The notes beneath the pieces are model-generated. The model was not told the DNA's origin. It was given only the letters and a program-made list of their open reading frames with translations, and did no database searches. Shown in pieces: positions 1 through 64,000 of a DNA stretch of 64,000 nt. How positions within the stretch are numbered: position 1 is the stretch's first letter; the number at the start of each line of letters is the position of its first letter. The position numbers and the translations under genes were made by a program. This DNA comes from Marsupella aquatica (taxonomy: Eukaryota; Plantae; Marchantiophyta): contig OZ316898.1 in assembly GCA_973895155.1 (NCBI GenBank), positions 20,099,292 through 20,163,291 on the forward strand, given 5' to 3'.

Positions 1-2316
1 CTTGAACTGCAGAATCCAAACAGACAGGAGTGATACAAATGTAAGGCATGAATTGCTTAGAACTAGTTGAGAATAGTTGAGACTTAAGCCTACATACAGA
101 AACAAAAGTCACCTGTAGACTCAAACTTACTGATAGAACAACATGATCAAATCTTATACGATTCTAAACAAAAGTCGCATACTCAAACCTATAGATAGAA
201 TAACAACGTCTACACATAGAACAATGCCGCCTCTCTTGACAATAGCGGGACATTCATGAAAATTTTGAAACTTTGTGCCGACAAACTCCAACACCTGAAC
301 CCAACCTTGGGACTAGCAACCTGTACCTCAAATGGACATTTCTAGCTTGGCAAAGAGCCCTCCAAAGAAGCTTCTAGCAACGGACCATTTTAATCAACAA
401 TCTCAACACATCCTAACATTGCACAAGACTGATTTGAACTTGTGGATGAAGACTTCACAACACAAATCAAACTTGCTTTTCGGTCCAATATGACCAGGCC
501 AGTTAAAAAGTAGAGAACTAAACTTTTGCCCTTCCTGTCCGACCTCAACCACACTCTTAAAATTCTTTACCTCAAAATTGATTGGGCAATGAACTATGTG
601 CGGGACTATGTGCCCCAACAATGTGTTAGAATTGGACAAGTAAAACCCCGCTTCATCAAGTAGACAGTGACAACTTACAAAGCATGGCGCCTGATCCTTG
701 ACAATTCATGCAGTTGGAGCTCAATCTTGACGCTTCCTCACTTGCCAATAAAAGGAGACACAAAGCTCTTCTAATATGAATGCAATTATAGTGGCAAAAG
801 AGACCTCAATGTAGAACTTTCCTGTGCAGCATAAAAACCATCCAATTGGTTTGATTGATGCATGAAAATATTGTTTGTGAAATACACAAATATGAAAAGA
901 AATCTTAGGTGATGCTTGGTTGCAATGTTATCAATGAGTTTTGAATGAGGGACGAGAACAACTTTATTCCTTGAGCTGGACTCAACGACGTTGGGTTTGC
1001 TTTCATAGGGTACCTTAGCGAGAAAAAACAATCAGACTTTCAGACTTTTATTCCTGAGCAATCTATCTTTTATATATGTGGTAAACGTTACACAATCAAA
1101 CCTACTACTATTTTCATGTCAAGAATTCTCTTTCTTGTGCGATGGTTGTTAAAACTATACTTATTGGTGATGCACATCCATCAAGTTTGTCCACTCCGAT
1201 GTCACCTAGAGACTATTTGACAACATGACCAAAAGCAATGAGACTTTTATTCCTCGGTCTATCCTACAACTTAGTAAAAGAAGGTGTTATCTAATGATTG
1301 AATCCAAGCCATTTGGAATATTGCTAACATAATCTTACAATGATTTGTTTTGCTAAGACTCTACAGCCATTTCCCTGGATCAGCCTAAGATAATTCCTAC
1401 ACGACTTAGTTGACAGTCAGTAGGAAATGCACACGGCAAGATCGGAACCAAGATTTTGAAGAATCGTTATGAGCGTGCCGTGAGAGAGGAAGAAGATTCA
1501 TCATAAGATTGGATGGACATCAGGAAGGAGATGAGAGTATCTTAGGAAGCTGGAGAAAGGCAACAAGAATTAGTGATATTTTTTGTGATATCCACTAAGG
1601 CACGAGACAATTTTCATTGGGCCCTTATTGAAAGATGATCTCTCCCTCCCTAGTGCAACGGAATGGTGCACAATGCAACTAACAACGCAGCTACAGTTAA
1701 CATCTCTCAAGACATAGACAACACCTTACTATAGAGAGCTTTATGCGTCATTGATCTTTGAAGAGCTCGACAATTGATTTCTGATCAGACGCCAGATGGT
1801 CATAATAGTTCTTTTGGCATTGTGTCTCCCCATTGAATGTTGTTCAACGTAATTTAACTAAGTTTGGATTTGTTGAGTACAATAGTTGAGCTGGAGAGGA
1901 GAGGGTAGAGATAGTGGAGTGAGAAAATTGTTGTCTCTCTGCTGAATGCTACTCACCATAATTGAATCAAGTTTTGGACTTGCAAGGACAGAAGTTGAGC
2001 TGGAGAGGAGAGGGTAGACAAGAGAGGAGATAGCGAACAAGAGAGATTGAAGAGGGTAACTTACAGGCAACGGAACATAAACTTGTAGTTGAGGGACTGC
2101 AAGAAGGGATCAAAGGGACTGCAAGAAGTAGAGGAAGCCACCAAAGATGCAGACTCCTCTCCATTCGTCACTCCGGTTGTAGTTGCCTCGGGAGTTACCT
2201 TATGCAAAGTGAATTGCTCATCATAGTTACACACTAGTCCTTCCTTGATCTCCTTTAATAGCAATGACTCCCGTTGTTGCGACCACCTTAATCCCCTTGT
2301 TCTGATCGATCAAAAT

Positions 2317-2424
2317 GATGCAAAGCTAATCAAGGACCTAAGAAGCCAATCAGATGCAAAGCTGATCAAGGACTTAAGAAGCCGATCAGATGCGAAGCTA
2401 ATCAAGGACTTAAGAAGCCGATCA
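2317..2424 (+). repeat. 36-bp tandem repeat, 3 copies
   Basis: GATGCAAAGCTAATCAAGGACCTAAGAAGCCAATCA-like unit at 2317, 2353 and 2389. It produces the DAKLIKDLRS[QR]S repeat in ORF 2245..2586. Confidence 0.95.
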
Positions 2425-4014
2425 GTCAAACAAATAATGACACAAAATGGAGCTTGGAAGCAACCCAATGTCCAGCAAGATGGAGAGGATGGACCGACTC
2501 CTCAAAAACAAATCGACTTGAGCACCAAAAATGGATCGACACAACATCACAAAAATGGATCGGCACAACACAAACACATAGGGTGAAACAACAGCGGAAA
2601 TGGCAACGACACAACACACACGGTGAAACATCGACCGACTCCAGAAAGGTTCTAATCAAGCTGTGATAGTACACACTGTTTAGGCGCCCGGTCACTTCAC
2701 ATCTACAGTACAAGTCATTGTCAAATGAAATCACGCACAACTACATTTTCATCCAACTTAACGTTGCCTTACAACAGGCTAATCACAACGTATGAACCTA
2801 TAAACGCATTGACGGTATCGTCAACGTCAATGTGGCAACGTTAAGTATATCGTCATTGACGACATACTTAACGTTGTCTCATATGATGCTCGTTGCCTCG
2901 CAAGAAACTTGGTTATGCGTGTTCATGACGTTGTCGGGGGAATCTTTAGTTCTTGGGAAGCACCGAACTCTTGTTTTTCCTATCTTGGAAGAAACCTTTC
3001 CAAAGTATGTATTTTTTCACCTCACATTACCCTTGCGATCCCCTTTGTCGATCAATTTCTCTCACCATTATCCTCTAAAATAGCTCTCACAGCCTTTGTC
3101 CCACTCTACGATGAGCGACTTCCTCACACTAAGCCTTGAATCGGCCTATTCTCTTTCCACATAACCCAAGTCAAGTCATAGATTGTAATTTCCAATGAAT
3201 CCTACAATTAGATAAATTAATTATAGAAAATAAAGACTATGATCTTAAGATTTACCATAGATGATATAATCACAGGCTCTGGCATCCTAAGCATAACATT
3301 GTATCTTTCATCTTCATACTTTCTAACTAAAACATCTCTATAGTCAACCTTCTTACGACATACCACTCTAATGTCAATAGATGAAGGAAAATCAGACACA
3401 TTATTAGGAAGCCTATTCAAATCTAACTTCGGTACATTTATGGGTTGTCTATTAAAATCCATCTAATATAAAATAAAAATAGTTACATTCCATTCATTTC
3501 CATAAACAATAATCGGGTATACAAATGGTGCGTTGCTATTCATAATTGTTTCCATTAACTCAAACCCAAAATGATAAAGAAGATGCATTCTCATGGTATG
3601 CTTGCTACTTAAGACAATGAATTCTAATTAAGAAAGGATTGACAAATGGCACAGCAGGTGGGGGGTAAACTCTAGGTATTCCATTTATCATATTATTCAT
3701 TACAAACACACTAAATTGATCTCAAGACTAATAAACATAAAACATAAAATAATTCTAAAGCCAACAATCAAGTTAGTAGCCAAGCATGGATGTAAATAAT
3801 AAACAAGACATGTGCACAAGAGGGGAAGAGTTCCTTACAGTGTTGCAAGTCAACATGACAGATCAAACAATACAAATGAGGAGAGTGTGCTCCTCTTCAC
3901 TTTATTTATAGTGCCCCTTTGTGCTTTCCAAGAGGGCATGGATCGATGCCTTGACCCTTGGATGGAAGCCAAGTGGCAAGCATCAAGTACTTATAAGTGT
4001 GCTAGTACTATTCA

Positions 4015-4082
4015 TAGTTGGTGGAACTACTGTGCGTAGTTGGTGGAATTATTACGCGTAATTGATGGAACTAGTATGCATA
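4015..4082. repeat. 22-bp minisatellite, left part (3 units), split by the pogo insertion
   Basis: TAGTTGGTGGAACTACTRTGCG-like units at 4015, 4037 and 4059. The phase continues at 7710. Confidence 0.9.
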
Positions 4083-7000
4083 CACTGCTCACCGCCATTA
4101 GTCTTATGTTACAAATAGTGTTATACTCAATTAATGTTAGTAAGTCTAAATCAAGTGAAGGGGTGTTTTGACAAGAAAATAAGAGTAATTGTGGATCTTT
4201 TGTAACCGTACATAGTATTTGTGATTTATATTAGGTTATGGTAAAAGTGGACAGGTGTAGTTGACATGTCAGTCTGAAAGCTTGTTGACAACAACGTGGA
4301 CCAATAAAGCCACATGCATTGGACAGCTAGTGTGATGGTTGCATGCATCACTAGCTCTCTACGTAATATTTTTTTTGATTTTCCTCACTATAGTAAGATT
4401 CTACTATGAACATAAAATCTTATTGACTTTTGTTTGAAGCCATGCAAAAATGGGGGCAAAGTTTTGAGTCGCTCCAGATTGTACAATAGCTCTCTATCCT
4501 GACAATGAATTTTCTGTTGTAAAGCTTTGTCGTGACAAGTCCACATGGGCAACATTTGATTGCAATCCCCTTTGAGAACGCCTGAATTTTCTCAAAATTA
4601 CAAATCTCGTTGACTTTATTTGCCACCATGCAAGAACGGGGCAAAGCTACGGGGGAAATTTGAGCTCATAGTGCTCCGATCATTGATGTGATTCAAACAT
4701 TGACAGATTGGAATGAATTGTGTGTCAATATAAGGGGCTGAAAGATTTATAACTTGCACATTTTAAATCTGGAAGGTTACCGTACGTCTTGCTTGCTAAT
4801 CAAATTATTGATTATTGCATGCCCCTTTGAGACTTGTACGTAGCTGAGAATCAAGTTGATCTTTTGATTGATCTGCAAAGGCAATAGATAGAGAGTGTGC
4901 TTGTGTATTTTCAATGATTCACAGTTGGCTTCCTATCATCGAATTAGACCATTTTGAACAGCTGAGGCTGTTGTCAAGCTTTCTTGAGTATTTTTTGCAT
5001 TTGCAAGAAATAACGATCTGCAGCTAAGTTGATCCACGAGGTGAGGTGAGTAGCTTTGGTTTGATTAAAGCTGAATCTTTAGTTTGCTTTCAACTTATTT
5101 TCAATCCATTTGATCAATCAAACATTGAGTTGAAGTGGAACTTGTGTCTGAGCGACAATTTTTCAATCTTGTGAGCTTGCAGGTCCAGGTGCAGGTCAGG
5201 GTACGTGTTCAAGTTAGTTCAAGCTATTGATCATAGATGGGCTCATATGGCTCTCCCCTTTTAAGTGCATGGAGATATGCAAGGCAGCCCTTGCCTCCGG
5301 TTCTGTCCACTGAAGAGGCTGAACATGGAACCGAAGAGCAGCAAGAGCAAGTCAACCAGCAACCACTATCGATTCAGGCTGAAAGATCTCGTACATTACA
5401 ACATGTCTGCACTAAGGCCCAACGAGTGAAGGTCATTAAGTGGATGCAGGCTATAGTTCAATTTAGAGGAGGAGAGGAACGATTGATTGCCACCGATGCA
5501 ATTAAACAATTTCCAAAGTGTTTTTGTTCTGCTAGTGCAACTGCAAACATTGTGAAGGCATCACAATGGTGGAAGGAACGGGAAAGTATTTTGGAATCTT
5601 TCAAGGTAGACAAGATGTGTGTGAGCCGATCATTTCGTGATGGGAGGAAACAGAGAGAGTTGAAGGCAGGTCCAGGTAGGGGGAGGAAAGCAGCCGCTTG
5701 GACTACTTGGTTGTATCCTATCGTGAGAGATGAGTTTGAAAGATTAAGGTATGTAGGCCTAAAATTCTCACCCAAGGTACTCCTTCTAGTTGCTAAAAAT
5801 GCATTAGTGACAAACAATCATCCCACTTTCTTTCCGCAAGCTATCTTGGATGAAGATCCAAGACCTCTGACAGATAGAATAACCCCCAGGTGGGTCCAAC
5901 AGTTCCAAGAGCGAAATAACATTGTCCATCATTCTCAGACCGGTAAACTTATGGTTTCCCCTGCCAAGCAAGAGTTCATAGAGAGACGAGTAGCTTTCCA
6001 CATGGGATTTCTTGCACGTGGTTTTAGATCTGGAATCTTGGATGAGAATGACCAAGAGAATATGGATGAGACTCACTTTTGTGTCAATATGGACAACGGG
6101 AAGACGTTAGGTTTCAGAGGAGACAAAAATGTGAAATATGCAGATATTGTTAGTGGAGGAGTTGGAATTACCATGGTAGTAAAAGTCACAAGAGGGGTTC
6201 GAGGGAAAATTGGGACCCCTTTCATGATTTTTTAGAATGATCATTGTTCTTATCCGATTAGGGGAGTTCTTGATAATGTGCCAGGTGTATGCTACCGCTC
6301 CACAACATCCTCGTTTATGACTTCAAAATGTCTGACAAAATATTACAAGGATGGGAGGGTCAATTGGGCAGATCCTAGTGGACATAGGAAAGTCCAATGG
6401 ATGGATAACTACCTAGGGCACAAAATTCTTCCGGATACCGAGACAGCCTTGGAGCACATTAACATGGAGGTGAGAAGATTCCCTGATAATGCTACTCACT
6501 TGGTACAATCTTGCGATAGCTTTGTAATTTCAAAAATCAAAGATGCCTGGACACGAAGGTGGGAGGTGAAGAAAATGGAGCTGATCAGGGATAGTCAATG
6601 GCATGGTGATGGAAGGCATGGTACAAGTGGTATGCTCATTAATCCAGGGAAATCTTTTTTCTTGCAATTGGCAGTTGACTCTGTACGTGATGTCAACAGG
6701 CAGGTTGACAAACATTACGAAATAAGTTATGCCAGAAAATCTATGATTAGAACTGGTCTCTCCTTAAATCTCAATGGGCTATGGGAAGAGGAGCAACTTT
6801 CACCAGAATTACAGCAAGTCATTGAGAAATATCGATGGAATTTTAACAAAGGGTTGCAAGGTCTGTTAGATATTGATCCACGATTGCCCCTAACAGAAAT
6901 TCCTTTGAATGTTGGAGAACCCTCAGCTCAAGAAGACCTTGACAGTGATGAAGTTGATGAGCTTGACAGTGACAAAAATGAGGACTCCCTGCAATTGCCT

Positions 7001-7709
7001 CACGAACCTGAACCACTGGAGGCGCTTGAGAATGGAGAGCCAGTAGAGATTGAACCAATAGCACCGATAGAGAACTCTGCAAATGCTGAGTTTTGGGAAT
7101 ACCTTTCCTCCCAGTATGGTTTAGACGAAAATGCTTCAAATTGACATGTTCAGTTTTGAATATTTTGTATTTGCAGTTTACCCGGGCCTTGACCAATTTT
7201 GTAATTGATAGTTATTCAAAGGAAAATATTATTTGTTAATTGCAATTTGAAAGATTCTGCGCACATCGCTCACAACGCGTTTGCAATTGATTCTTAAATT
7301 GATTCACATAATATTTACTTTGATAGTTAGTGACATCATCGCTGGTGAGATCAACAGTTTCCACGACTTTTTGAGCATTTTGGGGAAGAAAACAAATATG
7401 TTTTTGGCAGATCTATGAGGACAGGTGTCTATTTTGAGTGCATAAGTTTTCAGTGCAATGGGGATTCACAAATACAGTACAGTAGTGTTTTTCCATACCC
7501 CTAAATTTTAATTTCATATCATAATGATGTTTTGCAAACACTGTGAATTAATCTTACCAAAACTTGAATTAGCATTAGCCACATTCTATTTAATGCGCAT
7601 GTAAATAGTGTCACTCCAAAATTAACATTGGTAAGGTTAAATCTCGATAGGTCCAAATCTTGAGCACTCACCCAAATAGAATTAGTAAGACTAATCACGG
7701 TTAAGAGTG
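4083..7709 (+). mobile_element. Full-length pogo-like (Tc1/mariner superfamily) DNA transposon, 3627 bp
   Basis: 24-bp TIRs, CACTGCTCACCGCCATTAGTCTTA (4083-4106) versus revcomp of 7686-7709 CACTCTTAACCGTGATTAGTCTTA, 19/24 match. TA TSD at 4081-4082 and 7710-7711. Removing the element restores the 22-bp repeat phase. An internal DDE transposase is present. Confidence 0.92.
5237..7144 (+). pseudogene. pogo-type DDD (DDE_1-like) transposase with one in-frame premature stop
   Basis: ORFs 5237..6235 and 6278..7144 share a frame and are separated by TAG at 6233-6235 (probably CAG>TAG). CENP-B-like WVQQFQERNNI helix. Catalytic motifs NMDETH, WMDNY..H and HLVQSCD, with 36 residues between the 2nd and 3rd Asp. 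Confidence 0.9.
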
Positions 7710-7907
7710 TAATTGATGCAACTACTATGCATAGTTGGTGAAATTATTACATGTAATTGGTGCAACTGCTATGCATAATTGGTGCAACTACTATGCGTAG
7801 TTGGTGAAACTACTATGCGTAATTGGCGCAACTACTATGTGTAGTTGGTAGAATTACTATGCATAATTGGTAAAACTACTATGCATAAATGGTGGAACTA
7901 CTATATA
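7710..7907. repeat. 22-bp minisatellite, right part (9 units)
   Basis: TA(A/G)TTGGTG(C/A)AACTACTATGC(A/G) units every 22 bp from 7710 to 7907. Confidence 0.95.
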
Positions 7908-8608
7908 CCATTGTAAAATGTACACACTGCATATAGAATATAACATATATGCTCTAATAGTACTACTATGAAGCTCTTAAGTAAAACCTTTTTCACATAA
8001 ACTGAAATAACACAATATGGATTCTAGCCTTCTAAAGGGAATCCCCACGACAACGTCCAGTACATCGTTACAGTTCAGAGCTAATATAGATGCCCTTCTT
8101 AAGTTAACGTTGCCTGATAAGACGTTGAGACATACTTAACGGCGTCTCACACAATGCTCATTGCCTCGTCGGAAACTAGGTAACCTTAAAGCGTAGTCTT
8201 TAACGACGTTCAATACAGAGCTTTAGACGATGTAAGAGTGCTATCTTGTTATAAGCGTGGTAAAATACGGTTCATTTGCGGATGTTAATATGTATTATGT
8301 CTAAGTAGAAGACGTAAGTTCAATGGGTCTAACGACGTGAATGAATAAACAAGGCTCAGACCTTGGTACATTATGGATACGCGGACCCTGCCATACAACG
8401 TTATTGTAGGTTATAAACACACTTCAGGTCTACATTGGGGTGAGTTTTATTTTGGTGGGCGGTTGGGGTTTTGGGATACATATTCAATATGCATATAGTA
8501 TAGACGTTGTAATCCGAGAAAAGTGTGTCATATTAGATAATATTGTTATGGGCCAAAGATGTACAAAATGGAGGATGAAGTCCGGCAAGTAAAATACTAG
8601 GCTATACC

Positions 8609-10834
8609 CTAGTGACGCTGAGTCCGACTGGTATCACGTCCAGACCTCCGTGTAGAACTGGGTTGTACACCTCTCGGGCGCAACTCGTACCTGGTGACAT
8701 CCTCCTCTAAGCTAGTGGTAGTGGGGGACAACGTATTTGCCTGTGTCGCAGCCCTATGAGTAGTCACTGGCCTACTCCCCTTAGTGTGTGGAGGTCCCGT
8801 AGTGTCATCACTCCCTAAACTACTCCTCCTCCTCTCCCTCTCCCTCCCCCTCCGTCTATCTGACCTATCTCTCCCTCTCTCCCTCTTTCTCCCTCCCTCA
8901 ACTCTCTCTCTCTCCCTCCGGCCTTGGCCACTAGCATGCCCCCTATGAGTCTCTGCTTGAGGGAATAGATCATGAGAAGACCTAGCCTGTCGCCTGGCCT
9001 TCATACCCACTATATCCTCCTGCCCGCAATCTACTAGGGCCTCCTCCTGCGAACCCTCCTCGTGCGGTACCCTGGCTGGCAAGTGATCCTCAGGGATGGG
9101 CCGTGCCACCAAGCCCTCCGGAGGAGTCCAATCCTCCACCTGCATGATAGCATTCCGGTCAATTCATGTCCACAGAGTAGGCCCAAAGTCACCTACAACC
9201 TAGCATTCACTTTAGCTCTTACCCGGTGATCCTCCGGGACTGAGGCCAACTTGGCCCATAGCGCTGCCGGGCCATACCATTTCGAGTACAGTTGCTCCTC
9301 CTCCAACGGCTCGACATTGACTCCAAACTTGCGTTTCTATGGGAAACCAAAGAACATCGTATGATAGTACATATTGAACCCTGTCAAGATAGATGTTAAC
9401 GTTGTTTCATGCGTTGCTAAACTATTTAATGTCGCTCTAACGATGTGTAGAGCAAAGTGGCATATGTAACGTCGCTATAACAATGTTAAGAGTAAAGTAC
9501 ATCTTCGGATAAGTTGTAAAGCAAAGTTAACGTTGTTGTGGGCGACGTTATTCAGGGATCAGGCGATGTAATTTCAAAAGCACGACGTTAGACTATGGTT
9601 TACACCGGAGCAGCCAAATGAAAACATGGAAGTTGGGTCCGAGACTTACATAGGTTGCGAGGAACCCTCGCCATCCTCCTTGCCCCCAAAAATTGGTTAC
9701 TAGAAGACGTTCACTATTCTTTCAAGCTGCAGTGGCTTTGTCACCCATGTGCACTCGTTTTCCTACTGGGGTGTCTGGGGGTGCTTCAAGTTCAGACACT
9801 ATCAAATTGAAGTCCGACTCGGTCATCCCTTCAGGCTTACAGTACTGCCTTGTCTGCTCACATTTCATTGCTCGGACCTTGCTTCTCCACCTGAATCTTT
9901 TGTCAACAAGGAAACTCACAATCTTCTACCTGATGTGTCAAAAATCAATCTCTCTGCCATTCTTGAATCCGGCCTGTATGTCATTGAGGAGTACTTGAAA
10001 CTTCTTTGTATTGTGCACCAAGTCCTTCCAAGTCGTCCACCCAGGGCAGTGTTTCGTACAATAGACTTGCACTCAATTTGTTAGTGCCTTCTCATCAAGC
10101 ACCTCTGGCTTCGCATCAAAAGCAACCAGGCTGATTACCGATAGTTGTTCTTTGCTGGCAGGAGTAGCAACGGTTCGCTGAGGAGAAGCTTGCCAATGAC
10201 CTCCTCCCGTTGAATGTGAATGTCGAGGTGACCTTTGACCTCTCCTATCTCTGTCCGCCCTTGAATCTCTATCAGCCCTTTTTCTCTTGTGTGTGCTGCT
10301 CCTATCTCTCTCTCTCTATGCTCCTTTCCCTTCCCTTTTTTTTGTCTCCTCTCAATGCTACTATTGCTACTCAAAGAACGGGAACGACGTTGCCTTCTGT
10401 GTGTCCTTAACTCTCTGCTATCATCGTTAGGCTCATATCTTTGAATCCTCACTTGGCGCTCTTGATGGGAGTAACAGAGGGTGGTTGTGAATCCGGCTCC
10501 ATCCCAGGGAACGAGGGATCGTCCCACACATCATCCAGCAAGGACAGGAAGGAAGGAAGAGGATCAACTAATGCCCCCAAGATCCCCCACTAACTCTGTA
10601 GCTTGAATGTCGGGCTCAACGTCTGATGCTGGAGCGTTCTCTTCTATGTTCCAAAAATCGTGACACCTTTGCCCCAGTGCCTCCCATGAATTTCCAACTC
10701 GGATTGAAAGCATCAACCAGTGAATATGTTGACCGCAAAGCTGTTTGAACCTTCTCCACCTCCTCTGGGTCTTCCATGGACACTTTCATAGCATCAAAGT
10801 TGATACTGAGAGGCAGATAAGTTGGATGTGACAT
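8609..10834 (-). pseudogene. Decayed, intron-containing transposon accessory gene (TnpA/Ptta-like, tentative)
   Basis: ATG at 10834 (MSHPTY), then broken frames including VQVYCTKHCPGWTTWKDL, RFRWRSKVRAMK and NFWGQGGWRGF. GTAAG donors near 9649 and 9222 with AG acceptors. R/E-rich tail. The family assignment rests on resemblance only. Confidence 0.45.
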
Positions 10835-11240
10835 TGAGGCTAGACTTGGAGCGAATGTAGATGACCTTGAGAAAGAGTAGAGCTTCAGTAGAGCACAGTA
10901 GAGCACAACTAAACACTAGATATGGGGTGAGGTGTGTGCGGAATGGTCGAATGACTCACATTTGACACTATGCCCCGGTATTCTCCTAATAGAATGCGGC
11001 AGAGTTTGCAACCATGTGTTTCCGCCATTCTCTATAATCTAACGTCGTTCAAGGCTACGTTACTGAAATGTTAAATTTTAGCAAGTTAGGATTAGTAGCA
11101 ATTAAACTAATCATTTAGTTATAGTTAAGTAGAAGTCAGGACTTTAGGGCCTCCACTATGTTAACCCTAAAAACCTTTAGACAAACTTCATTTTTCCAGT
11201 CAAAGTTCAGTTTTTGTGGTAGAGCAACAACTTTACAGAA

Positions 11241-11870
11241 ATGGAGCAATCTGGAGTCCTCTGCCTGATTGGAGTAACCATTGAGGCGATTTGGGGCATG
11301 CATGGTAGCCAATTAGTTTATGAAGGATGTGATATTCCCTTGGAAGATGGGAAAATGTGTGCTTTAGGTCCAAGTGCTCGCAGAGCTAGACTGAACAGAG
11401 AACACCAGGATGCAGGGTTGTCGATGCGGAAGCGAACCAATCATTTTTGTAGAATGGTTGGATCAGGCCAACACATGTACAATTTCTTTGTGCAAATCAA
11501 TACAATTGTGTATCAAGTGTGGGAAGAAGCGGGATGTCAATTGTTTGGAGTGCTCGGCCATGAATTTCACAGGCAACTTGGTGCACAAGAGAGAGACTGT
11601 CACCGTATAATGAATGAGTGTTGGGTAGTGAGAATTGCAGAGAACCGCAGCAAGAAAACTCCACAGATATTAGGATTCCAGAGAATGAGGATCCACCCCA
11701 CATACCGGCGATCAGAGGTGGGAGTCGGTGGAACACAAGTAGAACCGGTGGAAGTCGCCATTCAAGCAATTAACATTGGAGCCATCGAAACCGAGGACCA
11801 AACTTTGACTGATCTTTTTGAGGAACGATTAACTGAAAGACAACCAGTTAAGAGATGCATGATCCAGTAA
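11241..11870 (+). CDS. Uncharacterised 209-aa ORF, probably TE-encoded
   Basis: Intact from ATG to stop. Divergent from the 8609-10834 gene across a ~400-bp spacer with an AACCCTA telo-like motif. No recognisable domain. Confidence 0.35.
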   Translation: MEQSGVLCLIGVTIEAIWGMHGSQLVYEGCDIPLEDGKMCALGPSARRARLNREHQDAGLSMRKRTNHFCRMVGSGQHMYNFFVQINTIVYQVWEEAGCQLFGVLGHEFHRQLGAQERDCHRIMNECWVVRIAENRSKKTPQILGFQRMRIHPTYRRSEVGVGGTQVEPVEVAIQAINIGAIETEDQTLTDLFEERLTERQPVKRCMIQ

Positions 11871-12849
11871 CAAGTAATAGTTAAGAGTTACTATGACAAG
11901 TAACGATTAACATGTGCCTTAGTGGAATAAAGCGGTTAGAAAAACTGAATAAGCAGTTTGACAGTTACAACTGCTAATTGTTAGAGGAAGTTAGACAAAC
12001 CTGTCTGTAGAAGAGATATAGGATAGCAGAGTAGGAATGGTAGTGGTCTTTTGTTGTGGAAACTTTCAGGATCAGGAAGCTCGAGAGGCAGCCCAGGAGG
12101 AGGTAGTGCCAGATTGCTAGATCTGGAGGTAGATGGAAGCCCATGGAAGAAAAACCGTGTAAAGAAATTGATGTGTTCATGGAATGAAAGATGCAATCAA
12201 GGCCTATTGGCAGGAATTCAAGGAGCATTCGATTGCATAGCTTGTATTTGTTGTATGTCAGTAGAATCAAGACTAAGAAATTGATATTGAAAAAGAGATG
12301 GCTGGAAATATTAACCTTTGACAATGGAGAATTCATTTGGATTTGGTTGGAACCTGTAAAAGGAAATATCATAATAGTATGGCATGTGGTGATTGAGATT
12401 ACAAGCAGTTAAAGGAATCCTTGTCAAAGTGAAATGTTGAGTAATGGATAAGAGGAAACTTCCGAGTGAGACCCAGAGTAGGTAACATGGAATTAGCTAC
12501 CTCTGATTGGTCGTTTAAATTGGAACACATCCCATTTGGGCTACAAAATGCCCCGAATGAATGTAAAGCCCTGATTGAGAGCTGGGTGAGAATTATTAGA
12601 GAGGAAGAAAAAGAGTCAATGTCTGAGGAACTTTCTACAATGGGTTTGGAAATTCTATTTGGAGAAACATTAATTGAAAGGGAAAAGGGAAATTGACATT
12701 CAATTCAAGTAACAGGCGGAGGATCAAACTAAGATAGTTAGATCACTGTCTCAAGTAATCGTACAGGTCATCACTAATTGTTTGACAAAAAGGTTAAATG
12801 GTAGATGACAAGTGAATGAGAAATCGGATCAATTGAAGCCATATGATAT

Positions 12850-15268
12850 GTAATTAATACAAAGAAGGATAGTGGATGAGTTAGGAGTTCCGGAGGAGGG
12901 TTAACTCCAGGAGTTGGCAACCAGTCAACTTCGGCGGTTAACACCGGTCAAGGTCTTGCCTTTGGGTACTACCCCAGGAGGAGTTCAAATCAACCACATC
13001 AAACTCGGATGGCAAGTGGATGCTGAGGCAGAGTTTGGACCATCTGATGATGAGGCCGAGGCCCTATCAACATTTTCAGAAGAGGATTTAGATCATGATT
13101 GCTATCGGGTCTCTACTCGATCCACCAGAAGGAAGGAAAGGTGGGATGGGCTGGCCAAAAATAAAGGGAAGGTTAAAGAATAAAAGATCGACTCTTTATC
13201 AACATCAACAGAAGGAGAAGGAAGGGCGCCGGCAACACAGGTAAGCCATGAGCCCACTAGTGAGCCCAATCCTTCACAGGACAGCGACTTCAATCGAGAC
13301 CACCCTAAGTTGTTTTACCCCTCTATTACGGCTAGTGTTAAGGAACAACTGCAAGAATTGGAAACCATGGAGAATACCAAAGCCATAGCCAAGGATGTGA
13401 AACGAGCAAAAGCGTTGTTTGTTTCGGAGGATCCAAGGGCTGTGGAAACTAGCGTGAAAAAACAGGCCGAAGCCAATACTGAGACACCGGCAGAAGAGAA
13501 GCCGATAGTCCCCTATGACTTGGCTAAAGATGTACTAGAATCTAGAGTCTCAGCAATAGTAGGTCAACTATTGAAAAATAGCCCGTACTTTCGGAAGCAG
13601 TTAAGGAAGGCCATTCTCGACAAGCCAAGATTACCCAAGGTAGCAACCAGATCCGATGTGCTGATGATAGAAGAAGATCAAGGAGCCCCAACACTACCAT
13701 TAATGATTCAAGGAGAAATATTACTAAGGGTACCCATCGATGGAGGATCAGGGGTATGTATTATGATTGATTCAACAGCAAAAGGATGGGGACTAACGCC
13801 GGAGATGACTGGAAGAGTGTTGAACATGGCCAATGGGTATCAGGTCATTCCCACGGGAGTGTTAACCGACATCAAGACTGAGATAGGAGGGATCTTCTTT
13901 AGCATTAACTATGTAGTAATGAAGCCGGTAAACCCTACATCATTTTAGCTATTGATTGGCAGGCCATGGCTGTATCTAGCCAAGGTAATAGAGGATTGGG
14001 GGAAGAATAAGGAGTTCACTTTTGGAACCCCCGCTATCACGGTATCTTGGGACACCAAGGATGACCGTAGGAGAAGCATCAGGGAGGTAGATGGGTATGA
14101 CAGTGGACTAGAGTCAGCAAATGAGGTACATTGGCTAGAATGCCTCACTAACCTGACCGAAGAAAGTATCTTTGGACCAGAGGTATCCCCCAGTGGACTA
14201 TGGCAAGAACCTATGGAGAGTGACTTGGAGGAATATGAAGATGAAACCGAGGACTGCTTTGCCATAGAGTCCACCTTTTTAGCTTCAATTCCAGAGGAAG
14301 CACAAAAAGTGGACCAGTTGGATGAAACGGCTAAGTGGGGAGCTGCACCCGAGCCAGTGGATTTTCCTCAGGCATTGTGGCAGAGCCGGCAGGATCCACA
14401 ACGCCGTCTATCATCGGCAATAAAGTAAATACCAAGGAATCGGCATAAAGCCGATTACAAGGGCAGAACAAATTGAGGCCCTATTAGAAGCCAAAAGAGC
14501 ACAGCGACCTAACCCTCAGGAGGCAAGAATGGATGAGATACACAAAAACAAGCTAGAGCCAAGGCCGAAAGGGAAGCCGACCACCAATTCAAAACCAAAT
14601 AGTCCGGCAAGGGGACACTCTGTGGATAACCAGGGAGAAACCGACTCGGCTAGTACGACCGAGATTCCAGTTTATGGAGGTATGAGACTGGAGAGGCTGG
14701 AAGCCAAATTGGACCCAAACTTGAAGAAGCAGATTAATCTGATCCAAGCACGGCAATACCGAAAGCTCAACTTAGGAGAAGGAAGGGAACTGAACTTGGG
14801 ACGGGACCTAGCACTTGAGCTTGAGAAAGAAATCAGTGAATTACTGATTGAATTTCAGGATGTGTTCGCATGGAGTCACCAAGACCTGAAGGGAGTAGAC
14901 CCAAAATTAGGAGAACATTGAATTGATCTCATGTTAGGGGCCAAATCATTTCGACAACCAATTTGAAGGATGAACCCTAAGTATTCCCTGATGGTCAAAA
15001 CTGAAATCGACAAACTAGTGGAAGCCGGATTCATCACTCCAGTCCTAATTCAGACTGGGTGTCTCCAATTGTGATAGTTCCCAAGAAATTTGGACCCGAT
15101 GGTAAACCCAAGATCCGGGTTTGTCAGGATTACAGGAAGTTGAATGAGGCTACGTTAAAGGACCATTTTCCTTTACCCTTTACTGATATGGTACTAGACA
15201 TGGTAGCCAGTCATGAATTATACTCATTCATGGATGGGTACTCTGGTTATAACCAAATCAGGATTAGG
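12850..15268 (+). mobile_element. Non-chromovirus Ty3/Gypsy (Athila/Phygy-like): gag C-terminus, protease and RT N-half; 5' end missing
   Basis: Protease VPIDGGSGV and IGRPWL. Pre-RT DVFAWSHQDLKGVDPKLGEH. RT SPIVIVPKK...VCQDYRKLN...DHFPLPF...DGYSGYNQIRIR, ending abruptly at 15268. The left boundary is approximate. Confidence 0.9.
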
Positions 15269-16836
15269 CAGAGATGATATGCAAAATTTGATGTACTATA
15301 CTTAATAAACATCCTGTAGGTTGATAACATTAATTAAACTATCTAGCATTTGAGACTTTGAAGCTTTCCTTATATGTCCTTCAAAGATCGATAAAAAGAC
15401 TTGTCACGCAACGAGTCACATCATTTCAGGACTCGAAAGGACTCTAAAACTTGCATTTTAGACAATGAAATTTTACCAAGGCATGCATACTAATAGAATA
15501 ATCTTATATTTTAAAACTCAAATATTGACACACACTAAACCTTTATGTACAGGACAAAAATAATCAGTAATTTTGGCTTATTTAGGGCCATCAATAATAG
15601 GATCCCTTAAAAAAGTTAAAAACTTGATTTATCTACATGGTGAGGTAGGTTACACCATGTAAAATAGTCTTGTGAAAAAATTAGACTTAAATGTTTTGAG
15701 ATAAAATCATGATGAAGCTTTTTCCATGTTACGAAAGTCATTTTTCACTAAAAAAAACATGTTTTTGAGTCCTGAAAGTGGTTCCTGTGAGGTACACCCA
15801 ATTGTGAATGAGGCCAGGAACTTGGGACCTGATTCAAATCCATATTTTCTAATACAAAATATAGATAGTACACACCCACTCTTCTTCATAAGTAACTACG
15901 GGATATATGAGTGGAATATTTGAATTCATAACCATGGTGGCAAAATCTATACCAAACTGATACATAAGCGTTTGACGTATTACATTTTTATCTAAACAAT
16001 ATAATCTAATAAAAAATGGGTTGATAACCACTCCCGACGATCTATGCACTCTTGGCAACCCATGCAACATCATTCACAATATATGGGAATAGCTAAAGCC
16101 TAAGGTATAAGTTAACCTTTGATAATATATCCTTGATATAGGCGACATAGCCGCCCTTGCCAGATTTGAGTATTTAACTTAAGGTGCTCAAGTGGTGGCA
16201 TAGCCCTCCATGACCATAAAAAAAATCCTCAATTCCTTCCATCATGAAAACCGGCGGCATAGCCCTCCGTTACATCAAGACAAACCATGGACTCAACTCT
16301 CAATAGTGGGAACACAATGCCCTATGGGAAGCAAGTTCCCTTCTATTTATATTTTGAAATGTTGACCACCCACAATTTGCTAGCCCACTGTTTTGTCCAC
16401 TATCTTAGCACACTATTTTATAAAGTGGATTATCCACAATTTGCTAGCCCACTATTTTGCCCACTATCTTAGCACACTGTTTTATAAAGTGGACTATCCA
16501 CAATTTGCTAGCTTCCTATTTTACCCACTATCTTAGCACACTGTTTTATAAAGTGGACTATCCACAATTTGCTAGCCCATTTTTTTGGCACACTATCTTA
16601 TTTTGTCATATTTTATTAGCTTAGCCTACTATACTCATTTGGCCTACTATACTCATATGGTATACTATTATTTTGGTATACTATTTTATTTTTACCTATT
16701 CTATGATTTTGGTCTATTATATCTAATAATTTATAAATGACTATTATGAGTCACACTATTTATTTTTATTTAATTTTTAATAATGTCTAATGGAGTGAGA
16801 AACTCTATGTGAGGTATTCTAACTCCAAAACTCATT
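15269..16836. other. AT-rich filler DNA at the left inversion breakpoint
   Basis: No Gypsy homology. Shares CCAATTGTGAATGAGGCC (~15798) with the right-breakpoint filler (~19677). Confidence 0.6.
16370..16600. repeat. 64-bp tandem repeat, ~3.6 copies
   Basis: CCACAATTTGCTAG recurs at 16370, 16434, 16498 and 16562. Confidence 0.95.
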
Positions 16837-18354
16837 TCTTTACGACACCGGCACAACAGCGACATGTGATAACCAAGCCGGGACATGCTTTCCATGCCGA
16901 TCACTAGTTGTTCCTCCTTCAAGATCTTCTTTAGTTGGGTGAGGAAGTACTCGTTGTAGTCTCGGTTTGGGTCTGGCCTCTCCGCTAGATAGACCCATGC
17001 CTTGTCGATCTCTGCCCTCGGCAAGTTACAATGCATGGTCACCCGCAAGAAATTGATCATTTCTCCTATGTGCGGGTTTGTGCAGGTGTTTCGGAAGAAG
17101 CCATTCTTTGTTGATGGCCGTGGAAACGACCGGAACTCCTTTTCTGGCAAGGTCTTCCTGGATCTACTTTGGTCTTATTGCCCATCGGCAAGCCAAACAC
17201 TTCGGCAATCACCCGGGGAGTGAGATAGAAATCCTTCCCATACACCCTTGTGGAATTGGTCTCGGGCTCCCATGATCCCATGAATTCTAGTAAGTCTGAA
17301 TCCGGCACCTTCGACTTCAGCCATGGTAACTTTACGAATGCTTCCAAGCCGGATCCGGCCATGAAGCCCTGGTATTTTGGAGTCTGCATAGTCGTAAAGC
17401 ATGCATCTTCTTCCCGCGCAAAGTGTAATTGCACCTCCTCGGGGAGGGTCGCCGCCTAGCCTTTCCAGGTGTCATCTCTTGTTGGAACGACATTGACGGG
17501 GTCGACCTCCTCCTCTTGGCTTCCGCCTGCCTCCTGCTTCCCTGCTCTGCTGGTTTCTTGGGTGCCACCGACCTCATTCTTTTCGCAGGGGTGGCTTCTT
17601 CGTTGTTGTTCCCTTTCCTCTTCATAGCGGCTACCGTGGATGTTTCTCCCAGCACGGTTGCCTTCGTCCACCCCTCCATGCTACCCTTCAACTCCCAGTG
17701 TATGTCGTTGCAGCGGTTGATGGCCTCCCGGATGCCGACTATCTTGTTCTCACAAAACAGAAGATCATCGAGTTCGTCAGCAGTAGGCGTCCACAAGAAT
17801 TCAGCCATAATGAGTTTTCCTCCTAAGAAAGCAGACTTTTGCAGCTTCCACAGCCGAGCGAGCTCCTACCGTTCTCGAGCCGCTCTCTCCGATTTTTCAT
17901 CCTCGTAGGTCCCAATATACTCAGTTTCCCGTTCTAACAGGCATCCCCAAAAATGAGCAGCTTGATTGACGTTGCTCATACCCTTCTTGAGTTGATTGTC
18001 GGTATCTGCTTCCACCCCGAGTGCTTGCCTGAGCAGCGGACAGTAGTTGGCCTCCCATAGTCGTCCGCTTGGCTCGTGCTTGCAAATGAGCTGCCATTCC
18101 TTGCGCTCGGTCCTTACCCCCCTTGGCTGGTCTTCCTTCCCGTTGGTTATCCATAGCCGCTGGTACTTAGCGCGCCCTAACCCTAATCGTGTTCCCTCCC
18201 CCGACGTCCTTACTTTCGGCCTCGGCTCGGGTTCTATAGTCACCCTTAATTGTTTATATTTCCCTATTTTTGTTACTATACTAAGGTGTTTCCTAGGGTA
18301 CACTCCTGATTTTACTATTTAAACTGGCCTAATGATTCCTGGCTAGGCATCACA
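16837..18354 (-). mobile_element. Gypsy 3' LTR, first 1.5 kb (inverted), carrying the N-terminal half of the LTR-borne ORF
   Basis: Begins TGTGATGC at 18354, directly after the PPT-like GGGGAG-CTA and the end of integrase. 17645-18354 is duplicated at 23965-24675. Encodes MKRKG...AKRRRS and GLEAFVKLPW...LLEFMGSW...RVYGKDFYLTPRVIAEVFGLP. Confidence 0.85.
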
Positions 18355-19600
18355 TAGCTCCCCACTTAATTGTGAAGCGTCCTCGCGAACAACTTCATCT
18401 TCGTCCATATAGTATTTCTTGAGGCGGTCGTAATGAATGCGAACTGGGTATATTTCTCCAGTAATGTTGGCCAATTGCACGGAGCCATTGGAGAACTTCA
18501 TGTTTACCCTGAAGGGTCCTAACCAGCGAGTGTAAAGTTTACCCGAGAACCTACTATACCTACTATCATAAAGTAATACAAGATCTCCTATGTGGATACT
18601 AACTGGTTTCAATCTTTTATCGTATTGTTGCTTCATGGTATTCTGTCTATATTTTACTCTCTTGGCTAAAATCATTCTTGCTTCTTCTAAAGCTTCTAAT
18701 CTATATTCTCGCTCCTTTTGGCTTTCCTCCTCAGAGACTCTTTCCTCAATTGTAATTTGAAATTTGGGTATCTCAAGTTGCATGGGTACCAGAGCTTCTT
18801 GCCCAAAGGTTAAGAAAAAGGGTGTATGACCAGTAGTGGATTTATAGGCTAAATTGTAAGCAAAAACAACAGCAAACAATTTATCATCCCAATCGAGTTT
18901 GTTTTGAGCTACAGTTTTGTTTAATATTTTTCCTATAATCCCATTAGCTCGTTCCTTTCTCATCTAACTGACTTAGTACTGAGCCGATACAACAGCCTGA
19001 GACATCTATGAAGACATGAAAACCCTTGTTCCAGTCTGGTGCTATCATGACTGGGGCCTCTACTAACTTTTGCTTTAATTCCACCACACCTGTTACTCTT
19101 TCTGCTGTGGGTTCAAAGTCTGTGCTTGCCTTGAGCATGTTGGTTAATGGTAAAGCTAGCTTGGCAAAATCCTTGATGAACCGGCAATAATACCCAATGC
19201 ACCCCAAGAAGGATCTCACATCTTTTATGTTCTTAGGTTGCATGATATGAAGCCATACTGCTAGCTTACCCTTGTCAATCTCAATGCCCTTCTTCGATAC
19301 TTTGTGCCCTAGCAGCACACCTTCTGTTACTCCAAAGAAACATTTATCTAGGTGTAACTTGAGACCTACCTCTCTGCATCTCATGAAGGTCTTCCTTCGG
19401 TATTTAGCATGTTTCGATGCTTTCCCAAATACTGCAAAGTCATCAATGAAGATTTCCATGAACTTTCTCAAGTAGTCATGAAAAATGTTCACCATTAATC
19501 GTTGGAACATAGCTAGTGCGTTGTAGAGCCCAAACGGCATACGATTGAAGACATAGATCCCCCATTCCGTGATGAAGGCCATCTTGATTTGGTCCTCCTC
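18343..19600 (-). mobile_element. Inverted Gypsy pol segment: RT C-half and RNase H start fused by deletion to the integrase C-half
   Basis: EEDQIKMAFITEWG...MPFGL...FIDDF...FHVFIDVSG...VLSQ, then ERANG...WDDKL..VVFAYN...TPFFLTFG...RWLGPFRV. No chromodomain. Confidence 0.92.
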
Positions 19601-19726
19601 ATTACACCTTACAAATGATGTCCTAAAGCATAATAAACTATGGTCACTTTTGAGTGTGACATTCCTTTTGGGTCCTCCAATTGTGAATGAGGCCTCCTTG
19701 AGTCTTCCTTGAGTCTTCCTTGAGTC

Positions 19727-22700
19727 TAAAGATTATTGTGCGAAGGAAGATAGCGTGTAGGGAAATCTTAGTAAGAAAGTTTGGAGAAGAGTAATATAAT
19801 GTTATAGTATCTTCGGAAGAAGCTCTAATACTTTATGGGGATCATCCAAGGGAAACTTTAAGTATTTTTGTGCTTGTATAGTTCAGGTGGGTAGTCGTAT
19901 TTGCACAGGCAGCAAGGCCCAGTGTCTCTCGAGTAGTTTAAAACCCCAAGACACCGGTATGCCCGAAGTCAGATATTCGCCCCGGTACTGCCCCTGCAAG
20001 CAAGAGCACCAAAGGAGGTTCCGGAACCAGGACCGGCAATAGAGAAACCGACCCCGCCCGACAGTCCTACAATCGAGCAGGTGTTTAGGCCAAGGAAGGA
20101 GGACTTGCCAATGCAACAACAAGGCATGCAGAATCTACTGAAATTGCTGGAGAAGGAAAGGAGAACGACAACGGGACCGGTACAAAATACTACTTCCGAA
20201 GTTGGCCTTAGCCAACTTACCAGGGAAAACCCCTTTACCTTGGTCAAGGAGAGAAGGAGGCCGGAACACGAGTCTGGAGTCCGAATGTATGTAGGAGCTT
20301 CAAGTCCCGAAGCCGAGGAAAAGCAGCCCGAAGCCCCTGGTCACGACAAGGAGAAGATGAGATCAACGTGGAAGCTGGAGGAACCAGGACCCGTGATCTG
20401 TGGGGCCGTGTTCACGGCAGGACCAGGACAGCAACGGGGGGAGCTGATAGTCCAAGCCGAGGAGGAGGCGGTAGAAGGCTACGACAATGATGACTCCGGC
20501 TACGGGTCAGACCATCATGTTCCAGGAATAAGGACCTGTGGCAGGTTCATCCCCACTCTTCCAAGAGTAGTTCGAGGGGACCCAACCCAATAGAGCAGCC
20601 CCGAGTCTCCCCCACCAGATGTCGCTCCCCCGAGCTTTGACGACATAAAACAGATGGCACAGGAGTTTCAGGAACGACTCAGGGAGGAAGAAGAGGCAGC
20701 CCTGGCTAGGGAGAAGGATTTACTAGGAGGAGAATGGCCAAAGGACATCCGACGGCTTGCAGAAAAATGAAGCAGCCCGCCAACCACGATAGAAGAAATT
20801 CGCAAGGCTGCTTGGGAACAAAGGCCGCGGTGGATGATGCCGATGACTTCTACTCACTCCGCCTATGCTAAAGAACGAGCCATGGAGTATGGGGAGATGT
20901 GTGGGGAACTGGCGCTCGGCATCTTTGGGGAGGAGTTGGAGCAAGGACCTTTTTTCCAGAGGGAAATGTTGGAGAAGCACCGATTAGAAGAAGCGGTGGC
21001 TTTGGAGAGAAGCAAGAAGGACGAAGTCATCCATCGGCTTAGGGCAAGGGAAGCCGAGGTAGAAGACCTGAAGGCGGCCAAGAAAGCCCAAGATGAGTTG
21101 CGGATTAAGCGATATGAGCTCAACATCATGCAGGGGCAATTGGATACCGCGCGGTCTGATAGTCAGATTATCAAAGATAAATTGACTCAGACCCAAGGTG
21201 AGCTGGCCGATTCGATCAAGGAGAAGGAGAAATGGAAGCGAGAGCTGAGAGACATAGAAGAGGCCCACATAGCAGCCAACAATTGGGCCATGGCGGAAAC
21301 TCAAAGAAGGACAAGGGCGCTGAAGGGGGAACTCAAGGATATCCGTGGAGCCCTGGAGCAGAAGGAAACCGAGTTAGGAAAATCCTATCAGGCGATCATT
21401 GTGCTACGGCAGGAGCTCGCATCCATGATGGCCAGCTTCAAGGCCGACCTCCGCGAGAAAGACGACCAGCTCGACCAGACTTATGCCAAGATGAATAAAA
21501 TGGAGTCTAAGGTTGTTACGGAGCTCGACAAGGAGCTGAGAGCAACCCAGGAAGAGAGGGCTACCTTAAAGAAGGAATTGGAGGAAGCCCAGAAGGAGCG
21601 GGAGGAGGCATGCAAGGACCTGGATGAATTGCAGGAGGAGTTGGAGGAAAGCACGCGGAAGATGGAGAACTTACAGTGGCGAGCCGACAACCAAATGGAG
21701 CAACTGAAGAAATAGGCCGCAGTATTTAAGTGCTTGGCTTCCTCAGGTCCAAATCCAATTGGGGCAACCAAGTTACCAGGTTGGTCACGACGGCTTGAGG
21801 AGCCGTATTACTCCCTGACCCAGAAGGTTTCCGCTTCTTCTTCTTCTTTGGTTCGGCAGTTGGCCTCTTCCCCTTGCCACTTACCTCCGGCACTGGTGCG
21901 AGTATCTCGGCTTGTCCTTCGGCCAGTACTACAAGGAGGTAAACCTAGCACCAACCTCAGGCAGGGCCAACATGAGAGCCATGAGAGCCCCGCGTCCTCC
22001 GTGTCCCGAAGTGTTCCTTCGATATATCGACATAGATATCAAGTTGATCGAGACAAAATAAAAGAAAGGTAAATGGCAGGGGGCACCAGTCCAGCACCCG
22101 GGATACAATGAGCACACATCTCGAAGACAAAGTAGGCGATTCCCAGTCACTTATGCATGAACTTGTGAAAGGGAGGCCTAAATTAGTAGCGCAAGATGTG
22201 GACAGTATCTCACCTGGAATCCTGGTCACCAGAGAGGAGAATGTCCACCAGCACGAGACCAGCACCTAGATCCCCAAAGGAGATCTAGGGAGTCACCAGA
22301 GAGCCAATTTTGCAAGAATCACCGAGTGAGCCGTAGGGATGGTAGAGTCACCCCAGGAATTGGAGGCAAAAAGTGAGAAGCCGCAAGAGCAGCGCCTCAA
22401 GGAATATGCAACATAAACCAGTACAAGTGATCGCATGCAATGCAGTACACCAGTGGGCAGTGTCCGCACTACCAAATCAAAGATGTCATAACGTTGTTTG
22501 AACTTCAGTAAAGATGAAAGCGCTTTCAGCATAAAGGCCAAAGAGATTAGCCCCGCGACTCCTTCTGACTGTGACACAGTTTCACCCTAGTACCCAGAGA
22601 TTTAGCCCACAGCACGAGCACGGTCGGACCCCTTGTCTGCTCCCAGATACATTCCTGTCATTCTGATGTTAGAATCTTTGGGAAAAAAAACTTGAACCAA

Positions 22701-23964
22701 AGAAGAAGAAGAAGCGGAAACCTTCTGGGTCAGGGAGTAATACGGCTCCTCAAGCCGTCGTGACCAAGGAGGTAAACCTAGCACCAACCTCAGGCAGGGT
22801 CACTGCAGAGGATCCAACTGCCCTAGAAGGCGGGGATGGCGAAGCCGGGGCTAGGATACTCGGTGATGAAGCCGGGGTACCGGATCCATCACTAGAACAT
22901 GTCGGGGAGGCCGTGGCCGATGCTGAGGCCAAAGCCGAGGGTGGACCCAGTCAGGCCGATGGAGAGTTGACTCATTCCGGAGCAGGTAATCTGTCAGAGG
23001 ACGGACCTACGGTAGTGGTTGTGGAGGAAGTGTTGGGGGCGTCCATTGAGGACCAGACACCGCTGCCATGACGGTGGTGGAGGGCCGCTCCTTTTAAGGA
23101 GGGAGGAGGCGTGAGTGGGCAAGGCGGGCTCAGATCTCCAAGTTTAGAATTAGGATCAGGACCAAGGGGCAGCCCTGACACTTAGCTTAGTGGGATTGCG
23201 GATCCACTGGTAAGAGCAACACTTGTGCTCCTGCCTCGCTGTACATAGGTAGATTACAGTTAGGTAGATTAGGCTTACGCTACAAGGAATTAGGCGGATC
23301 CACTACCACGATAAGTACCTGGGCAGCGGGGAGTTCAGGGCCTTCTTCCTTAGCAAGTTTTTAGTGCAACAGCAGGGCTGGGATCAAGTAGTTAAAGAAG
23401 CTCTCGGTTAGTTATACTGTGACCCTTGTGTATATTCATGTTTCCTCATACCTAAGAGATGAATAGAGTTGGCCTCACGGCTTAGTTCGCAGATCTTGTA
23501 TATGAGAAGTATTGTTTGTATGGCAAGTGCATGATATAACTCAGTCAGAAGGAGTCATTTTGCTATTTGTGTGTCGCATTAACTTGTGTGAAGATTGCCC
23601 ACATCAACCAAGAAAGGAGTAAGCAAGGTAGTAAGAGTTGGATGTGTCAAGCTGAGAGAGGTCTTAGCGGGTTACCCAAGCCAGTTGGGGATCATTCCGG
23701 CGGCGGAATCCAAACATACCCAAAGGAAAACCAAGAGAGGAGGACAAGGGAAGGCCTAGAATAGACCGGCTACGTATCGCATGACCTGATGAAGGATCTG
23801 TCCAGTATATGTGAGTAAAATGTTAATAGTAATAGTAGTAGAAAGAGGTTAGCAGCGTCCCATGCCGCTAAGCCGCGAAATCGGCCTCGCCAAGAGCAAA
23901 ACCTGCGGGAATTGGCTTGTCCAGAGGGGTTTCTTGGGTTTAGGGAGCCATGGGACGCACCACA
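19727..23964 (+). mobile_element. Gypsy 3' LTR, remaining 4.2 kb, with the coiled-coil part of the LTR-borne ORF
   Basis: Ends GGGACGCACCACA at 23964; its revcomp TGTGGTGC matches the LTR start TGTGATGC at 7/8. TAAAGA microhomology joins it to 16837-16842. ORFs 20081..20593 and 20834..21715 are in one frame, and ORF 22760..23071 continues the protein. Confidence 0.75.
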
Positions 23965-24675
23965 TCTCATAGCACGGTTGCCTTCGTCCACCCCTCCGTG
24001 CTACCCTTCAACTCCCAGTGTATGTCGTTGCAGCGGTTGATGGCCTCCCGGATGCTAACGATTCTGTTCTCACAAAACAGAAGATCGTCGAGTTCGTCGG
24101 CAGTAGGCGTCCACAAGAATTCAGCCGTAATGAGTTCTCCTCCTAAGAAGGCAGACTTCTGCAGCTCCCATAGTCGAGCGAGCTCCTGTCGTTCTCAAGC
24201 GGCTCTCTCCGATTCTTCGTCCTTGTAGGTCCCAATGTACTCAGTTGCCTGTTCTAACAGGCATCCCCAAAAATGAGCAGCTTGATTGACGTTGCTCATA
24301 CCCTTCTTGAGTTGATTGTCGGTATCTGCTTCCACCCCGAGTGCTTGCCTGAGTAGCGGACAGTAGTTGGCCTCCCGTAGTCGTCTGCTTAGTTCGTGCT
24401 TGCAAATGAGTGGCCATTCCTTGCGATCGATCCTTACCCCTCCCTGACTGGTCTTCCTTCCCGTTAGTTACCTATAGCCGCCGGCACTTAGCGCGCCCTA
24501 ACCCTAATCGTGTTCCCTCCCCTGACGTTTTTACTTCCGGCCTCGGCTCGGGTTCCATAGCCACCCTTAATTGTTTATATTTTCCATATTTTTGCTACTA
24601 CACTAATGTGTTTCCAGGGTTTACTCCTTATTTTATCATTTAAACTGGCCTAGTGATTCCTGACTAGGCATCACA
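23965..24675 (-). mobile_element. First 711 bp of a second LTR copy of the same Gypsy family
   Basis: About 90% identical by eye to 17645-18354. Starts TGTGATGC at 24675, abutting an unrelated transposase, and is cut at 23965 by the end of the plus-strand LTR. Confidence 0.9.
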
Positions 24676-25935
24676 ATCATCTTTGACGCAACTATATAGA
24701 CCATTGCCAAGGATATTGAAGTTACAACTTGATAATTGTGCCGGAGACAACAAAAACAGATTTATTTTGGCATATTTGTCACTTTTGACAGCGCGAGAAG
24801 TATTCAAGGAAGTTCATTTGGGAATTCTGATGGTTGGACATACCCATGAGGATGTTGACGCAATGTTTGGTAATTTTTTGGAAGCTCTGATGAAACAACC
24901 ATCGTATACTCTCCCTGATTTAATGTTGCTGCTAATGAAATCACGTAGACCAAACCCTATTCCCCATTGTGTACAGGAAGTGCCCAATTTTAAAAGTTAC
25001 TTAACACCTTACATGTTGAAAGGGGGAGATACATTGGTGGGCCATCTAAAACCTCGAGTGTTTCGGCTGTTTGTTCAAGAGGATGGCATGCCTTGTATGC
25101 AATACAAGCTAAAGGCAATGGATCAAGGTTGGCTTCCAAATGGTGGAATCAAAATGTGGTCATAGACGGTCGAGAAACGTCCTAACCTCCCGACTGGAAC
25201 CCCAAAGAGGTTACCCATGACAGAGGTTAAAGTGTTGGAGGAGGTTCGAGAAGGCCTGTTGAAGCAAGTGAACTTTTTTGAATTGATCATGAGGAGAAGC
25301 CACATCATGGAGGAACAAAAAATGAGTTGGGAGCCACTCATTGAATATTCAAATCGAGTGAGAGACACTTTGGGTAGAGAAGTTCAGTATTTGCCGGAAG
25401 ATGGAAATGAGTTGGTACACGGATTTTGGCCTGTATCCAAATGGAGGGAGCATGTTCCATTAGCATACCGCAATGTTGCATGTGAGTTGGATACACAGGT
25501 AGACTATGTGGGGCCTCGGAAGGATAAGCCACGTGAAGTGTTTAACCCGCGGATTGATGTTACAAAAGGTGTTTATGTCATGGTGAGACCAGACACTAAG
25601 GACTTGGAGATTTACCAAATTTATTTGGGAGAAGCAATGAGTGATGTTGAAGAGGGAAGTTTAAATGATCAAAACCAGATTGAGCACATGTGTGATGTGA
25701 GATGGTTTAGACCTGTCATGTCAAAGAAAAGAGGTCAACCATAATGTGAGCAGATAAAAGAAAGATGGCTCGATTGTTGGAGCAAGAAATGGGAATGTGA
25801 TACTGGGTATGAAATGGAGAGAATTAGTGTGAATACTGTGCTATGGTGTTTCAAACTTACCACGGGTTGCTGGAAAGTCTGGTTTGATTTTAATTCCAAA
25901 AAGTCATGTTGGGAAAGCACAAAACAATCTTACTA
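24676..25935 (+). pseudogene. Sola-like (DUF7869-type) DDE transposase, C-terminal fragment
   Basis: LKLQLDNCAGDNKN...LMVGHTHEDVDAMFG motifs. In-frame stops at 25163 and 25742. The 5' part is lost at the LTR insertion. Confidence 0.75.
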
Positions 25936-26387
25936 GATGCATTGAGAACGAGGTACTAGGAAATGGAGAAGAAAATGTAGAATAGATCTGCTTGGATATT
26001 AAAAAAGATTGTTATTGCAAGTAGTTAGTTCAATTAGATTGCTCAAGTATCATTATTATGATACAGTCACTGGTAAATTTAGTTTAATACTTCACAAGTA
26101 AAGCTTGGTGGCAAAGATGATTTCAGGATTATAGTAGGCAGTACAACCAACCATGGATTGTACATATTTCTTTATTTCTAAATAAAGGACCCTCAATACA
26201 ACCACACAAGGTCTCGCTCAAGGTGTGCAATTTGAGATTAAATATTTGAGTACACATGATTTGTTTAATTAATCAATGACTGGGTCAATGACAACACAAG
26301 TGTATGATTGATTTATAGAATATTATTATAGGTTTGGATGGGTCATTATGTATTAAGTTGTATTTAATTGTATTTAATGAAATCCAG

Positions 26388-27669
26388 AAATTATCTAGAA
26401 GTCCAATTTTGTCTAAATTGGGGTTATATGGTCAAAGATGAAAGTGACGAGGCTAAGTGAGAACATGAGAGTCAAAACACTAGAAGGTATGTTTTGCTAT
26501 CAATCATTGTTTTAAATGTATATTTTATACTGAGTGTATTATAATTATAATCCTTCTAGAATTACATTTTCACTTAGTTTTTGAAATGTTAATTTATTTT
26601 AGCACTAATAACTTCTCAATGTTGGAATAAGGAAAATTATACTACTGTATGTATAATTTGCTTCAAAACTTTTGACAACTTTCTTGGATTTTCTTATATA
26701 TATATATATAGGACAAACAGCGCTTGAGCAACAAGGCTTTAGCGATTGGTTATTAGCAATTGGAGAGGGGACTTTGCCAACAGGGCCTGATTTGGGCGAT
26801 GAGGTCATTTGTTTGTCGCATGACTTGATAATGCCAACTGATCATCTTAGTGACCTTATTGTTGAGATCTATGGCTCAGATCCAATGAACTTCAACAATG
26901 TTAACTTTCTAAAAGATAGAGCTATCTTGACAACCACAAACAAAGATGCGGATAAGGTCAATGAGGAGGTGATGGGTGGCTTTCCTGGAGAGGTAAATTC
27001 CTTACCACTAGCAACATTAAGAACTTTAAATGTTGTACTTCAAGGGAAGTACTTTCAATGAAAGTTAGTAACTTTTTTACCATTTTTATTCATGAGTTTT
27101 TGCAGGAACATGAGTTTTTGAGTGCAGATTCAATTTCCAATGAAGCAACTGCTTTCATGTATCCCATAGAGTTCCTCAATACATTGTTGCCATCGTGGTT
27201 ACCTCCACATAAGTTGACCCTTAAGATTGGTGCACCCATCGTGCTTTTGAGAAACATGAATGGGTCAAAAGGACAAGCCAATGACACTCGCTTGATAGTT
27301 CGTGGTTTTGGGCGTCATGTCATAGATGCAGAAATTATCACACGGAAGAACATCGGAGATCGTGTTTTTATTTAATTCACACATTCCCCTCTTATTGCAT
27401 CTGACTCAGGGTTACCATTTGATCTTCGACGATTTCAGTTTCCTATCCGCGCTGCCTTTGGTATGACCATCAATAAGTCTCAAGGTCAAACCTTGGCAAA
27501 GATTGGGATATTTCTGCCAAACCCGGTTTTCTCACATGGTCAATTATATGTGGCATTGTCTAGGGTTCGTGCTCGAAGTGGCATTCGCATTATGATATCA
27601 AGGAATGCTTATCCTGATAAGCATGACCTTTACACAAGGAATGTTGTATACCGTGAGATTTTGAGATGA
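26388..27669 (+). pseudogene. Helitron RepHel/PIF1 helicase C-terminal fragment, 3 exons (~26388-26486, 26712-26992, 27106-27669)
   Basis: LSENMRV, FSDWLLAIGEG, RAILTTTN, LPPHKLTLKIGAPIVLLRN, QFPIRAAFGMTINKSQGQT, VFSHGQLYVALSRV and TRNVVYREIL. GT-AG introns. Stop at 27373. Confidence 0.92.
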
Positions 27670-28502
27670 TTGCATGATGTTGGGAGGGTGCCTATTCATT
27701 CATCTCTTGGTTAGCATGAGCCCGTGCATTGACAAAACAACTTCTCTACTCCGAGCTTCAATAAGCAATTCTTTTGACATTTAACAGGTAAATATTCCTT
27801 CTTCATTCATTTCAATTCAATGCTAACTTGACCCTAGATCTTTCAATGGCATGGACCTTCTTAGTACTTGGAATCCTTTGAAGAGCTTTATATTGCTTAC
27901 TCCACTCTCTCTACATTCCTCATTCTAGATGGGACGTATCGCATTTGATTTCCTCTTATCAATGACCTTCCTTTTGGCTTCTCCTTTTGGGTGTTTGCAG
28001 TGGTTAATTTTGGTTGCTTGGCCGGTTCTACGCTCCAAGCAAATGGTGCACTTTGTGATATTCAAGCAATATATGTGTACTCTACAATGGACTACTTCAT
28101 GGAGACTATCATATGGTATTATTGTTGTTTGTCATATTGACATCTACAAGCCATATAACATACCTTTTGTTCAAATTACTCAAGTGGGGTTTCCCTTTGT
28201 CTTTTCATACACTACTCTTATTACTTTCCTGAGTCCTTTTTTGTCTTTGGCACTTTTTTGTGCTCACCTTTATTGACGTTCAAAGAAAGGGTAGTCGGAG
28301 CTAGTCAATAGAAACATTTGTAGTGAGAAAAGTTGTGAAAGAAAACACAAACGATTTGTAAAGGAATAAACGATGACATTCGAATCAGTTGATTTCGAAC
28401 ACGTCCAAGAGTAGGTTAATTCACACAAGGGTTTTGGCACTGTTAACTGTTACGGGTTTAAGCGATTACGTCAAGTTTTCTCGAAGTGAGAACTTCGTTG
28501 GC

Positions 28503-28670
28503 TAGGGTTTAGTAAGGTCTCGCTTTCTCTCTGCTCTGTAAGAAAGCAGTTTATAGAAGCGGAAGGCTCTGCTGTGTAAGAAAATAGTCGATAGAAGCGG
28601 AAGCCTCTGCTGTATAAGAAAATAGTTGATTGAAGCGGAAGCAGCAGAGAATTTCTGTTTGCTAGGGTTT
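28503..28670 (+). promoter_or_regulatory. RRP45 promoter/5' UTR: two telo-boxes bracketing a 38-bp tandem repeat (3 copies)
   Basis: TAGGGTTT at 28503-28510 and 28663-28670. CTCTGCTGTGTAAGAAAATAGTCGATAGAAGCGGAAGC-like units at 28529, 28567 and 28605. Confidence 0.65.
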
Positions 28671-28915
28671 TTGGTCCTCTCGGGTTCTCTTGCTGTGGTA
28701 GAAAAGTGGTCATCGAATTGGGCTGAGCACGGGACCATTGGAGGCATCGTCGTGGTGTGATCGGGAGGAAGGACGGGAGAGAGTGTGAACCCACCGTGGA
28801 CTAAAGGATTTTCTGGGAGCATTGTTAGAGTGACTCTCAACATTGCTCGAAATAGTTTTCGCATTAAATTGAATGCGCTCAAGGGAATTGGATTCGTTGG
28901 TTTGGGCTCGGAGCA

Positions 28916-31900
28916 ATGAATTCCAGTGGATTTCGAATCAGCGTGAACGAGAAAGAGTTTATATACGAGGCATTGCGTGCTGAGCAGCGCGTTGATGGTC
29001 GTCGCCCCTTTGATGTTCGTCGACTCTCCATTACCTTTTCCAAGTATGTGTCCTTTTGTCGAGACTTTGCATTATTGCTGTTTGAAGTGGTTTCGCGGGA
29101 TGGTTTAGTTGCGGGAAGGGAAGGTTCTTTGAGCCGAATATCTGCCGCCGGCCTTTTCTCGACCTTCTCATATTTGCTGCAGGACTTTTAATCCCTTTGA
29201 TAAGTCTGGGGCTAAAAATTATGCTAATTGGGCATTGGACATCCGTGATCTTTTCGAACGTACTTGCATTTGCTCACTGCTCGTTGGTTGAGGAGATTCT
29301 TGTTCATTGAGAGAACATTTGGGATTTTAGATCTTACGTTCTGCGAAAGGTTAGCATAATTGCATTATAGGGTCAGTTCAAAAATTAGGAGGAAGCATTA
29401 ATCGTGTGTAAGAATGACTTATTTGATGGCTTGGTAATGTATGACGTTAGTGTGGTGCATTCGTATTCTTAACCAATTATTCTAGTCTTGTATCCTCATG
29501 GTGTAAGGTGCACCCGGCAGCTTTACAGCACTTCCCTTCAGAGTTGAAGAGATACCGATGCATTACCTCTATCTTAGCCACGTAGAGTTGAGGATGGCTT
29601 TCGGAGATGTCGGCGTCATATTTGTAACTTTCAAGGCACTGAGGTCTGCTTGTTTAGCGTGCAGACAGGATGGTTCAGTCGAAGTTTTACAAGGACAAAC
29701 GAGGGTATTGGCAGTGGTGACAGGCCAGCTTGCGCCACCCTATCCAGACCGTCCCACTGAGGGTTCACTTGTCATCTTCACAGAGTTCTCCCCCATGGCT
29801 GACCCCTCATTTGAACCTGGTCGTCCCGGAGAAATGGCAATAGAGTTGGGCCGAATCATCGATCGTGGGTTACGGTATGTCATGCTAGCCTTCCTCGGAT
29901 AACAGTGACATGAATGGTGGTGTAAGTTTTTTGTGAAGGTGGTATCCGCAATTCCTGAGCTAGGTCCTCACATGCGTTCAAGTTCTCCTTTGATCTCGTC
30001 TCCCTGGGGTCCGTTCTGTCTAGGGTGCCTCGATTGTTCCTGCCCCTGCACGTCAGGTTGCACCGGTTTCGTGAATCGGACGATAAATGTTTGTTGTGCT
30101 TTGATAATATTGTGAGGGCAGTATTCTTGACAGCACAGGTACACGAGCTTGTGAATTCTAGAAATATGCCGTTTGCTGGGGAACTAACTGTCCTATTTTG
30201 GGAGATCTACAGAGAAAGCAGGGCAATCGATACGGAATCCCTATGTGTCTTGGCTGGTCAAAAAGTGTGGGCCATTCGTGTAGACATCCACATTCTGGAC
30301 AATGGCGGGTAAGTGTTTTCCCCCATGAGGGTGATCACATTTCTGCTTCATGTGCTGGTTTTAAGATTCTGATTTAAGCTAGCAACTCACATCTCTTTAC
30401 TGAAAAGATACGAAGAGTCTACAATTCAATTAAATCATGGTATCTGGTGGGAATTTTCTCTTTTGTCTCGTGCTATTTGTGTTCAGATATTTTCCTTATC
30501 AGTCCGTAAATCGCGTGGGGTTCCCGTTAGTGCAGAAATCTGGTGGATGTAGCAAACATTGCAGCACTAGCAGCTCTACATTCCTACCGTCGGCCTGAAT
30601 GTACTGTTGGAGGACATAATGGACAGGAGGTTATTGTCCACCCACCTGAGGTGACCTATTTCCCTTGGCTCTCCTTTCTTGGCTTGGCCGGACAGATTCA
30701 AATTTGGTTTGGGTGGTCATACTGCTATCATTTGGTGACAGGATACTTTCTCGAATTCATAAAACCTTCACATTTGTGTGGTTTCGTTGCAAATTGCGGT
30801 CAGCCTTTGCACACTGAGGTTTGTACCAGGCCTTTTGCAGACTTTCTATGATACGTGTCTTACCTTGAAAGGCTGGCTAATGCCAGATCTTTTGGGGGGT
30901 TTTATTGGTAGGTTTATTAACAGGACAGGTTCAATTGGACGATAACAATGGCAGGTCCGAGAACCGGTTCCACTTATCATACATCACTTACCGATTGCAG
31001 TCACATTTGCGTTTTTCAAAGGGGATCTTCAGGTTTGCAACTCATATCTTTCACCTTCAACTTATTTTTTGAGATCTTCATGACTTCCAATCGCTCTTCT
31101 TTAGATGTTAAGTGCCATCTACGTCCAGGTTAAGAGGAGTTCAGTTGTGAGTCTCACTGCATGCACTTGAAAATGTGGTTCTCGAGCTCTCGTTTGCTAG
31201 ATAAGTTGCCCATGATTTCCGTTGTGGCCATGTCGGCCATCATGTCAAGAATTCATCGTCACTTATCTTTTGAAATATTTTTATGAGGTTTTCCCAGGTA
31301 GTCGATCCAAGCCTAAAGGAAGAGGCTGTCATGGGGGGGAGATTAACGGTGACAGTAAATGCTCAAGGAGATATATGTGCGATTCAGAAGGGTGGTGGCA
31401 TCGGAGTGTCTGCTTCTGAAATAATGCGTTGTATACGGATTGCTTCTTCCAAGGCATCTGAAATCACAAACCAAATTAAGAAAGAGGTATGAAATGTCCA
31501 ATTGGACGCTGCAAATCGCTATGTGCTGTCTGTTACGCAAGATGCCGTGGTAGCCGTAAAAGTAGCAGATTCCGAACTGATTCTGTCATTAAGGTTTGCC
31601 CCACCACTGCCCCTTCCAAGATCGACGATAACGGTTGTCCTGATTTCTTGATTTGTGGGCTGTAGTTAGAAGCAAATGCTTTGGAGCGAACTACAAGGAA
31701 AATCAAGCGGCATTCTACCTTGACTTTCAAGGATGTGACAATTAGACAAGATTTAGTACGGGGAGATACAGAGGTGGAGGAGGTATTTGGATCATCTGTT
31801 ATGCAAGCGGAGCAGAGAGATGCAATGATGGAGATAATCAAAGAAGAAGAGATGATAGAGTCAACCAGTAGTGAAAGTGAGGATGAGGTCGAAGAAGGAG

Positions 31901-32770
31901 ATTTATCAGATGGGGTGAACGAGAAGAAGCAGAAGTTAGAAGGAGATCGAATCTTACGCATTGCTTCAGTAAGGAATGGTGTGAAGGACAGCAAGCCTCA
32001 AACTTATAGAAAGGCCGGATTATTTGAAGGCGGCCCATCTTTCTGGTAAGCAATTTGCTTTTAAATTTGATCCAGGGAATCAATTGAGTGTCATGCAAAC
32101 ATGATAGAGTCCATGCTAGATATGGCATAAGTTTGTCAAGAAGATAGCCTTGTGCTTCCCTCAAATTTTGTGAACCTAAGTGCTGGAAACTGGTGCATGC
32201 CAGAGGCTTACAAGTCCATTTTTCTGCAGGGACAACGATGAGGACATGGCAGTCTCTACACAAGGTTCAGTGACAGCTTCAAACGCGACTACTAAAAAAC
32301 CGTTTGGTAGGCCTCGAAACTGAAGTCGCTTTACGTTTGTCTTCTTCATATCTTCATGTCCTTTATTTGCTTTAGGACTTTTGCCTGGACAACTAATTAT
32401 CCTGAGAGTCCAGCAGCCATGTGATCCTCGTCGTTCCTTGGTTTTGGCAGATTCTAATGCGCTAGCCGAGTTCAACACTGTTGCAGATGTGATCTCGAAG
32501 GCTGCTGTCAAGTCAAGAAGGGTTACCGCTGATGGGTCCCTTGAGTCGACGTCTGTTGCTACAATGTCTGCAGCTGCAGTGTACGCCAAGATGCCTCGAC
32601 AAACGGCTGACATTTCAAAACCTGTAGGACCTGTCGTTCCCCATACGGATGACATGACTGTTGAGGACAAGGGCCTCCTATTCTTGAGCTCTGGTCCTGA
32701 ACTCAACCCTGCTCCCACAAGCTTACTAGATGCCGTAAAAAGAAAGAGAAAGGAAAGCAAGAAACGATAG
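28916..32770 (+). CDS. RRP45: Exosome complex component RRP45 (RNase PH-like; EXOSC9/CER7 family), 530 aa. Exons 28916-29043, 29665-29874, 30213-30308, 30536-30650, 30955-31032, 31298-31486, 31666-32045, 32230-32306, 32451-32770
   Basis: RVDGRRPFDVR, PYPDRPTEGSLVIFTEFSPMADPSFEPGRPG, ESRAIDTESLCVLAG, DNGGNLVD, HHLPIAVTF, DPSLKEEAVMGG, ICAIQKGGG and the C-terminal LLDAVKRKRK. All introns are GT-AG with consistent phases, and the exons sum to 1593 nt. Confidence 0.96.
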
Positions 32771-34409
32771 TCGCCGGTTGTTCCGTCCTCATATCGGCAT
32801 TGTCAAATTTTTGGTTTGGGGATCAATACCCCTTTATCTTCTAACACATTTATGTACCATCCTTGCCTTCTTCAATTAGAGGTGTGTTTGTGATGAGAAA
32901 AACAATTCACGGTTTTCTGACACTTGTCCCTAATGTATTACAAGTAAATTGTAGTTCATCGCATGAAAGTTATGTGTACTTTGATTCCACCCTTGACAGA
33001 ACAGAACACCCAGAGTTGTTTTCGCAAAATGATCGCCAGGAGTACGAATCTGGATGGTTCTTCTGGTGTCTTGACTGGTTTGGCCACAGCCTACTCCCCG
33101 AGATATTTGGTTTGCCTTTCCGTTAGGATTTCGAAGTCCCAAGCCTGGGGAACCTTGGAATGCCGAGCTCACAGGGAATACGTTTCAATGCATGCAACGA
33201 TATCTGGGGGCCAAAACACTACAAACGTGGGAATTCTTCGCGCGCGTTTTCTGGCTATTGGATGCAAAGCATCTTGGCTGAAGGTGCAGCCCAGGTCCGG
33301 ACGAAGGCGGAAATTTTGGGCTGGAAAACTAGTGGATCCAGGAGGAAACTGTGTAGGGAATCTTTGGGCTGAATGGGGATTAAGGGCTGTAACCCCCTTG
33401 GGCTAACCCTCCGTGTGAATCTTCCAGAGTTATGCTTAGGAGGAGTGTTGCTCTTGATCCATCCTAGAGAGATTAAAATCAAGAAATCTATCTTGGGGTA
33501 AGACTGTCAAGAGGGTTATTAGTCAACGAAAATAAGAAAAAAAACCCCAAGAAAAATAACCACTCACGTAACCTTCCATGAAAATACAACGAAAACTCAC
33601 AAGAGGATTTGACGAGAAAATTTCCTCTCCCACAACTTTCATTGTCTGGCACAGTACTGTACCAATACAACGTTGGACCAGAGTGCTCTAACATGGAGCA
33701 GGTTACACAAACTTAAAGTCTTTTCGAGCATATAGGCTCTTTTTAGCATCTAGCCTCTTTTCGAGCATCTAGGCCCTTCAAACTAGATGCTCTTCACACT
33801 GGCATCTTTTAATATACTCACTGTGGACCAGCTTCACTTGTTAGGGTTTTCCCATCACTTTAAAGGTTTTTTCCTTTCCTGCCCAGGGTGGCGAATGTCA
33901 CCTTGTGTGAAAGGAGCACCTGCAAGGAAGATTCCTTGCCCAATATTCCTGGATAGCTTCAAGGAGCAGCTGGCTAGGAGTATTACGCGTCTGATCTTCT
34001 TAGATTAATTTCTTACCGCCTGATCTCCTCTAGATTTAAAGATAACAGTCCGATTTTGGCGTGGCTAGGTGCAAAACTGGCTAAGAGCACTCCCGCGGAT
34101 GCCCAGTAAACTGACTTGCCATTGCCTAAAGTGGGGAGTCTGTTTTGATGCTTGCGACCCACTGTGTTTCCACCCTCTGTAGTATAGTCCACGGGTTCTG
34201 CGCCACAGGTAACCCTGGAATACCACTCTTCCAGTACGATACAGTAGCCCAACGTCAAGCCAGGAGACTGTTGTCTCACCAACTTTGAAATTGGGTGGAT
34301 TGGGGCCCAAAATGGAGCACAAATAAAGTACAGTAGCTAATTGTCGGCAAAAGTGGGTAGTTGTAACATGCCAGAAAACAATAGAAATTTTACTCGCATG
34401 AGCAAAGAT

Positions 34410-34640
34410 TTTACTCACATGACCCTTAATTTTTCTATATGCAATTGTCTTGCTTACAGTAACCTGGTTGATAACATCCATTTTGGGGACTCCTCTTTTT
34501 GCTAGCAATCTGGAATCATAAAAATAACACAAAAATTAGAAAAGGCAACAAAAAGCAAAAGAAATTTAAACCCACAAGTGTTTCACTTACAATACTCCCC
34601 TCGCTAACAAAATTTCTGTTTGCTTACATTAGGCAAAAGT
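34410..34640. repeat. Dispersed AT-rich repeat, related copy at ~40575-40770
   Basis: Shared collinear blocks TTTTCTATAT...GTTGATAACAT...AAGAAATTTAAA...CTAACAAAATT.CTGTT.GCT.ACATTA. Confidence 0.55.
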
Positions 34641-36867
34641 GACGAGTACTTTTAGTTAACAGAGGTGGAATCTTAGCGAATTTTTGCCACTTGAAAAACG
34701 GGTGCTGTGGACCCAGGGAAGGGCAGGTGGTTGATCACCAGTCAATCCTGACGACAGATTCGCGGCCCCATTGGAAGGGAAACTCCTGGTACACCAAAAA
34801 GTCCCCGGTATTTGCTAAGCCGCCTACATTCTCCCACTTGGCGTTTCCTCTCACAATTTGCGTGTGCACATCTTCAACCTTCCTCTTTCAGATCAACCTG
34901 TAGGTGATCGCAAGTGAAGGAGCACTTCTGCGAAGTCACGTGTTGCCTAACACTGGCATTCGTGAGATTGCACTTCATCTTTGTTCGTTTAAATTCCATT
35001 TGGCCCGAAGAAATGGTGTTGGTGTTCGTTCTGGAAACGTCTCGCTGTTCATTTGTGATACCAAACAGTAAATTGCCAGCATGGTCTGCCTCGAGTCACT
35101 TTCAATTTTGTGATCATTTTGTCTGGAAGAGTATTCTCAATCGCACGGCTTGTTCAAGAATCAAGTACGGAATCATGAAATTCGCTCAAGCATGAAGATT
35201 GATCGGGATTATTTCTAAAGAAGAGTTTTGTTCGACCAAATCCTGAAGAGAAATTCTCTTTGACAATTCTTCAATAGAGAAGTTCGTTTCGAGCTACTGT
35301 ACTGTTGTTTTCTGACCTTTGGTGGGTTCTTCAGGTCCTACGAAACAGACCGGTTTATCAGTCTGGAGTAAAGTAGTGAGTTGTAACCTTGAGTAGAGAA
35401 CTTCTACAGTGGATTTCATCTCCATCGTGGGTTTTTCCTCCCCACCCAGGGCATCCACCTCCCTGCCGGACGGCTACAGTAATGAAATGAATAATGGATT
35501 TCAGGTCCTGGACGAAAAATGGGGATGGAGTAAGGGTCCCAACTATTCACAGCTAGATTTTCTTTAGTCCCGCTTGAAAGAAGAAAGACTCCATCAGTCC
35601 TGAGCAAGTAAAATGTATAATTCCCTGCAATCCCCCCTCGTCTCCCGACCTCTAGTTCATGGGTACCTCCGAGCCATCGGCAAAGCTCTTTCACTCGTTC
35701 CCAATCTTGTAGGGCCTAGCCGTTAGAGCCGAGCTCGACCATGACATATTCTTCGTTGCAACATGTAAGCCTCTCACCGCCCAGAATTTTTGAGGCTGGG
35801 AGGTCCACATGCGGCCTTTCTCTTACTCAAGAGCAGCACATATCAGGAAACTGACAGAATTCGGCGAATGTGGTGAGTGTGCTGAGTAACGATTTAGACA
35901 ATATTGAGCTTCGATGTTTGCACCAGTTCTAAATGATCTTTCCAAGACTTTGGTGCAGCGGCCGTGAGTTTTCAACTGATACTAACATAGCAGATGCGGT
36001 TGAGACAAAGGCCAAAATGGGGATCATGGCTTTTGAGATTTCAATTCTTGGAACCATATATGATCACCACTCGAATTTTGCTGAATGTAAGCAGCGTCTT
36101 GATTCCCCTACCACGGAGGGCTCGAATGGTGACCTTGTTTAGTGGCCCTGCTGTTAATCACACATCAAAATGTGGCTGCATTCATTGATTGATTGAAAGA
36201 AAAAAACTAGGCTTATCATGGTATACAGGGTGCCATACATAGTATATTTCATATTTTGATGTCCCCTTTAGTGGTATTCGGGATCTTTGAAAGTGAAATC
36301 AACATTATGTAAGTGAAGAAAACAGAGTAAGATTTAGCTTTTGACATTGCTTTGTGGCCTCAGGCTGATCTGTTTGGGGATCAAAATAGAAATTTGGTCG
36401 CCTTCCTGTAGGACAGCAAGGCAAGCTTTGTTCTTACCTGAGAACCGCAAATCTGACTCCAAGAATAATATGTTGCACTATGCTGTCCATCAGCATAGAC
36501 TGGGCAACAAAGTTTTTGCTACTATAATACCCTATCCTGCCAAAAGTGGAAAGTGGATGTTGTCAGATTACAAATACCACTTTTGGAGGGAAGATCCCAT
36601 GACCCTTGGATTTATAAGCCCTTTCATCCTAGCCTTTCATTTGTCAAAAATAATATCTCTAACCCAAGCAAGACAAAGTATTTTGGTATGCACAAAGATT
36701 CTCTAAGAAGGGGGCATATGACATAGGGCTTTATGTGAAGGTCATGTGTTGCCATTGGAATGGGGGCACTTGGGACACCATTATGAGGGGATAGGGGCTT
36801 GGAGACATAAAGGTCAAAATAGGGAGGGGAATTAATGACACACCCATGGGTGAAGGGATGAATAGTA

Positions 36868-37661
36868 TCATACCCTCACATAAGTACAAGATAGGGGATG
36901 AGACAAAGTGGAACAAAGGAACGTGAAAATAAAGATAATAATAATAAGGCAATAAGAGGAAAAAAGGAGGAGAAAAGGCTTTTCATTGCATTTTTTTGAA
37001 GGAGGGGTCGGGGAAGGGGGGAAGGGGGGAGAAGGGAGAGGCAGCCCAAGAGAAAGGGGGAGAGGAGACAATCGGGGAGGCAATGAAGAGGAGGGGGTTG
37101 TCACCCTCCACCTAGGGTTGTGTATATGGGCATGCTTATGTTGTCCTCACCTATCTCCCATATTGCTTTTGCAACAATATCTTTTTCACATCTTGTCTCC
37201 TCCATCAACATCTTTTCCTAACCTCAACATCATTTTCTTGCTTTGACATCTTTTCTCCCCTCCGTATCTTTTCTCCCCTCAACTTTTTTTGCCCTCAACA
37301 TCATTTTGTCTCCTCGATATTTTTTCTCACCTCAAAATTTTATCTTTTTCTCATCTCACCATCTTTTTCTCACCTTGACATCATTTTCTCACCTTGCCAT
37401 CTTTTATCTCATCTCACCATCTTTTTCTCACCTTGACATCTTTATCTCATCACGAATTCTTTTTCTCTCCTCAACGTATTTTCTCACCTCGACTTCTTTT
37501 ATCTCATCTTCCCATTGTTTTCTCATCTTGACATCTTTACTCATCACAAAATATTTTTCTCTTCTCGACATATTTTCCTCGCCTTAACATCTTTAATTAT
37601 TCACCTTGACTTCTTTTCCTCACCTCGACATCTTTTGTGCAACGCACAGGCATGGGGCTAG
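36868..37661 (+). mobile_element. Non-autonomous Helitron with an internal pyrimidine-rich minisatellite
   Basis: 3' hairpin TGTGC-AAC-GCACA, then CTAG|T at 37658-37662. Degenerate CTCACCTTGACATCTTTT array at ~37190-37635. The 5' A|TC at 36868 is tentative. Confidence 0.7.
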
Positions 37662-38032
37662 TGAACTTCATAACACCACAATTTGATTACTAAGAAAGTT
37701 TGAATGATCCAAAATGGTAAGCTCAAAGCCTTTGTGTAGATAGACAACCTTGTGGACCAGAAGGACCTTGTCCACAAGAACATCACAGACAACAGATCTG
37801 TAAATGCTGTATGTTCCCATTTTTCTGCAACACATCTCATCACCAGTTTGAAATCATTCCAAAGACCCAGGAGCTCCGGCCCGAGTTGGCCATGATGGGC
37901 ATATTGGGAGTTTCGACCCCATCATCCTGTCACCCGGTTGCCCGGTCCTCTACCCACCCAGCCTGCCCCTGCCCCGACCTGGCCATGACCGCGGCCCTAG
38001 CCCTAGCCCTGGCCTGGCCTTGACCTCAAACC

Positions 38033-38361
38033 TGTTGAGCATTGACGACATTCATATCGGCATGCCCATAACCATCCAACGATCAAGTAGTTGTCATAGA
38101 GAGATACGTGGTTCACCTCCTCATGATGAGATTACGTCTACAGGAACACACAAGAACTTTATTGCACTCTAGGTTGACCAGCCATATCAAACATCCACAT
38201 CACAAGCTCTCCCTATCTCTTAACTGACTCCGTAACAATGAGCCTGAGTTCCCCCTATCCAAGCAAACACTGTTTTGGGTATAGTGTGTGCACAACATGA
38301 CTAACCTAACCTAGTTTGCCCTAACTGCAGTACAATCATACTTCTAGACCTAATCGTAACA
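38033..38361 (-). mobile_element. Solo LTR related to the Tork-type copia LTR at 59649-60091
   Basis: TG...CA termini and a degenerate TSD (AAACC/GAACC). Shares TGTTGAGCAT.GACGAC, AACCATCCAACG, GAGATACGTGGTTCACCTCC and AAGCTCTCCCTATCTCT with 59649-59900. Confidence 0.85.
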
Positions 38362-41300
38362 GAACCAGGGAATAATCCGGAATATGTGTCAAATGGGCCA
38401 TTTTGGCCTGTCATTAAACAACTTTACTTGCCGGGCAAGGTGTCAAGTTGCCCCGTCAGGTAAAACCGGGAACTCAGGTAAACCCTACTGACCAGTGATA
38501 CCCAGAGGGCTAGCTGCAGCACTCTAGTCCTTCAGTCTCCAAACACTAGGATTGTCAAGAGGGATTCAACAATGTCCCTTGACAACAATTCCCATAATCC
38601 ACTCACACAGTTTTTTGTCCCAGCAGTCAAGTTATCTGCAAGGCCAATGACATATTTGGAGTATTCATCTGCCTCAAGAAATTAAACCAAATGCAGCATT
38701 GACATGATGCCAATTTATTGCTGTTGTGCACATGACTTGCTCTCCACCATCCTTGCAAATGAAGATTCCAAGTTCACCAAAATAACTCAAGGATAGACAG
38801 AGTTAGCAGCTCGAATCCTACAATCGCAAAATTATGGTGATTAATTATCACAATTGATGTTAGTTGTATAACCCATTCTGTTCTGGACACAAGGTCAACA
38901 CAAGATTGCACGTTAAATGTACGTCAAGTTAATGCTCTCCGTACACCAAATATAAGCAAGTACACTATATGTATGATCTGCAAACCAAGTGATTTGGATT
39001 ACATGTGTCTTGGTTTATGCTCTGATTGTACGGCACATAGAGTTTACGCGTGGCCAAGTAGATTTAACGCGTGACCAACACGAGGCTATCATTCTCAAAT
39101 TGTACTTACAAGCCAACATTAATTAAAAATTTACAATTCTGTGCAGTTAGATCTCGAAGGGATTACCCAGTGCTTGGCGAGCCCAGGTCCAATGGATATC
39201 CTCCCTTAGAATATGTTCAAGACCAAGAAAACAAACTAACTAAGGAGGTACTCTGAGTCCCTCTCTAAGACTTAGTACATTTACAACAGGGAGTATTATA
39301 TATAGAGAGGTGGACAATAGCAGTTCCAAAGACCAGACCAAGTCCAGCGAAGGACCAGCTTGTTGGATTAATCACAAGTACTCTATAACTAGGGGTCTCC
39401 ATAATACTCATTTCACATACAGAACAATCGTGTGTATACTACAGAACATATCATATTTTGGGGCATTTTTTAGTATGAATCTACTTTCATAATATGCAAT
39501 GCAGGCCAAAAAGTTCTTTCATTTGCTTACAAAATAGGAAATGGAGGGAGGCCAAAAAGTTCTTTTATTTGCTTACAAATTGTGAACCATCCTGACATTT
39601 TTTAAAGATTTTGGAGTATCAAATGATATACTTATTTTTATAGTAGAATACATGAGATGCTTCTTTTGGGGCATCACACTTCTTGGATTTTTGCATAGAG
39701 TATGATTTGAGACTTTAGAAGGAAGCAAAATGGGGTAATTTTGCTTTCACTCCCTCATTTTTTCTTCTCTTTGTTTAACTGTTATTTTTTCTTCTCTTTG
39801 TAGTTTATTTAATGATGCTGCAGGTTCTTAAGGGGGGAGGAATGGATGGCAAGGGAGTGAAGAAGTAGGAAAAAGGGGGAGACAAAAATTAAAATGTTCC
39901 GCTCCCAATATCCTGAATCATACCAAACAAGGAGTGAATTGACATCCTTGTATGAATACTCAAATTTATGGAACGCTAATATTGAAGCCCCTTCAATCTA
40001 TACTCAAAAGCAACCTGAGTTGATTACTTTATTATTTGTTATCATAGTTGTGTACCTTTGTTCATTCCAGGGCCTTCCCCTAGGGAATCATTTAAAGTAA
40101 AACACGTGACAACAAAATTAAATTAAAAATAAAATTTCATTAAAAAATAGATACCTTTAAATTATATTATTTAATGTAAAAATTAATATTTTCACATGCT
40201 TTACTATAAGGTTTTTATTATAAATATATTATTTCACAAGATTAAAAATAATATTAATTTGTTTGCATCCCTTCTAATCATCCAAACAAGTGATTCCCCA
40301 ATTTTTACTTCTTCTTTCAACAATGGATTCTTGTGTTCTTCGTCTCTTCCAGCAAAGCATCCTTACTTTATACGTAACATTATTCATTCTTAAATAGCTC
40401 TAAGCCTCTGAAATATCGATGACCTTCTTCTTCCAACAATGCATTCTTCTGGTGTTCGTCTTTTCTTCCAGCAAAGCATTCTTACTTTATACCTAACATT
40501 ATTTGTTCTCAAATATCGACAAACACGAAGGCTGTGACAACATGGCCAGATAGGCCAGCCGCGCACAAGCAAAAACATTTTATTACATGACTCTTAATTT
40601 TTCTATATCCATAGCTAACAAAACAACAAACAATCTAGTTGATAACATACATTTTTGAACTATTATAATACAGCACAAAAAATATGAAAGATAACAAAAA
40701 GGACAAGAAATTTAAAACCAGTAAGGACAGTCTCGTTACTAACAAAATTACTGTTCGCTGACATTATACAAGGACTCCAAGATTCAAAATTCATGAAGAA
40801 TACTAGTCAATGACAATTCAATGACAGCAGCAAGCAAAATTTTGGGCCTCGAGGGACGGGCAGAAAGGTGCTGGGCAAGGAAGCGAGATCGAGTCGTCAC
40901 AGTCTGTGTGTGGCTGGTAATCCATGGTCTTTCTGTCGAAATTGGACGATCGAGGAACTCTAAGAGAAGGGCGTTTGTTTACAGTTTTGCGTAGCAATCC
41001 GTCGATGGCCACGGAGGCTGAGGGGGTCTCCACTGTGAATTTTAGTGGTTCGACTTTTCGAGCATGGATTGGTTACATACAAATCGAAGTTTCCTTTCTC
41101 GTTGCAGCGCCATGGTCCGAGTACAAAGCTTGAGAGAACCTGTTCGAGTACGACCGAGAAGACAGGAATTATGAAGTCTGACGAGGTCCTAGGGATGGGC
41201 AGATCGAGGGCATGATCGGAGGACGCAATCAGTATAGAGGTGCGGTCAGCGCAGGGACATGGTGTAGTTATATACCCCAGGATTACGAGGGAGATAGGTC

Positions 41301-41377
41301 GACGAGGGAAGCCTTCAGAGTCAGCAGCTCTCTGTGGAGGTTGCAGGAGGAAAGGAAATTAAAGGAGGGACCGAGCT

Positions 41378-42583
41378 ATGATGATTCTGAAGTTTGGGAT
41401 GAAAGATTTGATCATTAGTGGACTATGTACCACTCTCTTAATAATCCTCTTCTTTTTCGACATGATACATCCTCCGAATACGATGGCTGTCCAGAACTCA
41501 GTGCCTGGTCGACTGAATTGTTTCATGGGGACCAACGGCGCTGGACCCGCTACAAATCATGAGCAGGACAAATTCATGTCACCGGTTATGGCGGCGAATT
41601 TGACCGGCGGCGTAAATTGGACAGCTATCGAGGAGGAATTCCCAGGGCTCAATGAGATATTAGAGAAGGCTGCACTGCCGAACAAAACGATTATTCTGAC
41701 GACATTGAATGCTGCCTGGGCTTCAAAGGACAGTATGATTGACCTCTTTCTGGGAAGTTTTTATGCTGGCGAAGGGATCTCCCACTATCTAAACAACCTC
41801 ATCATCATCGCTCTGGATCAAGTGTCGTACGATCGGTGCCGTGAAATTCATCGACACTGCCTCAGACTCGAGACAGCCGACGTCGACTTCGCTGGAGAGA
41901 AATTTTTCATGAGCGATGATTATTTGAAGATGCTGTGGCGGCGAGTGGAGCTCTTGACAGCCGTGCTCGAGCTGGGCTACGACCTGATCTTTTCGGATGC
42001 AGACATCCTGTGGTTTCGGGACCCTTTTCCCCATCTCTCACCGGACGCCGACTTCCAAATCGCATGCGACCAATTCTATGGCGACCCCACTGACCTCAAC
42101 AATCGTCCCAATGGAGGATTCGTGTTTGTCCGCTCGAGTCGACGGACTGTCGGCTTCTACAAGTACTGGCACGAGTCACGCCTAGACTATCCCACACAGC
42201 ACGATCAGGATGTCTTCAACTCCATCAAGAGAACGACGCAGTTTGCAGAGTTCGAGCTGAAGCTGGAGTTTCTGGACACGGCGTACTTCGGAGGATTCTG
42301 TGAAGTATCGACGAATCTGTCCCGAGTCTGCACCATGCATGCGAATTGCTGCACAGGGCTGGAGAGGAAGCTATTTGATCTCAAGCTTACAATTTTAGAT
42401 TGGGCACACTACAGGACCCTAACTCCAAAAGAACGGGAGGCAAGGAGAGTGTTTTGGCAAGCTCCAAAGGAGTGCTTAAATTCATTTACGCATAGCGAGA
42501 GCAGTCCCAATAATGATACCATTGATGATCCCATGAACCCACCCACTGAACTTGAAAGGCAAAGAGTGGGTGGGGGTGTGTAA
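41378..42583 (+). CDS. Nucleotide-diphospho-sugar transferase family protein (GT77-related, At4g15970-like), 401 aa, single coding exon
   Basis: N-terminal TM anchor. NKTIILTTLNAAWA, SMIDLFLGSF, FMSDDYLKMLWRR, DxD motif FSDADILWFRDPF, ADFQIACD, PNGGF, HDQDVFN, TMHANCC and WQAPKEC. Confidence 0.93.
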   Translation: MMILKFGMKDLIISGLCTTLLIILFFFDMIHPPNTMAVQNSVPGRLNCFMGTNGAGPATNHEQDKFMSPVMAANLTGGVNWTAIEEEFPGLNEILEKAALPNKTIILTTLNAAWASKDSMIDLFLGSFYAGEGISHYLNNLIIIALDQVSYDRCREIHRHCLRLETADVDFAGEKFFMSDDYLKMLWRRVELLTAVLELGYDLIFSDADILWFRDPFPHLSPDADFQIACDQFYGDPTDLNNRPNGGFVFVRSSRRTVGFYKYWHESRLDYPTQHDQDVFNSIKRTTQFAEFELKLEFLDTAYFGGFCEVSTNLSRVCTMHANCCTGLERKLFDLKLTILDWAHYRTLTPKEREARRVFWQAPKECLNSFTHSESSPNNDTIDDPMNPPTELERQRVGGGV

Positions 42584-42680
42584 TGGGAAAAAGCATGTTG
42601 GAGGCTAAAGGCCATGCTTGGATGTCTGGCCTCTGCCTTTGAATGGTTCAACCTCTAAGTTCTTCTCATACAGGATCAGG

Positions 42681-43118
42681 TGATGGGCATGCATGTTCCA
42701 TTGGTTTCTCCCAGCAAGAGCAAGCTAGACCAGGAGCAAGCAAGAGCAAGCTAGACCAAGAGCAAGGTCAATGAATGTTATATTAGTATATCCAAATTTC
42801 AAATTCAATTCTTCCCCGAACATGAGGGTTGTAACTAAATTACCATTAGGGTGTTAATGGTGATTAGTCACTATTCTTACATCTAGCATATAGTGGGGTT
42901 AGGGAGAGTTTCTCTTGGAGATTCATGTTCATTGTTGAGAGAGCTAGTTAGGTGCTAGGAGGAGAGCTTGTACAGGGAGGCTTTGTATGACCATGTAACC
43001 AAAGCTTAGCAAAGCTCATGTGTGTTTCCGTGGACGTAGCCTCAGTGAGGGTGAACTACGTATCTCTTGGTGTAGGTGTGTGCATGCTTGCTGGTTGTAT
43101 CGTGTAGGTTTCCCAACA
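42681..43118 (+). mobile_element. Copia-type solo or partial LTR just downstream of the transferase gene
   Basis: GTGGACGTAGCC...GGTGAACTACGTATCTCTTG motif, shared with the Tork LTRs, lies ~60 bp before the CCCAACA end. No PBS follows. The start and TSD are not resolved. Confidence 0.6.
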
Positions 43119-43592
43119 GACAGTCTAGACATGCCCCCGAGTCCACTCGCTACGTTCTCTTGGTATAGGACCATGCATGTGTGGGCATGTGTGCTCCATT
43201 TCTCCGAGGAAGAGCAATGTCAATGTTAATATGTACAGGTCTCAAATTCAATTTCCCCCAACATGGAGGGTAAAGAGTAGGTGTAGGGTGTGGACTGTGG
43301 AGTAGCCAATGCATGTGGAAGGTCAGGCTACAAGCTATGTCTGGACATTGCCATGAGTCAATTTGGTGCACGGCCATGTGGTGGGCATGTGTGCGCTCCA
43401 TTGGTATCTCTTATACTTAGCTTGTCTTGTGGATCCTTGAGGGCTTTGCCCTAATGTATGTGAATCACACCAATGGGGTACCTGAGTAAACTTGGTGATC
43501 TTCTACACCTCAAAAGCAGAGGGCAAAATAATGCAAACTCCAAAACCCTAAAAAGAGGAAAAAATCAGAGATAAAAATATACCAATGCAATA

Positions 43593-43923
43593 GGGCGTCT
43601 CAATTATGGAAAAAAAATTCAAACACAGGCGACCCGAGACACAGTTGGGCGCACCGAGACAGGGTTGATGCAGGCCAAGAAATTTTGGGGTAGTCAATTC
43701 TGAGACCGGTCGCGGGTGGAGATGCCGCAGAGTTGAAGAGACGCTGCTCCTTGTGCTGTTTTGAGCGATCGCTGTGCTGTTTTGCATGAAAGGTTAATTG
43801 CGGTCGGGCGGGGGTGTAAATTTCCCGAGCATGACTGGTTGGGCACCACAATCGTGCCCGACCAGTCCTGCCCGGCGGCCCGGGCGCTGAAATTTCCTGC
43901 AACTGGCCATATATGAGACGCCC
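43593..43923. mobile_element. MITE, 331 bp
   Basis: TIR GGGCGTCTCAATTATGG versus revcomp GGGCGTCTCATATATGG (15/17). Flanked by TA on both sides, with a GC-rich interior. Confidence 0.8.
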
Positions 43924-45235
43924 TAATATAGTGATGAGTTAATGGGATGAGTTAAAGTCCCACATCTAGGGTAGAACTAAGTCTGCAAGTGGACCCGCAA
44001 GTGGGATGTGGATGTACTCTAAGAGGCTTGGCGTGAGTTTTCTCCATTGTACTTTGCTAGTAATTTTGTCAATAATTTGTTTGTTTTTAATCCTGATGAG
44101 AAAACTAATACTGATGAGAAACTAGAATTGGGGTCTATGCCTCTGTTGGGTTCTATGCCCCTCTAGGGGCTATGTATATTAATTTGTTTTCCTTAATGTT
44201 TATTGAGAAAGTTGATACTCAGATGGACCACAAGCTTTGACTAAAGGACTCCGATCGACAAAGTACTTTTTGGCATCCTGAAAGGTGCTCTGATCTTCAT
44301 ACAATGTAAAGCTTTGATCTTGGAAAGTTTCAAAGCCAAAAATGGGGGGAATTAGAAAATCCAAGAAAAATGATCAACAGCTCCCCAATTCAAGAAAGAA
44401 AAAAACTGATTTTAGAACAGCTTCATTGACTTGCTATCGGTACTTTTAAAAACACAGAGCCAGGGTGCTGCCATTGAGGGTGCTGAAACCCCCGTGGAAG
44501 CAAAAGTGACCAGGTTTAGCACCATTACCCTTGTCCCAGGAGTATTGGAAGTAGGAGGGTTGTAAGGTATGAAATAAATAAAAGAACAAAGGTAATGAGG
44601 GCGATCAACCTTGTGGAGCAGTAGGCGAAGAAGACAGATTGTTTGTGTGAAATATAGACAACTATCAGAACTTAGGGTGTGACGTACTATGAGGCCACTT
44701 AATCAACAGTAGCACCACCAATTGAGTCCATGGACAGTGGAACACGGCACCACTGATGGAGAGATGGGAGTTTAGGGCGATGGGCGATGGGAGAGGGAGC
44801 AGGAAATGCTCCAAAATGACAAAATCTGTGAGATGAGGAATGCTGAGGCTGCAAAGGCCACCAAGGAAGAGGACTACCAAACTTGCAACCAGCTAAAGCA
44901 GATCTGAAGGAGCATTCCATCACCTGTTCCATCACAGACTTGAATTTAGCTTACTACACTATCGATCATGGATCATGGCTGGAGCAATCTCTGCATGCCA
45001 TTGTCTTTGGTCCTCTTCAGGCTCGATTCCCCAGGAGGGCTGCTTGTTGTTTTATGGTGTTACACCTAACCTAGGCTAAATTTGTGTAATCAGGCTTGAT
45101 TCGGGGGAGGACTGCCCGTTCATTGTTGGGATCATCTTAAAAGCCACTAGCCATGACAAAAACATGGTTACACACATTTCACGGGTTTTAGTACTTTTTT
45201 CCTGAAAATAAATTGTGGAGCAAAAGTTTCATGGG

Positions 45236-45400
45236 TAGAGGAAACTGATGTGAAAAAGGAAAGAATATTGGACAATTCTCCTTTTCATATGGCCAGTGGT
45301 GTTTTAACTTGAAGCAAAGTCAAGTGGTAGAGGAAAGGAATGTGATAAACCAAGAAATATTAGACACTTCTCCCTCTTATATGGCCAGTGGTGGTTTAAC
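45236..45400. repeat. Diverged ~92-bp tandem duplication
   Basis: GTAGAGGAAA...AATATT.GACA.TTCTCC...TATGGCCAGTGGTG.TTTAAC occurs twice. Confidence 0.75.
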
Positions 45401-46440
45401 GAAATGTATGGTGTTACATTTACTGTAATTTCCACTCTTTTCAGGCTGTTGGTCAGACTTCAGACTTCAGTATGAAACCAAAATGCCTACAATCCCAATC
45501 CCAATTCAATCCAAACGGCAAAACAGTGCTTTTCTGCAGCGGTAGGCGAGACCCCACAAGTCAATTCGAAATGGTTTTTCTCGAACGATTGCTTCCTTGA
45601 CTGGTTTACAGTCAACGTCGATCCGCAAAAGCTTGCTCAAAGAACGCAAGACCTGACTAGGTCCTTTCCTCCAGCGAAGGGCGTTGGAACAGAGCGTAAC
45701 AGAACGGAACTTGAGACAAGCTCCATGATTCGCGGCATGTCCAAAGAGAAGGTGCAGTTCACCACCCTCTTAGGTAGATTGGGGCATTGGGCCCATAGCG
45801 AAGGATTTGAACATTCTGGGCACTACTGATGAGACTGTCTACAAACTTCAACGTTTAGATTGGCAATTTCACCCCGAGAACACGCGCACCACGCGTCCTC
45901 AATTGCGCAACTCGAGTCACGCATGCATAGCATCGATCCTCAGCGAAAAAACCTCGGCTTCCCCCACGTGGACACTCCTTTTTCTCAATGTTGTTCTTAT
46001 CAGAGTTCCATAAAGTTGAGTTGATAAGATGCTTATCTGCTTGCATTCCAATACGAGCATAAGACTCACGAGGCTAACGTAGTCACCGGCTTTTCACACG
46101 ACCACAGTACTCATCCATTCATCAAGACAGTTCCCAAAATAATTTACAAGCAAAACAACCTTAGGAAATCTGGTTTGCGTACAACCTAGAGCCGAGTTTC
46201 TTTCGCAACAGTGAAATTTTGTGCTCACGGAAATAACCATTCGAGACTCCGCAAGAGTGCACACAGAATGCAGAGAAAGTGTGTATGCGTTCCACGCAAA
46301 GACCAAGTTTCCTGCCAAATGCGGAAACTCTATCCTCATGGCAAGAAAGCACATCACACATCAAACTTCCGCAATATGCGTACAAAGCCTTCCCATCTTT
46401 AGCGGCAACCATCTCACTTAATCGCACCAATCACAGAGCC

Positions 46441-46562
46441 TTAGACATGTACGACAAGCATAGCATGAGCATGCGTATCGAGACACGGTGGCTTTCTTGG
46501 GTTAGACATGTACGACAAGCATAGCATGAGCATGCGTATTGAGACACGGTGGCTTTCTTGGG
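46441..46562. repeat. 61-bp tandem duplication, 1 mismatch
   Basis: TTAGACATGTACGACAAGCATAGCATGAGCATGCGTATYGAGACACGGTGGCTTTCTTGGG occurs twice. Confidence 0.97.
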
Positions 46563-47250
46563 TAAATTCCCGTATCGACTTCATAGAAATCTTAGTATAC
46601 AAAGGGGCAACGAACTATAAAATACAGTTTTCTTGAGGAGCTTTCGATCCTCTTCATGTAGGAACCAACTTCAGTAAGGCTTCTATCTCGGAGGCACAAT
46701 CCCGTCGTAAACTTCTACCACCGAAAACGCAAGCACACGACAAGGGCCAATTCTCCCCACAACACATGATACTCAAATTGATTATCCTCGACGCCTCTGC
46801 CGTGGCAAGACCCACTGAGCCTACGCTGGTGGTTCTTGATTCCATAGAACTGTGGCCTGACTCTTCACAACCATTCATAGATGCCATCAGTGACATCACC
46901 AAATGGCTGAAGAAATTAGAACGGCCGGTGATCACCACCAGGTTCTCAAAAAGATGTGCGAGTCCAGAGAGCAGCACGGGATTAATCGACAGAAAAACCC
47001 TTCGGAGAGACCACGCGCGTTGCACTAAAGATGTGTATATCGGTGAGCTCCGACTGGGACTTGAAGAGAATGCGAGTCCAAGGAACCTCCATAATTTGGA
47101 GAACTATTATGAACTTCATCCCACCATTGCGACAACTATTGAGTGGGTGGGGCCAAAGAGTCGGCAACCGCTTGAGAGTTCGTTGCCCTATATTTTCCCC
47201 AAGGAAGGGGTAATTGAGACGATGCCAGATGTTTTTCCTCAAAACTCCGT

Positions 47251-47496
47251 TTAACATTCTCTGTCAAACCCGGCTAGTTTTGAGAGCGCGGCTCCAAATC
47301 TTTGGTGCTTTACGCTGGGTGACACAGTCCCATCAGATACCGAAGAAGGTGACCGCGATTCTGAAATCGCCACCATGTCGCTCTCCTCCGCAATCGGATC
47401 CAGCTTTACCTCCGAGGACTTTCTCCTGTGAGTCGCAATGATTCTGGGAGGAGCCATCTCCAACCCGAGATTGAACGTCGGTCCCTGTCTGGCCAT
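47251..47496 (-). CDS. Candidate small Ser-rich protein, 81 aa
   Basis: ATG at 47496. Contains HRRKSSEVKLDPIAEESD. An upstream CT-rich leader (~47770-47800) and a TTTATA box (~47820) lie on the same strand. Confidence 0.35.
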   Translation of the reverse strand: MARQGPTFNLGLEMAPPRIIATHRRKSSEVKLDPIAEESDMVAISESRSPSSVSDGTVSPSVKHQRFGAALSKLAGFDREC

Positions 47497-48872
47497 TACT
47501 AGAGCTATCCTTGTCGAAAACGCAAGGCCTGCCTGCTGTGGCACAATCCACCTGCCAAATTTGACACGCCCGAATCACCTTCAGCTGAGAGCTCCTCGAG
47601 AAGATCCAAGCAAGCGCAGCCGTATTCGATCGACGGGGCAACGAAGATTATTGCAGAAACTATCACCCACCTGAGAAAATAAGCGAAAGATGCCTTGCCC
47701 AAAGCAATACTAACAGGTGATACCAAAGAAACGAGAGAGATCAGAAGTCCCTGTTTCCCAAGACGACACAGAGAGCCTGAGAGAGAGGGAGAGTGAAAAG
47801 ATTGTATGGTAGTTGGCGCTATAAATGGCCGCCTAGAAACACAGACGCTAGACGCAATGAGACTTCACACCACCGGTACGAGTGTACGACTGAAGACCAG
47901 AGACGCAACGACGATGGGGAGGGTCACCGAAGGGGACTGCGAAGGGGCGCAGACAAAAGACAACTTGAGTGCAGGACGTGTTTGTTGTCGAGTAGATGGC
48001 AGCAGAGTACCAGAAGAAGAACAGAAGCGTCCAGCATACGGAAGCAGGTATGAGTGAGACGAGGCTGTATGGTGAGAGAATATATAACCCAAGTGGGGAA
48101 GCTTGGGAGGAAGGGATGAAAGCCAGGTGGGTTGTGTGGAAGCAGCACACCCGACACTTCAAAATAACTGTACCCATGCTACGCAGCCATTGTGGTCTAC
48201 AATGTAGCTTGCCAGAAAGCTACAGTACAGGGTGGAATCATTCGATTCGGATGGAAGGAAGGAAGAGAAGGAAGAGAAGGAAGCTCGAGGCCAGGTGTAG
48301 TGAATCACAGGTGTACTAAAGCCAAGGGGCGCAATCATGGCGCCGGAATAGACCAGACCGCTCACCGATGAGACAATCAGACCACCACTGGGCCCAGGTT
48401 GCTCAGCATCCAGCCATCGCTGCGACGCTGCCCCAGTGCCCCTAGTAAGCAATCACGCCAGCTCGACGCGAATTCTGTCACTGTGCCTCTGTCCCGCGAT
48501 TCCTCAGTGCCTCAGGAGGCATCATTATTCCTTCCTGACCGATTCGCTTTCCTCCCCTCCCCTCCCCTCCCCTCCCCTCATTCCAGTACCAATTCTGGCG
48601 GCAGGATTTTCCGCCATTGAAACAAACAAACAGGCAAACAAACAAACAAACAAACAAGCATTCTGAATCAGGATACTTCCAGACATGGATACTTCCAGAG
48701 TTCCAGACATTGTTCTGACTGTCGTCCATAGCTTTGCAACTAACTGTAGGTTGGAGTAGAGTGAAATAGAGCCCTCAATAAAGACGATTTCGACTGGACC
48801 AGGTTGGACCACAAGTCCACAACTGTGCAGAGCGCACCCCAGTATCGAAGAGCCAAAATAGGCAGCACTAAA

Positions 48873-48962
48873 AAAGCAGCCTTATGGGCAATATATGAGG
48901 AAGGCATACTGAGGAAAGCAGCCTTATGGGCAATATATGAGGAAGGCATACTGAGGAAAGCG
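48873..48962. repeat. 42-bp tandem repeat, ~2 copies
   Basis: AAAGCAGCCTTATGGGCAATATATGAGGAAGGCATACTGAGG occurs twice. Confidence 0.9.
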
Positions 48963-50600
48963 GCCCAATCATACAAAGCATAGTTCTGGAAGGCGGGAGT
49001 AGGCTGGTTACACGACAAGACAAGGAATGTTGCTCCAGAAACCAACCTACCCAAACTTTCATCGGAGTTGAGCAATAAATAAATCTAATTCTATACTTGT
49101 CATCAAAAGCTACTATGAGGGTAATTCTTTAGAATGAATCCTCTAGACTCTGACTAATTGTATACTTGTCATCAAAAGCTACTATGAGGGCAACCTCTTT
49201 AGAACGAAGCCTCTAGACGCTGACAATGGGGAGGGGTGTGAAACAAAAAACCAAGATTGGGAACAAAGCAAATGCTAAAGCCACTAGACCCTGACTATGG
49301 GAACCGAAGGTGGTGTGTGAGCAAAGAACGAGGATTGGGGACAAGGCAAAACATTTGAACTTGAATTGTGAATAGGCAGGGGGGTATGAACAAAAACCAA
49401 AGATCGGGGACAAAGTAAATGCTAGGCCTCTGGACCCTGACTATGGAAGTAGCTGAAGATGGGGTGTGAGCAAAGAACGAGGAATGGGGACAAAGGAAAA
49501 CATTTGATCTTGAATTGGTGAATAGGCAACGGGCTTGAATGTTAATCAACAAGTAGGGAATACATTTTTTCACAAGTCCCTGTTTGTCCTCACCTCGATG
49601 TACGTTCAAAGTTCAAAGAGCGGGCAGTCAGGCTAGTAATCTAAACACTGCCATATGCACTCCTCTTGCCCAATAAATGTAAACACTATCATCTGCACTC
49701 CCGCTCTTTCTTTCTTGTTGTCTGTTTATGGAATGTCATTCTCTCTGGAAATCTCCCTGGTCAATGAATCATGATGATGTTTTTTCCTAACCAAGAGATC
49801 CCACCAAGCACCTTTTCCACCCATCACACTCCCCCCCCCAAGCTTACAAATTCCTTGAAATCCAATTGCCCAGTTGACTCCTCGACTCCCTGCAACTTAG
49901 GACTGTTTGGCCATTTCACTTTTTCAACAATACTACAGCTCGACACCACTTACCATTATATTACTGTGGAATGCAAGGGCATCAGGCTATAAATTATTAA
50001 AATGTTGGACTACTATATCAAAAATTTTGCGGGCCCTTGTGAAACCTCAAAATAATTCTGTCACTTAAATTTTAAGGAAATTCTAAGCATTTGGGTGCAA
50101 CACTGACTTTTCAGTGTGTACACTGTGTTTTTAATTAAAACATGAAAACAAGAGAATACTAGTAGGGCCTTTGAGTAATTCCATGATATAAAAATTAATC
50201 ATTGTTTTCACAGGGTCCTGCATGGACAGGGACAGCATTACAGTAACTGGAGAGGTAACCCATCTGGCCTGCCTCTACATGACAGCTTGATTTCTGTCAC
50301 TCTCTTTTCTACCAAACCATTCTTGCAAAGAGGGTGAGAAGGAAGTAGTGTATTGCTCGTTTTCCATTGGTCCTCTTTCCTTCTCAGTTCCCCATTCTTG
50401 CAAACTAAGAGGGTGAGACCGGCGGACTAGCAGTGTCTTTCATTTGTACTGCCCCACTCTCCAAGAATCACAGGGATGCATTTTCTCTTGGTACTAGGAT
50501 ACATCATTATCATAGAGGTATTGTACAATGCGAGCAAATAGAAATTTGGTGGCGATCTCGGTGGCGATGAGAGTGTTGTTAGCAAGACACTAGTGATTTT

Positions 50601-53600
50601 TGTGATAATGGAATGAGAATGAATAGGTGAATAGCCATGAGTGGTGGTACATATAGTCATGTCTGGTGACCGGCTGGTCCTGTCATCCGGCTAGAGGTAG
50701 AGTCTAACACTCCCCTTTGGATATATAGTGACAACTATATAGACAACATAGACTATACCTATTATATCATGTTGATAGAAAATACATGATATAAGTACAA
50801 GCGAGGTAGACTGCCTCGTTAAAAAACCTTTATCAACTCTAGCTTAGTAAAAACTCTACTAGTGTAGCAGAAAAAAATATGAGTGCTAAAAGAAAAAGAG
50901 TGCAGCCTAACTGTCCTCGTCGTAATAAATGTCAATATTAAGTAAAGTTAGATATTATGGTAAATCTAGCTTTAATATCTGTTTCAATAGTAGGTCGTCA
51001 GCATCATGTCAAGCATCATGTGGAGCAGCGGTCTCCACGGTCATCATGCGTCGCACGCTCCGCAGTCCAATCGCCTGGCAGTGTCGGTGATGAACTGATG
51101 GCGATAGTGATTTGGTGAAGAGATCCGCACAGTTGTCTGCACTTGAAATCTGCAAAATGTTGATCTCTTTTCCATGTAATTCGGGGGTGTAGAAAAACTT
51201 TGGAGCTATATGCTTCATGCGATCGCCTTTGATGAATCCTTTTGTGATTTGCTGTATACATGCTGCGTTATCCTCAAAAATGTTAGTAGGCTTCGTTAGT
51301 GGTGGTAGGCCGCATTTGGTGTTGATGTGGTTTATAAACGATCGTAACCAAACGGTTTCACGACTAGCCTCATGTAGAGCTAAGATTTCTGAGTGATTCG
51401 ATGAGGTTGCTGTTAGGGTCTGTTTCACGCTTTTCCAAGAAAAAGCGGTACCCCCTATGGTAAAAACATATCCGGTTTGGGATTTTGCAGTGTCAGTGTC
51501 GGAAAGATATCCGGCATCCGCGTATCCTATGAGTTCGTGGTTTGCACCGAATGGGTAAAATAAACCGGTATCGGTGGTGCCACGCAGATACCTAAATACG
51601 TGCTTAACTCCGTTTCAGTGTCTGGCTGTGGGAGTTGCACTATGTCTGGCTAGTAAGTTAACTGCAAATGCAATGTATGGTCGTGTCTGATTTGCTAGAT
51701 ACATTAATGCTCCTATCGCAGAAAGATACGAAGTTTCTGGTCCTAATAGTGTTTCATGTTCTTTGCGTTTGCGAAAAATATCAGTTTTGTTTTCTAATGA
51801 ACGTACAACCATTGGTGACGTCAATGGGTGTGCTAGGTTCATATTGAACTGTTTTAGGATCTTTTCAGTTTGTGTTGTCTAATGGAGCATCATGCTAGTG
51901 GGTAAGATCTCCAGTTGTAAGCCTAAGCAAAAGTTTGTATGTCCAAGGTCTTTCTCAAATGTTGATTTAAGACTGGTAATAGTATCTTCTATAAGTTGGG
52001 GTGTCCCAAATATATTTAAGTCATCAACATAAATAGAAACGATGACATATTCGTCATCCACATGTTTAATAAATAAACATGGTGTAATGGCATCATGGGA
52101 AAAACCCATGACAATCATTTCATCAGTAAATCTTTGATACCATACTCTGCCACTTTGTTTAAGGGCCATATAATGCCTTCAACACGCAGATAGCTAATCC
52201 GCGGCGAGTATTCCGTACGGTTGACACAGCGGTGTCATTATTATGGGTTACATGTGTAGATGACACATGAGGTGTAACTTGAGATAATTGTGTTATAATC
52301 TTATGTAAATATGGAATATGCGATTTAGCGCCTTGAGCTAAAGCTCGGCGTCGTTGCTCCAACTCGGGAGGTGATCGCATGTATAGACAAGTGTCTAAAG
52401 TTCCATATAGGTATGCCATTGCAACATCCAGTTGTCGCATTTGTAGTTTATGGAAAATGGCAAATCCGATAAGGTATCAAGATGTTGTGCTATCCAAAAT
52501 CGGTGAGTAAGTTTCATCGTAATGAATTCCCGGTTGTTGTGTAAATCCTTTCCCTACCAGACGTGCTTTATAGCGTACAATTTGGCCTTTATCATTTCTT
52601 TTGCGGACAAATGTCCACTTGTAGCCAATTAGGTATACGTCTTGCGGTGTTGGCTTGACTGGGCCAAAAGTGTGTCTGCTGAGTAGGAAATCTAATTCTC
52701 CATTTATAGCTTTTTGCCATTCAGGCCAATCTGGTCTGTTTTGGCATTCTAAGATGGATATTGGTTCGGGTATATCTTCAGTGATATGTGTTGCCACCAT
52801 TAATGTAAAAGCATCATCTATTGAAGTAGTATTTCTATCCCACATCGTACCGGTGTATGCGTAGTGGATAGAAATCTCTTCATGAGTTGTGGATTCGGTA
52901 TGATCGACATTAGGTGAAGGTGGTATAGATGAACCACGCCTTCTTGGTTGTTTATCCTTTGATCCCAAGGGTCTGCCACGTTTGGTACGAGGCTGGGATG
53001 TATTTGCTGGCTCACTTGATAATTCGATGCGAGCAGATGCTCTCGCAGCTGGAATATGTGAGCGGCTAACTTGTGATGTATCGACGAAAGCGTCAGGAAG
53101 TTCTTCCACAATCTTGTGGAGTTGTAAAATTCTTTGAACTTCTTTCTCCCCTTGATTGGTTCGAAGGTCTTGCCAAAATGGCGAATGTCTTTCCCACTCC
53201 AAAGGTGGTTGTGGGTGTTTAGGGGTTATTAATGATGGATAAACGTGTCATCAAAATGGCAATCTAGGAATCTAGATTTAAAAATGTCGCCAGTTGTTGG
53301 CTCCATATATCGGATTATGGATGGAGAGTCGAATCCGATGTATATCCCCAACCGTCGTTGGGGTCCCATCTTGGTTCGTTTGGGTGGAGTAATGGGGACC
53401 ATTACTTGACATCCAAATGAATGAAGGTGGGATAAGTCAGGTTTTATACCATTAGCAATTTGGTATGGGCTATAGGTATTAAAAGCCGATGGGCGGTATT
53501 GAATTAATGCATTAGCCTGTAGTATGGCATGTCCCCATGCTGAGACGGGGAGTTTTGACTGCATTAGTAATGGGCGTGCAGTTAACTGAAGGCGTTTAAT

Positions 53601-56600
53601 GACCGCTTCAGCTAATCCGTTCTGAAAGTGCACGTGGGGTATAGGGTATTGTACGTCAATGCCAAGTGATGTACAAAAGTCGTCAAATGTTTCTGATGTG
53701 AATTCCCCTGCATTGTCCACCTTTAGTGTCTTTATGGGGTGATCTGGGAATTGTGCCTTCACGCGCAGGATTTGCGCCAAGATACGAGGCATAACCATGT
53801 TCCTCGTTGAAAGCAGTGTCACATTTGACCATTTAGTTGATGCGTCGATTAATACCATAAAATAGCGGAAAGGTCCGCTTGGGGGGTTAATTGGCCCGCA
53901 AACATCTGCATGGATGATTTCCAAGAATTGGGTATTTTAGTTGGCAATTTTGATGCCGTGGGCCATGTTATTAATTTGCCGCGTGAGCATGCAGTGCATG
54001 GGGTGCTCGCTGGAATGTGGCGTGTATTGATTGGAATGCCTCTTGAATTCTTAATGATTTTGGTTAGCATTGATTGGCCGGGTGGCCGAGGCGTGCATGC
54101 CAAAGCGCATGCAATTCACTTGTGTTGGCATTGTTATGCAGGCATTCAATATGAGTTACATAAAACCCGCAGGGGTACGAGAAAAATGTTTCTTTAATGA
54201 TTTTCCCCGTAGGGGTATTTTCAACCAAGTGTATCACTTCCTGGTCTCTTGTATCGCCCGTCTGGACATGTAATCCATTTGCTCGTATATCTCTAAAACT
54301 GAGGAGATTACGGGTTGCGTTTGGGGCGAAAATGGCAGATTCTATGTGAATCGCTGTACCCTGTGGTAGTCTAATGGAAGCTGGGCTGAAGCCTTCTTCT
54401 ATTTGGCTAGGGCCATTTATAGTGGTCAGGGATCTACGTGAGGATGGAATCTTGTGGAAAAGGTGCCTATCCCTGAGGATAGTATGTGTGGTCGCACTAT
54501 CGATAATACATGTGCTTGGACTATTTAAATCTGGTGTAGTGGAGCTACTTGCCACTAAGTGTGCCTCGGGTTAGGCGGGTGGGTCTGAAAAGTCTTGGAA
54601 TGGGTCACTAGACTCCATGAACGCCCCGTGGGTTTCACGGGGTGGTGGCCTAGAGGTTTGTCCATCCTGGATGGACCGTTGGTATAGATCTCTAAGGTGT
54701 TGCGGGATTCTACAGTTTCTCGCTAGGTGGTTTGTCATGCCACATTCATGGCATTTCGGTCGTTCCCGTTGTTGTTGGGATTGTGACCAATCGTTTCTAC
54801 GGTTGTTGTTATATGTTCTACCACCGCTGCGTCCTCCGCGTCCGTCACGTCCGCCATGTCTGCCACGTCCTCCTCGTCCTCCTCGTCCTCCACATCCTTC
54901 TCGTCCACCACATCCTCTAAAGGTTCGTTGGGAGTTATATTGTGGACGTTGGTTATAGAAACTCCCCCTGTTGTGGGTGTTTCTCTGGTTGCTATTCTTA
55001 GTGCGTTTAATGCCTTGCCTCGATGTGGAGGGTTCATCATTTTCTATGTTATGGGTTTCATTCTGTTGTCCTGAGGGCATTGTGCCCGCAGGTCATTTTC
55101 TAGAGTTTACGAAAAGAAGTTCTTGGTTTCTTTCGGTGACTAGGAGTTGGGCTATGAGCTCGGAGTATTGCCCGAACTTCATGTTTTGATACTGTGTTGA
55201 TAGCCACACATTCGATGAATGAAATGTCGACAAGGTCTTCTCTAGCAGATCCTTGTCTGTGACCGGCTCGCCACATAGTGCGAGGGTTGATGTTATTCTA
55301 AAGAGTTCGCTATTGTAGGCTGAAATAGAGGTAAAGTCTTGGACTCACAGGTTTAGCCAGTCTTGCCTGGCTTTAGGTAGTTCAACCAATTTTTGGTGGT
55401 CGAATCGGGTTTGGAGCGCTGTCCAAAGTTCACGAGGGGTTGAGAGGTGCATGTATTGTCTTTGTAGGAATCTATGGATATGGCGTCTAAGGAATACAAG
55501 GGCCTTAGATTCGTTGGCTTTAGTTAACGGGTCTGGTTGGGGTTTGCCAGCTAGTATAGGTTGAGCCATCCCTATAGTTGGGAGTAGGGTTAGCGAGGTA
55601 AGGTTCTCTCTGAGGTTCATCGACCATTCCAGGTAGTTGCTATCATCGATGTCTAGGGCTGGAAATGTTAATTTCTCTAGGTTGGTCATTGTGGTGATGG
55701 CTTGATTCCTTTTAATGGTAGTTGAGGCTTATATACTAGTAAGTATAGTAGGAAACGACAAAGCACATTTCTGCGGCATGCAAAGTGGGGTTGGGTGGAG
55801 AGAGCATGCAAATCCGGAATTCAATTTTAGGGTTTGCACTTAGGATTTAGGTTTTCCTTGCTATTTGGTTAACTGCAAATTTTCCTTTGTATTTGCTTTT
55901 TCCTTTGTTAAACTGTGCAGTAATGGAATTGTGCAGTTTGTGCAGTTATGGGTGGTAACATACTCGTGCCTTGGTTAAGTGCACATGCAGCTTTGTAAAG
56001 TAAATTTTTCTTGGTTACAGTGTGCAGTTATGCGGATGTGCGCTTAGGTTTTGCAGTTATGGTTAAGTGCAACTTTTCCTTTGTAACTGGAATCTCTTTG
56101 ACGGAGTTTGTACTTAAGGAGGGTTTTGCGGTTATGGAGCGTGCACTTAGCGGTTTGAGTTTTCTTCGACGTTTTGTCGATGTATCCGGCAGCGATGTTG
56201 TGCTTTCTCCCGAGCTTGGCCTGCTCGTGCGCTTCTGCTGCTATCTTCACGTCCTCCGATTCAAATTCTTCTCTCGCTTTCCTTATGCTGCTTTCAATTT
56301 CGCCTTCTTCTCTTATCTCTTTATATCAGCTGCTTCAATGTCGGGGCTCTCATTCTTATGGTGTCCCTTTTGAATTCCTTCAACGAGTTGTGACAGCATC
56401 GGCTGTCTTCGGCTTCAGGTTTCTACTCGCTCTGGGTTTTGCCTGCTTCTCTGCATAAAAGAAATCTAATCTCAAGTGAATTCTGCGAGCGTTTCTTCTT
56501 CTACGGCCTCAAGACCTCCTGGCGCTCTTCCTGCTAGATCATCTGCACATTTTTCAGGTTTCTGCCGAGCTCGTGCGCCTCGTCATCGTGGTGTCCTTAG

Positions 56601-56979
56601 CCGATCCTGTTCAATTTTGGGGTCTCCTCAATTTTCGAAAGTTCTTATGGCCTCCTCATTGTCTTTTCTTCCCTCTGTCCTTATCTTCTCTTTTGCTATT
56701 CAATTTTCCTCTCAATCTCCTTAGCCCTTGCTCAAGTAAAAATGAGACGTGCATACTCCAGTGCCGATCACGCTGTATCCAATTCGGCATTTAAAACAAA
56801 TTCACAATCTTCCATGGTCTGTTCTCTCCTTTCTTCTTGGCTCCGCTGGTAAGTCCTCATGCTGATAACGTGTGATAATGGAATGAGAATGAATAGGTGA
56901 ATAGCCATGAGTGGTGGTACATATAGTCATGTCTGGTGACCGGCTGGTCCGGTCATCCGGCTAGAGGTAGAGTCTAACA
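50601..56979 (-). mobile_element. Full-length Ty1/copia retrotransposon, Bianca-like, with decayed gag-pol
   Basis: 109-bp LTRs at 50601-50709 and 56871-56979 (1 mismatch). ATTTT TSD at 50596-50600 and 56980-56984. PBS CGTTATCAGCATG at 56858-56870, PPT CCAAAGGGGAG at 50710-50720. Gag MTNLEKLTFPALDI and CHECGMTNHLARNC, PR IIDSATTHTIL, INT IHADVCGP, RT YVDDL, RH FEDNAACI. Confidence 0.96.
56858..56870 (-). promoter_or_regulatory. Primer-binding site complementary to a half tRNA-Ile (anticodon region)
   Basis: CGTTATCAGCATG directly abuts the 5' LTR. Its revcomp CATGCTGATAACG resembles the tRNA-Ile anticodon arm. A half-tRNA-Ile PBS is recalled as typical of Bianca. Confidence 0.7.
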
Positions 56980-58270
56980 ATTTTAAATTTCTTTTGCTTT
57001 TTGCTGCCTTTTTTTTGAGACTCCGGATGGCTAGTGATGGTTGGATATAGAAAAACTAGGGGTCATGTGAGGAGAATTTTTGGGCATGCAAGATTTTTTT
57101 TTAACTGTTTCCTCGCACTCCACAATGACCCCCATTATTGTAAGGATGCAGTTCTCCTGTGTTTATTTTATCTCTATGGTGCACTGTGAGTTGCTTGAAT
57201 TGTTTGGAGTGATGCCAACTTTTGCATTTTGGGTTCCAAGTGCCTAAAAGACCCCCTCACCCAGTATGCATCCCTCGTACACCGCACCCAATTCAATGTA
57301 GTCAGACATGATATCAATTTAGAGCCAAGTAGCCTGATGACCTGTTCCTTGTAAATACAGGTGACAGGAAAATAGAACCCCACATAGAAAGATTCCTTAC
57401 TATTTCCTGTACTTTGTTTTGTTTTGGTTTGTTTTTGAATGAAAGGACAGGAGAAACTTTACTCCAAAAGACAAAACAACAATAACCGTCTAGGAGAAGG
57501 AGGCAGGAGGAAAAAAACAATCAAGGGGGCTGATAGAAGGAGCTCACCCAGGGAAGAGAGAAAAGTCACCCTCAACCAGTCCGCTATATGGTGAATCCAC
57601 CTTTCAGATTTTGTCTCATTCATAGTTGTGTCAAGTATTTTGATTTTAATGTGACTTAACAAGGTGAATCATTTGTATTAATTTGATTTAGAATTAACTT
57701 TTGGACCCCTCTTAATTTTAGTGAACTTAGAATATTCACCTTATAGGCCAAATACATTCAAAATATTCATGAAGGAGTGATTGAAAAAGAAAGATTAAAC
57801 ATTATGAGAGGAATACTTAGTGAATTTATTTTTTTACATAAGAGTGAGAAAAATGAGTTTGAACAATGTGCACATGTGATGTACTAAATTGTATTCATGA
57901 TTTATTTTTCAAAATTTATAGTTTTAATTAAGTTGAATGTCATTAACTAGAAGCAAGTGAAATATGTGCACACCTCTTTAATATCTTTGTACTTTATTTG
58001 TCATAATGTGATTTTAAGTGCATATATATATTTATGGTTTTGTGTGTTATGTATTCATTTTAATTAACAAATATTAATTTCTTGACATAAATTTTACATG
58101 TACATCTATTTTTATCATAAAATAAATGAATTACATATCATTACAAGACCAAAAAAATGAAATGTTCCAAGATGAAATATTAGAAAGAGGCGGATCAGTG
58201 TGGGAAAGAACACCTAGAACCAAAAAAGCTAAAGAGCTATTGTACTTCTTTGCAATTATATTCTTAGAGA

Positions 58271-59250
58271 CTAGCTCAATACCTGTGCGTTGCACAAAAG
58301 ATGGTGTGTCGGCCAAGCTGTGGTTGAGAAAAAAAAATTCATGTCGGCCAAGAGGTTGTAGAGAAAAAAAGATGTTGCATCGGCCAAGAGGTCGTTGAGA
58401 AAAAAGATGTCGTGTCGGCCAAGATATTATTGAGAAAAAAGATGTTGTGTTGGTCAAGAAGTTGTTGAGACAAAGGATGTCGTGTTAGCTAAGAAGTCAT
58501 TGAGAAAAAAATTGTCATTTTGGGCCAAGAAGTTGTTGAGACAAAGGATGTCGTGTAGTCTAAGAAGTCGTTGAGAAAAAAAATGTCGTGTCGGTAAAGA
58601 TGTTGTTGAGGAAAAACACCTGTGCGTTGCACCGGGCGTTGCACAAAAGATGTCATTAAGAAAAAAAATGTTGTGTCACCCAAGATGTTCTTATGTGAAA
58701 GATGTCATGAAATAAAAAGATGTCATTAAGAAAAAAGAAGTCATTTTGCCAAATACGCCATTATGTGAAAGATGTCATTAAAAAAAATGTGTCATTTTGC
58801 CAAAGATATTGTGAAGTAAAAGATGCTATAAGTGTCGTTTCACCCTGGAAGTTGTTGTTATATGAAAGATGTTGTGAACTAAAAATTCAAGGAGGGAAGG
58901 AGCGAGTCGACCAAGAGTCAGGGTTGTTGCGGCTTGATCCCGGGCTCAATGCTATCGTCAAGGCCAACATCCAAGGGGTGGCATGGTGTTTTTGGTCCTA
59001 TTCCTTTGTCTCTGTAATAGTCAAACTATTTTGTTTTGTTTTTTACACACAATGTCCCTGCATTTGAATGACAACCACTCTATAAATTGGTGCCTATTTG
59101 AATGACGACCACTCTATACTGGGCGAGGGGCTGCCCTATATTGCGAGTGTGCCCCTCAACGCCCGTGCCATGCGCTTCACTCTGTCTTTGAGTCTTATTG
59201 CTTTTGTTTTTTGGCATTGAAAATGACAGTGCAAGTGAGTGTAAAAATCA
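58271..59250 (-). mobile_element. Non-autonomous Helitron with a ~36-bp minisatellite; 5' end unresolved
   Basis: Minus-strand 3' end CATCTTTTGTGCAACGCACAGGTATTGAGCTAG|T at 58271, with the same hairpin as the element ending at 37661. GTCGGCCAAGA.GTTGTTGAGAAAAAAAGATGTCGT array at 58300-58615. Second hairpin copy at 58618-58650. Confidence 0.7.
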
Positions 59251-59907
59251 CCACAAATATTGGGAGAAAAGTTTTTAATTGATTAGTGTATGAAATTCCT
59301 CTATTGACTAAAATACTGTTACTAATTAAACTTTTCTTACCAGTATTACACAAAACTAACAAAAATATATTCCATCACAATATTAAAAATATATAATACT
59401 TATTTGCATGTATAATACTTCCTTGCATGTATCATGTAGAGGATCCTCCTTGATCCTAGTGCATTGTTAAAGTTTTGCACTTGTTTTAGTTGGTGTCTAG
59501 TGTGATTATTTGTTGCAACAATGATGCAACTTTTTGTGAGCAACACTAAACTTAAGTCACACTTTGGCTTTATTATTTATCTTTGACAATTTTTGTACCC
59601 TGCATATTTGAATGACGACCACTTCATTTTTTGGCGCAACCTTGTATTTGTTGAGCATAGACGACGATCGCAACGGCAAGCCCATGAACCATCCAACGCA
59701 CAATAGTCGACACAAGAGATACGTGGTTCACCTCCTTGAGGCTACGTCCACGGGAACACACAAGAGAGCTTTACTGAACTCTAAGCCCGTCGGCTATACC
59801 GAGTCTCCACAGTGTAAGCTCTCCCTATCTCTCAAGTGGCTCCATAACAATGAGCCTTGGTTCTACCTCTCCAAGCACACATGCCTCTTATGATATAGTG
59901 TGCAACT

Positions 59908-60069
59908 TAGTTGTACCTAACCACATAGTTGTACCTAACCACATAGTTGTACCTAATCACGTAGTTGTACCTAACCACATAGTTGTACCTAATCACGTAG
60001 TTGTACCTAATCACGTAGTTGTACCTAACCATGTAGTTGTACCTAACCACGTAGTTGTACCTAACCTAG
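59908..60069. repeat. 18-bp tandem repeat, 9 copies, in the LTR U3
   Basis: TAGTTGTACCTAA(C/T)CAC(A/G) consensus repeated 9 times. Confidence 0.97.
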
Positions 60070-60282
60070 ACGTAAGAGTAAATACCCAACAATCTTCCCC
60101 TTGACTCTGGTCTAGGGAAGAGTAATACTGCCAATGTATATGATCCCTCAGCGGGAAGTTCTGGACAAAAACCAAACCGGTTTCCCTCTCTAACTAGAGC
60201 AAACCAGAACTAAGCCGTAGCCTAATACATAGGAATGAGGAAGAGCATATATCAGTAATTACAATGAATATTTAAGAAAACT

Positions 60283-63200
60283 CTACTTGTGATGCAATTG
60301 CAAAACCTGCAATACGTCACGGTGTCTAGAGAAACTCTCCAAAGGAATCACTTTGGTAAATGCGTCAGCCGGGTTGAGTTTACCATCAATCTTGATTAGC
60401 TCAAACAAATTATCAGACACAGCCTGCCTGATAAAATGGTACCTGACGTCAATGTGCTTCACTCTGCTGTCCATCACCTGGTTCACAGCAAGGTGGAGCG
60501 CACTTTGACTATCACAATGGAGCTTCACATTCCCCTGTGGCAATCCCATTTCAGTGATAAGTCTATCCAACCAAATCGCTTCCTTTGCTGCTTCTACAGC
60601 TGCAACATACTCCGCTTCTGTAGTAGACTGAGCAATACACTTCTGCAAAGTAGACCTCCAACTTATGCATCCACCGCCAAGTGTGAACACGTATCCTGTT
60701 GTTGATCTCCTTCGGTCCAAATCTTGTCCATAGTCAGAATCTACATAGCCAATCAATGATCTAGCATTCTTTGCATTCGCATCAAATAAAAGACCATGAT
60801 CCACGGTACCCTTCAAGTACCTGATAATCCACTTCACTGCTTTCCAGTGTACCTTCCCTGGATTCGACATGTACCTGCTCACCTTGCCCATAGCCATGGC
60901 AAGATCAGGTCTAGTGCAAGTCATCAAATACATGAGACTCCCCACTGCCTTGTCATATGGAACCTTTGACATCAACCCCTTCTCTGTGTCATCCGTAGGA
61001 CAGAACGCTGATGATAACTTGAAGTGTGGAGCCAACGGGGTACTTACTGGCTTGCTATTCTCCATGTTGAACCTTGCAATTACCTTCCTCGCATAACTGC
61101 TCTGCGTCAACCATAGCTTGCCAGCCTCCAAGTCCCTAGTGATCTCCATACCCAAAATCCTCTTAGCTGGCCCTAAGTCCTTCATCTTAAACTCTGCACT
61201 AAGCAGTGCCTTGAGCTTAACAATCTCAGACCTATCCTTGGCTGCAATTAGCATGTCATCCACATAAAGTACTAAAATAATGAACCCAAAGACAACATTC
61301 TTCACCGGTTTCAAATACACACAAGGGTCAAATACACTTCTATGAAAACCTTGTGACCGAATCCAATCGTCAAACCGCTTGTTCCACTGTCTTGGTGACT
61401 GCTTCAACCCATACAAGGATTTCAGCAATCTGCAAACCAATTCCTCCTGTCCTCTCTTCACAAAACCTAGCGGTTGTCTCATGAAGATCACCTCTTCCAA
61501 TGTGCCATAGAGGAAAGCTGTGACAACATCCATCTGATCTAGGAGCAGACCAAACATTACAACAAGTACACACAATAGTCGTATTGTAGAGTACTTAGCA
61601 ACTGGTGAGAAGACCTCATTGTAATCCACACCTTTCTCTTGTGTGAATCCCTTTGCTACCAATCTAGCCTTGTAGACCTTCGATCCACCTCCTATGGAAT
61701 TATCCTTCAGCTTGTAAATCCACTTGCTGTCCACCACTTGCTGACCCTTAGGCAGCTTAACAAGCTCCCAAGTTTTGTTGTCCTTTAGTGACTGCATCTC
61801 CGTTTGCATTGCTGCAGTCCACTTCTGCTTCTCTTTTGAAGCACTTGCCTCATGAAATGAAGAAGGTTCTCCTTCTTCCAAAATTAACGCATCACCCTCA
61901 TCATCAGCTGTAAAATCATCCTCTTGCAGTTGAGATGAATCAACCCACTGTCCATACCTTGATGGAGCGCGTACAGTGCGACCAGATGTTCTTCTAGCCG
62001 ATGACTCCGGTTGATCTGCGTGTGCTGGTACAATTTGAAGCTCAACAGCATCCACTTGTTGCTCACCAGCATCAACAAACTCCTCTGGTTCCTCTGGCAT
62101 AGGAACCAGCTCCATAATTGGAGCAACTCCTTCTCTCCGGTCATGCACCTCATAACCAATCTCCCCCTCAACGAGATCCGGGATAGGAGATTTTCCTTTG
62201 TCAGTACGGGAGACCTGAGTATTCTCCCCCTCCTTCAATAATCTGGATTCATTGAAGGAAACATCCCTACTGACAACGAGCTTACAGGCAATAGGATCCC
62301 ATAGCCTATAGGCTTTCACACCACTCTGGTACCCAAGAAAAACACATTTCCTGGAGGTAGGATCCAACTTGGTCCTATTCTGCTTTGGTGTGAGAGCATA
62401 TGCATCACTTCCAAAAATTACCAAGCCATGATAGTCTGCTTGCCGCTTATAGCGCATCTCAAACGGCGTTTTGAAATTGATAGCACTAGAAGGAGAAAGA
62501 TTTACCAAATAAGCTGCGATATTGACAGCTTCTGCCCAAAATTCTTGTGGTAAACCTGATTGGCTCAACATACTCCGTGACCGCTCCAACAGTGTCCGAT
62601 TGAGCCTCTCAGCGACACCATTCTGCTGCGGAGTATAAACTGTGGTGAGATGGCGAGTTATCCCCTGTTCTGAACAGTACTCTTCAAATTCCATTGAAGT
62701 GTACTCCCCGCCGTTGTCTGACCTCAGACTCTTCACCCTTGTATCCAAACACTTGATCGTGTTTCCAGTCTGATTCTCCACCTGGGCCTTCCACTTCTTA
62801 AAAATGGACAAGACATCAGACTTATGCGTCATGAAATAAATCCACACAAATCTTGAGTAATCATCAATAAATGATACATAGTACAACTTTCCAGAGTGTG
62901 AGGGAGTCGGGGATGGACCCCACACGTCACTATGTATGTACTCAAGAACCGCTTTGGAACGATGAGTTCCAACACCAAAAGCACGACGATGCTGCTTTCC
63001 AAGAATGCAATGCTCACAAAACTCTAATTTATAAGATTGCAAATCAGAAATGAGTCTATTCTTCCGTAAGATAGCCAAACCCTTCTCACTCATGTGGCCT
63101 AGCCGTGAATGCCACAGTTGAGTCATCTCCTCGTGAGACTTGGTTACATTGGCCTCTCCACATACAGTATTGCCCTGTAACACATACAAATTCTTTTGTC

Positions 63201-63555
63201 TACTCCCCTTCAAAATCACTGTCTCTCCCGACCTGACTTGAAGTTCACCATCAATAACGCTCCATTGATGACCATTTGAATCCAACACACCGAGTGAAAT
63301 CAGATTCTTACGCATGCCAGGTACATACCTGACTCCGGACACTGTGCGCACAGCGCCATCAAATATTTGAATCTTCACAGACCCAATTCCCTCAATTTGA
63401 CAGGAGTGATCATTTCCCATCAGAACTGAACCGTTTGAAACAGAGTAAGAACTGAAAAACTCACGAATGTAACAAATATGAAAAGAGCAAGCACAATCAA
63501 GAATCCACACATCATCTGCTCTCCTAGATGACGTGCACAGGGCATACCCCCGGCT
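60283..63555 (-). CDS. Copia Pol (protease, GAG-pre-integrase, integrase, RT, RNase H), uninterrupted
   Basis: WILDCACSFH, LWHSRLGH, IHSDVWGP, LRSDNGGEY, QNGVAER, YKARLVAKG, LYGLKQSPRQW, YVDDMLIA, DSQSA and KHIDVRYHFIR. The frame is open back to the gag stop. Confidence 0.95.
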   Translation of the reverse strand, partial: SRGYALCTSSRRADDVWILDCACSFHICYIREFFSSYSVSNGSVLMGNDHSCQIEGIGSVKIQIFDGAVRTVSGVRYVPGMRKNLISLGVLDSNGHQWSVIDGELQVRSGETVILKGSRQKNLYVLQGNTVCGEANVTKSHEEMTQLWHSRLGHMSEKGLAILRKNRLISDLQSYKLEFCEHCILGKQHRRAFGVGTHRSKAVLEYIHSDVWGPSPTPSHSGKLYYVSFIDDYSRFVWIYFMTHKSDVLSIFKKWKAQVENQTGNTIKCLDTRVKSLRSDNGGEYTSMEFEEYCSEQGITRHLTTVYTPQQNGVAERLNRTLLERSRSMLSQSGLPQEFWAEAVNIAAYLVNLSPSSAINFKTPFEMRYKRQADYHGLVIFGSDAYALTPKQNRTKLDPTSRKCVFLGYQSGVKAYRLWDPIACKLVVSRDVSFNESRLLKEGENTQVSRTDKGKSPIPDLVEGEIGYEVHDRREGVAPIMELVPMPEEPEEFVDAGEQQVDAVELQIVPAHADQPESSARRTSGRTVRAPSRYGQWVDSSQLQEDDFTADDEGDALILEEGEPSSFHEASASKEKQKWTAAMQTEMQSLKDNKTWELVKLPKGQQVVDSKWIYKLKDNSIGGGSKVYKARLVAKGFTQEKGVDYNEVFSPVAKYSTIRLLCVLVVMFGLLLDQMDVVTAFLYGTLEEVIFMRQPLGFVKRGQEELVCRLLKSLYGLKQSPRQWNKRFDDWIRSQGFHRSVFDPCVYLKPVKNVVFGFIILVLYVDDMLIAAKDRSEIVKLKALLSAEFKMKDLGPAKRILGMEITRDLEAGKLWLTQSSYARKVIARFNMENSKPVSTPLAPHFKLSSAFCPTDDTEKGLMSKVPYDKAVGSLMYLMTCTRPDLAMAMGKVSRYMSNPGKVHWKAVKWIIRYLKGTVDHGLLFDANAKNARSLIGYVDSDYGQDLDRRRSTTGYVFTLGGGCISWRSTLQKCIAQSTTEAEYVAAVEAAKEAIWLDRLITEMGLPQGNVKLHCDSQSALHLAVNQVMDSRVKHIDVRYHFIRQAVSDNLFELIKIDGKLNPADAFTKVIPLESFSRHRDVLQVLQLHHK

Positions 63556-64000
63556 TCATAAAACATACTCATCATTGAGTAAATCAGCTTCTCCATCAGC
63601 CCTAGCCACATTTGCCGATGAAGTTTCCGCTGCCTTTCCCTTACAGTCTCGCTTGAAGTGTCCAACTTGGTTGCACTTCCAACATGTCACCTGCCTCCTC
63701 TGAGGGGATTTACCCTTGGACTTAGATCTGGATTTAGATCTAAACTGGGTTCTACGGTCCCCAGTTGGTCGCTGCATACTCCTCCCACGGTTAACATTGA
63801 GGGCAGCACCAGATGATGAAGGCTGTGACGTGATGTGCATCTTCTGCTGAAGATCATCACTAAGCAGAGAACTTACCACGTCATTGTATGAAATGGTATC
63901 CCTATCACGATGCAACAACACTCGTGATAGGGACTGGTAAGATGGAGGCAATGAACTAAGAAGCTGCAAAGCCTTCGTCTCATCATTCAAAGTCTCCCCA
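63556..64000 (-). CDS. Copia Gag C-terminal part (UBN2-type region and zinc knuckle), 5'-partial
   Basis: KALQLLSSLPPSY, RSKSRSKSKG and CWKCNQVGHFKRDC, ending in TGA at 63556-63558. Confidence 0.92.
   Translation of the reverse strand, partial: GETLNDETKALQLLSSLPPSYQSLSRVLLHRDRDTISYNDVVSSLLSDDLQQKMHITSQPSSSGAALNVNRGRSMQRPTGDRRTQFRSKSRSKSKGKSPQRRQVTCWKCNQVGHFKRDCKGKAAETSSANVARADGEADLLNDEYVL

Follow-up and report, generated by a model that had tools for sequence, protein, structure and literature searches.

A probable 4.7-kb Ty3/gypsy terminal repeat with a decayed, unspliced reading frame likely for a nuclear accessory protein

LTRs of plant elements are regarded as non-coding, and the surveys cited below put extra ORFs in the internal region. 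The 64-kb stretch of DNA that was analysed here (the window) raises the question of whether a large accessory ORF can lie within an LTR itself. An earlier note on this DNA had read it as holding a multi-kilobase LTR with one large sense ORF, and our analysis supports this reading, the two halves of the ORF being contiguous in other copies. We estimate with a probability of roughly 0.7 that the locus contains a decayed 3′ LTR of ~4.7 kb from a Ty3/gypsy element, with an unspliced frame of ~1,220 codons likely for a nuclear accessory protein.

The element and the limits of its terminal repeat

The gag end, a protease-like region (weak match, Asp_protease, E 0.19) and the 5′ half of the reverse transcriptase (RT) are located at 13184..15273 of the plus strand, where 15056-15271 matches Ty3 RT residues 101-162. 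The 3′ half of the RT and the start of RNase H of the same element (RVT_1, E 1.8e-12; RT_RNaseH_2, E 9.3e-8) lie on the minus strand at 18947..19597, and the C-terminal part of integrase (from the ORF list; weak SH3_Tf2-1 match, E 0.026) at 18343..18963 of that strand. The best solved-structure match to both RT halves is Ty3 RT, on which they abut at residues 162 and 167. They were torn apart by an inversion, for which the earlier note had given the limits 16843-19726 and which we place at 15274..19597 (minus strand, limits ±3 bp, 3-bp microhomology at both ends). One of its breaks splits the RT and the other splits a nested insertion, insertion F; a loose end preceding 19598 agrees at 28 of 30 letters with the reverse strand of 15303-15274. 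With the inversion allowed for, the order PR-RT-RH-INT and a gypsy-type RT are found, and the RT motifs have what we take to be a non-chromovirus look. A deletion near 18963 took out the remainder of RNase H together with the beginning of integrase. No additional archaeal-type RNase H, a feature of Tat elements, was found between protease and RT or downstream of integrase; this copy has lost its RH-INT interval.

Integrase C-terminal coding crosses a purine tract (~18355-18367) and the TG start that follows it, TGTGATGC at 18354 of the minus strand, and its stop codon lies just within the LTR. The unit ends at 23964 with GCACCACA, a 7/8 inverted match to the start, and from 18354 to 23964 is ~4.68 kb long, insertions excluded. 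TG…CA ends beside a purine tract are LTR hallmarks. The same start base is seen in an independent copy (23965..24675, minus strand), which covers only the LTR's first 711 bp (91% identity over 712 bp), begins at 24675 beside unrelated DNA, namely inside a DUF7869 transposase, and is cut by the main element's end. The run from integrase through the purine tract into an LTR start at 18354, the second copy with an identical start and the inverted match at the end had all been claimed in the earlier note and are borne out, while its lengths of ~4.9 kb and ~1300 codons are recomputed as ~4.68 kb and ~1,220 codons.

Start-to-end continuity in other copies was found through short contigs from four (X1-X4) of six public runs, each covering part of the unit. 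Two contig joints fall at or beside 18354 in other sequence contexts, few long contig pieces cross this position (18333-18588 in X2), and one contig links 23964 to another family position. We conclude that the 4.7-kb unit is the decayed 3′-end repeat of an element from a high-copy Ty3/gypsy family and very probably constitutes one LTR. No 5′ LTR, no element with two full LTRs and no whole-element target duplication was seen in the window, and a scan upstream of gag gave no convincing primer-binding site. Scans for related loci retrieved none among 487 metagenome stretches and four viral contigs; 15 metagenome loci with the 18-base LTR-end motif had no longer match to the window and were discarded.

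The integrase frame terminates within the unit, Pfam finds no transposase there, and the purine tract is not duplicated after 23964. These observations, together with TG…CA ends adjoining a purine tract, which typify LTRs, make it very improbable that the unit is a separate mobile element that landed behind the tract, such as a DNA transposon with a PMD-like gene, even though its ends are short inverted matches and MULE transposons contain PMD domains (PMC5418596).

An ordinary internal extra ORF is another alternative: the true LTR would then be the last ~0.9 kb, and 18354 would mark where a truncated or recombined derivative ends. In favour of this, the final 0.9 kb is a non-coding region where summed depth peaks in X1 and X4, TG follows a purine-rich stretch near 23097-23114, and no two-LTR copy was seen. 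However, this alternative start matches the end in 4/8 positions only, whereas purine tract, TG, the 7/8 terminal inverted match and the second copy coincide at 18354, and in X1-X3 the conserved domain and the 3′ tail have similar summed depths; we therefore regard a short LTR as quite unlikely. Relative to pol, summed depth is ~4-7x over the domain and 2-3.5x over the coiled coil, a weak measure that is not copy number, and the excess could also stem from elements without pol.

Insertions and rearrangements within the unit

Part 1 of the LTR (16848..18354, minus strand, 1,507 bp) contains the TG start, TATAAA at 18258 and ~460 codons with two stops and two frameshifts, which encode the N-terminal 200 aa, a basic NLS-like stretch and the conserved domain of ~200 aa. 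Part 2 (19958..21772, plus strand) has 605 codons with three stops, for a Pro/acidic linker and a predicted coiled coil of ~245 aa. Part 3 (22803..23964, plus strand) comprises an acidic tail, the stop at 23069-23071 and 893 bp of non-coding DNA up to GCACCACA.

Insertion F separates parts 1 and 2. Its first part (15275..16847, minus strand, 33% GC) starts with TGTC at 16847, and its last part (19598..19953, plus strand) ends with GACA at 19953. It totals ~1.93 kb, is flanked by a 4-bp target duplication, CCGG, at 16848-16851 and 19954-19957, and is probably a solo LTR from a different family. Contigs from all four runs join 16852 straight to 19954. Loose ends before 19954/19955 (12, 1, 4 and 10 contigs in the four runs) agree with the minus-strand sequence immediately preceding 16852; summed depth over 19708-19947 is far below that just past 19954 in every run, and mixed loose ends behind 19956 are present in two. 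Since the contigs join 16852 to 19954 and an independent homologous protein, P0001, continues likewise, the ORF halves are contiguous in other copies, contrary to a condition that the earlier note had named as refuting its reading.

The spliced gene of that note does not survive. Its 116-nt intron (19771-19886) lies inside the foreign insertion F and is missing from other copies, and the frames on either side keep register in its absence. The spliced path has three stops in 37 codons; P0001, which covers both frameshifted halves, continues as the frame does at 19958 (4/8 identities) and not as the intron path does (0/8). The proposed junction through TAAAGA also falls within insertion F and is at chance level, an inverted 6-mer being common to 79% of 5,000 random 60 x 150 bp zone pairs.

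Between parts 2 and 3, a 159-bp local inversion with the KKKKKRK tract (21773-21931) is followed by 38 bp of family sequence (together 21773..21969), and then by a second low-copy insertion (to ~22693) with a 109-bp duplication of family sequence (21970..22802, plus strand). Opposite-strand joints of 21778-21781 to 21929-21932 occur in contigs of all four runs, and the inverted piece has 52 codons without a stop on the minus strand. Summed depth in X1 is ~1,000 over the second insertion and ~200,000 nearby; identity across the duplication is 79/82 and 37/38.

The reading frame and its predicted product

A single decayed frame of ~1,220 codons occupies 78% of the ~4.68-kb unit and stays in register across insertion F, no splicing being needed. 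The three stops in the 605 codons of part 2 compare with a mean of 27 and a minimum of 11 in 2,000 shuffles. Past the stop at 23069-23071, all six frames have 11-22 stops per 297 codons, as in a non-coding tail. Comparison of copy 1 (the main LTR) with copy 2 (the 711-bp copy) over 194 codons revealed no shared stop in the ORF frame; the remaining five frames share 5-9 each. The dN/dS ratio over these codons is 0.31, and the synonymous excess is marginal relative to a neutral control (0.091 and 0.056 of 10,000 simulations reached or exceeded the observed value). The earlier claim of a probably open ancestral frame is upheld by the stops at 17868 and 24197, each a sense codon in the opposite copy, and by the lack of shared stops, but only marginally by the synonymous excess; the stop inventory behind it had overlooked two further stops and a 1-bp frameshift in copy 2. 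Contigs reveal length variation among other copies at both frameshift sites.

The ORF start codon is uncertain: at the candidate position, 24 nt past a TATA-like box, copy 2 has ATG and copy 1 has ATA. The box itself, TATAAA at 18258, is 97 bp into the LTR of copy 1 and is visible in copy 2 too. Were it to start the genomic RNA, the LTR length would be right, and the ORF would lie in R/U5, not U3, as the first cistron of that RNA; it would be comparable to Ogre's 5′ extra ORF, except that the primer-binding site would come after it. Tat lineage IV has sense ORFs with PMD plus coiled coil at the 5′ end (PMC4408406). We nevertheless consider a location in R/U5 unlikely, as it would require minus-strand strong-stop DNA of ~4.5 kb and translation of gag behind a 1,200-codon ORF, and another TATAA is present at 23535, in the non-coding 3′ part.

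The frame, which we place in U3, likely encodes a nuclear accessory protein, with this predicted layout: a ~200-aa N-terminus, an NLS-like basic stretch, the ~200-aa domain, a Pro/acidic linker, the coiled coil, KKKKKRK and an acidic tail. The peptide blocks listed in the earlier note are all present in the translation. The predicted coiled coil (~245 aa) is charged and proline-free, and no hydrophobic stretch is present (maximum 19-residue hydropathy 0.86).

P0001 is 42% and 32% identical to the two halves of the conserved domain, which may contain a PMD-like motif (W-x-x-E-T…hairpin…F-G-L). The label PMD/Transposase_32 used previously is not upheld by Pfam: pieces of the window (E ≤ 1) had no match to PMD (PF10536) or Transposase_32, the domain was without a match in the 11 proteins from the homolog search (E ≤ 0.1), and PF10536, PF04195, PF03078 and PF20167 were all absent from the Pfam matches. 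The N-terminal 200 codons had no meaningful Pfam match either. A language-model search (Atlas) with P0001 returned Transposase_32 (0.86) and ATHILA ORF-1 (0.84), one family or clan holding nine of the ten best named matches; these family scores are below 0.9, with 127-132 common features, fewer than usual for true members, and the assignment to Transposase_32/ATHILA ORF-1 is a lead only. P0007 was the sole match to the 16845-17174 region among 7,992 candidates scored in a profile search, while word-based protein searches with that region gave none among 34 candidates for longer relatives and none in the one candidate of similar length. Three of the 11 matches (P0003, P0004 and P0010), repeat-rich bacterial-type proteins, two of them named so, were dropped as chance. 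A Foldseek search with the AlphaFold model of P0001 came back empty, which carries no meaning because the model is poor (pLDDT 36.7). A weak histone H2A match in a profile search of solved structures (E 0.029) was taken as chance.

Origin, possible function and known systems

The ancestral element may have resembled Athila-type elements in having a sense extra ORF in the interval from pol to the LTR. If plus-strand priming shifted to the purine tract at the integrase end, the ORF would have become enclosed by the LTR, in U3, and reverse transcription would copy it into both LTRs. The Transposase_32/PMD-like domain would bind DNA or chromatin, the coiled coil would dimerise and the basic tracts would import the protein to the nucleus, and the protein would keep the family transcribed or shield it from silencing. 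By analogy, a role in chromatin or against silencing is plausible; the complete function, that of an imported, dimerising, DNA- or chromatin-binding factor that maintains transcription or counters silencing, is a tentative proposal to which we give somewhat less than even odds. If promoter activity resides in the TATA-like box close to where the LTR begins, any LTR, even a solo one, could supply the protein in trans. It is doubtful that a 1,200-codon chromatin-acting, anti-silencing gene moved into the LTR together with its own promoter, such that solo LTRs still express a family-protecting factor.

Among Ogre/Tat/Athila elements, LTRs of up to ~5 kb occur, and extra ORFs combine PMD with a coiled coil or Transposase_28 with an Smc-like coil, or encode ATHILA ORF-1 (PMC4408406, PMC6317226, PMC7264820, PMC11963269); PMD plus coiled coil is found in Tat elements (PMC4408406). 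As in these groups, a large accessory ORF here has a transposon-specific domain, then a coiled coil, and basic tracts. Unlike in these groups, where the ORFs are internal and the long LTRs are described as non-coding, integrase enters the LTR directly and the ORF fills 78% of it. The layout is known from internal extra ORFs; the literature searched gave no placement of such a domain plus coiled-coil ORF within an LTR.

The MMTV sag/naf genes lie in the U3 of the LTR and have their own U3 promoter (PMC9412291). The likeness is that a whole ORF lies in the LTR, hence is repeated at each end, and may have a promoter of its own; unlike the present element, MMTV is a retrovirus, and sag is a membrane protein from a much shorter ORF. 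A sequence relation is not expected. The sag ORF has ~320 codons. The VANC anti-silencing factors of VANDAL transposons and the PMD proteins MAIN/MAIL1 may serve as a functional model, being nuclear, with a MAIL1-like domain and coiled-coil dimerisation (bioRxiv 2024.04.02.587720, PMC5418596); the predicted structures of VANC and MAIL1 are alike (bioRxiv 2024.04.02.587720). These are DNA-transposon or host genes, and their likeness to an LTR-encoded protein is an analogy only.

If our reading is true, an LTR family that is mostly one gene changes how very long LTRs are read. With the ORF within the LTR, every repeat copy would carry the whole gene, and solo-LTR formation, the main removal route, would leave an intact gene behind. 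If the anti-silencing reading is also true, LTR-LTR recombination would spread counter-defence rather than end the element's protection. The family would in addition provide a testable case for the role of PMD/Transposase-type accessory proteins. Should the host be liverwort-like, as the only homolog with a name suggests, such ORFs would extend to early land plants, whereas Tat-like moss elements are reported to lack them (PMC4408406).

The non-chromoviruses Phygy/Selgy (PMC6317226) resemble the present element in that the polyprotein region reaches the end of the internal part; unlike it, they are described as short elements that lack extra ORFs. The preference of these elements for NCGN targets is matched at neither of the two visible flanks of the LTR family (24676 and 23965), whereas the flanks of insertion F fit it.

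Boundaries of the probable LTR and its second copy

The analysis drew on the window, short Logan contigs from four public sequencing runs (X1-X4; at most four samples from two studies) and protein searches; one run is possibly the window's own sample, and it is where contigs depart from the window copy that they are informative. As the earlier note had recognized, the integrase frame (minus strand) reads across a purine tract and enters the LTR at 18354 (TGTGATGC), and a second LTR copy (copy 2, 23965-24675) begins with the matching base, at 24675, beside unrelated DNA. The integrase frame stops 9 bases inside the LTR; the two copies are 91% identical along 712 bp, and the neighbor of copy 2 is a DUF7869 transposase. 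The proposed other end of the unit, 23964, reads GCACCACA, and its inverted match to the start (7/8) was confirmed. Position 23964 abuts position 711 of copy 2, the arrangement expected from a nested insertion. Among the contig joints listed (15 of 121 in one table, 12 of 46 in another), 18353/18354 and 23964/23965 account for two each, and a single contig belongs to both pairs.

The unit runs from 18354 to 16848 (minus strand) and continues on the plus strand at 19958-21772 and 22803-23964. Minus two insertions, it measures 4,681 bp, ca. 3,660 bp of it coding. A scan upstream of gag found no convincing primer-binding site, and the 5′ LTR is absent from the window; it was expected near 11223-11870 (+), where a 215-codon open frame without meaningful Pfam match lies upstream of gag. 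Two less likely rival explanations are a short LTR with the ORF internal and a separate element.

In run X1, one contig joins LTR end 23965 to LTR start 18354 with 7 letters between, which may reflect two LTRs in tandem, the junction of an integrated circle or insertions side by side. Copies of the family are apparently nested in each other's LTRs several times (23965 in the window; contig joints 18353-23104 and 23964-20592), which may point to self-targeting or to clustering. LTR copy 2 truncates the DUF7869 transposase-like gene (24668-25744, +; E 7e-38) on the 5′ side.

An insertion and an inversion separate the LTR halves

The 5′ half of the RT lies on the plus strand to ca. 15273 (Ty3 RT residues 101-162), and the RT resumes on the minus strand at 19597 (residues 167-377). 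In run X2, a loose end preceding 19598 agrees in 28 of 30 letters with 15303-15274 read on the reverse strand, against 20 of 30 for the runner-up in the window. It follows that 15275-16847 (minus) and 19598-19953 (plus) were once one piece, insertion F, and that the inversion, whose two breaks fall in RT and in F, spans ca. 15274-19597 rather than the limits drawn earlier. F is 1,929 bp (ca. 1.93 kb) long and AT-rich (33-40% GC versus 52-54% in the LTR), begins with TGTC and ends with GACA. CCGG flanks it on both sides, a target duplication in line with the NCGN preference described for Phygy elements in an excerpt of PMC6317226; F is likely a solo LTR. Tandem units of 64 bp occupy 16352-16600, and F also has an internal repeat of 18 bp.

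The TAAAGA join and the 116-nt intron of the earlier note both sit in F. For zones this large, 79% of pairs are expected to share an inverted 6-mer by chance. Over 37 codons the proposed spliced path meets 3 stops, and with the intron belonging to F, the gene is not spliced at that site.

The LTR halves are contiguous in other copies, as contig loose ends in all four runs and a homologous protein show. With contigs aligned to 19660-20130, summed depth was low over 19708-19947 and rose sharply at 19948-19963 in every run (in X1, from 474-2,398 over 19708-19947 to 57,000-251,000). Loose ends before 19954/19955 were present in all four (12, 1, 4 and 10 contigs, among 24 of 129 loose-end rows listed) and, by eye, match the minus strand down to 16852 (29 of 30 letters in X3). 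Those behind 19956 are mixed in X3 and X4 (agreement 0.51), as expected if F's end occurs at other places. Independently of contigs, P0001, a 288-aa relative, covers both frameshifted domain halves (42% and 32%); of its next 8 residues, 4 match the 19958 frame, 1 the path into F and 0 the spliced path. The pieces flanking F meet at a codon boundary. A second disturbance comprises a local inversion of 159 bp (21773-21931), a low-copy insertion (21970-22693) and a 109-bp duplication.

The LTR reading frame

Across the 605 codons of 19958-21772 there are 3 stops, against 27 on average and never fewer than 11 in 2,000 shuffles. Beyond the stop at 23071, none of the six frames is open over the next 893 bp. 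Comparing copies 1 and 2 gives a dN/dS of 0.31 for the proposed frame, 0.38 for the antisense one with common third positions and 0.61-1.02 for the remaining four, and only the proposed frame is without a stop common to both window copies. A neutral control preserving the mutation spectrum (10,000 runs) gave a mean of 12 synonymous codons versus 17 observed, a number reached in 9.1% and 5.6% of runs; taken alone, the two-copy synonymous signal is marginal. Copy 1 is dead: besides 5 stops and 2 frameshifts, it carries 2 insertions and 2 inversions. At both frameshift sites, other copies in the contigs are of different length. Summed depth relative to pol, a ratio of contig depths and not a copy number, is ca. 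4-7x for the domain and 2-3.5x for the coiled coil, which fits a duplicated, solo-forming LTR. Of the LTR-borne gene first envisaged, a real gene of ca. 1,220 codons stands, likely enclosed in the LTR; splicing at the proposed site does not, and its domain label is unproven.

The predicted protein consists of an unassigned 200-aa start, a basic stretch, the conserved domain (ca. 200 aa), a Pro/acidic linker, a charged segment of ca. 245 aa and, at its end, a lysine tract followed by an acidic tail; it lacks hydrophobic segments. The charged segment is proline-free and a predicted coiled coil, with weak coiled-coil Pfam matches. An exhaustive protein search with 98 domain residues returned 11 matches, eight of them credible, the sole named one from the liverwort Calypogeia fissa, which makes a non-seed plant the likely host; three repeat-rich bacterial-type proteins were dropped. 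Pfam gave no PMD, Transposase_28, Transposase_32 or ATHILA match in window pieces or search matches, which leaves the suggested PMD/Transposase_32-like label unproven. An Atlas query with P0001 residues 35-250 ranked unnamed clusters first (0.90, 0.89, 0.86), followed by Transposase_32 (0.86) and ATHILA ORF-1 (0.84); kinship with the latter two is a lead only.

Origin, comparison and neighboring features

Reverse transcription copies everything between purine tract and primer site to both element ends. In the simplest history, an Athila-type sense ORF behind pol would have become enclosed in U3 once plus-strand priming shifted upstream of it. To be expressed, the ORF would require either a promoter where the LTR begins (TATAAA is found at 18258) or spliced RNA from the upstream LTR; a rival, less likely placement is in R/U5. 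By analogy with ORFs combining PMD and a coiled coil, and with the VANC/MAIL1 likeness described in parts of bioRxiv 2024.04.02.587720 (PMD/MAIL1 also in PMC5418596), our best, still tentative guess is that the product may act in the nucleus as a dimeric regulator that binds chromatin. The boldest of the readings, in which an anti-silencing gene would stay active in solo LTRs, is improbable.

Extra ORFs of published plant elements are placed in the internal region (PMC7264820; excerpts of PMC4408406, PMC6317226 and PMC11963269), whereas that of Marsupella aquatica likely lies inside the LTR; MMTV sag, an ORF in U3 (excerpt of PMC9412291), resembles it in proposed place. LTRs reach ca. 5-6.5 kb in published surveys (among the portions of PMC7264820, PMC4408406, PMC6317226, PMC11963269 and PMC6431247 consulted). 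The literature searched, in which subscription papers are thinly covered, yielded no plant retrotransposon whose LTR encloses a gene.

Elsewhere in the window, a DDE_1 (pogo-like) transposase occupies 5237-7144 (+) as two ORFs with one stop between, and a Pif1 helicase fragment (PF21530; 26657-27375, +) is likely a Helitron remnant. An exon-like stretch at 29507-29902 (+) presumably resembles an exosome RNase PH subunit, RRP45-like. The uninterrupted 406-codon ORF at 41363-42583 (+) is a host gene for a nucleotide-diphospho-sugar transferase (PF03407, E 6.6e-67). On the minus strand, a Ty1/copia pol (integrase, RVT_2) at 60283-63555 runs for 1,090 codons without a stop, and a second, decayed copia element (50601-56979; element 51009-55728) is bordered by direct repeats of 109 bp with 99% identity.
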